From positions 1 to 50,592 of the forward strand of contig JBOHSB010000316.1 of the NCBI GenBank assembly GCA_050733015.1: DNA of 50,592 bases, given 5' to 3'. Below, one piece after another: positions 1-50,592 of this stretch (the stretch's first letter is position 1; each line of letters begins with the position of its first letter). The stretch comes from Gemmatimonadales bacterium (lineage in GTDB: Bacteria; Gemmatimonadota; Gemmatimonadetes; Gemmatimonadales; GWC2-71-9). The position numbers were made by a program, and so were the translations under genes. The notes under the pieces were generated by a model. That model saw only the letters and a program-made list of their open reading frames with translations, made no database searches and was not told the DNA's origin.

Positions 1-31
1 AGATCCCTCGCTGCGCTCGGGATGACATCAG

Positions 32-63
32 GTCCTTCCGTCGTTCCGTCCTTCCATCCTTCC
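32..63. repeat. 4 x 8-bp tandem repeat (gtccttcc gtcgttcc gtccttcc atccttcc)
   Basis: Read directly. It lies 2 nt from the stop codon (66-68) of the minus-strand M28 gene, and is a purine-rich GGAAGGAC array on the coding strand. Confidence 0.6.
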
Positions 64-65
64 GC

Positions 66-1814
66 CTACTGCTTACACACCCCCTCCGGATCCGGCTTCG
101 GCTTATCGACCACCAGGCGATGATCCAGGTTCGCCACGTGCAGCGCCACGTCCTCCACCAGCGACGCCACCCGCGCCATCTTGTCGAAGTCGATGTACTG
201 CACCTCGTCGGTGAGCTGGTGGTAGTCGCGGTGGCCGCCGGTGGTGAAGAAGGTGATCGGGATGCCGAACCGGGCGTACATGTAGTGGTCGCTCCGGCAG
301 TAGCCGTTCTCCGGATGGCCGTTGGCGTCCCAGTCGTAGTTGAAGACCAGCCCGTGCTTATCGTCGGTGTTGACCTTCTCGACCAAGTCGCCCAGCTCGG
401 TCGAGAGCCGGCGGGAGCCGAGCAGCTGGACGTAGGCGGGCCCCGCGCCGGGCAGGTCGCCGGCGCGGCCGCGGCCGATCATGTCGATGTTGAGCTGGGC
501 CACGATCGAGTCGCGCGGCACCGTTGGGTGGCGGGTGAACCAGTCGGAGCCGAGCAGGCCCAGCTCCTCGGCGGTGTGCCACACGAACAGAATGGAGCGC
601 TTGGGCCGCTCGGGCGACTTGGCCAGCGCCTCTGCGATCTCGAGCACGCTCACCGACCCGCTGCCGTCGTCGTCGGCGCCGTTGAACACCGAGTCGGCCC
701 GGGGGCCGCGGATCTTCCGCAGGCTGTCGAGCATCCGCGCGATGGTCGCCGTCTGCTCGGCGGTCGGCGTGCCCGGGGTTTTCTCGGCGCCGCGCGGCCG
801 CATGACGGTGTTCCAGGCCCGAAGCGAGTCGTGGTCCTCGGGCGCGGGCGCCATGCCGACGTGATCGTTGTGGGCGCCGACCGCGACGTACTGGCCCCGG
901 AGCGCCGGGTCGCTGCCGGGAAGGATGGCCACCACGTTCCGGGCGGGCGACGGCGCGGGCACGTCCATGAAGGCGATGGTGCCCTGGACCGTACCGGCCG
1001 TGAGCATCGCGTCGGCCATCTTCCCGCTCACGTACATGAAGGCCGGCTGCTCGGGCGCGTCCATCTTGGCGAGCTGGGCGCCGGTGGCCATGAGGGCCTG
1101 GCGGTCGCTCTTGCTCATGGCGTCGAGCGAGGCCACCGCGATCCCCGCGGCGCCGATGAATTGCTGGGTCACCACCGCCCGGGCCACGAGGCCGCCCGGC
1201 GACCCATCGGCCGGCGGCACCGGCCGGACCACCACCAGCTTCCCGGCGAAGGCGGCGGCGGGCGGCGCCGAGTGATGGGTCGAGTCGCCCACCGTTCCGG
1301 CGTCCACCACGGCGACGCCGTCGATGGGCCGGGCCCGGACGCCCTGGTCGCGGCCGATGAAGTCGGTGCCGGGAGTGAACGACACGCCGCCCGCCCGCAC
1401 GCCGGCGGCGGAGACCAGCGAGCGCTCCTGCAGCGGGATGGTCTGGAAGTACCCGCCGCCGTCGCCCGCGGGTTCGAGGCCGATCCGCTTGGCCTCCGCC
1501 GCGAGGTAGTCCGTCGCCTGCACGTTGCCCGGGGTCCCGGCCTTCCGGCCCTGCATGGAGTCGTCGGCGTAGATGGACAGGCGGGTGCGGAGGTCGCCAG
1601 GAGTGATGGCCGGCGAGCTGGCGGCGGGGGTCGGGCCGCCGGTCGCGGGCGCTGACGGACTGCAGGCCAGGGCGGGGAGGAGCAGGACGAGGGCGATCGA
1701 TCGGGTGAGCCGCACGTGTTCTCCGGGACCGATAGGGAAGGGATACAGGAGTGGAGTCATCCTGAGGCCTGGCTCGGGGTGACTCACGGGGGGGACTGGC
1801 GCAGGTGACTCCAC
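66..1814 (-). CDS. M28-family zinc aminopeptidase, secreted or lipoprotein
   Basis: M28 blocks AHNDHVG, GADDDGSGSVSVLEIAEAL, FVWHTAEELGLLGSDWF and GGHRDYHQLTDE. Hydrophobic leader ending LLLPALAC. The start may be the Met at 1760. Overlapping ORFs 120..1655(+) and 358..2127(-) carry no motifs. Confidence 0.9.
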   Translation of the reverse strand: MESPAPVPPVSHPEPGLRMTPLLYPFPIGPGEHVRLTRSIALVLLLPALACSPSAPATGGPTPAASSPAITPGDLRTRLSIYADDSMQGRKAGTPGNVQATDYLAAEAKRIGLEPAGDGGGYFQTIPLQERSLVSAAGVRAGGVSFTPGTDFIGRDQGVRARPIDGVAVVDAGTVGDSTHHSAPPAAAFAGKLVVVRPVPPADGSPGGLVARAVVTQQFIGAAGIAVASLDAMSKSDRQALMATGAQLAKMDAPEQPAFMYVSGKMADAMLTAGTVQGTIAFMDVPAPSPARNVVAILPGSDPALRGQYVAVGAHNDHVGMAPAPEDHDSLRAWNTVMRPRGAEKTPGTPTAEQTATIARMLDSLRKIRGPRADSVFNGADDDGSGSVSVLEIAEALAKSPERPKRSILFVWHTAEELGLLGSDWFTRHPTVPRDSIVAQLNIDMIGRGRAGDLPGAGPAYVQLLGSRRLSTELGDLVEKVNTDDKHGLVFNYDWDANGHPENGYCRSDHYMYARFGIPITFFTTGGHRDYHQLTDEVQYIDFDKMARVASLVEDVALHVANLDHRLVVDKPKPDPEGVCKQ

Positions 1815-1936
1815 TCCCGGCCCCTACGCCGCCCGCCCCCGGCAGGTTTCCCGACCACCCACCCTTGTCCAACCCCGCGCGGCGCGGCAGTATATGTGCT
1901 CCCGCCGGACGGTACCAGCACACCCAAGGAGAGCCG

Positions 1937-2518
1937 ATGAACCTCGTCGAGCGCGCCAAACGGCTGCTGCTCACTCCCAAGCCGGAGTGGCAGGTCATCG
2001 ACGCCGAACCCACCACCACGGCAGAGCTGTACACCAAGTACATCATTCCGCTCGCCGCGATCGGGCCCATCGCGCGGGTGATCGGCTTCTCCCTGATCGG
2101 GATGCACGTACCGTTCAGCGGCGTCACCTACCGCACGCCGATCGGGCGGGCGCTGGTGGGCGCGGTGGTGAGCTACGTGCTGGCCCTGGTCGGGGTGTAC
2201 GTGCTGGCCATGATCATCGACATGCTGGCGCCGTCGTTCGGGGGCACGACCAACCGGATGCAGGCGCTCAAGGTGGCGGCCTACTCGAGCACGGCAGCCT
2301 GGCTGGCGGCGATCTTCGCCATCGTGCCGGGGCTCTCGATCCTCGGCATCCTCGGCCTGTACAGCATCTACCTGCTGTACGTGGGGCTTCCGATCCTGAT
2401 GAAGTCGCCGGCGGACAAGGCGGGGGCGTACACGGTGGTGGTGATCCTGGTGGCGATCGTGCTGTTCTTCCTCATCGGGGTGGTGGGGAGCCGGGTGATG
2501 ATGGGGGGGATGTACTAG
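1937..2518 (+). CDS. Yip1/DUF1282-like polytopic membrane protein
   Basis: ATG at 1937 preceded by aaggagag. 193 aa: a soluble N-terminus (LLLTPKPEWQVIDAEP) followed by about 5 hydrophobic helices. Family assignment is by recollection of the Yip1-domain layout. Confidence 0.75.
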   Translation: MNLVERAKRLLLTPKPEWQVIDAEPTTTAELYTKYIIPLAAIGPIARVIGFSLIGMHVPFSGVTYRTPIGRALVGAVVSYVLALVGVYVLAMIIDMLAPSFGGTTNRMQALKVAAYSSTAAWLAAIFAIVPGLSILGILGLYSIYLLYVGLPILMKSPADKAGAYTVVVILVAIVLFFLIGVVGSRVMMGGMY

Positions 2519-2538
2519 CGGGGTGGGTGGCTGAGGTC

Positions 2539-2577
2539 GCCAACCGCCTCGCCGCGAGCCTCGTTGGCTCTCCTTTG
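2539..2577 (+). terminator. Candidate intrinsic terminator after the Yip1-like gene
   Basis: GCCAAC (2539-2544) pairs with GTTGGC (2563-2568), with an inner CTCG/CGAG pairing, followed by tctcctttg. It lies 21 nt after the TAG at 2516-2518. Confidence 0.35.
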
Positions 2578-2652
2578 AACGGCCCCTAGTCGGCTCCGGA
2601 CGACCAGTTCGCGGCCACGAATCGATGGCCGCGCGGGCTAAACCCCGGCTGC

Positions 2653-2883
2653 GCGGGTTCGGATCTCGACCGCGCGGCTCCGACGCTCGACCGCGCGGCT
2701 CCGACGCTCGACCGCGCGTGTTCGACGCTCGACTGCGGGGCTTCGGCGGTCGGCTGAGCGGCTGCGCCGATCGACCGCGCGGGATGTACGATCGACTTCG
2801 CGGCGTCGTTCAAGGACGTAGCGGCATCGTTCGGGAACGTCGCGACGTCGTTCAACGGCCTCGCGGAGCCAGCCCGCGTGTCA
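2653..2883. repeat. Degenerate 21-bp tandem array, 11 units
   Basis: Unit starts at 2653, 2674, 2695, 2716, 2737, 2758, 2779, 2800, 2821, 2842 and 2863. Units 2674-2694 and 2695-2715 are identical (gcggctccgacgctcgaccgc). Confidence 0.85.
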
Positions 2884-2943
2884 ACATAGGCAACCCCATT
2901 GCCATGGCGTCTCTGGGCGTCGAAGGGAGCACTGGTGGCCGGC

Positions 2944-3021
2944 GACCTTCGCCTGTCCGTCATCATCGCTGCGTACGACGAGGAGGCAACCCTCGCCACG
3001 GTCGTCGAGCGGGTGCGGGGG
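2944..3021 (+). pseudogene. 5' fragment of a family-2 glycosyltransferase (relic)
   Basis: Encodes DLRLSVIIAAYDEEATLATVVERVRG, matching the N-terminal strand/helix of the intact GT2 at 26635 ([25 protein letters not shown]). Similarity ends at 3021 and no DxD region follows. Confidence 0.5.
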
Positions 3022-3115
3022 TCACCTGGCGGACCGCGTCCGGCTATGTGCGAGGTTCGCTCGACTTCGTGGGATCGACGCCTGACTTCCGCCGGGGGCC
3101 GATGTCGGAGTTGGA

Positions 3116-3236
3116 GGGGACCGCTGCTAGACCGCGAGGTCCCCTCGAGGCGGTCCGCCGCCCTTGGCAGCGGGCCAAAGGGCGGTGTGCACCCGTCCGA
3201 TCGGTGCCCGGCCGTCCTAGGTCAGGACGCTCCGGG
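3116..3236. other. Three consecutive stem-loops in a roughly 450-nt ORF-poor stretch
   Basis: GGGGACC/GGTCCCC (3116-3144). GCCCTTGGC/GCCAAAGGGC with one bulge (3160-3183). CCCGG-CGTCCT/AGGACG-CCGGG (3207-3236). Confidence 0.3.
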
Positions 3237-3476
3237 TCGGTGGCGGTACGCAACTTGTATAAGATTCGGTACAATCCCCGTTGAAGGTACGCGATCCGGC
3301 GAGGCAGCATGGGGTCCGAGGGGTCGCCTTTCCGGGGGCTGGATGAGGGCGTTAGGATCGGAATCGGGCGCCACCGATGCGCGGCGGACGACTTGGGCAG
3401 CCCGCGCGGAAATGCAGTCCAGCGACTAGGTTAGAGTGTGACTTCGTCCGCGGTTCCCCCGCTGATACATGAGTTT

Positions 3477-3938
3477 ATGAGACCGATTGGGCAGCTACCT
3501 TTGGTGTGCCTCGTGTGGCTCGCCCTGATTGGGTGTGCCGCAGGCAAGAGCGCCGCCGACGAAGAGCCGGAGCCTGCGCCGCCGCCGCCTGCCTTCCCGG
3601 CGCCTTGCGCCACTGCCGGCACCGATGGCGGCACCGACACGACCTCCGTCTGCGCCACCAGCCCAGGGCTGCTGGTCAGCCCCCAACTGCAGGAGGCGGT
3701 GCACGACCTCCGGCGCCTGGGGCTGGCCAATGCGATGCGGGAGGTGGGCAAGGGGCGGGTAGCGCTGATGCTGGGCGAGACCGCCCTGGAGCGTCACGTG
3801 CCGCTGGCCTATCACCTCGAGCGGCTGTACCGGGCGTACCGAACGGCCTACGACTACGGCGACGTGGTGGCGCTCGAGCTGTGGTACCACGGGGAGCAGG
3901 TGGGGACGTACACCTCGCTGGGGCTGCTGCTGCACTGA
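3477..3938 (+). CDS. Hypothetical lipoprotein
   Basis: MRPIGQLPLVCLVWLALIGC carries a lipobox (LIGC), followed by an Ala/Pro/Glu-rich linker and a roughly 90-aa C-terminal domain. An alternative GTG start lies at 3438. Confidence 0.6.
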   Translation: MRPIGQLPLVCLVWLALIGCAAGKSAADEEPEPAPPPPAFPAPCATAGTDGGTDTTSVCATSPGLLVSPQLQEAVHDLRRLGLANAMREVGKGRVALMLGETALERHVPLAYHLERLYRAYRTAYDYGDVVALELWYHGEQVGTYTSLGLLLH

Positions 3939-3977
3939 GCGGCCGAAGGCCTACCTCCCAGGCCGAGGATGCGGCCA

Positions 3978-4037
3978 GGTGACCGCGGCCTTCATTCCCC
4001 GGGTGCGGGCTATGGATCCGCCGGGGTCAGGGTCACC
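3978..4037. terminator. Nested inverted repeat between convergent genes (possible bidirectional terminator)
   Basis: Outer pairing GGTGACC (3978-3984) with GGTCACC (4031-4037). Inner pairing CCCCGG (3997-4002) with CCGGGG (4021-4026). No clear U-tract. Confidence 0.2.
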
Positions 4038-4087
4038 GTTCAGGCTCAATCGTCAAGGGCACTGCCTCAATCGCGCCACTAGCTGCT

Positions 4088-4636
4088 TCAGGGGCCCAAT
4101 GGGCAAGTGCGCTCCGAGACGGTGGCCACGGCCGGGTCCAGGACGAGTTGATCCGCCAGCGTGCGCGAGGACATCGAGTCGGACGCGAGCCGAATGTACT
4201 CGCCCCCTCCTGGAGCCTCACTAACCACTGCGCCGCCCGCCCGCGCCACTGCCGCTGAACGGTCCTTCACCGTTGCGGAATCCCTGAACAGCACCAGGAG
4301 CAGACCAGGGGCCACGCTACCCGCCCGCATGGAGCGGCAAGTGACCGACAGCACCGAGTCCGCCGGTATCCCTGATTGGGGCAGGCTGAAACTGGTCGAG
4401 TCAGAGGAGGTCCGGCGTGCCGTGTCCGCTGGTGGTGTCCCACGCGCCGTATCCACTCCCGCCAGCCTGCTACTGTCGCCGTAGCCGGCGGCCGACGAGT
4501 CCCTGGGGGCAGCGGTGCCTCTGGTCGAATCGGCAGTCGACTGGGCATCAACCGGGGTGGCCATCAACGGCAGGACGACAACGGCCATGACCAGGATGCC
4601 GCTCGCATGATGGAATAGTCTCAGCATCGGGTACAA
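4088..4636 (-). CDS. Hypothetical secreted protein
   Basis: N-terminal signal-like helix ILVMAVVVLPLMATPVDAQS, then a Ser/Thr/Arg/Asp-rich linker and a C-terminal domain. It starts 3 nt after the M50 stop. Confidence 0.55.
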   Translation of the reverse strand: MYPMLRLFHHASGILVMAVVVLPLMATPVDAQSTADSTRGTAAPRDSSAAGYGDSSRLAGVDTARGTPPADTARRTSSDSTSFSLPQSGIPADSVLSVTCRSMRAGSVAPGLLLVLFRDSATVKDRSAAVARAGGAVVSEAPGGGEYIRLASDSMSSRTLADQLVLDPAVATVSERTCPLGP

Positions 4637-4639
4637 CCC

Positions 4640-5431
4640 TTAGTTGGAGGGCGAATAGCTGGAGATGGTCCGACAGGCCAAGGCGTATTCGGAGGCGCTC
4701 AACACCTCCGCCCCAAGTGCTCCGAGCAGAATCGCTGCGCTTGCCGCTCCGTCGAAGAACACGGAGACCAGCGCCAGTTGCAGGGCGATGGCCGCGATCC
4801 GCAGCGAGGAAGCGAAGGGCCACGGGTGGGCCGGCTGCTCCCGGCCTGGAGACGTGGCCGCCGTGTGGCGCCGCCAGGCCGCCGCGTGGGTGGCGATTCG
4901 CCAACCGTCGAAGCCGCGGAGAGGCATCAGATTGAGCAGCATGAAAGCGTTGACCAAGAATACCGCTGTCATCCACATGAAGATCGGCGGGTGCGGTCGA
5001 GGGCCTGATGCCCACAAGGCGATCACCACTTTCGCCGCGAGCAGGTTCCCCAGCGTCCCGGCGAACGTGATCAAAGGGGCGCGCCAGGACTGGCCGCTGC
5101 GCCACTCGAATCGCATGCCGCCGGACGCGGCATCCTCGTACCCGATTCCTTGCGCATCTCCATCGTACAACCGCACTTCGCCATGAATTGGGAACAGGGC
5201 CACCCGGATGCGGGTGTGCCCGATCATACCTTCCCACAGCACAGGGCCGCGTCCCAGTGACACGCTCCACACGCGGACTCCGAGGAGGCGCGCCATCAAG
5301 GCGTGACCGAGCTCGTGCACCAGCAGGGCCAACCAGGCGGCCGCGAGCACCAGGAGTAGCACCCGCAACCCGTAGGGTAGATACGCGTACCACGACCCCG
5401 TGATGTCGGCCACGCTTCCAGTTACACCCAT
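4640..5431 (-). CDS. M50 (site-2 protease-like) membrane metalloprotease without a PDZ domain
   Basis: HELGH within a TM helix (LLVHELGHALMARLLG) and a second S2P motif NLMPLRGFDG. Several hydrophobic helices. Confidence 0.8.
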   Translation of the reverse strand: MGVTGSVADITGSWYAYLPYGLRVLLLVLAAAWLALLVHELGHALMARLLGVRVWSVSLGRGPVLWEGMIGHTRIRVALFPIHGEVRLYDGDAQGIGYEDAASGGMRFEWRSGQSWRAPLITFAGTLGNLLAAKVVIALWASGPRPHPPIFMWMTAVFLVNAFMLLNLMPLRGFDGWRIATHAAAWRRHTAATSPGREQPAHPWPFASSLRIAAIALQLALVSVFFDGAASAAILLGALGAEVLSASEYALACRTISSYSPSN

Positions 5432-5577
5432 TCGGTAGTGCCCTCAGTATGCTGCGGTTCTTGTCGAGTGGCCAACTGTCCTGGTCCCAATCTACATCGA
5501 GCCGCAATTCTCAGCGGGGGGCTGCGAGCGCCACCTCAGCGACAGCGAGATGACCGGCGACGAACACCGAGCTCGGA

Positions 5578-6345
5578 TCATTTGGTAGCGTGAATCATCA
5601 GGTGCCAACCGAGCAATCGACCCAACATTCGCTTCGCGACCTTGGGAATCCAGAAGGTGACGAAGCGGAACCCGTAGGTGAAGGGGTAGTCGGCATGCAC
5701 CGACAGGCTGGCGAAGTCCCGAAACAGTCGCTGGGCGGCATCCTTCGTAAACGTCTGGACTACGGGACACTCGTCCTTGAGATCGCGGGGCGACTCGAAC
5801 GGCAGCCGCAGCAGTCGGTGGACGGCGTAGACGATCGACCTGCGGTGATATAGCATCACGTAAGCGGCTCCACCGGGGCGCAGCACTCGATGCACCTCGG
5901 CCACGGCGCGCTGGATGTCAGGAGTGTGATGCAATACCCCGAATGAGTAGACGGCGTCGAAGGAATTGTCCGGAAACTCGAGCTGCTCCGCGTTGCCGAC
6001 CAGAAAATCAACACTGACGCCTCTGTATTCCGCGAACTGCCTCGCGAGTCCCACCGCTACTTCCGTCAGATCGAGCGCCGTGACTGAGAAGCCGCAGCGC
6101 GCCAGCTGAACGCTGTCGAGTCCCATGCCGCACCCCACCTCGAGCAGCCGGCCCCGGCTTCCGCGCAGCGACGCGAACAGCTCTACCAGGTGGTAGTGCC
6201 AGCGGTAGCGGCGGCGCTCGATCTGCTCGAAGTACGACGCCGACCCGCGATCGTGACCGGGCGCATAGTACTCGTTGTTGACGTGCGCCTCCCAGAACTG
6301 GCGCACCGCGCTCAGGGTGACCCTTGGCTCCGCCGACGAGGTCAT
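5578..6345 (-). CDS. Class I SAM-dependent methyltransferase
   Basis: Motif I LLEVGCGMGLDS. ATG at 6345-6343 overlaps the asnB TGA (6344-6342) as ATGA. The 270-aa track ORF therefore has a 15-codon spurious extension. Confidence 0.9.
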   Translation of the reverse strand: MTSSAEPRVTLSAVRQFWEAHVNNEYYAPGHDRGSASYFEQIERRRYRWHYHLVELFASLRGSRGRLLEVGCGMGLDSVQLARCGFSVTALDLTEVAVGLARQFAEYRGVSVDFLVGNAEQLEFPDNSFDAVYSFGVLHHTPDIQRAVAEVHRVLRPGGAAYVMLYHRRSIVYAVHRLLRLPFESPRDLKDECPVVQTFTKDAAQRLFRDFASLSVHADYPFTYGFRFVTFWIPKVAKRMLGRLLGWHLMIHATK

Positions 6346-8213
6346 GCCTGGAACGCCTCGTGCCACAGCTCCAACCCCACCATCTGCCACAGCATGAAGT
6401 AGTGCCAGCGGAGGCGCTGCTGCGGACGCGCGGCCAGCACGTCACGAACGAAGCCCGGATTGAAGATCCCCGTGCGCCGCAGTCGCTCCGGCGTCAACAG
6501 CTCGAGGGCCACCTCGCGCAGGTCCTTCTTGTATTGCTCGACCGGGTCGACCGTGAACCCCCACTTGCGCTTCCGCAGCGTTTCCGCCGGGAGGATGTCC
6601 GCGAGCGCGGCTTTGAGAAAACCCTTCGGGCCCCGGCCGAACCGGACGCGATCCGGGATTCGCGCGGCGTAGCGGACGAGCTCGAGGTCGAGGAGAGGTA
6701 CCCGACTCTCCACGGAATGGGCCATGGACATGGTGTCCTCGTTGTGCAGCAGGTCGTTCACCAGCTTGGTGTCGAATTCGGCTCGCAGCGCCGCTCCCTC
6801 GACGCTCTGCCGGTTCACAAAGTAGGGCTCGAAGGCGTCTCGGCAGCGCAGGGCGAGTCTGTCGAGGAACTCGCGGGTGTACACGCGGCTCAGCAGGGAG
6901 GGATTAGAGTCCCACCCGTTGCGGAGCAGCAGGTACGAGCGAGCACCGTCGTGAGGCGAGCCGACCCACTCGAGCTCGCGTGCGTATTGATCGAGGCCGG
7001 GCCGCGCCAGCCCGCTGAGGGCCGAGGCGAAGCGGCCGAACAGCGGCTCGACCGCCCGCCTCATGAGCGCGCTGGGCGATACTGCCCTCGCGTAACGCAG
7101 GACTCGAAGGTAGCGATAGAAGTCATATCCCGCGAAGAGCTCATCGCCACCCAGACCCGAGAGCGACACCTTGACGTGGGTACCGATAAAACGGTGCAGC
7201 AGGAAGAGCTGCAGGCAGTTCACCTTGGGCTCTTCCGTAAAGTAGATGGCGTCCTTCAAGTGCCGCATCGCGGGTTCTCGAAGGACGATCTCATGGTGCT
7301 CGGTCCCGTACCGTGTCGCGACGGCGCGGGCGTCCTCGGTCTCGTCCCCCGGCTCGTCGAATCCGAGCGTAAACGTCTTGAGCGCCCCGGTCGATTGGCG
7401 CCGGATCATGGCGACCAGGCAGGTCGAGTCGACGCCGCCTGATAGCGCGACGCCGAGCGGGACGTCGGACAGCAACTGGCGCCTGACCGCCGCCTCGATG
7501 TGCTCGCGCAGGCCTTCGGCCCACGCAGCCTCAGACCGGCTGTCGTCCGGGGTCCAGTCGACCGTGGCATACGACCTAAGCCGGTGACCGGTCGCGTCGG
7601 CTTCGAGGATGTGGCCGGGGGGAAGCCGGTGAATCCCCGCGAAGAGCGTGCGCGGGCCGGGAATGTACCGGAGGTTCATCGTGAGGTGCAGGCTCGCCTC
7701 GTCGAGCTCGGCCCGGAGCAGCCCGCTCGCCAGCACCGCCTTGGCCTCGGAGCCGAAGGCCAGCGTCGCTCCTCGGCTGGCGTAGACGAGCGGCTTGACC
7801 CCGATCGGGTCGCGGACGAGGAACAGGGTGCCCCGCCGCCGGTCCCACAGCGCGAAGGCGAAGATGCCGTTCAGCCGATGGACGAAGTCGATGCCGTCTT
7901 CCTCGTAGAGATGCGGCAGGATCTCCGTGTCGCAATGGGTCTCCAGGCGGTGCCCCCGACGGAACAGATCCTCTCGAAGCTCCGGCGAGTTGTAGATCTC
8001 GCCGTTGTAGATCGCCACGACCGAGCGGTCCTCGCTGAACACGGGCTGCACGCCCCCCGCGGGGTCCAGGATCGCGAGGCGCCGGCTTCCGAGATGGACC
8101 GGGCCATCGTGATGGAAGTAGGCACCGTCCGGCCCCCGATGAGCGAGGGTGTTGGTCATGCACCGGAGCAGCTCGTCCGTCCCGAACCCCAGCATGCCGG
8201 CGATGCCGCACAT
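6342..8213 (-). CDS. asnB: Asparagine synthase family (glutamine-hydrolysing) amidotransferase
   Basis: N-terminal MCGIAG (Cys2 Ntn nucleophile). PP-loop LSGGVDST. 623 aa. Confidence 0.95.
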   Translation of the reverse strand: MCGIAGMLGFGTDELLRCMTNTLAHRGPDGAYFHHDGPVHLGSRRLAILDPAGGVQPVFSEDRSVVAIYNGEIYNSPELREDLFRRGHRLETHCDTEILPHLYEEDGIDFVHRLNGIFAFALWDRRRGTLFLVRDPIGVKPLVYASRGATLAFGSEAKAVLASGLLRAELDEASLHLTMNLRYIPGPRTLFAGIHRLPPGHILEADATGHRLRSYATVDWTPDDSRSEAAWAEGLREHIEAAVRRQLLSDVPLGVALSGGVDSTCLVAMIRRQSTGALKTFTLGFDEPGDETEDARAVATRYGTEHHEIVLREPAMRHLKDAIYFTEEPKVNCLQLFLLHRFIGTHVKVSLSGLGGDELFAGYDFYRYLRVLRYARAVSPSALMRRAVEPLFGRFASALSGLARPGLDQYARELEWVGSPHDGARSYLLLRNGWDSNPSLLSRVYTREFLDRLALRCRDAFEPYFVNRQSVEGAALRAEFDTKLVNDLLHNEDTMSMAHSVESRVPLLDLELVRYAARIPDRVRFGRGPKGFLKAALADILPAETLRKRKWGFTVDPVEQYKKDLREVALELLTPERLRRTGIFNPGFVRDVLAARPQQRLRWHYFMLWQMVGLELWHEAFQA

Positions 8214-8214
8214 C

Positions 8215-8394
8215 TCAGTGCGCCTGGTGCGCTGCGGCCCGCCCGAAGCGCTCCTGGAAGTAGTCGACCATCCACTGGGTCACGTCGATCTTCTCCGCGA
8301 GCAATCGCCATCGGGCCTCGGCCCCCGACACGTGCGCTTCCCAGAACCTTCGCACCGTAGTGAGAGGGTCGTGCGACCGTGTAGAGTATGTCAT
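8215..8394 (-). pseudogene. Chimeric relic ORF: methyltransferase 5' end fused to a DUF354 3' end
   Basis: MTYSTRSHDPLTTVRRFWEAHV is collinear with MTSSAEPRVTLSAVRQFWEAHV of the 6345 methyltransferase. RLLAEKIDVTQWMVDYFQERF matches RLLADKIDVTQWMVDYFHERF at the DUF354 C-terminus. Nucleotide repeats are listed separately. Confidence 0.55.
8245..8304. repeat. Direct repeat copy A (60-nt core)
   Basis: 55/60 identical by hand alignment to 10368-10427. Collinear homology extends to about 8204, across the stop/start junction. Confidence 0.85.
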
Positions 8395-8452
8395 CCTAGA
8401 TATGACCCGCCGGCAGATCACAGGCCCGACCTCTCGCGGGTGGTGCGATCAT

Positions 8453-9544
8453 TCATAATGCGACCTGGTGGGCAACTCTTATCAGGTCCCTGGCCGGAAA
8501 CCGATGATCGCGCCAGCGCAAAAGCGGTCGCTCGATCCATTCATAGGACGCCCATGCCAACATCAGCGCGACGCCCATACCCACAACGCTCACGCCCCAC
8601 CGGCCGTGCCAGAATGTGTCCGTGAGATGAGAAGCGAGCAAATGATATAGATAGAGTGAGTACGAGAGAGTTCCGAGCCGCCGCATGACAGGGTGATCCA
8701 GCCAGCGCCATTGAGCCGCTAGCAGATGGTGGACTAGGAGCGCGATCAGTACTCCCTCCAGCGGGTAGCTAATGGCTAACGGTCTCGTAGGTATGCTCAT
8801 CATCACTGCTGTGAGGACACCGAGTCCGAGAATGGGGAGCACGGGGAGCCAGCGGTGCTGGTGTGCCAGCTCTGCCAGCCCTCGAAAACGTCGCGTGTCG
8901 CGGCTGACAGCGAGCAGACAGCCAAAAGCCAGGAAATCACAGCGAGTATCGAAAGCGAATTGCATGTAGTGTGGCGGAACGACGCCTGCGAGGGAGCCAC
9001 GCCAGATCCATACGGCAAGTATCGATAGTACTAGGTCACGCCGAACTGTCGTGACTCCGCGCCGGTGACGCCAAAGTAGCAACGCGGGCCACAGGAGGTA
9101 GAACTGCTCCTCAACGGCGAGGCTCCAGGTGTGCGTGATCTGTGTGCCGGGGCGGGGATGGACAGCGACGTAATAGTCGTTGTAGTAAAACACGCTCGCG
9201 AGCCACTCCCCAGACGGTGGGTTTGCAGGGCTGCCATGAAGAATCAGCCAGGCTACGAACAAGAACGTGAAGGCCGCCGGCATGATTCGCAGCGAGCGTC
9301 GAACATAGAACCGGCCCAACCGAATCGTCCCTGAATCGTGGACTTCCTTGAGCAACAAGCCCGTGATGAGGAAGCCGCTGAGCACGAAGAAGACAGCCAC
9401 GCCTAGCGAGCCGAGCGGTAGCCAATGCCCGGCGTGGCCAACCATTACCAGGGCGACAGCGATCGCACGAAGGCCATCCAAGGCCGGGAACCGATTAGAT
9501 AACGCCACGGTCCCGCGAGTTGAGCGGCCAAGGGTCGTGTACAA
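8453..9544 (-). CDS. Acyltransferase family 3 (O-acetyltransferase-type membrane protein)
   Basis: FPALDGLRAIAVALVMVGH motif and about 10 hydrophobic helices. 363 aa. Confidence 0.9.
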   Translation of the reverse strand: MYTTLGRSTRGTVALSNRFPALDGLRAIAVALVMVGHAGHWLPLGSLGVAVFFVLSGFLITGLLLKEVHDSGTIRLGRFYVRRSLRIMPAAFTFLFVAWLILHGSPANPPSGEWLASVFYYNDYYVAVHPRPGTQITHTWSLAVEEQFYLLWPALLLWRHRRGVTTVRRDLVLSILAVWIWRGSLAGVVPPHYMQFAFDTRCDFLAFGCLLAVSRDTRRFRGLAELAHQHRWLPVLPILGLGVLTAVMMSIPTRPLAISYPLEGVLIALLVHHLLAAQWRWLDHPVMRRLGTLSYSLYLYHLLASHLTDTFWHGRWGVSVVGMGVALMLAWASYEWIERPLLRWRDHRFPARDLIRVAHQVAL

Positions 9545-9568
9545 GGCGAAGACCGGAGATTCCCACGG

Positions 9569-10336
9569 CTATCCACGACCTCTCGGAATTGCGGGGACGC
9601 CCGTATGCGATCTACCGTCTCTCTGCGGGCACGTGGGCAGCTCCGCCTCGAGCGCATGTTCGATGGCTCGGGTCGCGAGCGGAGCCATGATCCGATAGGC
9701 GGCCTCCGTTGGATGGAGACCATCCCTGGACAGCTCGGGTGGCAGGCCCCCCCGTCCGTCGGTGAGAGCCGAGTGGAAGTCTACAAATGTGATCGCCGTG
9801 GCGGCTGAGTATTGTCGAATCCAGGCATTCAGGGCGATGACCGAGTCAGCCACTACAAAGCCGGGGTTTGTAGGCCACTCATAGACGGGGAGTACGGTTG
9901 CGAGGACGACGCGTATGCCGTTCGCCTGTGCAAGCTCAACCATCGAGACCAGATTGTCTTCGGCTATTTGACTACCCGACGGCTCAGACCGCCGACCCAG
10001 GTCATTCGCGCCGGCCAGAATCAGCACCACGGCAGGGTGCAACCGCACCACATCTTGCCGAAACCGGAGAAGCATCTGACTTGTGGTTTGGCCGGCCTCA
10101 CCACGGCCGAGATATGGGCGGCCCGGAAACATCGTATGGAAAAACTTACTCCAGTGGTCCACAATCGAGTTCCCGAAGAAGACAACTCGCTCCTCAGTAG
10201 ACGAAGCCAGCTTCGCATTCTCCGCACGATACCGCCTCAAACCAGCCCAGTCATTGGACCGAGCCTCGCCGCAGGCGAGGAGACCGCATTGAACGGCAGC
10301 AAGGGCCATCAGCAACGACCGGTGTCTGCGGCACAT
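9569..10336 (-). CDS. SGNH/GDSL-family hydrolase, exported (lipoprotein-like leader)
   Basis: Block I FFGNSIVDHW, block III LILAGANDL, block V DGLHPT. Leader LMALAAVQCGLLAC. Confidence 0.85.
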   Translation of the reverse strand: MCRRHRSLLMALAAVQCGLLACGEARSNDWAGLRRYRAENAKLASSTEERVVFFGNSIVDHWSKFFHTMFPGRPYLGRGEAGQTTSQMLLRFRQDVVRLHPAVVLILAGANDLGRRSEPSGSQIAEDNLVSMVELAQANGIRVVLATVLPVYEWPTNPGFVVADSVIALNAWIRQYSAATAITFVDFHSALTDGRGGLPPELSRDGLHPTEAAYRIMAPLATRAIEHALEAELPTCPQRDGRSHTGVPAIPRGRG

Positions 10337-10337
10337 G

Positions 10338-11390
10338 TCAGGACGCCTTTTGCCGACTGGTACGCTGGAAGCGCTCGTGGAAGTAGTCGACCATCCATTG
10401 AGTCACGTCGATCTTGTCTGCGAGCAAACGAGCCCTCGCTCTCGCCGCCCAGACGCGTGGAGGTTCGTTCGAGAAGAGGTCCCCGATCACTCCAAGGGCC
10501 TCTTCAAATCTTCGGTTGGGGAAGTAACGAACGAGTCCGTATCGTTGCTCCTCGTCGTCGGTATATCCCCGACGGGTCGTCGCAATGTATACGGCTGGTA
10601 CGCCCAGGACGGCCGCCTCCGAGGCCATGGTTGCGGACTCCCCAACCAAGACTTGCGCATGGGCAAGGATGTGGTGGATGTCTTCGACAGGCCCACGAAG
10701 CGTTAGAGGCTCCAACCCTTCCGTGAGAGGACCCTCCGAGGATATCAGTACTTTGCCGTGCCTCGCGAGGGCGTCGACAAGAGCAAGCCGCTGCTGGCTC
10801 GACAATCCGCGTTCGCTGACATCGTGAACAGCGCGCAGGGCCACGAACCTGACGATTGAGTAGGCATCGCCAGGTCGGAGTCCGAAGGCAGCCAGCTTCG
10901 CCGGGTCGGGACTAAACCGTTTCGGATGGAGGTAGGCCAGCTCATGGTAGCCAGGATAGGCGAGGTGGTGCCCTCGCACCCTCCCGCGGTAACAATCAGG
11001 AGTGCACACGCTGTCCGCTAACGGATAGGTAAACCAATTGGTTTGGGTGGCAAACTCGGTGTCATAAAAGACGACGGCCGGTACCCGGCGTAGCCTGCCA
11101 GCGAGCACAATAGAGGGTCCCATGATCCCCGTCAGCACGTCCGGCCGAAACTCGGTAACTACCTGGCTGAGCCGGTACGTGCGTTGGATGAGCTCCCGAG
11201 CGAGCCCGAGTCCCGAGCGTTGCCTCGAGACTGTTCGATACGGAAGGCCGTATCGATCCAGGAGCTCGGTGGAGCACTCCTTTACGCGAGCGGTGATGAA
11301 GAGCTCGTGGCCACGGGTGCTCATTTCGGCGTGAAAGTTTCGAAAGAAGTGCACGTGCGCCGGGTGGAGGACGTCGATCAGGATTCTCAC
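10338..11390 (-). CDS. DUF354 domain protein (GT-B/epimerase-like fold)
   Basis: GTG at 11390-11388 preceded by aggaaag; it overlaps the upstream TGA as GTGA. N-terminus (V)RILIDVLHPAHVHFFRNF. The 531-aa track ORF extends spuriously into the upstream gene. Confidence 0.75.
   Translation of the reverse strand: MRILIDVLHPAHVHFFRNFHAEMSTRGHELFITARVKECSTELLDRYGLPYRTVSRQRSGLGLARELIQRTYRLSQVVTEFRPDVLTGIMGPSIVLAGRLRRVPAVVFYDTEFATQTNWFTYPLADSVCTPDCYRGRVRGHHLAYPGYHELAYLHPKRFSPDPAKLAAFGLRPGDAYSIVRFVALRAVHDVSERGLSSQQRLALVDALARHGKVLISSEGPLTEGLEPLTLRGPVEDIHHILAHAQVLVGESATMASEAAVLGVPAVYIATTRRGYTDDEEQRYGLVRYFPNRRFEEALGVIGDLFSNEPPRVWAARARARLLADKIDVTQWMVDYFHERFQRTSRQKAS
10368..10427. repeat. Direct repeat copy B (60-nt core)
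   Basis: 55/60 identical to 8245-8304. It lies in the authentic 3' end of the DUF354 gene. Confidence 0.85.
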
Positions 11391-12331
11391 GCTCTGCTTT
11401 CCTCGCGCGCACCGTACTCGAGAGCCGCCACGGTGACTACCGCCGCGATCACCATGGTCATCCGTAGCAAGAGGTACACGCTCAAGACGGTCGCGGCTGC
11501 GATGCCTTGGCGTCCAAAAAGCACGATCGCCGTCAGTTCCATGGTGCCGGCACCGGCGACGGTCACAGGGACGTACCCGACCAAGGAGCTCATGAAGGGA
11601 ATCGTTGCGGCCGAGCCAAGGGCGATTGCGATGGAGACAGCCCTGAACGCGGCGACATAGAGCGCCGTGTTCACAACCCACTTGAGCACGGTCAGCCCGA
11701 AATTGACAGCGATGCTCCCTGGATAGCGCCGAAACCCCAGGATTTGCGCGACAATGGAGGTCCACACGGACCTGACGCGTGCAGCCCACCCCTTGCTGTG
11801 CGGCACCCCTCGAGCCACGCCCCACCCGACGATCACAGCCAGCAGGCCACCGAGAACGATCGAAAGCACCCAGGTCCGTGCCGGGAACCGCGCGTACAGC
11901 ACGATGCCGACCGTGCTGACAGCACCCAACCACAGGAGACTGATCGCCTTGTCCAATATGTAGGCGGCCCCGCTCTTGTCGACGGGCACGCCTGCTCGTT
12001 TGAGGAGGAGCACTTGACTTGCATCACCGAGCTGCCCGGGAAGCAGCAACGACAGGAGCCAGCTTTCCAGGTAGGAACGCAGAAATGGTGCGAAGGGCAC
12101 CATTTCGAGTCGTCGGAGCAGCAGCCACACGTTGGAGGCGCCTAGCAGCAGCCAGAGAACCGCTCCGACAAACACGAGCCCGAACCATGATGGGGAAACG
12201 ATCGTGAGCACGGCTGCGAGTCGATGCGGCCCCGCCACGGCCACCAGCACCGCCAACAATCCGAGGCCAATCGCCCAGCGCCACGAGGCGATGTTCGTTC
12301 GAGCGCGCGTTCCAGGAGGCCGATAAGGCAA
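11387..12331 (-). CDS. Flippase-like membrane protein (UPF0104 / lysyl-PG synthase TM-domain type)
   Basis: 314 aa, about 8 hydrophobic helices and a basic N-terminus. The family call rests on topology and remembered similarity only. Confidence 0.6.
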   Translation of the reverse strand: MPYRPPGTRARTNIASWRWAIGLGLLAVLVAVAGPHRLAAVLTIVSPSWFGLVFVGAVLWLLLGASNVWLLLRRLEMVPFAPFLRSYLESWLLSLLLPGQLGDASQVLLLKRAGVPVDKSGAAYILDKAISLLWLGAVSTVGIVLYARFPARTWVLSIVLGGLLAVIVGWGVARGVPHSKGWAARVRSVWTSIVAQILGFRRYPGSIAVNFGLTVLKWVVNTALYVAAFRAVSIAIALGSAATIPFMSSLVGYVPVTVAGAGTMELTAIVLFGRQGIAAATVLSVYLLLRMTMVIAAVVTVAALEYGAREESRA

Positions 12332-12339
12332 GGGCGACG

Positions 12340-14547
12340 TTATGCGTCGACCGGGGTGGCCACGAAGCTTCGAAAGGAGCGTAAGTCAACCGGTTGTCCG
12401 CTGCGGATACTCTCCTGAGCCGCGAACATGCATAGGGTCGCGAGCGATGCCTCCGACCAGGTCAGCATCGAATTGGCCTCACCACGCACGGCGGCGACGA
12501 ACTGGGTGAGGGCCTGACGATGTCCCATCTGCCTCTTTCGGCTCCCGTGGACCGCGGTTTTCTTGCCGTGGACTACGAGCCGAGCGAAATCGTCCAGGGT
12601 GGCTATCTGACCTCTGCCGCTGACGGTGACGCGCTCTCGTGGAAAGCTTGGCGACCCGGCCTCGTCGTATACCACGCTCGCGACCGCGCCGTCATAGAAG
12701 AGCGTAATCGAGAAGCTGCTGAGCTTGCGCAGGTCGTCGGGGGTGGGGCCCAGCACCAGTGCGTGTACCCTTGTGGGAGGGAGCCCGATCAGGAAGTTGC
12801 AAAGATCGATAAAATGTTCCGCCTCAGACACGAGCCGCCCACCGCCTTCGAACTCATCAACCGTTCGGTGATCAGGAGGTACGGGCTGTTGGTTGACGAA
12901 ATAGGACACCGACTGGACTGGCTCATGCAAGAGCGCCTTCAATTGTGTGACCAGGGGCGAATAGCGGCGGTTCAGACCCATGGTGAAGAGAACGGGCGTC
13001 TCCTCCATGGCCCCATAGACGCGTCTGAAATCGTCAAGGGTGGTTGCCATCGGCTTTTCGACATATATGCACTTCCCGGCGTCGACTGCCTGCACGATCT
13101 GCCGTCCGTGCTCTCGGGGCGATGACGCGATGACGACCGCGTCGATCTGTGGGTCATTGAGCATTGCGGCGACGTCCGTGGTGATTGTCGCCGCGGTCGT
13201 CAGATGTGCCGCGATTGTCGCGTCCTTGCCGGTTGCCGAGCCGATACTGCGTAGGTCGACGCCGGGGATCGAGCGCAGCTCCGGGACAAGGACCCCGAGT
13301 GCGTGACTACCTGCCCCCAGGACGCCAATGCCGACGGCACCGGCCGGCTTGGGTCGCCGGTGAAGGGTCAAAGTCCTGGAGCGATCGGGCATTCGGTCGG
13401 TATCGTAGCGGATGAGTGCCGCCACACCATCCATGGTCCCGTCGCTCAGCGCAGAGAAAGCAGCCTGGGCTTCCGTAAGTTGATACACCTGCGAAATGAG
13501 CGGCTGCACATCGATGGCTCCGGATGCAAGGAGCCGGACGAACTCGCCCAGATTGCGACGCTCGGTCCACCGGACGTACCCGAACGGGTAATCGACTCTC
13601 CCCCGTTCGTACGGCAAGTGATAGCTACCCGGTCCGTATGCGCGCGAGTAGCGAAGGTCGATCTCTTTGTAGAGAAAACCCTTCGGGTGGATGTCGAGCT
13701 TGACGTACCCAACGATGACGACTCGTCCCTGCTTGCGGGTGATGTCCATCGAGCTGTTTACGATCTTCTCTGATCGCGAACTGGCACAGATGATGGTGGC
13801 GTCGACGCCGTGCTTTCCTGTGAATCGGCTTACTTCTTGATTCAGATCGCACGTGGTCGGATTCAGGACGACGTCGGCGCCGCAGGTCTTGGCTAGCCGA
13901 ACTCTCCGCTCCTCGATATCGATGCCTACGACCACGCATCCAGCAGCCTTGGCGATCATAGCACACAGCTGCCCCAACAGGCCCAGGCCGTATACCGCGA
14001 CGACCTCTCCGAATCTTAGGTCTGCTCTGCGTAGTGCCTGAATGACGATGCCGCCCACGGTCACGAATGCGGCGTCCTGGGGGGCCACCGCATCGGGTAG
14101 CGGAACAATGTGGTTGATATAGGGGACCACCAGCTCCGCATGGCCGGCGGCCGCGAACGCGACCGGGTCGCCTTCTCTGAGCCCTTCGACCCGCTCCCCG
14201 ACGGCCAGCACTCTACCCGCCCCGCTGTAGCCGATCTCCCGAGGCCGCACCATTTCCTGCCAGACTCGCCGCGCCGTTTGCGGCAGACCCGCTGCGAACA
14301 CAGTTGCCTTGACAGCTTCTCTCATCCAGGGATCGGCGATGGTCTGCTTCACCAGCTCGACCGGCGTCTTGGCAATCGTGCTCAATTCGGTGCCGGAGCT
14401 GATGAGCGAGAACTCTGTTCGGACCAGGACCTGGTCAGGGCCACAATGGGGCTCAGGGAGCTCAATTACTCGCACCTGACCCTTCGGGTCGATGACCCTT
14501 CGAATGATTTGCTTCACGCTGCCGGGCCACCAGTTGGCCGTCCGCAA
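12340..14547 (-). CDS. Bi-domain oxidoreductase (MDR alcohol-dehydrogenase-like N-terminus plus Gfo/Idh/MocA C-terminus)
   Basis: Rossmann motif VAVYGLGLLGQL in the N-terminal half. A second dinucleotide fold IGVLGAGSHA and the EKP motif (YVEKPMA) in the C-terminal half. The start is TTG at 14547 or GTG at 14517 (VKQIIRR). Confidence 0.85.
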   Translation of the reverse strand: MRTANWWPGSVKQIIRRVIDPKGQVRVIELPEPHCGPDQVLVRTEFSLISSGTELSTIAKTPVELVKQTIADPWMREAVKATVFAAGLPQTARRVWQEMVRPREIGYSGAGRVLAVGERVEGLREGDPVAFAAAGHAELVVPYINHIVPLPDAVAPQDAAFVTVGGIVIQALRRADLRFGEVVAVYGLGLLGQLCAMIAKAAGCVVVGIDIEERRVRLAKTCGADVVLNPTTCDLNQEVSRFTGKHGVDATIICASSRSEKIVNSSMDITRKQGRVVIVGYVKLDIHPKGFLYKEIDLRYSRAYGPGSYHLPYERGRVDYPFGYVRWTERRNLGEFVRLLASGAIDVQPLISQVYQLTEAQAAFSALSDGTMDGVAALIRYDTDRMPDRSRTLTLHRRPKPAGAVGIGVLGAGSHALGVLVPELRSIPGVDLRSIGSATGKDATIAAHLTTAATITTDVAAMLNDPQIDAVVIASSPREHGRQIVQAVDAGKCIYVEKPMATTLDDFRRVYGAMEETPVLFTMGLNRRYSPLVTQLKALLHEPVQSVSYFVNQQPVPPDHRTVDEFEGGGRLVSEAEHFIDLCNFLIGLPPTRVHALVLGPTPDDLRKLSSFSITLFYDGAVASVVYDEAGSPSFPRERVTVSGRGQIATLDDFARLVVHGKKTAVHGSRKRQMGHRQALTQFVAAVRGEANSMLTWSEASLATLCMFAAQESIRSGQPVDLRSFRSFVATPVDA

Positions 14548-14586
14548 ATCAGCGTCTTACTCATGGAGTTGCCTCGTATGCTCGGA

Positions 14587-15396
14587 TCACAGGGTCCCAT
14601 GTACGGCGTGCACTGTTAGCGGCGTGCCCTTGGAAGCCGTCGCGAGAATACCCGCGCCCCACTCAGGGCGGGAGAATTTGCCAAGGTAGGAAATGCTCAA
14701 CAGCAACGGCAGGACAGCGGCGTATAGAACCTTGTGCTTTCGCTCGGCGCCAGTGATGCAATAGGAGACATTGTTTGTAACGGTTTCCAACATGCCGTAG
14801 GTAGAAGCCATGGTACGCACATCAAACCCGGCGGCAGTGAGCTTCCCAGCCAGTTCCTCAGTGAGGTAGCCGGGACGAACGTGCCCTGGGACATTGAAAT
14901 TGACGCGGCGCCGGAATACGGGCCAACGACGATAGTAACCCGGTGTGTGGAGCACCAAGAGGCCGCCCGGAGCCAGCGCATTATTGAGATTTCGTAGCGC
15001 CGTGACGTCGTCCTGGATGTGCTCGAGGTTGTCCACACTCACCACGAGATCGAACTGCTCGCGAAAGCCCAATGCCGTCACGTCGCCCGTCGAAAAGCGG
15101 CAGTTGCGAATGCCCGCCTTGGCCGCAATCATCTCGGCGCGGTCGATCGCGATCTTGTCGATGTCGATGCCCAACACCTCGGCCTGGGGGTGACGCTTTG
15201 CCAGCTCCATCGTGAACACGCCGGGCCCACAGCCGGCGTCCAGAATCCGACGGTAGGAACCGTTGGTCGCGGGCAACACCCGCCGAAGCCGAATGCGAAG
15301 TCCATTGACCGGAACGCCGAGGCACCGAACGTAAAAGCGTTCGGCCAGAGTCAACGCTGGATCAAGAGACTGCTCGGCGCCGGGCAGTCCTATCAC
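14587..15396 (-). CDS. Class I SAM-dependent methyltransferase
   Basis: Motif I ILDAGCGPGVFT. The GTG start overlaps the upstream TGA (GTGA at 15393-15396). Confidence 0.9.
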   Translation of the reverse strand: MIGLPGAEQSLDPALTLAERFYVRCLGVPVNGLRIRLRRVLPATNGSYRRILDAGCGPGVFTMELAKRHPQAEVLGIDIDKIAIDRAEMIAAKAGIRNCRFSTGDVTALGFREQFDLVVSVDNLEHIQDDVTALRNLNNALAPGGLLVLHTPGYYRRWPVFRRRVNFNVPGHVRPGYLTEELAGKLTAAGFDVRTMASTYGMLETVTNNVSYCITGAERKHKVLYAAVLPLLLSISYLGKFSRPEWGAGILATASKGTPLTVHAVHGTL

Positions 15397-16652
15397 GGCT
15401 CATCTCCGCAGTGCTCCAGATGGCACCCGATGGCCCACGCCATCCAGGCCTGGCACCAGCGCAGCTCGCGGATCCGGGTCCGAAGCACGCGTCCGTGCTG
15501 GTAGTCGAACCAATGGCTCCGGGTGTCATACATGCGTCTCACCGCCCAGTCGAGGATCCGGCGCGACATGTCGGCTTGAGCCGCATCGCCCATCCGTGAG
15601 CTCGCGAGAGCGAACGTGATGGTTCCCTGGGCCGCGCCGTGGATGTCGAACGGGTAACGCCGATCGTATCTGAACCTCGGTGCGCCATCGGGATCGAAGA
15701 GCCGCTCGCGATAGAAGCGAAGTCCCCGGCGATAGGCGTCCTCGAATTCGGCTGACTCCGCGAGACGGGAGTACTCCAGAACCGAATCCAGAATGAAACC
15801 GGTATGGTAGTTGTCGTGCGTGATGCGGCTGGCGGAAGGCGGTTCGGTGTAGTACCAGGCTCCGTAGGGAGTCTGCTTCGAGACGACGTAACGGACCAGC
15901 CGCCCGGCTTCCCGCATCATCGTCGCGTCATTGCAGAGGGCCGCGACGCGGGCCGCTGCCGCCCCCGTCAGCGCCGAGATATCCAACACGTTCCACGACA
16001 CCGCCTCGGAGGGTACATAACTCACCGCCCGATGGGTGGCGTCCTGGTACAGCGTCCTGGGCGCGTCGAGCAGGAACTCGACCGACCGGCGGGCAGCCTC
16101 GAGATCCCCCGCCCGGCCCAAGGTCTCGTACCCGTCCAGCAACGCTTGGACCACGAAGCTAGTCACGACCCGGTTGGGGTAATGTCGTGGCGCGAAGAAG
16201 CCCACGTCCTGCCACGGGTAGGGATAGCCCCAGCAAGGGCTCGGAAAGCCAGGGGCAGAGTTGTGGAGCAGCCAGTCGAGGATCGCGCCGGCTTCCTCCG
16301 CGCTCCGCGCCTCATCCAACAGGCGGACGCGGGCCAGCAGCGCTCTCGCGAACAGCGCCATTCCCTTCGCGTTCCGCGCCGTTCGTACGCCGAGCAGTGG
16401 CCGGACATGGATCGGGCAACGCATGACCGCCTGGATCGCGACCAGGCGGCCAACCCTCGACTCGCCGGCCAGCCGCTCCAGCCAGGGGGCATTGAGCGCG
16501 TCGTGCTTCGAGAACCCCTCGTATCGCAGGGCTGCAGCGACATCCAGGACGTCGCGCTGGATGGCGGCCAGGCGCCCCGAGGGCCGGGGAATTGTGGCCA
16601 CGCCCTCTCGCCCGTGGGGTCCGGGCATCTCAGCTCCCGCCGGCTCGGCCAT
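15393..16652 (-). CDS. Hypothetical protein, probable alpha/alpha-repeat (toroid-like) enzyme
   Basis: 419 aa, helix-rich, with aromatic motifs WGYPYPWQ and HDNYHTGFILDS. Its operon position makes a real gene likely, but the function is unknown. The start may be the Met at 16628. Confidence 0.6.
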   Translation of the reverse strand: MAEPAGAEMPGPHGREGVATIPRPSGRLAAIQRDVLDVAAALRYEGFSKHDALNAPWLERLAGESRVGRLVAIQAVMRCPIHVRPLLGVRTARNAKGMALFARALLARVRLLDEARSAEEAGAILDWLLHNSAPGFPSPCWGYPYPWQDVGFFAPRHYPNRVVTSFVVQALLDGYETLGRAGDLEAARRSVEFLLDAPRTLYQDATHRAVSYVPSEAVSWNVLDISALTGAAAARVAALCNDATMMREAGRLVRYVVSKQTPYGAWYYTEPPSASRITHDNYHTGFILDSVLEYSRLAESAEFEDAYRRGLRFYRERLFDPDGAPRFRYDRRYPFDIHGAAQGTITFALASSRMGDAAQADMSRRILDWAVRRMYDTRSHWFDYQHGRVLRTRIRELRWCQAWMAWAIGCHLEHCGDEP

Positions 16653-17607
16653 TTCCCAGCTTCGTGACGCGTTCCTCGAGCTTCTTCAATCGCCAGTCCA
16701 CCCCCTCGAGCAGTGATCGGTTCACCGCCAGCAAGTCCGCCAGCAACCCGACCACACCGAGGGACAGGCCCATGCCCATGAGCATCGCCGCAAGGATCAG
16801 GGATTGGACGTGTCCTCCCGCCCCCTCCCCGGTCACGAAGTCGTATAGGAATCGCAGGCCGATCAGGAATCCCATCGTGAACAGCAACACGCCCCAGAAT
16901 GCAAAGAAGCGAAACGGACGGTAGACCACGAAGACTCTCAACATCACGAGCACCTGGAGGGCCACGTAGCTCCCGAGGCCCTTCACCAGGCGCGAGGGTC
17001 GGAGCTCGGGATTGGTTCCGATCGGGACCGAAGCCACGGCCATTCCGTTCTGTCCCGCCTGGATGATGGTCTCGAGCGTATAGGTATGCTTGTTGAACAC
17101 GTGGAGGCGGAGCGCCGCTTCCCGGCTGAAGGCGCGGAAGCCACTCGGCGCGTCTTCGACGCTCGTGTTGCTGACGAAGCGGGTCACCCTGCTGCCGAGG
17201 CGCTGGAGGTAGCGCTTCACGGGAGAGAAGTTCATCGATTCGATAGGCCGAGTGCCGACGACGAGCTCAGCGTGGCCGGCTAGAATCGGCGCGATCAGGC
17301 GGGGAATGTCCTCGCCACGGTACTGATGGTCTGCGTCGGTGTTGACGATGATGTCGGCGCCGCGTTGGAGAGCCGCCTCCAGTCCCGCCATGAAGGCCCG
17401 CGCAAGACCGAGGTGGCGTGGAAAGCTCTCAACATGGTGCGCGCCGCACGCACGGGCCACCGAAGCTGTGTCGTCGCTGCTCCCATCGTCGATCACCACA
17501 ATCTCGATGGAATCAATGCCCGGCACCGCGCGCGGAAGGTCGGCAAGAACGATCGGCAACGTTTCGGCTTCGTTGAAGCAGGGGATCTGGATCACGAGCT
17601 TAGGCAT
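16630..17607 (-). CDS. Family-2 glycosyltransferase with C-terminal membrane anchor (polyprenyl-phosphate sugar synthase type)
   Basis: VIQIPCFNEAETL, IVVIDDGSSDDT and NTDADHQY (DxD), with two C-terminal hydrophobic helices. ATG at 17607. Confidence 0.9.
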   Translation of the reverse strand: MPKLVIQIPCFNEAETLPIVLADLPRAVPGIDSIEIVVIDDGSSDDTASVARACGAHHVESFPRHLGLARAFMAGLEAALQRGADIIVNTDADHQYRGEDIPRLIAPILAGHAELVVGTRPIESMNFSPVKRYLQRLGSRVTRFVSNTSVEDAPSGFRAFSREAALRLHVFNKHTYTLETIIQAGQNGMAVASVPIGTNPELRPSRLVKGLGSYVALQVLVMLRVFVVYRPFRFFAFWGVLLFTMGFLIGLRFLYDFVTGEGAGGHVQSLILAAMLMGMGLSLGVVGLLADLLAVNRSLLEGVDWRLKKLEERVTKLGNGRAGGS

Positions 17608-17881
17608 GTGCGCGACCCCCCGGCGAATGCCGTTGCAGCGACGCATCGACTGGTGTGAGCGGTCCTCTCAAAACTAGTGCCGGAGCTTCCTCAAACAAGC
17701 GCAAAGCAGTGCATCGGAATGCCAGATGTCGGGTCGTAACGTCCGAGCCGTAGCCCCTTACCGGGGCGTGCTGGTTGTCCACCCGACGCCGGCCGGACCC
17801 CTTGTGCAATTCCTTGGCCAGAGGGCCGCTTGTGGCTTGACTGGATGTGCCGTGAGAACGCTGGCCGCGTCGAGGGCTTGG

Positions 17882-19948
17882 CTAACGTGCCTGGGCTTCT
17901 TGGACGGGACCACGAAAGCGGTACAGGCTGAGAGCGGTATCGGCATACATCAGCGTGAGGCACTGGGCCGCGAACCGCGTGAACGATTCCCACTTGATTA
18001 CTTCAGGCGGCACCCCTCGCTTCAAATAGCGCTTCGCATAGCCCTCTCCTGCGACAATGTGGGTGATGCTCGAAGCGTGTGGGCATCCTTGCTGGGGGAG
18101 CCTCGAGGCAAGCAACGGCCAGTTCGTCAGGTGAATGTCCTCGATCACCGAGGTCGGAAAGTAAAATCCGCGCGCCTCGAAGAGCATGAGCGTCCGGCTA
18201 TCGGAAGGGAGGCCACCCTCCGAGAATTCAACGAGGCGTTCATGCTGGCGCACATCGAAGCTGCCGTACGTCCGCAGGTAGGCCCTTGCGGAGGTCACGC
18301 CGATCAGGTGACCCAGGGGATGTGCCACGAGCATCATGACGGACATCGCGATCAGGGCCGGAAGCACGCAGCCAATCACCAGGAATCCGCGGGTGAGCCA
18401 CTGAAGTAGGCGTGGGGCAGTCGTCGAGAATTGCACGGCGACGCCCGTGGAGACGATGGTCAGCGGCACTATGCCCGGAATGAGGTAGCGAAGGTTGGTC
18501 TCGGGCGAGATACTGATGAGCGCGACGAGATAGATGAGCGCAGGCCCGGCCAAGGCGAGCAGCACGCGGTCACGCCATCTGAGGAACCACAATGGCAGCA
18601 GAAGAAGTACCGGTGACAGCCAGTAAAGCCGCCCCTCACCCTCGATCGTCACCTTGACCGGCGAGAAGAAGGCGTCGACCAGGTTGAAGGGTGCACGGGC
18701 CAATCGGCCTATCTGGTAAATGCGGGGATCGATCATCCCTGTTGCTGTAGCGCTCGCCGGAAATGAGGCCAGCCAGCCATCTGCGGGCGTCTGAGGCGAC
18801 AGGAACGGATAGAAAGGTGCGTGAAACAGCAGCCCGTTCTTCAGCAGCCAAGGGCTGGCACTCACGGCCGCGAGGGCACCGAAACGGGCGAGGGCCGCCC
18901 ATATGTTGCTTCCGAGGTTCGCATTGCGCCTGCAGATGAGAACAACCAACGGAAGGAGCGCCACGGCGTAGAGCCCGCCATGATACTTCACGCCGAAGGC
19001 CAGGCCAATGAATACGGCACCAATGTCGAGCCATGGCCCGCCGGTGCGATCCGTCCAGGCCAATAGCAGCGCGTAGTGCGCAAGGAGTGTGAAGAGGGTG
19101 ACCGTGATATCCACCCGAGCCGTGATCGCGACGAGAATGATCGCGGGGGAGCCCCAGAGCGTCACCAGGATGTAATTGCGCGTCGGCGGCGGCCAAAAAC
19201 GGGCACAGATCGCAAAGGCCGACAGCGCGAGGATGACGGCCAGGGCAGCGCTGAGGACGGCCGGGGTGGCCGAGCTTCCCATGGCGAGGAATGGCAGATA
19301 TACCATCTGGGCCACACCGATCAACGCCGCCTGATCGTTCCCATCGGGCACGAATATCCGGCCCTCGAGCAGCCATTGCTTGGGGACCTGCAGGTGGTAC
19401 ATCAGCGAGTCCCAGTCGCTTGGCGGAACCAGGGCCATCGAGATCAGGAACGCTGTCACCAGGAGCAGCCAGACCATGGCATGCCGCGATCGCCCGCGAC
19501 CGGCCAGCTGCCTGAAACTCCCCGGGACTTTCACCACGCGGGCGACGACGATCGGTACGTGCCGGCGACACGCTGCCGCCAGCGTCACGATGGTCAGTGC
19601 CAGAACCCAACGGTGAACCCCGAGCGCGGCGGCGGCGCCGAGGATGGCGGTCGCGGTGATGCCGATCCCGATCGCCAGGCCGAAGATCAGTCCCTCGAGA
19701 GGTCGTTCCTGGTCTCTCGTGATCGAGCCGAGGAATGGATTGCCGACGGCGGCGCACAGAACGAGCATCGCCAGTGCGGCCGCGAGGTCGACCGCGTGGC
19801 CGGCAACCAGGATGGCTCCTGTCGTATCTCCGGTGCGGACGCCGAGGAGGGCGATCGGCGAAGCCAGCGCGACGAGCAGAAGCGAGCACGCAAGGAGATT
19901 TTTCGCTTCGAGACGGGCTGGGCGTGCTGGGGAACTTCGGTGGGTCAA
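17882..19948 (-). CDS. GT-C-type polytopic membrane glycosyltransferase (PMT/ArnT-like)
   Basis: More than 10 hydrophobic helices. First-loop acidic motif PPSDWDSLMYHL. Soluble C-terminal domain. The proposed TTG start at 19948 overlaps the relic ORF stop (TTGA). The track start at 20080 (GTG) would add an Arg/Pro-rich tail that overlaps the relic. Confidence 0.7.
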   Translation of the reverse strand: MTHRSSPARPARLEAKNLLACSLLLVALASPIALLGVRTGDTTGAILVAGHAVDLAAALAMLVLCAAVGNPFLGSITRDQERPLEGLIFGLAIGIGITATAILGAAAALGVHRWVLALTIVTLAAACRRHVPIVVARVVKVPGSFRQLAGRGRSRHAMVWLLLVTAFLISMALVPPSDWDSLMYHLQVPKQWLLEGRIFVPDGNDQAALIGVAQMVYLPFLAMGSSATPAVLSAALAVILALSAFAICARFWPPPTRNYILVTLWGSPAIILVAITARVDITVTLFTLLAHYALLLAWTDRTGGPWLDIGAVFIGLAFGVKYHGGLYAVALLPLVVLICRRNANLGSNIWAALARFGALAAVSASPWLLKNGLLFHAPFYPFLSPQTPADGWLASFPASATATGMIDPRIYQIGRLARAPFNLVDAFFSPVKVTIEGEGRLYWLSPVLLLLPLWFLRWRDRVLLALAGPALIYLVALISISPETNLRYLIPGIVPLTIVSTGVAVQFSTTAPRLLQWLTRGFLVIGCVLPALIAMSVMMLVAHPLGHLIGVTSARAYLRTYGSFDVRQHERLVEFSEGGLPSDSRTLMLFEARGFYFPTSVIEDIHLTNWPLLASRLPQQGCPHASSITHIVAGEGYAKRYLKRGVPPEVIKWESFTRFAAQCLTLMYADTALSLYRFRGPVQEAQAR

Positions 19949-20121
19949 GTGTTTCCGCGGCGCATGCCGCTCCCCACCTGCTTCAACCTCCGGCGAAAGA
20001 GGCCCAGGGTCATGAGCAGAGCAGCGAGAATCCGTGATTGCACGTGACCGGTTCCCCCGGCGAGGACGTGCGGGAGGCACTCGTCCTCGTCATAGCAAGG
20101 AATCTGGATGATTACCTTTGT
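19945..20121 (-). pseudogene. Internally deleted GT2 relic upstream of the GT-C gene
   Basis: KVIIQIPCYDEDECLPHVLAG matches the N-terminus of the 17607 GT2. GTGHVQSRILAALLMTLGL matches its C-terminal anchor GAGGHVQSLILAAMLMGMGL. The catalytic core is absent. Confidence 0.55.
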
Positions 20122-20313
20122 CACAGATGGGTAGGCGCGGCGGGGCGCCAGGTGGATACTGTATGATGGCATGTGCGGTGGCAAGGGCGGCGGCGATGCC
20201 ACCCGGCACGGTGTGACGGCCGTATACTTCGTAGGCACGTGGGCTTAAGCGTCGGCCACTACTCCTATCACACACGCAGGGTCATGACACCCTAGGGCTC
20301 CAGGGAGGCAGCA

Positions 20314-20469
20314 TTGAGGCTGACCGAACGGCGAGGATTCATTCGCGGCATCGGAGTCGTGATCCTCATCGGGCTCTGCATCCTAGTCGTGTACTACCTG
20401 GCCCGCGGTGATGCAGCGACGATGGTGGCGGCGTTTCTCCGTCGCGTGCATGCCATGGGCCAACCGTAA
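20314..20469 (+). CDS. Candidate 51-aa single-pass membrane peptide (below the track's size cutoff)
   Basis: TTG at 20314 lies 5 nt after agggagg. Product (M)RLTERRGFIRGIGVVILIGLCILVVYYLARGDAATMVAAFLRRVHAMGQP: basic N-terminus, one TM helix, TAA at 20467-20469. Confidence 0.3.
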   Translation: MRLTERRGFIRGIGVVILIGLCILVVYYLARGDAATMVAAFLRRVHAMGQP

Positions 20470-20716
20470 AGATTTGGTCTATGGACAGCTGCGCTCGGCG
20501 ATCTGGGTGACGCCTGGAGCCTGAATCGGTAGACCCGCCGCATCCCGCATCGATGGCGTCCAGCACTACCACATACCCCTCCCCAGTAGGCGCCTCTCCT
20601 GCCAGCTTCCCACCGCCCGTCGGGATTGGCGCCCGGACTAGATTGTCACAAGGTGAGGAATTCCTGGTTGGACTGAAGAACGGTCGATACACGTCGAGGC
20701 GGCGCTCAGCTTGTCG

Positions 20717-22948
20717 ATGAACGAATCCCGGCCACCATCCGGCCCGTCAGGCTGGCTTCCTAGAGTGGTCTTTGGCGTGACGGCATTTCTCAGTGCCTCA
20801 CTCCTCTTCAGCGTCGAGCCGATGTTTACCAAGCTGGTGCTGCCGATCCTCGGCGGCAGCTCGGCCGTGTGGACGTGCTGCATTCTCTTCTTTCAAGTCG
20901 CGCTGCTGGTCGGCTATTTCTACGCCGACCGAGCTCCCCGGCTCCTCGGCGCAGCCCACATCCCGGTGCATTGTGTACTTGTAGCGCTGTCGCTTCTCGC
21001 CTTGCCCCTGAGCTTGACGCTCCCTACGCGTCCGAGCACCGCCGAACATCCAGTGCTCTGGCTCCTGATCGTGCTGACAGTGTCTCTGGGGCTGCCCTTC
21101 GTCATGCTCTCCAGCTCGGGTCCGCTCCTGCAGCAGTGGCACAGTCGCGGCCACTTCGCGCCCGGACAGGACTCGTACGGTCTCTACGCGGCTAGCAACG
21201 CCGGAAGCTTGCTAGCGCTCCTGTCCTACCCTGTTATCGTCGAGCCGGCCCTCCAACTCTCCCAGCAGCGGCTGTGGTGGAGCGTCGGCTATGTCGTCTA
21301 CTTCGTTGTCCTGCTCGGCTGTGCGTTGCTCTCCCAAAAGTCCACCGCGGGCAGAACGAGGGCGGCGCCGGCGACCGCGGGCCGCGTGACTCCGAGCGAG
21401 CGAGTTCTGTGGATCGTCCTGTCGCTCGTCCCGTCGAGCCTGTTCCTCGCGCTGACCACCTATCTGACCACGGACATCGCACCCGTTCCGCTGCTTTGGA
21501 TCCTGCCGCTCGCACTCTACCTGCTCTCGTTCATTCTGGTCTTCGTACGGCGCCCGCCTCTGGCGCATGCGGCGATGGTACGCTTGCAGGCCTCGCTGAT
21601 CGTGCTGCTCGCGGTGCTCATCTTTTGGGGCTCCAGCGTTGAGGTCGTCCAGGCCCTGCCGTTTCATGTCGTGGGGTTTTTCGTCACGGCCATGGTCTGC
21701 CACGGCGAATTGGCCAGACGACGGCCCGACGCCTCTCATCTCACCGAGTACTATCTCTGGATCGCGGTGGGCGGGGCGCTCGGCGGCGTGTTCAACGTCC
21801 TCGTCGCGCCGCGCATCTTCAACACGGTGCTCGAGTACCCGGTGATGCTGGTGCTGGCGGCGGCGCTACGCCCGCGCATGCTCCCCGCGGTTCCGAGACG
21901 ACCGATCCAGGGCCTCGTGTTCGTCGTGCTGGTGGTGGGAGTCCTGGCGGCAGCGCGACTGGTCCTCGCCTCGCCCGACATGGGGGGGGCACCTGTGAGT
22001 ACTCCATGGCTAGCGGTCCTCGCCGTCGCCGCCTCATTGCCGGCTGCCGTAGTCGTCTACCGGCTCGCGAATGCCCCTATCTCGTTCGCCCTGGGACTCG
22101 CAGCTGTGCTCGTGGTGGGAAAGGCGCTGGCGGGTCGGGGTTCAGAGTTGGTGTTCACAAGACGGAATTTCTTCGGCGTGCATCAGATCCGCGACGACCG
22201 GGCGTCACGGATCAGATACCTGCTACACGGTTCCACCATTCACGGAGCCCAGGCGCTGACCGACACCGCCGACCCCGAGCCCCTGAGCTACTACAGCCGA
22301 GAAGGCCCCGTGGGGGACCTCTTCCGGGAGGTACCTTCTCCACCGGGGCGTCGGGTTGGCCTTATCGGGGTCGGCACCGGGGCCATGGCTGCCTACGCCG
22401 GCCCCGGGGAGGAGTGGACCGGGTACGAGATCGATCCGCTGGTGGTGGCCATCGCCCGCAATCCGCGACTGTTCACCTTCCTGAGTCGTTCGAGAACCCC
22501 CGTGCAGATCGTCCTTGGTGATGGCAGGCTCTCGTTGGCGGAAGCCCCCAACCATCGCTTCGACCTTCTCGTCCTCGATGCCTTCAATTCGGATGCGATT
22601 CCGGTCCACCTGCTCACCCGCGAGGCGATGCGGATTTACCTTGCCAAGTTGGCTCCCAAGGGTGTGCTCGCGGTTCACCTCAGCAATCGCTATCTCCGAC
22701 TGGACGCCGTGCTGGGCAACCTCGTGGCCGATGCCGGCCTGGTCGCTCGTTTGCGGCGAGCCGTGCCTACGGCAAAGGAGGCGGGGGAGGCGAAATCCCC
22801 GTCGATGTGGGCGGTGGTAGCACGGAGTGAAGCAGACTTCGGGAGGCTCGCGGAGGATGGTCAATGGCAGAACCTGTCCACCAATCCGAATGCAGGGGTG
22901 TGGACCGACGACTATTCGGACATCTTCCGCGTGCTCTCCATTCAATAG
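20717..22948 (+). CDS. Fused polytopic membrane domain / spermidine-synthase-like protein
   Basis: N-terminal roughly 450 aa with many hydrophobic helices. C-terminal Rossmann blocks RRVGLIGVGTGAMAAY, YEIDPLVV and FDLLVLDAFNSD. The first ATG is at 20717; the track start at 20711 is TTG. Confidence 0.85.
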   Translation: MNESRPPSGPSGWLPRVVFGVTAFLSASLLFSVEPMFTKLVLPILGGSSAVWTCCILFFQVALLVGYFYADRAPRLLGAAHIPVHCVLVALSLLALPLSLTLPTRPSTAEHPVLWLLIVLTVSLGLPFVMLSSSGPLLQQWHSRGHFAPGQDSYGLYAASNAGSLLALLSYPVIVEPALQLSQQRLWWSVGYVVYFVVLLGCALLSQKSTAGRTRAAPATAGRVTPSERVLWIVLSLVPSSLFLALTTYLTTDIAPVPLLWILPLALYLLSFILVFVRRPPLAHAAMVRLQASLIVLLAVLIFWGSSVEVVQALPFHVVGFFVTAMVCHGELARRRPDASHLTEYYLWIAVGGALGGVFNVLVAPRIFNTVLEYPVMLVLAAALRPRMLPAVPRRPIQGLVFVVLVVGVLAAARLVLASPDMGGAPVSTPWLAVLAVAASLPAAVVVYRLANAPISFALGLAAVLVVGKALAGRGSELVFTRRNFFGVHQIRDDRASRIRYLLHGSTIHGAQALTDTADPEPLSYYSREGPVGDLFREVPSPPGRRVGLIGVGTGAMAAYAGPGEEWTGYEIDPLVVAIARNPRLFTFLSRSRTPVQIVLGDGRLSLAEAPNHRFDLLVLDAFNSDAIPVHLLTREAMRIYLAKLAPKGVLAVHLSNRYLRLDAVLGNLVADAGLVARLRRAVPTAKEAGEAKSPSMWAVVARSEADFGRLAEDGQWQNLSTNPNAGVWTDDYSDIFRVLSIQ

Positions 22949-23102
22949 TCTTAGGAATCGAAGCCCAGAACCGCTCGGCGTCTGACTCAGCTGTACCAAG
23001 CTTTGTGGACCTTGCTAACTTCCGAGCGACGAAGGGGTTCAGCGACGACTGTCATGGCGTCCTGGACTCGAGGTCCGGACCGGCGGCCATGCGCCGCCTG
23101 CC

Positions 23103-24128
23103 ATGGGAGCACTCATGCGCGTCAGCCCGTCGGCAAGCACCGCTCGATTTGCGCTGAATGCCGGCAGGCGCCTCATGGTCGCGATTGCCCTGGGCTGCTT
23201 TTCCGCTGCCGTCGTCTTCGCAGGGCGGCAGCCTGGCCTCTATCGCTCCGACCTGGATCAGACCTGGGCCGCAGGTCGAGCACTCCTCCATGGCGACGAT
23301 CCCTATCGAGCCATGAGCGAGGCGCATCAAGCTGGTCTGTTTCCTTATCCCTTGGTATATCCGGCACCCGCAGTGCTCGTGGCGGTTCCCTTTGCCCTCC
23401 TTCCGCTCCCGGTCGCTCAATGGTTGTGGGTTGGAATCGGCACGGCCGCCCTTGCCTGGGTGTTGTCCGGCCGAGGGTGGTGGGGTCTTCTGGGTCTCGG
23501 CTCGGCCTATTACATCCAGGCGCTCCTCACCGTGCAGTGGTCGCCGCTCCTGACGGCGGCAGCGGGGCTGCCCGCGCTGGGACTGCTGTGGGCGGCGAAG
23601 CCGACGATCGGCGCGGCGCTGTTCGCGGGGTGGCCCTCCCGCACCGCCCTCGTCGGCGCGGCGGTCCTGGTGGCCTTGTCCTTCGTGGTGATGCCGGGCT
23701 GGGTCCGTCCGTTCCTGGCGGCCAGCTCCGCGCTCCCGCACACGACGCCACTGCTGATGCGCCCCGGTGGGGTGCTGCTCCTGCTCAGCCTCCTGCGGTG
23801 GCGGCGCCCGGAGGCACGCATGCTCGCCGTCCTTGCGGTCGTACCGCAAACCTCGCTGCTGTACGAAATGGTCCCTTTACTGCTGATTCCGCGCAATAGT
23901 CGACAGATGGCCCTGATTGTCGGCCTTTCGATTGTGGCTGGCGTCTTCGCGTGGCATACAGACCCCAGCCACAGGCTCTCGGAAGCCGTTCAAACCCTGT
24001 GGCTGCCAAGTCTCGCGCTCTGCTACTTGCCATGTCTGTTCCTCGTGTTGCGACGCGCAAATACGTCGCTGGGCGAAAACGCTCAGCCTGCCATCCTGGG
24101 TGGTACTGTCCTTGCCAACCACGAGTAG
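23103..24128 (+). CDS. GT87/DUF2029-like polytopic membrane protein
   Basis: First-loop motif RSDLDQTWAAGRALLHGDDPY, followed by about 9 hydrophobic helices. 341 aa. Confidence 0.55.
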   Translation: MGALMRVSPSASTARFALNAGRRLMVAIALGCFSAAVVFAGRQPGLYRSDLDQTWAAGRALLHGDDPYRAMSEAHQAGLFPYPLVYPAPAVLVAVPFALLPLPVAQWLWVGIGTAALAWVLSGRGWWGLLGLGSAYYIQALLTVQWSPLLTAAAGLPALGLLWAAKPTIGAALFAGWPSRTALVGAAVLVALSFVVMPGWVRPFLAASSALPHTTPLLMRPGGVLLLLSLLRWRRPEARMLAVLAVVPQTSLLYEMVPLLLIPRNSRQMALIVGLSIVAGVFAWHTDPSHRLSEAVQTLWLPSLALCYLPCLFLVLRRANTSLGENAQPAILGGTVLANHE

Positions 24129-24217
24129 CTTCCCGTGGACTTGCGCCAAAGCCGTAACTTGGCGGGCGAATTGAGCTGTCCCATCCGTGCCGGCCGCCTC
24201 CGCTTACCTGTGGATCC

Positions 24218-25741
24218 GTGACGACATTCCGCTTCAGGCCGAGTCTCCTCGAACACCCGGCGATGCTGTACCTCGTGACCGGGCTGATCGCCGTCCGCGG
24301 CGCGGTGCTCATCGTCGCGGCCTGGCCGTTCACGGTCGACGATGCCTACATCACTCTCCGCTATGCGAAGCACCTGGCGGGAGGGCAGGGGATAGTCTGG
24401 AATCTGGGCGAACATCCGCCGGTCGAGGGCTACTCCAACTTTCTCTACGTGCTGCTCGGTGCGGTCTCGTACCGGATCGGCCTCGACCCGATCGCCGTCT
24501 ACAAGGGGCTCGGAGTCGTGGCGCTGGCGGTCAGTGTCTGGTTGATGCACCGCATGGCTCGAGCATGGGTGGGGCCGCTTCCGGCGCTGGCACCGGCCAT
24601 CCTCTTCACCAGCTTCTTCGGCCCGTCGTGGTGGGCGGTCAGCGGCCTGGAGACGCTCTCCTATGTCGCCCTGGTCCTCGCCGCCGTCGCGGCGGCTTTC
24701 ACCGGGTTGGGCTTCCAGGCATGGCCGGCTACCGGGCGTGCCGACCACCGTGATGCCTGGTTTGCGTGTTCGGGGGCATTGGTCGCTCTTGCGGCGATGA
24801 CCCATCCCGAGGGTCCCGTGGTCGGCGCCGCCATCGCGGCGGGGATTCTCGTCGGCACCCGCTCGACCCGCTCGGTCGCGGTCTTCGTGGCGGCCGCGGC
24901 GCTTCCGTACGGGATCTATTTTCTGTGGCGGTGGTCGTACTTCCAGAGGCTGCTGCCGAATCCGGTGTATTGCAAAGGAGGGTTCGAAGGATATCCGCTG
25001 GGGCTGGTGGAGGACCTCGCGGTCCATGCCGCCCCGCTGATGCTGATGATGGCATTCGCCGGCTGGCGAAGGATGGACGCGAGGCACCTCGTCGCCATTG
25101 TGCTGGTGCTCGTCTACCTCTGTCTGCTGGTCGGCGTGGACCCTATTCTGACTCAGGGCTCTCGCCACGCGCTGGCGCCGCTTGCCGTCCTGCTGGCGGT
25201 CGCATGCGGGACCATCCTCGCTCGATTCTCGCCCGCAGCGGGCTCGGGTGTGACGGTTCTCGCCTTCTGTCTCTCGACCGTGCTGATGCTGGGCCTCCCT
25301 GGCGAGCTCCGGGACAAGGGACTGTCCTACGCCCGTCGGACCGAGGCGCGCCTGGGTATCGGCCGATGGATCGACCGCACGACATCCGCGAACGAGAGCT
25401 ATGTGATGGGAGACGCTGGAGCCGTAACCGCGGCAACCGAACGCCGTATGATCGACGCATATTGCCTGAACGCCGGTGTCATGACCCTTCCCCCCATCAA
25501 CCGCTCCGGCGCCCGCTACGCCGGGTGGATTCTCGAGCAGCGGCCCGGCGTCATCGTCGTGCCGAGCTACTCCCCCGACTCCTTGGCGGTGCACGGCTAC
25601 ATGGGTGTCTTTCCGGCGCTTGTGCAGGACAACACATTTCTCGCGCGATACCGGCACGTCCAGACGGTAAACGTCCCGGGCACGATCTTCCACTACTGGA
25701 TCTACGTCAGGGGCCAGACTGCGCCCGCAGCAAAGCCTTGA
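24218..25741 (+). CDS. GT-C-like polytopic membrane glycosyltransferase (DDxY first-loop motif)
   Basis: GTG start. [40 protein letters not shown] lies after TM1. About 12 helices and a soluble C-terminal domain. Confidence 0.65.
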
Positions 25742-25894
25742 TTGCTTTCCGCCTGGGGTCCTGGCCGCGACTTGCCTCAGCAGCGCGGCTAATCCTGGCT
25801 CCCATACCCAAGTTACATTATTGGGACTGCAAAAGGACTGACTCAGGGAGCGGGAGCCGGTGGCCCACGTCGCCTCGAAGGGGACCACGACCAG

Positions 25895-26638
25895 ATGAGC
25901 GTCCGACAGACTGTGACCAGCGAGCTCCGACCGGCTGATTCCACCGGAGCCGAAACCCTCGAGATCATGGAGGCGGCGCCGCGTTACAACTATTGGCAGT
26001 TCCAGCGCATCGCTCCGTTCCTGGGTCGCCGAGTCTGTGAGGTGGGAGCGGGTATCGGAAACATGTCGCTGCACCTGACGGGCGCCGGCGCCGACCTGCT
26101 GGTGCTGACGGACATGGACCCATACTACCGTGACGTGCTGCGGCGGCGTTTCGGGCAGGCTCCCAATGTCGTGGTTCAGGAATTGACGCTGCCGGCCGCG
26201 GACGCCGCGGGGCAATTCGGGCGGCACGCCCTCGATACGATCATCGCGCTCAACGTGATCGAGCACATCGCGGAGGATGTCGAGGCCATGCGCAGCATGG
26301 CGGCGATGCTGGCGCCCGGTGGCCGCGCGATCGTCCTGGTCCCAGCACTTCCCTGGCTCTACGGAACCCTGGACGAGGAGCTGGGCCACGTCCGGCGCTA
26401 CACGCGCAGGAGCCTGGCGGAACAGATGCAACGGGCCGGCCTCTCAGTAGAGCATACATCCTACTTCAACCTGGTCGGAACGCTTGGGTGGTGGATGAAC
26501 GCGCGTGTCCGCCGAGTGCCGCGCATCCCGATCTCGCAACTGCGCTGGTTCGATGCCCTGGTCCCGTTGCTGAGACTGGAGGATCGGCTACCCCTGCCGC
26601 TCGGTCAGTCGGTGATCGGCGTCGGGGTCTCCTCATGA
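25895..26638 (+). CDS. Class I SAM-dependent methyltransferase
   Basis: Motif [13 protein letters not shown]. Its stop overlaps the next ATG (ATGA at 26635-26638). Confidence 0.9.
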
Positions 26639-27414
26639 CCGGCACCCTCAGGCTCTCCGTCGTTGTTGCGGCCTACAATGAGGTCGGGACGGTGGCTACC
26701 ATCGTCGACCGCCTGCGTCAGGTGCCCCTCGACATCGAGGTGATCGTCGTGAATGACGCATCCACCGACGGCACCGCCGAGGTCGTGGACCGTTTGCACG
26801 CGGAGGGCCGCATCGACATCCTGCGCCACCACGAGGTGAATCGCGGGAAGGGAGCCGCACTGCGGACCGGAATCGCCGCCGCGACCGGCGACGTGATCGT
26901 CGTCCAGGACGCGGACCTCGAGTACGATCCCCAGGAACTGGTGCGACTCATCCAGCCGATCACGCGTGGCGAAGCCGACGTGGTGTATGGATCGAGATTT
27001 CTTGGCGGCGATCGCCGGGTGCTCTACTACTGGCACTCCGTCGGCAACAGGCTCCTCACGCTGCTCTCGAACATGTTCTCGAATCTGAACCTCACTGACA
27101 TGGAGACCTGCTACAAGATGGTGCGGGCTCCACTCATGAAGTCCCTGGAGCTCACCAGCGACCGGTTCGGATTCGAGCCCGAGGTGACGGCTCGTCTCGC
27201 GCAGGCGGGCGCGAGGGTGTGGGAGATTGGCATCTCCTACTCGGGCAGGACGTACGCCGAAGGCAAGAAGATCAAGTGGACCGACGGCGCGGCGGCGGTA
27301 TGGCACGTGATTCGGTTCAATCTCTTCCCTCCTCGGGTCGCACCCCAGCGCTCCGCGACTGCATCGGAACAGCATAGCGGCAGCCCTCCCTCCGAGAGCC
27401 GGCCGGCGCCCTGA
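26635..27414 (+). CDS. Family-2 glycosyltransferase (soluble DPM1-like)
   Basis: [21 protein letters not shown] and [11 protein letters not shown]. The start is the ATG at 26635, not 26488. Confidence 0.9.
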
Positions 27415-27677
27415 AGATCCATCATGAGGGACAGGCCGAGCGGCGTGTGGTGGCGCAGCGGTGGCGTAGGGTCGTGAGCAGTGCCTACTCAGCTGAGTCG
27501 GCTTGGGCCGGCCCGGTCCATCGCCGAGAGCGCTGGGTAAAGCTTGGCAAGTGCCTGGGCATGGCTGTAGCTTCGAAGCCACAGAATCGTGTGCCAAAGC
27601 CGCTATTGGTCGGCCCTCCGGGACCCCCGGCGAAGGGGTCGTAAGGCACGGTAGTTGCCCACTGGGCGGTCTTCCCT

Positions 27678-28487
27678 ATGACAGCGCGCCCGGAATACTC
27701 GGTCGTCGTGCCGGCCTTCGACGAGGAGTCGCGTATCGAGCGCACCCTCCTCGACATGGCCGGGTATTTCCGTGGGCGGAACACAGTGGCGGAGATCGTC
27801 GTCGTGGACGACGGTAGCCGGGATGGAACCAGCGGCGCGGTCGGGCGGCTTTCCCGGCGGTGCCCCGAAGTTCGGCTCATCCGCCTGGCCCAGAACCACG
27901 GCAAGGGTTACGCGGTGCGTACGGGCGTCGTGAATGCCAGGGGTGCCCGCATACTGCTCGCCGATGCCGACGGCGCGACGCCCATCGCGGAGCTCGCGAG
28001 GCTCGAACTCGCCCTGGACGGTGGCGCCGACCTCGCCGTGGGGTCGCGGGTCGTGACGCCCGGGGCCGGGGTGAGCGTCCGCCGCCGCTGGTATCGGCAC
28101 GTCATGGGCCGGACCTTCCACTTTCTGGTCCGCTCCTTCGCCGTGCGCGGCGTGCAGGATACGCAATGCGGGTTCAAGCTGTTCCGGGGTGCGGTGGCCC
28201 ACGACCTGTTCTCCCGCATGCGCATGTCGGGGTTCAGCTTCGACGTCGAGGTGCTGTTGATGGCCCAGCGACGCGGGTATCGGATCGCCGAAGTGCCGGT
28301 CAACTGGGTGCACCAGCCGGGCTCGAAGGTTCGGGTTATGCGCGACTCCCTCCGCATGGCCGCCGATCTGCTGGTCATTCGGGCTAACCACCTTCGCGGA
28401 GACTACGACCGCCACCGGGTCACCCCCTACGACGAATCCGATGAGGCGGCGGCGTCGGCGACGCCTGCGCCCGGGGGCGCGCTGTGA
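27678..28487 (+). CDS. Family-2 glycosyltransferase (dolichyl/polyprenyl-phosphate beta-glucosyltransferase-like)
   Basis: SVVVPAFDEE, IVVVDDGSRDGT, LLADADGATP and QCGFKLF. Confidence 0.9.
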   Translation: MTARPEYSVVVPAFDEESRIERTLLDMAGYFRGRNTVAEIVVVDDGSRDGTSGAVGRLSRRCPEVRLIRLAQNHGKGYAVRTGVVNARGARILLADADGATPIAELARLELALDGGADLAVGSRVVTPGAGVSVRRRWYRHVMGRTFHFLVRSFAVRGVQDTQCGFKLFRGAVAHDLFSRMRMSGFSFDVEVLLMAQRRGYRIAEVPVNWVHQPGSKVRVMRDSLRMAADLLVIRANHLRGDYDRHRVTPYDESDEAAASATPAPGGAL

Positions 28488-30222
28488 CTATGGAGTCGCT
28501 CCCCGGCAAGCCTCGTTCGATCCCCCCGCTGGGTTGATCTCCTCACACAACCGAACGGCCCTGACGGTCGTCGCGATGGGCATCGCGCTCCGCGCCGCGT
28601 ACTGCGTGCGCCAGGGCCCACCGGCTGGCGACGAGCTGATGCTCGCCATGAACGTGGCGGCCAGGGGCTACGCCGAGCTGATGCGCCCTCTCGACTACGG
28701 GCTGGTCGCCCCGATCCCGTTTCTGTGGGCCCAGCGGCTCGTAGTCGACACGTTCGGCGTCTGTGATACCGGGCCCCGCGTCATTCCGTTCCTAGCCGGC
28801 AGCCTCACGCTGGTGGTCCTCTGGCGGCTGGTGACGGGGTGGCTCGCCTCGCTGGAAGCGCTCGCGGCCCTGGCGCTCGCGGCCACCTCTCCCTTCCTGA
28901 TCCAGTACTCGGCGGAGGGAAAGCCCTACGCGCTGGACGGACTCGCCTCAGTGGTGGTCGCTGCCGCGGCGATCGACCTGCTTGGGCGGGCGACCGACGG
29001 GCGCGCCTGGGGTCGGATGGCAATGGCCGGGTCGGCGGCGCTGCTCGTTTCCATCACCAGCCCGATGGTGCTCGCGCCTGTCACGATCGTGCTGGTCTCG
29101 GTCGCCTGGCCGGACGGTTCGAGGGGGCGCCTGCGGCTCGTGGCGATGGGTGCGCTCTGGGGCGTGATCTTTACCGCAGTCTACCTGGGCGTCTATCACG
29201 CCGTCGAGACGACGCCGTACATGCAGCAGTACTGGTCGGCGGCCATGCTGTCGCCGGGACCGCGATGGGCGGTCCGCTGGGCGTCCGGCGTCCGGGAGGC
29301 CCTCTGGCCGGTGAGCTACTGGACCGTCCAGGCGGGAGCCTGGTGGCTGGTGCTTCTCGCCTGCGCGGCGGGCGCGCTGATCCTCTTCCGGAGGTTCGGC
29401 TGGCGGCCCGCGCTGGTGCTCGCGGGACCGATCGTCACCGTGTTCCTGGCCTCGGCGGCCGGACGCTACCCGATGGCCACACGGCTGCTGCTGTTTGTGG
29501 CGCCGCTTTTCATCGTTCTTGCCGCCGTCGGTGTGGCTGCCGCCGCGCGCGGCCTCCGGAGAGTCGTCCCGTCGGTGCGCGAAGGCCTCGCCGTCGGGGC
29601 GATCATGGCGCCCTCGTTCCTCGTGGCCTTCGCCTGGCTGATCCGGGCCCCCCAGGACCATCAAGGGCTTCCGGAGCTCATTTCGCAGCTCGAGCGCCGC
29701 TGGTCCCCGGGGGAGCCGGTCTATGTGTTTCATCGGGTGGCCGTGGAGTGGACCTACTTCACGACCGACTGGGGGCAGCCGGACCGTGCGCGGCTCGCCT
29801 GGGTGGCCCGCATCGCCGGCCCGAGCGGTCCGGCGTTCGTGAATGCTCCACCTCGCGGGCCTCGGCACGAGGGTGAGGGCAACGATTTGGTCTACCGCGT
29901 CCGGGGCCGCGACGAGCTCTTCGGGCTCGCCAGCGGCGTACAGGGGCGCGCATGGCTCGCGCTTGACCCGCGGGACCTTCCTGACTGGCAGGTCAGCCCC
30001 GATTCCGGATGGGCGCAGGTCGAGGCCGCCCGGTTGAGGCGCGCGGCGACCTCGCGCGCCTGGGCGGTCTTCAACACCGATTCGCCCGGGAGGGAGATCG
30101 GCGAGCTGCTCGCTGCCATCGGCCGCGCGGGCGGCGCCGTCGAATCGCGCCGCCGCAGCGGGAGCGCGACGCTCTACTCGCTCCGCTTCGACGTAGCTGG
30201 AGCGCCGGCGGCCCACCCATGA
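28441..30222 (+). CDS. GT-C (ArnT/GT39-like) membrane glycosyltransferase, paralog A
   Basis: First-loop GDELMLAMNVAARGY...RPLDYGLVAPIPFLWAQRL. About 11 helices and a soluble C-terminal domain. The start is uncertain: ATG at 28441 overlaps the GT2 by 47 nt, and an in-frame TTG lies at 28534. Confidence 0.75.
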   Translation: MRRRRRRRLRPGARCDYGVAPRQASFDPPAGLISSHNRTALTVVAMGIALRAAYCVRQGPPAGDELMLAMNVAARGYAELMRPLDYGLVAPIPFLWAQRLVVDTFGVCDTGPRVIPFLAGSLTLVVLWRLVTGWLASLEALAALALAATSPFLIQYSAEGKPYALDGLASVVVAAAAIDLLGRATDGRAWGRMAMAGSAALLVSITSPMVLAPVTIVLVSVAWPDGSRGRLRLVAMGALWGVIFTAVYLGVYHAVETTPYMQQYWSAAMLSPGPRWAVRWASGVREALWPVSYWTVQAGAWWLVLLACAAGALILFRRFGWRPALVLAGPIVTVFLASAAGRYPMATRLLLFVAPLFIVLAAVGVAAAARGLRRVVPSVREGLAVGAIMAPSFLVAFAWLIRAPQDHQGLPELISQLERRWSPGEPVYVFHRVAVEWTYFTTDWGQPDRARLAWVARIAGPSGPAFVNAPPRGPRHEGEGNDLVYRVRGRDELFGLASGVQGRAWLALDPRDLPDWQVSPDSGWAQVEAARLRRAATSRAWAVFNTDSPGREIGELLAAIGRAGGAVESRRRSGSATLYSLRFDVAGAPAAHP

Positions 30223-31916
30223 ACGGCCGCCCTTACCATTGGGTCGTGGCGGCGCCCCTTCAAGTGCTGACGGTTGCGGTGCTCGCGATCGGGCTGCTGG
30301 TCCGCACCGTCGGCTACCTCCACCGCGCATCGCTCTGGGGCGACGAGGCCATGATCGCCCTCAATGTCGGAGCCCGGTCGTTCGGCGGGCTGGCTCGCCC
30401 GCTCGACTATGGCCAGGTCGCGCCGGTCCCGTTCCTCTGGACCGAGCGGCTGGCCGTACTGGTGGGCGGGATGAACGAGTATGCCCTGCGGCTGCTGCCG
30501 TTCGTGAGCGGCGTGCTGCTGCTCCTGGCTGTGGCCGCGCTCGCCCGGCGCGTCCTCCGCAGCACCGAGGCGCTGGTGGCCATCGCTCTGGCGGCGACGG
30601 CGTTTCCGCTGATCCGTTACGCCGCGGAGCTGAAGCCGTATTCGCTCGACGCGCTGGTGAGCACCGGCATGACCGCGCTGGCTTTCGAGGTGTTGCGGGC
30701 ACCCGATGATCCGGCAGCGTGGCGCCGTCTGGCTCTGGGGGGAGTCGCCGCGATTGTTCTGTCCATTCCTGCCGTCTTCGTGGGAGCCGGGATCGCGACG
30801 GCCCTCGGCGCGGTCTGCATTCGCCGCCGCGCCTCTCTGACGAGGCCGGGGAGCGCAGCCGCGCTGTGGCTCGGCACCGCGCTCGCCACGTTCCTGCTCT
30901 GGTACCGGCAGAACGCGGGGGCCGACTACATGCGGAGCTACTGGGCGGCGACGTTCCTGGTCCCGGGAACGCCTGGATGGTGGCCCCGGCTGGGGCTGGG
31001 CCTGCAGGAGTCGGTCTGCTCGCTCAACTGCTGGCGGGGTCTCTTCGATCTGAGCCCGCTCTATGTCGCTCTGGCGGTGTTAGGGGCGCTCGCGCTGGGG
31101 CGCCGCACGGGCTGGGCGGCGCCGGGCGTGCTGCTGCTGCCGCTGGGGTTGGCCTTCGCCGGCTCACTTCTCGGGCGCTACCCGCTGGCTACTCGGCTGT
31201 TGCTGTTCTCGGCGCCGCAGGTTGTCATGCTGGTGGCCGTGGGGCTCGTCGTTGCCAGCGAGTGGGTGGGTCGGAAGCTGGTGGTCGTGCGGGCGCGCTG
31301 GCTGCTGGCGACTTTCCTGGTGCCGCCGGTCGTTTTCACCCTCGAGTTGGCGCTCGATCCGCCCGACCAGACGGGGTTTTCCAAGGAGGAGCTGCGCCCG
31401 TTGATCGGACGGCTGAATCGCGAGGCCGGCAACGATCCGGTCTACGTGTATCATCGCGCCACGCCGGCCTGGATTTTCTACACCACCGACTGGAGCTCGC
31501 CAGACACCGCGCGTCTCGGGTGGGCGGCGCGCGTGGCCGGCCCCGACGGTCTGGGCTCCGTGAACGGCGCCTCCCTGGGCCCGCGGCGGCCCGAGCAGGC
31601 CGCCGCCCTCAGGCGCCCGTACGCCGGCCGGATCGAGCTGCTCGGCGCACAGTCCGGCTCCCAGGGCCGCATGTGGCAGTCGTACGTCCCCCCCCACCCG
31701 GATTCCGGCTGGGCGGGCGCGGAGGCGGAGAGGATGCGGACGGCCGCAACCCCGCGCGTGTGGATCGTGCTGGCCGACTACCATCACCCTCCACAGGACG
31801 ACGCCCTGGCCCTTCGCGCAGCGGTAGAGCGGCTCGGCGGGCGAGTCACGGTCACGAGGAGCGCATCGGAGGCGGAAGTCCTGGCGGTCGAGTTCTCGGG
31901 TAGCCATGCGCGCTGA
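30219..31916 (+). CDS. GT-C (ArnT/GT39-like) membrane glycosyltransferase, paralog B
   Basis: ATG at 30219 overlaps the stop of paralog A (ATGA). WGDEAMIALNVGARSF...RPLDYGQVAPVPFLWTERL is collinear with paralog A throughout. Confidence 0.75.
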   Translation: MNGRPYHWVVAAPLQVLTVAVLAIGLLVRTVGYLHRASLWGDEAMIALNVGARSFGGLARPLDYGQVAPVPFLWTERLAVLVGGMNEYALRLLPFVSGVLLLLAVAALARRVLRSTEALVAIALAATAFPLIRYAAELKPYSLDALVSTGMTALAFEVLRAPDDPAAWRRLALGGVAAIVLSIPAVFVGAGIATALGAVCIRRRASLTRPGSAAALWLGTALATFLLWYRQNAGADYMRSYWAATFLVPGTPGWWPRLGLGLQESVCSLNCWRGLFDLSPLYVALAVLGALALGRRTGWAAPGVLLLPLGLAFAGSLLGRYPLATRLLLFSAPQVVMLVAVGLVVASEWVGRKLVVVRARWLLATFLVPPVVFTLELALDPPDQTGFSKEELRPLIGRLNREAGNDPVYVYHRATPAWIFYTTDWSSPDTARLGWAARVAGPDGLGSVNGASLGPRRPEQAAALRRPYAGRIELLGAQSGSQGRMWQSYVPPHPDSGWAGAEAERMRTAATPRVWIVLADYHHPPQDDALALRAAVERLGGRVTVTRSASEAEVLAVEFSGSHAR

Positions 31917-32631
31917 CGAATACCGGATCATGCACCATCAGGAGCTGCGCCACTGGTGGTTCCGGGGGCGGCGGCTCATGCTGAGCGAGCTGCTTGTCCG
32001 CCAGGGGGGCAGTGGGCAACCTCGGATCCTGGATTTCGGGTGCGGCACGGGAGGAAACGTCGCGATGGAGGCCGCTGTTGGCCCAGTGGTGGGAATCGAG
32101 CCGGACGCCGGCGCGCTGGGGCTGGCCCGGCAGCGGGGTGGGGCGCTCTTCTGCCGCGCGGTGGGGACGGCACTTCCGTTCGCCGAGGGGACGTTCGACC
32201 TCGTGCTCGCAGCGGATGTGCTCGAGCACATCGCGGACGATGCGCTCGCCTCGAGCGAAATCCGCCGCGTGCTCCGAGTCGGCGGCAGCCTGGTGTTCAG
32301 CGTGCCGGCGCACCCCTGGCTGTTCGGCGCGCATGATGTCGCCCTGCGGCATCAGCGCCGCTACACCCGACGGACTATCCGTGCCGTTCTCGAGGGCGCC
32401 GGCCTTCGCGTGTCATGGCTTTCCTACTGGAACACGACGCTGTTTCCCGTCGCGGTCGCCGCTCGGCTGGCCAAGCAGTTCGGCCGTGCGGGCGTCCGCT
32501 CGGACGTACGCGACGTCCCGGCCCTCGTGAACCAGGCGTTGACCGGGCTGTTGGCGCTGGAGGCGCGGGCGCTCCGCCGCGTCCGGCTTCCCTGGGGCCT
32601 CTCCCTGATCGGCACTGCCACTCGGCGCTGA
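31906..32631 (+). CDS. Class I SAM-dependent methyltransferase
   Basis: Motif I ILDFGCGTGGNV. Its ATG overlaps the upstream gene by 11 nt. Confidence 0.85.
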   Translation: MRADEYRIMHHQELRHWWFRGRRLMLSELLVRQGGSGQPRILDFGCGTGGNVAMEAAVGPVVGIEPDAGALGLARQRGGALFCRAVGTALPFAEGTFDLVLAADVLEHIADDALASSEIRRVLRVGGSLVFSVPAHPWLFGAHDVALRHQRRYTRRTIRAVLEGAGLRVSWLSYWNTTLFPVAVAARLAKQFGRAGVRSDVRDVPALVNQALTGLLALEARALRRVRLPWGLSLIGTATRR

Positions 32632-34179
32632 GGGGCGCGCACAAGCGGTCAGGGCACGCTCTGCGGAGTCGGCCTGCTCGGCCGAGAAGGGGGGCGGCTC
32701 GGGCCGGTACCGAAGCAGGACCGCCAGCGAGTCGCAGTACCACGACGTCCACCGCGCATCGCGCGCCAGCTCGTGAGCCAGGGGGGAGGTCCGGCGCAGC
32801 AGGGCGAGTGAGATGTCCCAGTGCCTCAGTACGTCCCTCCAGCCGGGCTGCAGGAGCTTGACTCGGCTGTACTCCCGGAACAGGTCTTCCCCGAAGAAGT
32901 CCGTCCCACCATCGATGAAGATCCGCTGCTCGGGCCACGCCAACACCAGATAGCCGCCCCAGCCGAATTCGTGGAACATCCGACCCTGAACACCCTCGGA
33001 GCGTGCCTTCCGTACGGCGGCCACGGGGAACGTCACGGGATCGAAATCTTCGGCCAAGAGCGCACGACCGGCGATCCGTCCGTGAGCGAATCCGAGGAGC
33101 GCCATCGCCAGCGCCACCGGGAGGACGAAGGGCCAGGTTCGAGCGTGCTCGGCAACCCTCCGGAAGTTGCCCCGAAGGGAACGTGGGTCGGGCAGGGCCC
33201 GCCACTCGGCGTCGGCGTGCATGGCCAGGAGGGGCAGAGCAATGAGGCCGAACAAGGCCACGTTCCGCACCGACATGAGTCCGAATGCCAAGGTTGCCAC
33301 TATCGCGAAGAGGCGTGCGAGTGTCGGACGTCTCGGTACCGCCGCCAGGGTCACGAGAGTGAGCACAATGCCGCACAGGAAGATCCGGCCGTCGATGTCG
33401 TGGAAATCGGGGGACAGGAACTCCGCGGTGTTGTCCTGGAGGAATCGCTTACCGAAGAAGCCCATCACGTGGACCAGTAGCGTGGGACCGTGCGGGTTGA
33501 CGAGAGTTGCTGCGATCGCGACGCCCAGTGTGGCGGCTAGGTACCGCGCCCGCCCGGAATCCGCCGGCCGGTCCGCTCCGAGCAGCCACTCGCCGGCAGT
33601 TCCGGCCAGGAACGCCCCGATGAGAATCCAGCCGAACACGAAGCCGCCGTGAAAGTTCGCCCAGACCGCAAACATGAGGCCGATGAGCCACAGCGGCGTG
33701 CGCTTGGGTCGCTCGAGAATCCACAGCAGGGCAACTCCTGCCACGAGCGAAATCAGGTGGGGACGCGCTACCCAGTGCCCTGCGCCGAGGGCCGCTGCCG
33801 CGGCGGTCGTGAGATAGGCCAGGAGGGGGTCAACCCCCCGGCGCAGGAGCAGCGAGGCGAGTAACGCATAGGCCGTTGCTATCAGCAGGCCGGCTAGAAT
33901 GGCTACGCCCGGAAGTCCCCCGATCCTGTAGGCCAGCGCATACATGAGCTGGCTGCCGTACTCGAAGCCCAGAAACGGGGCGCCCGCCCTTGTAAAGGAA
34001 AAAGGGTCGTGGGCGATCAACGCCCCATGCTCAAGCATGTACAGGCCGTGGCGTATGTGGCGGGCCGGATCTCCGTCCGCGTTCAGCATGGGCTGATGAA
34101 GGCCCAATGGAATAAGGACGGCGAGGACGACGAAAACCACAGCCGGGAGTGAGGGTGCAAGCGTGCGGCGCGAGGTCAA
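32413..34179 (-). CDS. Polytopic membrane protein with periplasmic C-terminal domain, possibly GT-C-like
   Basis: TTG at 34179 lies 6 nt after GGAGG (rc of 34186-34190) and precedes the first TM helix (LPAVVFVVLAVLIPLGL). Loop motif NADGDPARHIRHG. About 12 helices. The track ORF extension to 34872 is antisense to flp. Confidence 0.6.
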   Translation of the reverse strand: MTSRRTLAPSLPAVVFVVLAVLIPLGLHQPMLNADGDPARHIRHGLYMLEHGALIAHDPFSFTRAGAPFLGFEYGSQLMYALAYRIGGLPGVAILAGLLIATAYALLASLLLRRGVDPLLAYLTTAAAAALGAGHWVARPHLISLVAGVALLWILERPKRTPLWLIGLMFAVWANFHGGFVFGWILIGAFLAGTAGEWLLGADRPADSGRARYLAATLGVAIAATLVNPHGPTLLVHVMGFFGKRFLQDNTAEFLSPDFHDIDGRIFLCGIVLTLVTLAAVPRRPTLARLFAIVATLAFGLMSVRNVALFGLIALPLLAMHADAEWRALPDPRSLRGNFRRVAEHARTWPFVLPVALAMALLGFAHGRIAGRALLAEDFDPVTFPVAAVRKARSEGVQGRMFHEFGWGGYLVLAWPEQRIFIDGGTDFFGEDLFREYSRVKLLQPGWRDVLRHWDISLALLRRTSPLAHELARDARWTSWYCDSLAVLLRYRPEPPPFSAEQADSAERALTACARPSAPSGSADQGEAPGKPDAAERPRLQRQQPGQRLVHEGRDVAYVRADARTAELLGQPSGDRDGKQRRVPVGKP

Positions 34180-34720
34180 AAATGGCCTCCGAGGGGTCGA
34201 ATAAGGTTCGGTCTTCTTACGGGGCTGGAAAGTCCCTTGCAGGAACCGGGACCGACCGATACAGTTGTCCACAATACCGAGCCAGGCAAGGGCCACTTGT
34301 TGGGCCGATAGAACCGTTCGGGCGAGGGTCCGACGGTTGCGGTGGTGCAACGCTCTCAGGCGTCGCCCCTGCAACAAATAACCCGACTCCGCCTTCGAAG
34401 GAATCTGGCCCGCATGGTCGGTCCGCCTGAGCTTGACCGGATGTAAACATCGGCATGGCAATGATTTGCAATACGACGCGCGGATGCCTCTCCCGCTCAC
34501 GTTGTCGGGCGCGAGCTCGAGTCCGTGGTCGAGTCTGGGCAGGAGATGCACGGGCATGCGTCTTGCCTGAATCGCTGCGCAATACCATTCACGTTTGCTC
34601 CAAATTCTTTGGCTCCTGAGGCGTTCGGCGGATCCTTCCAATCCGCCAATCCCGGGAGAGCGGCACCGCTGTCCGCTCTCCTTCCATGCACCACCAACAT
34701 GTACGTGGAGGAAGCACCGT
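34180..34720. promoter_or_regulatory. 541-nt divergent control region between the membrane-protein gene and flp
   Basis: The longest stretch inside the glycan/Tad loci without a credible ORF. Visibly less GC-rich. No promoter could be assigned with confidence. Confidence 0.4.
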
Positions 34721-34897
34721 ATGATGAAGCTCGCGCGGAACTTCTGGAACGACGAGTCAGGGCAGGGGCTGGCGGAGTATGCCCTGCTGCTCGGGCTTAT
34801 CGTCGTGGGTGTGGTGGTGATCATCAAGGGGATGGGCGGCCACATCAAGAACATCTTCGGCAAGGCGAACAACGAGCTGGCCTCGGCCGACAGCTGA
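34721..34897 (+). CDS. flp: Flp-family type IVb pilin
   Basis: 58 aa, MMKLARNFWNDESG/QGLAEYALLLGLIVVGVVVII. This shows the Flp G/XXXXEY processing motif plus a hydrophobic helix. GGAGG lies 9 nt upstream. Confidence 0.9.
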   Translation: MMKLARNFWNDESGQGLAEYALLLGLIVVGVVVIIKGMGGHIKNIFGKANNELASADS

Positions 34898-34946
34898 GCC
34901 CGGACACACCTACCGCTCCGCCGCGCGACCGTTCCGGGGCCGCAGG

Positions 34947-35471
34947 GTGATTCAAACTCTGGCGGATGTCGTGCTGGTAGGCGTTCTCTGCGCGGCGGCG
35001 TGGTGGGACATTCGGGATCGTCGGGTACCGAATCAGCTGACCGTGGCGGGACTCGTGGCTGCGCTGTTGCTGCGAGCCCCGCTCGGCGTTGATGCCGTAG
35101 TGACCGGATTGGCCGGGTTTGCCGTGGCCCTCGGAGTGGCGGTGCTGTTCCATGCCTTGGGCGCGGTCGGTGGGGGTGACGCCAAGCTTTTGGGCATGGT
35201 CGGTGCCTTCCTGGGTTTAGGTCCGCTCCCTGGGGCTTTGGCGTATATTGTGCTGCTCGGGGCGGGGATGGCCCTGGTCGCGATGGCGCGCCGGGGCCTC
35301 CTGCTTCTCCTCTTTTTCAACACGGTGGACCTGTTCCGGTCGAAGCGCCTGGTGGCGCGCTCGGGGAGCGTTCGGACCCTCGAGACCCCCGGGGCTCAGA
35401 CCATCCCGTATGCGGTGCCGATCGCGGCCGGGACCCTGATGTGGTGGTTCGGACAAGGAGTGAAGCTATGA
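34947..35471 (+). CDS. cpaA: Prepilin peptidase, A24 family (CpaA/TadV)
   Basis: Catalytic Asp contexts WWDIRDRRVPN and GGGDAKLLG. GTG start. Polytopic. Confidence 0.9.
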   Translation: MIQTLADVVLVGVLCAAAWWDIRDRRVPNQLTVAGLVAALLLRAPLGVDAVVTGLAGFAVALGVAVLFHALGAVGGGDAKLLGMVGAFLGLGPLPGALAYIVLLGAGMALVAMARRGLLLLLFFNTVDLFRSKRLVARSGSVRTLETPGAQTIPYAVPIAAGTLMWWFGQGVKL

Positions 35472-35914
35472 GCCTGATGGTGAGCCATCTCAGAGGGCGG
35501 AAGGGCCAGGCCCTCGCCGAGTTCGCGCTGATCCTGCCCGTGGTCTTCCTGCTGATCGCGGGGATCATCGAGTTCGGGCGAGCGTGGAACATCAAGCAGG
35601 CGGTGACCGACGCGGCCCGCGAGGGGGCGCGATACACGGTCGTCGTGGACACCACGAGCCAGGCCGGCATCAAGCACAGAATCAAGCAGCGTCTGGCGCT
35701 GGCGAGCATCGACACCACCAACCCCCCGACCAACATCACCATCAGCCCGATTGCGTCCCTGCATTGCGCCGGTGGCGTCGGAGCCGGGGCGGACATGACT
35801 GTGAACATCACGACGACATACCGGATGGGCTGGGTGGGGGCGATCCTGCACTGGACCGGCGGAAGTAGCACGATCACGATCTCCTCGAAGGCCACTATGC
35901 GGAACGAGTGCTGA
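35468..35914 (+). CDS. tadE: TadE-like pseudopilin
   Basis: GQALAEFALILPVVFLLIAGIIEFGR N-terminal TadE motif. ATGA overlap with cpaA. Confidence 0.8.
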   Translation: MSLMVSHLRGRKGQALAEFALILPVVFLLIAGIIEFGRAWNIKQAVTDAAREGARYTVVVDTTSQAGIKHRIKQRLALASIDTTNPPTNITISPIASLHCAGGVGAGADMTVNITTTYRMGWVGAILHWTGGSSTITISSKATMRNEC

Positions 35915-35919
35915 CCCCT

Positions 35920-36765
35920 ATGCGAAAACTGCGACCCTGGCTCATGCTCATGCTCGCCCTGGGCTCTGGGGGCCTGGCGGCGTATCTCGCGCTGCGATAC
36001 TTGCGCGAGCAGGCCACGCCGCTCCTGGCGTCGGGGCCCAGGAAGACCTCGATCGTCCTCGCGGCGCGGAGCCTGCCGATCGGCGCCGTCATCACCGACC
36101 AGGACGTGAAGGTCGTCGGGTGGCCAGGTGAAGCGGTGCCGAGCGGGTACATCGGCTCACTCAAGGACGCGATTGGCCGGGGCGTCATCACGCCCGTGTC
36201 GGAGAACGAGCCGCTGCTTGCGTCCAAGGTCTCGACCTTCGACCAGGGCGGTGGCCTTCCCATCATCATCAAGGACGGCATGCGCGCGATGAGCGTCCGG
36301 GTGGACGAAGTGATCGGCGTCGCCGGCTTCGTGCTCCCGGGTACCCATGTGGACGTGCTGCTCTCGCTCGACAAGGGCGATAACCGTCCCCAGTCGATCA
36401 CGCGGACTATACTGCAAAATGTGCAGGTGCTGGCCGCCGGCCAGCAGGTGCAGCGCGACAAGGAAGGGAAGCCCCAGACCGTCACGGTGATCACCCTGCT
36501 GGTGACGCTTGATGACGCCGAGCTTCTGGTGCTGGCGGGCAAGGAAGGCCGGATCCAACTGGCCCTACGGAACGGGCTCGACACGCTCGCCGTGGCCACT
36601 TCGGGGGCTAAGGCCGACCAGCTGGCGCCCGGGGCAGCTCCTGCGCGCGCCCCGCGCAACCCGTCGCCCAATCGGGTGGCTGCACCGGCCCCCCGCGTCA
36701 ACAACACCGTGATTGAAGGCTACCGTGGCGGCGAGCGCACCCTGACGACCTTCCAGAAGCCCTGA
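35920..36765 (+). CDS. cpaB: Flp pilus assembly protein CpaB/RcpC
   Basis: N-terminal anchor LMLMLALGSGGLAAYLAL, a SAF-like segment RSLPIGAVITDQDV and an RcpC-like beta domain. Confidence 0.85.
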   Translation: MRKLRPWLMLMLALGSGGLAAYLALRYLREQATPLLASGPRKTSIVLAARSLPIGAVITDQDVKVVGWPGEAVPSGYIGSLKDAIGRGVITPVSENEPLLASKVSTFDQGGGLPIIIKDGMRAMSVRVDEVIGVAGFVLPGTHVDVLLSLDKGDNRPQSITRTILQNVQVLAAGQQVQRDKEGKPQTVTVITLLVTLDDAELLVLAGKEGRIQLALRNGLDTLAVATSGAKADQLAPGAAPARAPRNPSPNRVAAPAPRVNNTVIEGYRGGERTLTTFQKP

Positions 36766-36784
36766 CCTTATCTCCGGGAGACCT

Positions 36785-38122
36785 GTGAGCATCCATCGCC
36801 GCGGTAGGGTTGTTCTCGTGTCACTTCGGTCCCTCGTCGTCGGATTGGTCGCTCTAGCCTCGGCCCGCAGCGCCGAGGCGCAGCGCGTGGTGCGGGCGCC
36901 CGAGCAGGTGGTGTCGGTCTCGAAGGGCGCCTCCGCGCTGCTGGTCAACCCCACCGCGATCCAGCGGTTCTCGATCGGCGACCCGGCGGTCGCCGAGGCG
37001 GTCGTGGTGTCGCCGACCGAGGTGCTGATCAACGGCAAGACCCTGGGCACGACTAGCCTGTTCCTGTGGGACAACTCGGGGAACATCAAGCTGTACTCCA
37101 TCGAGGTGACCGCAGACGCGGCCGGGCTGCAGCGCTACCTCAAGTCCGTGCTCGAGGGCGAGCAGGTGGACGTGACCGCGAGCGGCAACGTGGTGACGCT
37201 GTCGGGGCAGGTGCGGGACGCCAGCATGGCCAACCAGGCCGTCGAGATCGCCAAGGGCACGGGCGCCACCATCGTGGACAACCTGACCACGCCCGAGGCG
37301 GTGCAGGTTCAGCTCAGGGTCCGGTTCGCTGAAGTGAACAAGACCGCGGCCAAGCAGTTCCGCTCCCAGATCCAGACCCTCAATCCCCACCACTTGGACG
37401 ACAACGGGAATTGGGTGGGTTCCTCCAACACCGGCACCGCCGGTAGCTTCACCGACGGCGTGATCGACGTGGGTCTGTTCAACGCGAACGCCAGTATCGA
37501 GGCCTTGATCCTGGCGCTGCAGTCGAAGGGCGACCTCCGGAGCCTGGCAGAGCCAAACCTGATCACGTTGCCTGGCAAGGAAGCGAGCTTCCTGGCCGGC
37601 GGCGAATTCCCGTACCCGGCTGTGCAGGGCGGCGGGGGCAACAACGCCGTCTCGATCGTGTTCAAGGAGTTCGGCATCCGGCTCAAGTTCACGCCGGTCA
37701 TCACCCGGAACGGGAGCATCCGGCTCAAGGTGATGCCCGAGGTGTCGGCGCTCGACTTCTCGAATCCGCTCATCTTCGGCGGGTTCACGATTCCGAGCCT
37801 GCTCACCCGGCGGGCCGAGACCGAGGTCGAGATGAAGGACGGGCAGTACCTGGCGATCGCCGGCCTGATGAACAACACGCTGTCGGACAACATGACCAAG
37901 ATCCCGGTGCTCGGGGACATCCCTATCCTGGGTCAGTTCTTCCGTTCGAAAGACGCGCGCCAGAACCGCACGGAGCTGATGGTCCTGGTGGCGCCCAAGC
38001 TCATTCTGCCCAGCGATAGCCCGGCCCCGCTGCCGACCGGCGAGCCGACGGACTGGCGTTGGAGTGGCTCCATGAAGATGAAGGCTACGAGAGGAGACAC
38101 CGCGTCGGCGAAGGCAAAGTGA
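36785..38122 (+). CDS. cpaC: Outer-membrane secretin CpaC/RcpA
   Basis: Signal peptide. Secretin core LAEPNLITLPGKEASFLAGGEFPYP and IPVLGDIPILGQFFRS. GTG start after gggaga. Confidence 0.9.
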   Translation: MSIHRRGRVVLVSLRSLVVGLVALASARSAEAQRVVRAPEQVVSVSKGASALLVNPTAIQRFSIGDPAVAEAVVVSPTEVLINGKTLGTTSLFLWDNSGNIKLYSIEVTADAAGLQRYLKSVLEGEQVDVTASGNVVTLSGQVRDASMANQAVEIAKGTGATIVDNLTTPEAVQVQLRVRFAEVNKTAAKQFRSQIQTLNPHHLDDNGNWVGSSNTGTAGSFTDGVIDVGLFNANASIEALILALQSKGDLRSLAEPNLITLPGKEASFLAGGEFPYPAVQGGGGNNAVSIVFKEFGIRLKFTPVITRNGSIRLKVMPEVSALDFSNPLIFGGFTIPSLLTRRAETEVEMKDGQYLAIAGLMNNTLSDNMTKIPVLGDIPILGQFFRSKDARQNRTELMVLVAPKLILPSDSPAPLPTGEPTDWRWSGSMKMKATRGDTASAKAK

Positions 38123-38162
38123 CAGCTTGAAGTACCACTAGCATGCGGATCGGGGGAGACGT

Positions 38163-39392
38163 ATGCGTTTGCGGTGGCCACGGAACGAGCGGGGAGTTAC
38201 GCTCGTCCTCATGGTACTCGTCATGGCGCTCATTCTGGGCATGGCGGCGTTGACGATCGATTATGGCATGGTGAAGAGCGAGAAGGCGGAAGGACAGCGG
38301 GCGGTGGACGCGGCGGCGCTCGCGGGCGCGAGCTCGCTGATCGTGTCCGACCCGCTGTACGACAAGGCCAAGGGGGCGCGGGACACCGGTGGGAAATACG
38401 CGCAGCTCCACACGGTCGGGCTCAAGCCGGTGATTGCCGGCGAGGTCACGATCGTGCCGGACCTGGCGGCGAACACAGTCAAGGTGACCTGGCAGCGAGC
38501 CGGCATCCACACCTGGTTCGCCAACTCGTTCGGCGTCAACTCGATCGGACTTCAGGTGACGGCGACGGCCCACGTCGACGAGACCAACACCGCGACCTGT
38601 GTCAAGCCGGTGGCGGTGCCCGACATGTGGAACAACAGGCCCCACATCGTAAAGGGCAAGGAGACCGAGGACGTGAACGGCAATCACGCCCTCGACTACA
38701 ACGATAAGAACGGGAACAACCAGTGGAACGAGGGTGAGACCGAGCAGTGGACCTTCGATGCGGGCCTGGGCGATACCTACGCCCCGACGACGGATGGGTA
38801 CGGCACGACGGCCCGCGATCCGTACGGCAGCGGCAACGCGCACAAGGTCAAGGACTACGGCCGGCAGATCTTCCTGATGTCGCTGAGCTCGAAGGACGGC
38901 CCGGTTTCCTCGTTCTACTATGCTTGGGGCAAGACCAAGAGCGACAACAGCGCCAGCAAGCTGGCGGCGCGGATTACCAGTACGAGCTGTGAGACCGCCG
39001 AGCTCAACCACAACTACGAGGCTCTGAACGGCGGCAACACCGGTCCGGTGGACGACGCCTGGAACACGGTCATCAGCCGGGACGGCAGCGCTTACTGGAA
39101 CGACGCCACGAACAGCGTGGTGGGCTCCAACGCCGGGGCCAACTGGCTGAACAGCAGCGGCCGTGTCATTATCGTAGGGCTGTACAACCCGTCCCAGTAC
39201 GGCGGGTGCCCGAGTTGTAACACGATTCAGCTCAACAATCTGGCGAAGGTCTTCGTGGACAACCGCGCGTGCTCGGGGCACGGCAGTTGTAAGGAGCCGG
39301 TAACCGGCCGGTTCCTGGGATTCGTGAGCGGGGGCGGCTCGAGCGGTACGCCTTCGGGATCTCTGGTCAAGCGGATCGAGCTCATCAAGTAG
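38163..39392 (+). CDS. TadG-like pilus-associated protein, paralog 1
   Basis: N-terminal ERGVTLVLMVLVMALILGMAALTIDYG...QRAVDAAALAGAS (Tad/TadG N-terminal motif). Its C-terminus is shared with paralog 2. Confidence 0.7.
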   Translation: MRLRWPRNERGVTLVLMVLVMALILGMAALTIDYGMVKSEKAEGQRAVDAAALAGASSLIVSDPLYDKAKGARDTGGKYAQLHTVGLKPVIAGEVTIVPDLAANTVKVTWQRAGIHTWFANSFGVNSIGLQVTATAHVDETNTATCVKPVAVPDMWNNRPHIVKGKETEDVNGNHALDYNDKNGNNQWNEGETEQWTFDAGLGDTYAPTTDGYGTTARDPYGSGNAHKVKDYGRQIFLMSLSSKDGPVSSFYYAWGKTKSDNSASKLAARITSTSCETAELNHNYEALNGGNTGPVDDAWNTVISRDGSAYWNDATNSVVGSNAGANWLNSSGRVIIVGLYNPSQYGGCPSCNTIQLNNLAKVFVDNRACSGHGSCKEPVTGRFLGFVSGGGSSGTPSGSLVKRIELIK

Positions 39393-39439
39393 GCTTCTCG
39401 GTTCTGAGGGCTGCCACCTGGCGGCAGCAGGAGCTAGAA

Positions 39440-40630
39440 ATGCGGAAGACACTGCTGTGGGACAACGAGCGCGGTGCCACGCTGGTCTTAATGGCGATCA
39501 CGATCGTCCTCACGCTTTCGATGGCGGCGGTCGCGATCGACTACGGCAGGATGAAGTCGGCCCGAGCCGAGGCGCAGCGGGCGACCGATGCCGCCGCCTT
39601 GGCCGGCGCGAGCGCCTACCAGGAGGCCGGAACGCCCGCCGCGCAAAACACTGCGGCGGTGGCGCGGGTCCAGGCCTGGATCGTGAAGAATTCCGTCGCC
39701 GGCAAGCAGATCCTGATCGGACAGCTCGATTCGGTCAAACCCGACGCCGTGAAGCAGCGGGTGGACGTCTGGTTCACCAGCGCCCCGGTCAAGACCTGGT
39801 TTGCGAACACCTTCGGAACTACGAGCATGGCCCTCAAGTCGCATTCGGCGGCGGTCGCCGCGATCGGCGGGGTGATCACCAATTGCCTCAAGCCGTTCCT
39901 GCTTCCCGATATGTGGCAGGAAACCAGCGTCGGCGCGGGTCATCAAGACGCCAACTCGAATCGCATGATTGACGGCCCCGCCAACAACCCCGAGATATGG
40001 AACTATGAGCCGGGTGGGGCAGGCACCGATCGTTATCTCAAATACGACCCCAACGTGACCGACAACCCGCTCAATCCCCAGACGGGCTACGGCAGCAAGT
40101 ACAGAAACTCCGCGCTTTACCCCGATGACAAGGGTTTGCCCATGCTGATGAAGCCGATGCTCGGGAGCAACGAGAGCCGGCATGGCAACTGGTACTACCT
40201 GCTGGACGGTCCCCAGAAGAACGTGCGCTCGGACATCGAGAGCGGCTGCATCAACGCGTCGGTGGGTGAAACGCCCACCTTTGCCCCGGGTGGCAAGACC
40301 GGCCAGGTACGGAAAGGGGTACAGACCCTCTACGACCAGGATCCGACCGCCTTGTGGGACCAGACAAACCACAAGGTCGTCTCGTCCTACGGCGAGGCCA
40401 GCCCGCGGGTCATCATCGTCGGACTGTTCGATCCGTGGTACATCAAGGGCACGGCCAAGAATGACAAGCCGGACGCGGGCATGACGTTCACCAATTTCGC
40501 GAAGGTCTTCATCGATACCCGTCCGAATGGAAACGACGACATCAGCGTCAAGTTCGTCGGGTTCGTGCCAGGTGGCAACAACGGGGGGACGAGTGGTACC
40601 CTGCTCAAGGTCCTCCGGCTGGTCGAGTAG
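39440..40630 (+). CDS. TadG-like pilus-associated protein, paralog 2
   Basis: ERGATLVLMAITIVLTLSMAAVAIDYG...QRATDAAALAGAS. Shared motifs TWFAN.FG, C.KP...PDMW, RVIIVGL, FAKVF.D and GFV.GG. Confidence 0.7.
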   Translation: MRKTLLWDNERGATLVLMAITIVLTLSMAAVAIDYGRMKSARAEAQRATDAAALAGASAYQEAGTPAAQNTAAVARVQAWIVKNSVAGKQILIGQLDSVKPDAVKQRVDVWFTSAPVKTWFANTFGTTSMALKSHSAAVAAIGGVITNCLKPFLLPDMWQETSVGAGHQDANSNRMIDGPANNPEIWNYEPGGAGTDRYLKYDPNVTDNPLNPQTGYGSKYRNSALYPDDKGLPMLMKPMLGSNESRHGNWYYLLDGPQKNVRSDIESGCINASVGETPTFAPGGKTGQVRKGVQTLYDQDPTALWDQTNHKVVSSYGEASPRVIIVGLFDPWYIKGTAKNDKPDAGMTFTNFAKVFIDTRPNGNDDISVKFVGFVPGGNNGGTSGTLLKVLRLVE

Positions 40631-40670
40631 GAATGCATAGGAACCTAACAGCACTGAAGGATCGGGCGTC

Positions 40671-41924
40671 GTGAGCACGGCCGGAGCTCCGCGCGCCGCC
40701 CTGGTCAGCACGGATTCCCAGTTCCGCGAGCTGACCCGCCAGGTGCTAAGTGGGCCCGACCGCGCGTTGGCGGTCGAGCTCGACGTGGCCGTGCCATTCG
40801 ACGCGATGGGCGAGCATCAGTTGCAGGCCATCCGGTCCCAGGCGCCGGAAGTGATTCTGCTCGACTTGGAAGACGCGCCTGGCCTGGCGATCAAGTTCGC
40901 CCAGTTCCTGATCGACCAGAACCCGTCCCTGCTGTTCATCGCTGTTGGGCCGACCCTGACCAGTGATCAGCTCCTGGCGGCCATGCGGGCGGGCGTCACC
41001 GAGTATCTGCCCAAGCCGGTCGATCCGGACGATCTCAAGGGCGCCGCCTTTCGGGCCGCGCAGAAGCTCCGGAAGCCTTCCGGCGACCAGCAACGCGCGT
41101 CGGGAAAGATTCTGGCGTTCTTCAGCCCGAAAGGCGGTGGAGGCTCCACCACGCTCGCCACCAACCTGGCCATCGTGGTCCACCGCACGACGCACAAGCG
41201 GACGCTGCTGGTGGACCTCGATCTCGAAATGGGGGAGAGCGCCCTCGTGCTGGGGGTCCAGCCGAGGTTCAACTTCGTGGACTTCGTCGAGAATTTCCGC
41301 CGGATGGACGCCGGGCTGCTAGCCTCGTACATCGAGCGGCACGAATCGGGCGTGCACCTGCTCTCGGCCCCGTTCCAGCCCGAGAAGGCCGAGGCGGTCA
41401 CGGCGGACCAGATCCGGCGCATCCTGGCGTTCCTGCGCCAGCACTACGACTACATCATCGTGGACACCCCGCGCTCGTTCGCCCCGCCAATCCTGGCGGT
41501 GTTCGAGTCGGCGGACCAGGTGTACATCGTGAGCACGGTGGACCTCCCGTCGCTCCGGAACATCCAGCGGGGCTTCCCCCTGCTCAAGCGGGTGCTCACA
41601 GGTCCGCCGGACCAGGTGCGGCTGGTGCTCAACCGCTACGACCCGAGCGATTCGATCTCGCCGTCGGACGTCGAGCGCAGCCTAGGCCTCAAGGTGTTCT
41701 GGAAGGTGAGCAACGACTACGAGGCGGTGATGGGCTCGGTCAACTCGGGCAAGCCCATCGTGCTCAACGGTGGAAAGTCGAGCTACACCAACGACGTGAA
41801 GGGGCTCGCGACGGCGGTCACCGGGGTGAGCTCGAGTGCCAAGTCGCGGGGCCCGCTGGGACGGCTGTCCGATTCGGTGCGCGGAGCCCTGAAACGCAAC
41901 GGCAAGAAGTCGGAAGGAGCTTAA
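40671..41924 (+). CDS. cpaE: CpaE/TadZ: receiver-like N-terminal domain plus ParA/MinD-type ATPase
   Basis: Deviant Walker A FFSPKGGGGSTTLATNLA. GTG start. Confidence 0.85.
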   Translation: MSTAGAPRAALVSTDSQFRELTRQVLSGPDRALAVELDVAVPFDAMGEHQLQAIRSQAPEVILLDLEDAPGLAIKFAQFLIDQNPSLLFIAVGPTLTSDQLLAAMRAGVTEYLPKPVDPDDLKGAAFRAAQKLRKPSGDQQRASGKILAFFSPKGGGGSTTLATNLAIVVHRTTHKRTLLVDLDLEMGESALVLGVQPRFNFVDFVENFRRMDAGLLASYIERHESGVHLLSAPFQPEKAEAVTADQIRRILAFLRQHYDYIIVDTPRSFAPPILAVFESADQVYIVSTVDLPSLRNIQRGFPLLKRVLTGPPDQVRLVLNRYDPSDSISPSDVERSLGLKVFWKVSNDYEAVMGSVNSGKPIVLNGGKSSYTNDVKGLATAVTGVSSSAKSRGPLGRLSDSVRGALKRNGKKSEGA

Positions 41925-41927
41925 GGC

Positions 41928-43351
<1,424 letters not shown>

Positions 43352-43358
<7 letters not shown>

Positions 43359-44338
43359 GCATCCCGATGAGCCTGCTGCTGCCGGCGGCGGTCGCCTTCC
43401 TGGCGGTCGCGCTGGGGACGGTGTCGCTGGTCCTGATCATCGAGTGGATAGGGGAGCAGGGTCGCAAGCGCCGCATGGTGGGTGAGCTCCGCTCGATCGC
43501 CAACGAGGGGTTCGAGAGGGGTCCGGGTGGCCAGCTTTTGCGGTCGGCGATCCTCGAATCGCCCTGGCTCCGGCCCATCGCGGCCCGCATGCCGGCCCTG
43601 CAGGATGCCGAGCTGCTGCTTCAGCAGGCCCAGGTATCATGGAGCTTGCCGACCCTGCTGCTCATGTCGGTGGGCCTGGCCGTGGCGGCGGGGATCGCAG
43701 CCATAACGGCGACACGATCGTTCCTCGTCGCGCTGCCCGTCACCGTGATCGCCGCCACGATTCCGACGCTCTACGTTCGCTGGCGCCGAAATCGTCGTCT
43801 GAGCCAATTCGAGGAGATCCTGCCAGAGTCGATCGATCTCGTGGGCCGGGCGCTCCGCGCCGGACATCCCCTTTCGTCCGGCTTCAAGATGGCGGCTGAC
43901 GACGGGCCTGAGCCCGTAGCCAGCGAGTTTCGGCGCGTGTTCGAGGAGCAGCGCTTCGGCCTCCCGCTCCAGGACTCCCTGCTCGGCATGGCCGACCGGA
44001 TCAACCTGGTGGACGTGCGCATTCTGGTGACCGCCATCCTGATCCAGCGCGAGGTGGGCGGCAACCTGGCCGAGATCCTCGACAACCTCTCGGCGGTGAT
44101 CCGGGCGCGGTTCACCATCCGGCGCCAGATCAAGGTGTACACCGCGCAGGGCCGGATGACCGGCTACCTGCTGGCCCTGCTCCCGTTCATGCTGTTCGGC
44201 CTACTCTACACGATCAACCCGGAGTACATGTCGGTGCTGTTCACGGACCCGATCGGCAAAGTGCTGGTCGGGATCGCGCTCGTGATGCAGCTCGCCGGCT
44301 TCTTCTGGATCCGGAAGATCGTCAACATCGAGATCTGA
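43352..44338 (+). CDS. tadB: TadB (T2SS-F family platform protein)
   Basis: ATG at 43352 overlaps the cpaF stop by 7 nt. The layout is an N-terminal TM, a cytoplasmic domain and C-terminal TMs. The track ORF from 42896 is an out-of-context extension. Confidence 0.85.
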
Positions 44339-44345
44339 GGGTCCC

Positions 44346-45266
44346 ATGCTGCTGATCATCGCCCTCCTGACCGGCCTCGCGGTCATCTCGCTGACGATGC
44401 TGCTGTTACAGAGCAACGCCAACAATGCCACGCTGACGCAGCTCGACGAGCTGGCCAACATCGGGGGCGGACAGGACACCCTCACCCGTCGCCGGCGCCA
44501 GCAGCGGCTCGACCGGATGAAGTCGGTGCTGCAGGCGTTCGGCGAGCGGGTCGAGAGCGGGCGCAAAGACAACAGTGAGGTGCGCCAGTTCCTGCTGCAA
44601 GCCGGTTACGTGGACCCGAATGCGGTTTCCATCTACTGGGCCGCCCGCGTGATCCTTGCCATGGGGCTGGTGGCCGCCTCGGTGTTCATCCTGCCACTCG
44701 TCGGCCTGACCACGACGCAGGTGTTGATGGCGATCGTCTGGATGGGCGGCCTCGGGTGGGTCGGACCGGTGTTCTACGTCCGGAGCAGGCTCAAGGCGCG
44801 GCAGAAGGAGCTGCAGAAGGCCATGCCCGACATGCTCGACATGCTGGTGGTGTGCGTCGAGGCCGGCCTCGGGCTCAACCAGGCCCTCGTGCGAGTCGCC
44901 GACGAGATCGACCACGTCAGCCTGGTCATGAGCGAGCAGCTGGCGCTGGTGAACCTGGAGATGCGGGCCGGTACGCCGCGGGACGAGGCGCTCAAGAACC
45001 TGGCCGATCGGACCGGCCTGACGGACATGAAGTCGCTGGTCAGCATGCTGGTCCAGACCGACCGGTTCGGCACCTCGGTGGCCGACGCGCTCCGGGTCCA
45101 CTCGGACACGATGCGGACCAAGCGGCGCCAGCGGGCCGAGGAAGCCGCCGCCAAGACCACGATCAAGCTGGTGTTCCCGCTGGTGCTGTTCGTGTTCCCG
45201 GCCATGTTCGTCGTGGTGCTGGGGCCGTCGGTCATCGCGATCTACCGGATGTTCACGCACCTCTGA
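44346..45266 (+). CDS. tadC: TadC (T2SS-F family platform protein)
   Basis: Same architecture as tadB. MLDMLVVCVEAGLGLNQAL motif. Confidence 0.85.
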   Translation: MLLIIALLTGLAVISLTMLLLQSNANNATLTQLDELANIGGGQDTLTRRRRQQRLDRMKSVLQAFGERVESGRKDNSEVRQFLLQAGYVDPNAVSIYWAARVILAMGLVAASVFILPLVGLTTTQVLMAIVWMGGLGWVGPVFYVRSRLKARQKELQKAMPDMLDMLVVCVEAGLGLNQALVRVADEIDHVSLVMSEQLALVNLEMRAGTPRDEALKNLADRTGLTDMKSLVSMLVQTDRFGTSVADALRVHSDTMRTKRRQRAEEAAAKTTIKLVFPLVLFVFPAMFVVVLGPSVIAIYRMFTHL

Positions 45267-45273
45267 CCCGCGA

Positions 45274-45678
45274 GTGAAGCGGCTCAGGGTCGTGAACGCG
45301 GCCCGCGGCGCGGTGCTGGGAACGCAGGTCGCGCTGGCGGACCGCTGGCTGGCCCGGCTCCGCGGCCTGCTCGGCCGGCCCGAGCCGGCACCCGGTGAAG
45401 GCCTGCTGCTCGCGCCCTGCGGCTCGGTGCACATGCTGGGGATGCGCTACCCGATCGACGTGGCCCTGCTCGACGGCGAGCGGCGGGTCCTGTCGGTCCA
45501 CCCCGGCCTCAGGCCCGGATGGCACATGGCCGCGGCCCGCGGCGCCCGCTACGCGATGGAGCTACCCGCCGGCACCCTGGCCACCACTGGCACGGTCCCG
45601 GGCGACCTACTCGATTGGCAGGAGACGAGCGCCGGCCCCGACGGCCGGCGCGGCTCTCATCAGGAGGCAGTGTCATGA
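45274..45678 (+). CDS. DUF192 domain protein
   Basis: RLRGLLGR...GEGLLLAPCGSVHMLGMRYPIDVALLD pattern typical of DUF192/COG1430. GTG start 7 nt after the tadC stop. No signal peptide. Confidence 0.75.
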   Translation: MKRLRVVNAARGAVLGTQVALADRWLARLRGLLGRPEPAPGEGLLLAPCGSVHMLGMRYPIDVALLDGERRVLSVHPGLRPGWHMAAARGARYAMELPAGTLATTGTVPGDLLDWQETSAGPDGRRGSHQEAVS

Positions 45679-47018
45679 GCGCGATGCCAGCCATGTCCCC
45701 GAACGACGCCCCGCGCTCCGAGCGCCGCGGCACGCTGCCCCGGAGCCCCGACCGGCTGGCGGACACCGGCCTCACCGGCGACTTCGTGCGCGACCTGCTG
45801 CTCAAGACGCTCTACGTGCAGGGCACCCGCACCGGCCAGCAGCTCTCCGAGTTCGTGGCGCTGCCGTTCGGCCTCATCGACGACGAGCTGCTCACGCTGC
45901 AGCAGCGCCGCTTCATCGAGGTGTGCGGCACCCACGGGCCCAACCGCGGCAGCTACATCTTCGACCTGGTGGGCGACGGGCGCGCCCGGGCCAAGGACGC
46001 CTTCGAGGCCAGCCAGTACGTGGGCCCCGCGCCCGTACCGCTGGCGCAGTACCGCGAGCGGATGGCCATCCAGTCGATTCAGCACGCCCACGTCACCCAG
46101 GACATCCTGCGCGAGGGCCTGAGCCACCTGGTGCTCGAGGACGGCCTGTTCGACATGCTCGGGCCCGCGGTCAACTCGTCCAAGTCCATCTTCCTGTACG
46201 GGCACCCGGGCAACGGCAAGACCGCCATCGCGGAGGCCATCTCGCAGATGCTCGGCGGCACCATCTTCGTGCCCTACGCGGTCGAGGTGGAGGGCCAGAT
46301 CATGACCGTCTTCGATCCGGTGCACCACGAACGGATCGAGGATGGTCCCGCGGCCCCCGGCACCGAGGGCATCTGGCTGCGCAACGAGTCGTATGACCGA
46401 CGCTATGCCCACTGCCGCCGGCCGATCGTCGTCACCGGTGGTGAGCTCACGCTCAACGAACTGGATCTGCAATACGACCCGTTCACCAAGCTGTACCAGG
46501 CCCCGTTCCAGGTGAAGGCCAACGGCGGCGTGCTCATCGTGGACGACTTCGGCCGCCAGCGGGTGCCGCCACGCGACCTGCTCAACCGCTGGATCGTGCC
46601 GCTCGAGAAGCGCATGGACTACCTCACCATGCACACCGGCGGCAAGTTCCCGATCCCGTTCGACTGCCTGCTGATCTTCGCCACCAACCTCGATCCGGCG
46701 GAGCTGGTCGAGGAGGCGTTCCTGCGCCGGATCCACTACAAGATCCCGGTCAACGACCCGACGCGGAAGGAATACGCCCTCATCTTCCAGCGGGTGTGCG
46801 ATGCCGAGGGGATCGGGTTCACGCCCGAGGCCCTGCTGCAGATCGACCGCGACTGGTACAGGGCCATGCGCATCCCGCCGCGGGCCTGCCATCCCCGCGA
46901 CATCCTGGCGCACGTGACCGACATCGCCAAGTACCAGAACGTGCCGCCGCGGCTCTCGACCGACCTGGTGGACCGCGCCTGCCGCTCCTACTTCCTGAGC
47001 AACGAGCAGGATCGCTGA
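45675..47018 (+). CDS. AAA+ ATPase with a roughly 190-aa N-terminal domain
   Basis: ATG at 45675 (caggagg upstream) overlaps the DUF192 stop as ATGA. Walker A FLYGHPGNGKTAIAEAI. Walker B VLIVDDFG. Arg-finger-like EEAFLRRIHYKIPV. Confidence 0.85.
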   Translation: MSAMPAMSPNDAPRSERRGTLPRSPDRLADTGLTGDFVRDLLLKTLYVQGTRTGQQLSEFVALPFGLIDDELLTLQQRRFIEVCGTHGPNRGSYIFDLVGDGRARAKDAFEASQYVGPAPVPLAQYRERMAIQSIQHAHVTQDILREGLSHLVLEDGLFDMLGPAVNSSKSIFLYGHPGNGKTAIAEAISQMLGGTIFVPYAVEVEGQIMTVFDPVHHERIEDGPAAPGTEGIWLRNESYDRRYAHCRRPIVVTGGELTLNELDLQYDPFTKLYQAPFQVKANGGVLIVDDFGRQRVPPRDLLNRWIVPLEKRMDYLTMHTGGKFPIPFDCLLIFATNLDPAELVEEAFLRRIHYKIPVNDPTRKEYALIFQRVCDAEGIGFTPEALLQIDRDWYRAMRIPPRACHPRDILAHVTDIAKYQNVPPRLSTDLVDRACRSYFLSNEQDR

Positions 47019-47022
47019 GCCG

Positions 47023-47736
47023 ATGACCGACCAACCAAGGACGGACGCGCCAGCCCACGGTGGGGACCAGCTGCTCCGCCACATGGCGGAGCGCATCCAG
47101 GGCCTGGAGCGGGAGACCCGCCGGCTGCGCCGGCTGTGGATGGCGACGGTCTTCAGCCTCGCCGTGCTGCTCGGGCTCGGCGCCGCGCTGGTCATCGTAT
47201 CGGCCAAGCACGGGTTTCCCGGCACCGTGGCCGACGTGATCGAGTCCCGCCAGTTCCTCATCCGCGACAAGTCCGGCGCGGTGCGCGGGGCGTGGGGCGC
47301 GGCGGATGACGGCTCGCTCCGGCTGTCACTGCAGGCGTCCGGGAGCCGGGCCGGCGTGAGCCTGACCGCGCTCAAGGGCGGGGCCTCGGGGCTGACCTTC
47401 ACCGACAGCGTCGGCAAGTCGCGCGGCGTGCTGGCCCTGCTGCCGGATGAGACCATGGCGCTGACCTTCGGCGACCGGAACGGGACCACCCGGAGCGCCC
47501 TCGGCCTCAACCCGGAGGGCTCCGCCACGCTGGTCTTCGCCGACCGCACCGGGGCCACCCGCGCCGGCCTCGGCGTCGACAGCCGGGGGGTGGGGACCTT
47601 CACCGTGATCGATCGTCCGGGCGCGGCCCGGACCCCCGAGCCCGAGGCCGACTCCTCGGCGGACCAGGCCGACAGCACGAGCTCGCTGCCCGCTGTCGTG
47701 CCCCAAGCTCCCCAGAGGAAGGGCACCAAGAAGTAG
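47023..47736 (+). CDS. Bitopic membrane protein with six 23-residue repeats
   Basis: Coiled-coil-like N-terminus and TM helix LWMATVFSLAVLLGLGAALVIV. Repeats start at residues 78, 101, 124, 147, 170 and 193 (h.h.D..G..R..LG....G...). Low-complexity basic tail. Confidence 0.7.
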   Translation: MTDQPRTDAPAHGGDQLLRHMAERIQGLERETRRLRRLWMATVFSLAVLLGLGAALVIVSAKHGFPGTVADVIESRQFLIRDKSGAVRGAWGAADDGSLRLSLQASGSRAGVSLTALKGGASGLTFTDSVGKSRGVLALLPDETMALTFGDRNGTTRSALGLNPEGSATLVFADRTGATRAGLGVDSRGVGTFTVIDRPGAARTPEPEADSSADQADSTSSLPAVVPQAPQRKGTKK

Positions 47737-47739
47737 ATC

Positions 47740-48738
47740 ATGCGGATTCTGGTCACCGGCGGCGCCGGCTTCATCGGCTCGCATCTCTCCGATCGCCTGC
47801 TCGCCCAGGGGCACCACGTGGTGTGCCTCGACAACTTCTTCACCGGGCGCCGGGCCAACCTCGAGCACATGCTCGACCATCCCGGCTTCGAGGTGCTGCA
47901 CCACGACGTCTGCGAGCCGCAGTTCACCGAGGTGAACCAGATCTACAACCTGGCCTGTCCCGCCTCGCCGGTGCACTATCAGTACAATCCCGTCAAGACC
48001 GTCAAGTCGAACGTCATGGGCACCCTCAACATGCTGGTGCTGGCCAAGCGGGTCGGCGCCCGCATCCTGCAGGCGTCCACCTCCGAGGTGTACGGCGACC
48101 CCACGGTGCACCCCCAGCCCGAGACCTACTGGGGCAACGTGAACCCGATCGGCCCGCGGGCCTGCTACGACGAGGGGAAGCGCGTGGCCGAGACGCTGAT
48201 GTCCGACTACCACCGGGAAGACGGGGTGGACATCCGCATCGCCCGCATCTTCAACACCTACGGGCCGCGGATGGCGGAGAACGACGGGCGGGTGGTGTCC
48301 AACTTCATCGTGCAGGCGCTGCGCGGGCAGGAGCTGACGCTGTACGGCACCGGCGAGCAGACCCGGTCGTTCTGCTACGTGGAAGACCTGGTGGACGGCC
48401 TGATCCGGCTCATGAACGTCGCGGGCGAGGGCCGGCACGAGCCGGTCAACCTGGGGAACCCGGTCGAGTTCACCATCCGCGAGCTGGCCGAGGAAGTGGT
48501 GAAGGTGGTGGGCGGCGAGGCGCGGGTCACCTACATGCCCCTGCCGCAGGACGACCCGACCCAGCGGCAGCCGGACATCACGCGCGCCCGTGCCTGGCTC
48601 GGCTGGGAGCCGCGGGTCCAGCTGGCGGACGGGCTGGTGCGGACGGTCGAGTATTTCCGGTCGCGGCTCGCGCGGCGGAATCGCGCGGCCATCTCCAAGG
48701 TCGACGACGCCTCGTCATCTCCGGGGTTGCCGGGCTAG
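47740..48738 (+). CDS. uxs: UDP-glucuronate decarboxylase (UDP-xylose synthase)
   Basis: [27 protein letters not shown]. Catalytic CYDEGKR. Full-length SDR-e layout. It starts 3 nt after the previous stop. Confidence 0.93.
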
Positions 48739-48760
48739 GGTCGGGGTGCGCGGCTCCAGC

Positions 48761-48862
48761 GGGGCGACGACACTCCCTCCGGGCTCCACAGTGCGGTTCG
48801 TTCCTACTGGCACCACCCCATGCGGAGCCGCACTGACGCGCCTGCGGGAGCGCCGTCGCCCC
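48761..48862 (+). terminator. Nested inverted repeat after uxs (possible terminator or structured RNA)
   Basis: Outer pairing GGGGCGACG (48761-48769) with CGTCGCCCC (48854-48862). Inner pairing CAGTGCGG (48789-48796) with CCGCACTG (48828-48835). No U-tract. Confidence 0.25.
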
Positions 48863-49129
48863 GCCTGGGCCCGACGCTCTCGAACTGGGGGTCAGCAGGC
48901 GCGGCTGGGTTGGGGCGCTGGGGCGCGCAGCGGAGACGGCTCAAGCGCGCGAGCCCCAGCTTCCCGGCCGCGCAACCGTCACCCCCCCAACGCTTTAGCC
49001 AGTCGCTACCCGCAGCCCCGATGCCAGCCGCCCGCCCCCCGCGACGCGCGTCACAGCCTTTTGCCCCGATCGCTCTACATTTGGTCCCTGCACGCTCCCC
49101 GCCTGGCCGACCGTGAACGAGGAGAGCCC

Positions 49130-50592
49130 ATGTCGCGTCGTGTGGTGGTCGTTCGGTGGTCCACGTTCCTGCTCGCCGGCTCGCTGGCGCTCGCGCCGAG
49201 CGGCTGTGCCCGCAATCCGGTGACCGGCAAGAACGAGTTGTCGCTGGTGTCGGAGTCGCAGGAGATCGAGATGGGCAAGCAGTCGGCACAACAGGTGGAG
49301 CAGACCATCGGCTACTACAACGACCCGGGGGTGCAGGCGTACGTCTCCGGAATCGGCCTGAAGATGGCCAAGGCCTCGGAGCGGCCCAACCTGCCGTGGG
49401 AGTTTCACGTGGTGAACGACGCGTCGGTCAACGCCTTCGCGCTGCCCGGCGGCTTCATCTACGTGACCCGGGGCCTCATGACGGCGATCAACGACGAAGC
49501 CGAGCTGGCGACCGTCGTCGGGCACGAGATCGGGCACGTGACCAACCGGCACTCGGTGCAGCAGATCAGCAAGGCCCAGGTGGCCCAGCTCGGGCTGGGA
49601 ATCGGCAGCATCCTGTCGCCCAGCGTGGCTCGCGCGGCCGGCGTCGCCAGCCAGGGACTCCAGGTCCTGTTCCTCAAGTACAGCCGCGACGCCGAGAACC
49701 AGGCCGACCTGGCGGGCTTCCGGTACGCGCTCAACCAGAACTACGACGTGCGCGAGATGACGAACGTGTTCCAGACGCTCGACCGGGTGAGCCAGCAGGC
49801 CGGCGGCGGGAAGCTGCCGGAGTGGCTCGAGACCCACCCCGATCCCGGCACCCGGATCCAGAACACCCAGCAACGGCTCGATACGCTCCACAAGGACCTG
49901 AGCAACGCGATCCGCAACCGCGACCAGTACCTCCAGCACGTTCAGAACATGACGTACGGCGAGGACCCGAGGCAGGGGTTCTTCGAGGGCACCGCGTTCT
50001 ACCACCCCGATCTCCGCTTCCAGGTCACCTTCCCGCAGGGCTGGAAGACGCAGAACGGCGCGGACGCAGTGGTCGCGGCGAGCCCGAACCAGGACGCGGT
50101 CATGCAGCTGAGCCTGGCGGGGCAGACGCCGCCGCAGCAGGCGGCCCAGCAGTTCCTGTCGCAGCAGGGCATGCAGGCGGGCAACACCTCGACCGCGAGC
50201 GTGAACGGTCTCCCGGCGGCCTCGGGCTACTTCGAGGCGCAGACGGAGCAGGGTGCGGTGCGGGGGTTGGTGACGTTCCTGTCGTACAACGGAAACACCT
50301 ACGGCATCCTGGGCTACACCCCGGCCGACAAGCTCACGCAGTACGACCAGGTGTTCCGCCAGGCGATCGGGAGCTTCGGCCCGCTGCGCAACCAGGCCGC
50401 GCTCAGCGTGCAGCCGGCCAAGGTGGAGCTCATGAAGCTGCAGCGCGAGATGACGCTGGAGCAGTTCAACCAGCAGTACCCGTCGTCGATTCCGATCGCG
50501 GAGCTCGCGATCATCAACGAGCTCGAGTCGCCCAGCACGGTGATTCCGGTGGGGCGGACGGTGAAGCGCGTGGTGGGGGGGCGGACTACGGG
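49130..50592 (+). CDS. M48-family zinc metalloprotease, exported; 3'-partial at the window edge
   Basis: Hand translation from the ATG at 49130 (gaggagag upstream): MSRRVVVVRWSTFLLAGSLALAPSGC...VVGHEIGHVTNRH...ENQADLAGF. The frame stays open to 50592. The track lists only the antisense ORF 48995..50005. Confidence 0.9.
   Translation, partial: MSRRVVVVRWSTFLLAGSLALAPSGCARNPVTGKNELSLVSESQEIEMGKQSAQQVEQTIGYYNDPGVQAYVSGIGLKMAKASERPNLPWEFHVVNDASVNAFALPGGFIYVTRGLMTAINDEAELATVVGHEIGHVTNRHSVQQISKAQVAQLGLGIGSILSPSVARAAGVASQGLQVLFLKYSRDAENQADLAGFRYALNQNYDVREMTNVFQTLDRVSQQAGGGKLPEWLETHPDPGTRIQNTQQRLDTLHKDLSNAIRNRDQYLQHVQNMTYGEDPRQGFFEGTAFYHPDLRFQVTFPQGWKTQNGADAVVAASPNQDAVMQLSLAGQTPPQQAAQQFLSQQGMQAGNTSTASVNGLPAASGYFEAQTEQGAVRGLVTFLSYNGNTYGILGYTPADKLTQYDQVFRQAIGSFGPLRNQAALSVQPAKVELMKLQREMTLEQFNQQYPSSIPIAELAIINELESPSTVIPVGRTVKRVVGGRTT

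Follow-up and report, generated by a model that had tools for sequence, protein, structure and literature searches.

The 3' tail of a tad/flp operon

The window analyzed here, a 50,592-nt stretch from a Gemmatimonadales bacterium, carries a tad/flp operon in which three genes, and then a fourth, follow tadC on the same strand (Table 1). The tadC stop codon is separated by 7 nt from the GTG start codon (45274) of the first gene, which encodes a DUF192 protein; this gene overlaps the second, encoding an AAA+ ATPase with an N-terminal winged helix (wH-AAA+), in an ATGA at 45675-45678; and the ATPase stop codon (47016-47018) lies 4 nt before the ATG (47023) of the third, encoding a bitopic membrane protein (Rep). 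The ATPase start was assigned to ATG 45675 in preference to a longer ORF from 45519 because a perfect AGGAGG, located within the end of the DUF192 gene, precedes that ATG by 7 nt. A preliminary description of this DNA gave the same spacing for these three genes, and their coordinates are confirmed, but it omitted a fourth tightly packed gene, which begins 3 nt past the Rep stop codon and encodes a UXS-like NAD-dependent epimerase/dehydratase. Together, the three ORFs and the UXS-like gene are best read as the translationally coupled 3' end of a tad/flp operon of 15 genes. No terminator-like sites were detected on the plus strand past 35307, operon tail included, and hence none between tadC and 45274, where the preliminary description had considered that one would argue against its proposal. 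The UXS-like gene is probably the last of the transcription unit and is followed by a 391-nt gap and an M48 peptidase gene. Near-complete representation of the window was seen in one sequencing run only, from a cave metagenome, and all 22 runs listed are DNA; no RNA run turned up.

Table 1. Features of the tad/flp operon and its 3' tail (window coordinates)
Feature	Position	Strand	Basis or remark
Upstream tad/flp operon	34715-45266	+	Pfam matches; same strand throughout, short gaps or overlaps
flp	34715-34897	+	upstream tad operon
A24 prepilin peptidase	34947-35471	+	upstream tad operon
TadE	35441-35914	+	upstream tad operon
RcpC/CpaB	35908-36765	+	upstream tad operon
Secretin RcpA	36785-38122	+	upstream tad operon
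Two TadG-like genes	38163-39392, 39440-40630	+	upstream tad operon
CpaE/TadZ	40671-41924	+	upstream tad operon
CpaF	41928-43358	+	upstream tad operon
TadB	43370-44338	+	upstream tad operon
TadC	44346-45266	+	TGA stop at 45264-45266
DUF192 protein, leaderless (cytoplasmic), 134 aa	45274-45678	+	PF02643 match; no TM segment or signal peptide
AGGAGG Shine-Dalgarno of the AAA+ gene	45662-45667	+	perfect match
wH-AAA+ ATPase, 447 aa	45675-47018	+	large un-curated family; AlphaFold2 model
Winged-helix domain, residues 28-112	45756-46010	+	model secondary structure: three helices and a beta wing
Conserved linker YVGPAPVPL	46017-46043	+	
Walker A GHPGNGKT, residues 176-183	46200-46223	+	sequence, alignment
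Beta-rich insert, ~85 residues, strand beta2 to Walker B	46275-46529	+	model secondary structure, invariant columns
Walker B LIVDDFG, residues 287-293	46533-46553	+	sequence, alignment, model
Sensor-1 ATN (N338) and arginine-finger region (residues 346-359)	46680-46751	+	sequence, alignment
Rep, bitopic membrane protein, 237 aa	47023-47736	+	TM call, self-comparison, model
Rep TM segment, residues 39-61	47137-47205	+	
Rep repeats, residues 76-208	47248-47646	+	
UXS-like NAD-dependent epimerase/dehydratase	47740-48738	+	Pfam GDP_Man_Dehyd/Epimerase, E 1e-52 to 1e-54

As the preliminary description held, the three genes following tadC lie outside the canonical Tad machinery: none of their products matches any canonical Tad family. 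The DUF192 protein belongs to Pfam PF02643: it scores 55.7 bits where the cut-off is 27 (E 5.7e-15), with residues 18-115 aligned to positions 2-96 of the 96-position profile. It has no hydrophobic or transmembrane segment, and the start of the domain at residue 18 leaves no space for a signal peptide, in agreement with its earlier assignment to the cytoplasm. With a score of 52.8 bits against a curated cut-off of 146 for NCBIfam PRK03760 (an archaeal-type DUF192 equivalog), the protein is related to PRK03760 without being that equivalog; it also weakly matches the solved DUF192 structures 3pjy and 3m7a.

Rep combines an Arg-rich cytoplasmic N-terminus, a single TM segment, six 23-residue beta-hairpin repeats and a low-complexity tail, bearing out the bitopic architecture with an external repeat region proposed earlier. 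Its self-comparison scores 73 at offset 23 versus -6 at the next best offset, and a single-sequence model (pLDDT 68.6 overall, 80-93 across the last repeats) predicts 11 beta strands. The likeness to OspA-type single-layer sheets is confined to the fold level and that to Rhs and MORN is weaker; no Pfam or NCBIfam family matches Rep at E<=0.01, which leaves it outside the MORN and YD/Rhs families. Among 5.8 billion sequences we found 244 homologs, and all those with a taxon name come from Gemmatimonadales, so that Rep is an addition specific to this order. An apparent AAA+-Rep pair outside Gemmatimonadota was a clustering artifact, in which Rep had been merged with a glycerophosphodiester phosphodiesterase encoded after AAA+ in Anaerolineae.

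Fold and class of the winged-helix AAA+ ATPase

We modeled the ATPase with AlphaFold2 using 37 homologs (pLDDT 89.7) and assessed conservation in a 37-sequence alignment and in a 12-sequence alignment, the latter also used for the locus scan. The protein has no TM segment. Its N-terminal domain, previously described as either a winged-helix or a substrate-binding module, is predicted to adopt the winged-helix fold and lies between two conserved elements, a P..TGL motif on its N-terminal side and the linker on its C-terminal side. The Walker A, Walker B and EEAFLRRIHYKIPV stretches were all located at the motifs to which they had been assigned, and all catalytic AAA+ motifs are intact. In Walker A, conservation reaches at least 90% at G176, G179, G181 and K182 in the 37-sequence alignment, and the 12-sequence alignment also shows no variation at N180 and T183; the beta-rich insert contains the invariant residues D214, H218, D241, R243, R249 and P250. 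Walker B carries a family-invariant DD (290-291) in place of the usual DE, that is, Asp for Glu, and is followed by the helix LLNRWIVPLE and a predicted pre-sensor-1 beta hairpin (residues 314-328). In the arginine-finger region R351 is invariant and R352 at least 90% conserved, and the protein ends after a C-terminal lid of four helices (364-439), with R408 opening the third.

Walker A, Walker B, sensor 1, the arginine finger and the helical lid occur in canonical order and place the protein in the AAA+ superfamily. This part of its earlier description as a classical AAA+ ATPase with a second region of homology holds, but the assignment to the classical clade does not. Members of that clade (FtsH/p97/katanin type) match the full PF00004 profile and have neither a pre-sensor-1 beta hairpin nor a helix-2 insert, whereas the window protein scores 20.8 bits against a cut-off of 21.2 over residues 172-199 only, and its model shows the beta hairpin between helix 299-312 and the sensor-1 strand, as well as the insert before Walker B. 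Other assignments were rejected as well. The bpMoxR/MoxR match (24.1 bits, below 27) covers 90 residues, and that to Sigma54_activat (22.6 bits) is restricted to residues 281-359, with no stretch passing alone. LonB protease is incompatible with the lack of a TM segment and a protease domain (NCBIfam lon_rel, 15.9 bits against a cut-off of 516), and GspA/ExeA with the lack of a TM segment, a peptidoglycan-binding match and an AAA_22 match. The TadA/CpaF (T2SSE) and TadZ/CpaE (AAA_31/CbiA) profiles match their own upstream genes and not the 447-aa protein. The best Foldseek matches (E 4.5e-12 to 1e-7) are LonB-, RuvB- and BchI/NtrC-type modules and the uncharacterized Pyrococcus furiosus protein Q8U0N8 (PDB 8p49). 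As in LonB, a long insertion separates Walker A from Walker B, but identity to these proteins is 12-18%, and the window ATPase lacks both a protease domain and a TM insert; in a PDB profile search, matches were limited to the surroundings of the P-loop and sensor 1.

The family is large, with more than 8000 homologs, 831 clusters at 50% identity (E<=1e-30) and at least 532 species. Matches in Pfam, NCBIfam, PADLOC and PHROGs were either below threshold or limited to the P-loop, the protein falls within no Pfam or NCBIfam family, and database names for its members do not go beyond 'ATP-binding protein' or 'AAA family ATPase'. Our literature searches returned no study of the family, the sole relevant match being a paper on Bulleidia (PMC12786226), discussed below.

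The P-loop matches include the PADLOC IetA and NCBIfam IteA models, and a restriction-modification-like pair lies downstream in one Chloroflexia locus, which would fit insertion of a defense or mobile-element cassette after the tad operon. However, the IetA/IteA matches span ~30-60 residues around Walker A and fall far below any cut-off (30.4 bits against 510), the PHROGs matches are limited to the P-loop, the GC content is unremarkable, and the gene order is stable across many genomes. We consider such an insertion very unlikely.

The domain architecture could also indicate a transcription regulator, in which the winged helix would bind DNA and the ATPase would act as a sensor or switch over tad or other genes. 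The predicted winged-helix fold at the N-terminus fits this reading, as do the FHA or HDOD signaling domains found at the N-termini of some family members, the name 'DNA-binding PadR family transcriptional regulator' given to an FHA-fused member in one source, the weak Sigma54_activat match together with structural matches to the AAA+ domains of FleQ and FlrC, and the occurrence of stand-alone AAA+ genes in varied contexts. Against it, the winged-helix domain is acidic (mean net charge -1.2), and its putative recognition helix, IDDELLTLQQ in the window protein, lacks a conserved basic residue. The GAFTGA loop and C-terminal HTH typical of enhancer-binding proteins are both missing, and the AAA+ gene occupies internal or terminal positions in structural operons, where it is translationally coupled, an arrangement more typical of machine components. 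A regulatory role thus seems unlikely.

Gene context across lineages

We mapped the neighbors of AAA+ genes by tblastn and HMM searches. Among the 17 Gemmatimonadota loci, tad genes adjoin AAA+ in 14, the other three being on contigs that are too short, and DUF192 and Rep are each present in 15. The order tadC-DUF192-AAA+-Rep, with overlapping stops and starts, extends to relatives with ~50% AAA+ identity, and 4-nt overlaps are retained at 56-58% Rep identity. Only in Gemmatimonadota do the three genes stay together as a unit: the single module of the preliminary description stands for this phylum, but elsewhere AAA+ and DUF192 recur independently and Rep is confined to Gemmatimonadales.

Beyond Gemmatimonadota, many unrelated lineages have family members within tad loci, at varying positions, or next to CpaF/T2SSE genes. 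All seven Acidobacteriota loci have AAA+ after tadC, with DUF192 before or after AAA+. On proteobacterial plasmids and chromids, tad linkage was found in 7/7 sampled loci (of 76 matches), and AAA+ occurs in Proteobacteria without DUF192. Rhizobium etli p42e and Sinorhizobium fredii pNGR234b have the order tadB-tadC-AAA+; in Salipiger (Rhodobacterales), AAA+ is convergent to tadC; Burkholderia, Paraburkholderia and Photobacterium share prepilin peptidase-AAA+-cpaB; and in Pelobacter propionicus, tadC, DUF192 and, further on, AAA+ are encoded on one strand. In four Chloroflexia loci, a lone CpaF-like gene directly follows AAA+, and in Myxococcaceae and one Nitrospirota locus, a T2SSE gene lies within ~4.5 kb; by our own estimate, ~1% of random genes would have a T2SSE gene within 10 kb. 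Two candidate equivalents of the partner genes were discarded: DUF6812, upstream of the Chloroflexia AAA+, has no similarity to DUF192, and the 187-aa protein encoded after the R. etli AAA+ is bitopic like Rep but coiled-coil and without a Pfam family, so that the analogy is architectural only.

No tad or T2SSE gene was found within ~10 kb of AAA+ in 58 of the 92 sampled loci (these 58 comprise Anaerolineae, most Myxococcota/delta lineages, Armatimonadota and one Nitrospirota locus), nor in further loci from Verrucomicrobiae, Methylacidiphilales, Ca. Nitronereus and the FHA-fused form. The neighbors of these unlinked genes are heterogeneous (GDPD, GT2, aminotransferases, GNAT, Fic, ClpX, metK/ahcY). 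Given this large non-tad part of the family in Anaerolineae, Verrucomicrobiota and others, the family is not obligately pilus-linked by position.

These distributions bear on whether the linkage is merely inherited synteny around a general housekeeping ATPase that shares no function with the pilus. Outside four or five phyla, most sampled AAA+ loci are not tad-linked, and the AAA+ tree tracks organismal phylogeny at the level of phyla, which reduces the linked loci to perhaps 6-8 independent events. Inherited synteny does not account, however, for the differing position of AAA+ among lineages (after tadC, in the prepilin peptidase/cpaB interval, next to a lone cpaF, or in convergent orientation to tadC), and many linked loci reside on plasmids or chromids. 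We assign this explanation a low probability.

The UXS-like gene next to Rep raises the alternative that the module serves glycosylation or an envelope polysaccharide, for example, glycosylation of the Flp pilin, with AAA+ and DUF192 assisting a polyprenol-linked GT-C pathway instead of the pilus motor. In the window, flp and a GT-C-like membrane ORF are divergently oriented, the Pelobacter locus reads tadC-DUF192-PMT_2-x-x-GT2-AAA+-x-PAP2, a GtrA-GT2-GT87-GT87 cluster adjoins the flp genes of B. pyrrocinia, rmlACDB follows AAA+ in one Nitrospirota locus, and a GT2 gene is divergent from AAA+ in Anaerolineae. UXS also follows Rep in four further loci (L002, L007, L009 and L095), but several Gemmatimonadota loci with an intact trio lack it. 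Moreover, no sugar gene was found among the listed AAA+ flanks in Rhizobium, Sinorhizobium (Tad queries only), Salipiger, Paraburkholderia and Chloroflexia, and the AAA+ and DUF192 sequences give no hint of sugar chemistry. A role in glycosylation is accordingly improbable in our assessment.

DUF192 has a tad association of its own. The window protein shares the motif RxRGxxxR...PxxxxH...DV with tad-linked DUF192 proteins of Pelobacter and Streptomyces, and on Streptomyces plasmids leaderless DUF192 is encoded at the 3' end of tad loci, there without AAA+ (one plasmid locus). A 2025 paper on the Firmicutes Bulleidia extructa and Helcococcus ovis likewise places the gene for a small DUF192 protein without a leader at or close to the 3' end of the tad operon, with no role assigned; a coiled-coil protein follows it and no AAA+ is described (PMC12786226). 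The window DUF192 gene, in contrast, is translationally coupled to AAA+. Leaderless DUF192, recurring independently at the 3' end of tad operons, is a probable Tad accessory.

Proposed role and comparison with known systems

The functional tie between the trio and the pilus, suggested in the preliminary description, is well founded because the trio genes are conserved together with the tad operon; AAA+ also lies within tad loci in several other phyla. Since the family sits in or beside Tad/Flp clusters of many unrelated bacteria, the AAA+ protein is probably an overlooked pilus accessory. On balance, and with moderate confidence, we favor the view that the family provides Tad-type (type IV filament) machines with a dedicated cytoplasmic accessory ATPase, which would work on the CpaF/TadBC platform by a mechanism that we infer as follows. 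The protein might form an AAA+ oligomer, the winged helix of which, presumably not DNA-binding, would dock on the cytoplasmic face of the Tad machine, perhaps on the CpaF motor, TadB/TadC or CpaE. ATP turnover may be slow and switch-like, as suggested by the DD of Walker B, and could load, remodel or gate the CpaF motor, in whichever direction, such that wH-AAA+ would govern pilus assembly or disassembly without powering either. DUF192 would be a second Tad accessory that became the immediate partner of the ATPase in Gemmatimonadota and Acidobacteriota. Rep would be a lineage-specific membrane partner, the short cytoplasmic N-terminus of which could tether the ATPase to the membrane, with the periplasmic beta-hairpin sheet possibly contacting the envelope or the pilus. 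More tentatively, and with some doubt on our part, wH-AAA+ could be a widespread, unrecognized third Tad ATPase that acts directly on CpaF as a loader, gate or disassembly factor, with leaderless DUF192 as its adaptor in some phyla.

Tad/Flp pili mediate adhesion, biofilm formation and host colonization in many bacteria, including rhizobia and Burkholderia, and the list of Tad components is usually regarded as settled. The conserved additional ATPase in tad loci of Rhizobium, Sinorhizobium, Burkholderia, Photobacterium, Pelobacter and a number of little-studied soil phyla offers a specific candidate for a step in Tad pilus regulation or assembly that has so far been missed, and its role is directly testable because genetically tractable carriers exist. 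If it is indeed a third ATPase acting on CpaF, it would help explain how a single-motor machine switches between extension and retraction. The recurrence of leaderless DUF192 at tad loci offers a first functional context for this domain, of which structures are already solved.

Compared with known systems, the canonical Tad/Flp set (Flp, TadV, RcpCAB, TadZ/CpaE, TadA/CpaF, TadB, TadC, TadD-G) is complete directly upstream, and the trio continues the same operon. The canonical ATPases are of the T2SSE (CpaF) and ParA/MinD (CpaE/TadZ) types, and the window AAA+ is neither; to our knowledge, the model Tad loci of Aggregatibacter, Caulobacter and Pseudomonas lack wH-AAA+. GspA/GspB (ExeA/ExeB), an accessory P-loop ATPase with a bitopic membrane partner, assists type II secretion assembly and resembles the present case in that an accessory ATPase and a bitopic protein are encoded with a machine of the type IV filament class. 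However, ExeA is membrane-anchored and has a periplasmic peptidoglycan-binding domain, the window ATPase has neither, and there is no sequence relationship. EccA of type VII and ClpV of type VI secretion are cytoplasmic AAA+ proteins with an N-terminal interaction domain that remodel components and do not drive transport; they share with wH-AAA+ the cytoplasmic location, the N-terminal domain and the encoding within a secretion or filament locus, but belong to other AAA+ clades, ClpV with two rings, whereas the window protein has one module, a unique beta insert and the DD Walker B.

The tail of the tad operon

Three genes, encoding a DUF192 protein, a winged-helix AAA+ ATPase and a repeat membrane protein (Rep), follow a complete tad/flp operon and share its strand; the operon consists of flp and the genes for an A24 peptidase, TadE, RcpC, secretin, two TadG-like proteins, CpaE, CpaF, TadB and TadC. 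The ORF listing and direct reading of the sequence bore out the positions and junctions given to this trio in the preliminary description, and the AGGAGG motif fixes the start of the 447-aa ORF at 45675 rather than that of a longer ORF from 45519. Simple scans of the window revealed no sigma-70-like promoter in 34000–50592 and no terminator-like site on the plus strand after 35307, the junction between tadC and 45274 included. The trio forms a genuine operon tail that is conserved and coupled in translation.

Features of the operon tail and of the window around it
Feature	Position (nt)	Strand	Remarks
Large polytopic membrane ORF	32416–34269	−	Divergent from flp; no Pfam match
CpaE/TadZ homologue	40671–41924		Receiver-like N-terminal region
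tadC end	45266	+	ORF listing, direct reading
AGGAGG	45662–45667	+	7 nt 5' of ATG of 447-aa ORF
DUF192 ORF, 134 aa	45274–45678	+	ORF listing, direct reading
AAA+ ORF, 447 aa	45675–47018	+	ATGA overlap with DUF192 ORF
Rep ORF, 237 aa	47023–47736	+	ORF listing, direct reading
UXS-like NAD-dependent epimerase/decarboxylase	47740–48738	+	Start 3 nt past Rep stop
M48 peptidase gene	49130–50590		Lipoprotein-type N-terminus (LAPSGC); preceded by 391-nt gap after UXS-like gene

The UXS-like gene, omitted from the preliminary description, probably belongs to the Rep transcript, given its spacing; it also lies 3' of Rep in four Gemmatimonadota relatives (L002, L007, L009 and L095) and is not found there in three others (L001, L003 and L094). 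An M48 gene is likewise present downstream of the trio in L001–L003 and L095, followed in L095 by another TadG-like gene. The receiver-like region of the CpaE/TadZ homologue scores 25.7 bits for Response_reg, below the cut-off of 30.2, and the same combination is recorded for the relatives in L003 and L095. In the close relative L001 (6000–9800), cpaF-tadB-tadC is fragmented, with CpaF split and TadB and TadC shortened, which could reflect assembly errors or pseudogenisation. The window sequence is almost complete in one cave metagenome run, with 0.98 of the words sampled; about a fifth of it occurs in the remaining listed runs, which are mostly from soil, and all listed runs are DNA.

Association of the AAA+ family with Tad loci

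The AAA+ family is large, with more than 8000 homologues in a word-indexed search, 831 clusters at 50% identity (E ≤ 1e-30) and matches in at least 532 species genomes. We surveyed its linkage to tad by mapping the window's Tad proteins by tblastn onto 84 fetched loci, the window and seven plasmid loci, giving 92 with an AAA+ match.

Linkage of the AAA+ gene to tad genes by lineage
Lineage	Linked loci	Arrangement
Gemmatimonadota	14/17 (remaining 3: short contigs)	tadC-DUF192-AAA+-Rep; DUF192 and Rep each in 15/17
Acidobacteriota (mostly Vicinamibacteria)	7/7	AAA+ downstream of tadC; DUF192 on one side or the other of AAA+ in 5
Proteobacterial plasmids and chromids	7/7 (sample from 76 matching records)	AAA+ position varies
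Chloroflexia	3/3	Lone CpaF-like gene directly after AAA+
Other sampled lineages	0/58 (tblastn screen)	

The gene order is tadB-tadC-AAA+ in Rhizobium etli p42e and S. fredii pNGR234b and flp-prepilin peptidase-AAA+-cpaB-secretin in Burkholderia, Paraburkholderia and Photobacterium, while the AAA+ gene lies 2 kb past tadC in Pseudorhodobacter and convergent to it in Salipiger. The complete genome of Pelobacter propionicus (CP000482) carries cpaE-cpaF-tadB-tadC-DUF192-PMT_2-x-x-GT2-AAA+-x-PAP2 on one strand, and a widely seen Chloroflexia-type contig (L100) carries DUF6812-AAA+-cpaF-like. Inherited synteny alone cannot easily account for such varied positions, and pure synteny without shared function is unlikely, even though a rough neighbour-joining tree of the family tracks phyla, so that the tad-linked loci represent perhaps 6–8 independent situations, not dozens.

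Weaker linkage was seen in two Myxococcaceae loci, with a T2SSE gene 3.5–4.5 kb downstream of the AAA+ gene, and in one Nitrospirota locus, with a divergent MshE-type T2SSE gene one gene away. About 1 kb past the T2SSE gene in one of the Myxococcaceae loci (L043, 17980–20063), with one ORF between, is an IS21-type element (Mu-transposase/rve ORF and IstB). No tad or T2SSE gene was found within about 10 kb of the AAA+ gene in 47 other Chloroflexota loci (mostly Anaerolineae), in most of the Myxococcota/delta loci examined, in the examined loci of Verrucomicrobiae, Methylacidiphilales, Ca. Nitronereus and Armatimonadota, or around an FHA-fused member. The tie between trio and tad proposed in the preliminary description holds for the AAA+ gene in several lineages; by the tblastn screen it does not extend to the 58 loci elsewhere, and DUF192 and Rep have ranges of their own. 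That the AAA+ family is associated, in many lineages, with Tad loci and genes for CpaF-type ATPases is solid.

Sugar genes also recur beside the AAA+ gene or the tad locus, which hints at a link to pilin or envelope glycosylation; that the trio serves such a pathway is a less likely alternative. Examples are the UXS-like gene in the window, GT-C/GT2/PAP2 genes (including PMT_2) in P. propionicus, GtrA-GT2-GT87-GT87 in a B. pyrrocinia plasmid, rmlACDB in a Nitrospirota locus (L064) and GT2 in an Anaerolineae-type locus. However, no sugar genes are among those listed around the AAA+ gene in the Rhizobium, Salipiger, Paraburkholderia and Chloroflexia loci, and the UXS-like gene is missing from several Gemmatimonadota loci that retain the trio. 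The membrane ORF divergent from flp is 24–28% identical to two adjacent paralogues beside a Vicinamibacteria tad locus (L020, 12077–14953), and may encode a GT-C-type glycosyltransferase.

Architecture of the three proteins

The 447-aa protein contains every AAA+ motif, including Walker A GHPGNGKT (176–183), sensor-1 N338, R351 and R352 and a four-helix lid, and the Walker B motif of the family has an invariant DD instead of the usual DE. It belongs to no curated family: in Pfam, the scores for bpMoxR and AAA are under the respective cut-offs and no stretch passes for Sigma54_activat on its own, and the hits in NCBIfam, PADLOC and PHROGs are confined to the P-loop region; a defence cassette is unlikely. 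A confident AlphaFold2 model built from 37 homologues (pLDDT 89.7) places a winged-helix domain, one of the two options that the preliminary description had offered for the N-terminus, at residues 28–112, followed by a conserved linker, YVGPAPVPL. The model also has a beta hairpin ahead of the sensor-1 strand and a beta-rich insert of about 85 residues between strand beta2 and Walker B, in which D214, H218, D241, R243 and R249 are invariant. In published AAA+ classifications, proteins with a hairpin ahead of sensor 1 and an insert at that place fall outside the 'classical' clade, contradicting the label first given to the protein, and its 'second region of homology' is better named the sensor-1 and arginine-finger region. 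In structure, the model comes closest to an uncharacterised P. furiosus AAA+ protein (8p49) and the LonB ATPase domain, followed by RuvB, BchI, FleQ/FlrC and NorQ.

That the protein is a transcription factor is a less likely alternative, favoured by its winged-helix fold, a 'PadR' label from one source and the FHA (P0184, P0200) or HDOD (P0174) signalling domains found N-terminally in some family members. However, the winged-helix domain is acidic on average (net charge −1.2) and lacks conserved basic residues in the putative recognition helix, which argues against sequence-specific DNA binding, as does the place of the gene in the operon against a transcription factor. Docking is a likelier task for the domain than reading DNA. 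The one FHA-fused locus examined (L096) is located between topA and an RNase R gene, away from tad genes.

The domain of the DUF192 protein is bona fide, scoring 55.7 bits for PF02643 (cut-off 27), with only a weak match to 3pjy and 3m7a, two solved DUF192 structures. The protein lacks hydrophobic segments and leaves no space for a signal peptide. DUF192 varies independently of the AAA+ gene: it is missing from the AAA+-carrying proteobacterial loci, and a leaderless DUF192 closes the tad locus of Streptomyces plasmids without the AAA+ gene, as well as those of Bulleidia extructa and Helcococcus ovis (2025, PMC12786226). Between the window's DUF192 protein and its tad-linked counterparts in Pelobacter and Streptomyces, R28, R30, G31, R35, P48, H53, D62, V63 and E96 are invariant. 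In L100 (9666–10004), a 112-aa DUF6812 protein with no sequence similarity to the window's DUF192 occupies the same slot, overlapping the AAA+ start by 4 nt.

Rep consists of an Arg-rich N-terminus, a single TM helix (39–61) and six 23-residue repeats of the form x-L-x-F-x-D-x-x-G-x-x-R-x-x-L-G, modelled as a beta-hairpin ladder like single-layer OspA sheets. It matches no curated family in Pfam or NCBIfam; its homologues number 244 in 5.8 billion sequences, all those with a taxon name being Gemmatimonadales, and the two examined (56–58% identity) show the DUF192-AAA+-Rep arrangement with 4-nt overlaps. In R. etli p42e, the gene after the AAA+ gene (L085, 13316–13879) encodes a small bitopic protein with a short cytoplasmic N-terminus, one TM and a coiled coil, similar to Rep in architecture but not in sequence.

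Proposed function and relation to known systems

We propose that the AAA+ ATPase acts at the cytoplasmic face of the Tad platform, docked through its winged-helix domain, with the CpaF motor as its likeliest partner in view of the lone AAA+-cpaF pairs in Chloroflexia. DnaA also carries a DD Walker B, which suggests slow, switch-like ATP turnover, and the FHA and HDOD fusions suggest that the family could be an output of signalling pathways. Together, these points speak for an ATPase that loads, gates or remodels the CpaF motor rather than for a second engine; in this picture, DUF192 would serve as a small co-factor in the cytoplasm, and Rep as a membrane tether or sensor specific to the lineage. 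The mechanism as a whole is a hypothesis towards which we lean slightly.

To our knowledge, the canonical Tad gene set (Aggregatibacter, Caulobacter, Pseudomonas) includes no such ATPase. In the libraries searched, we found no paper on the winged-helix AAA+ family within tad loci and one on DUF192 there (PMC12786226). The family is widespread and has no name, and cultured rhizobia, Burkholderia and Pelobacter offer a way to test it; these points make the finding of moderate-to-high interest. GspA/GspB of type II secretion are not sequence-related to the trio, nor are EccA of type VII and ClpV of type VI to the AAA+ protein, and the defining features of these systems are absent here; as functional analogies only, they are the nearest.
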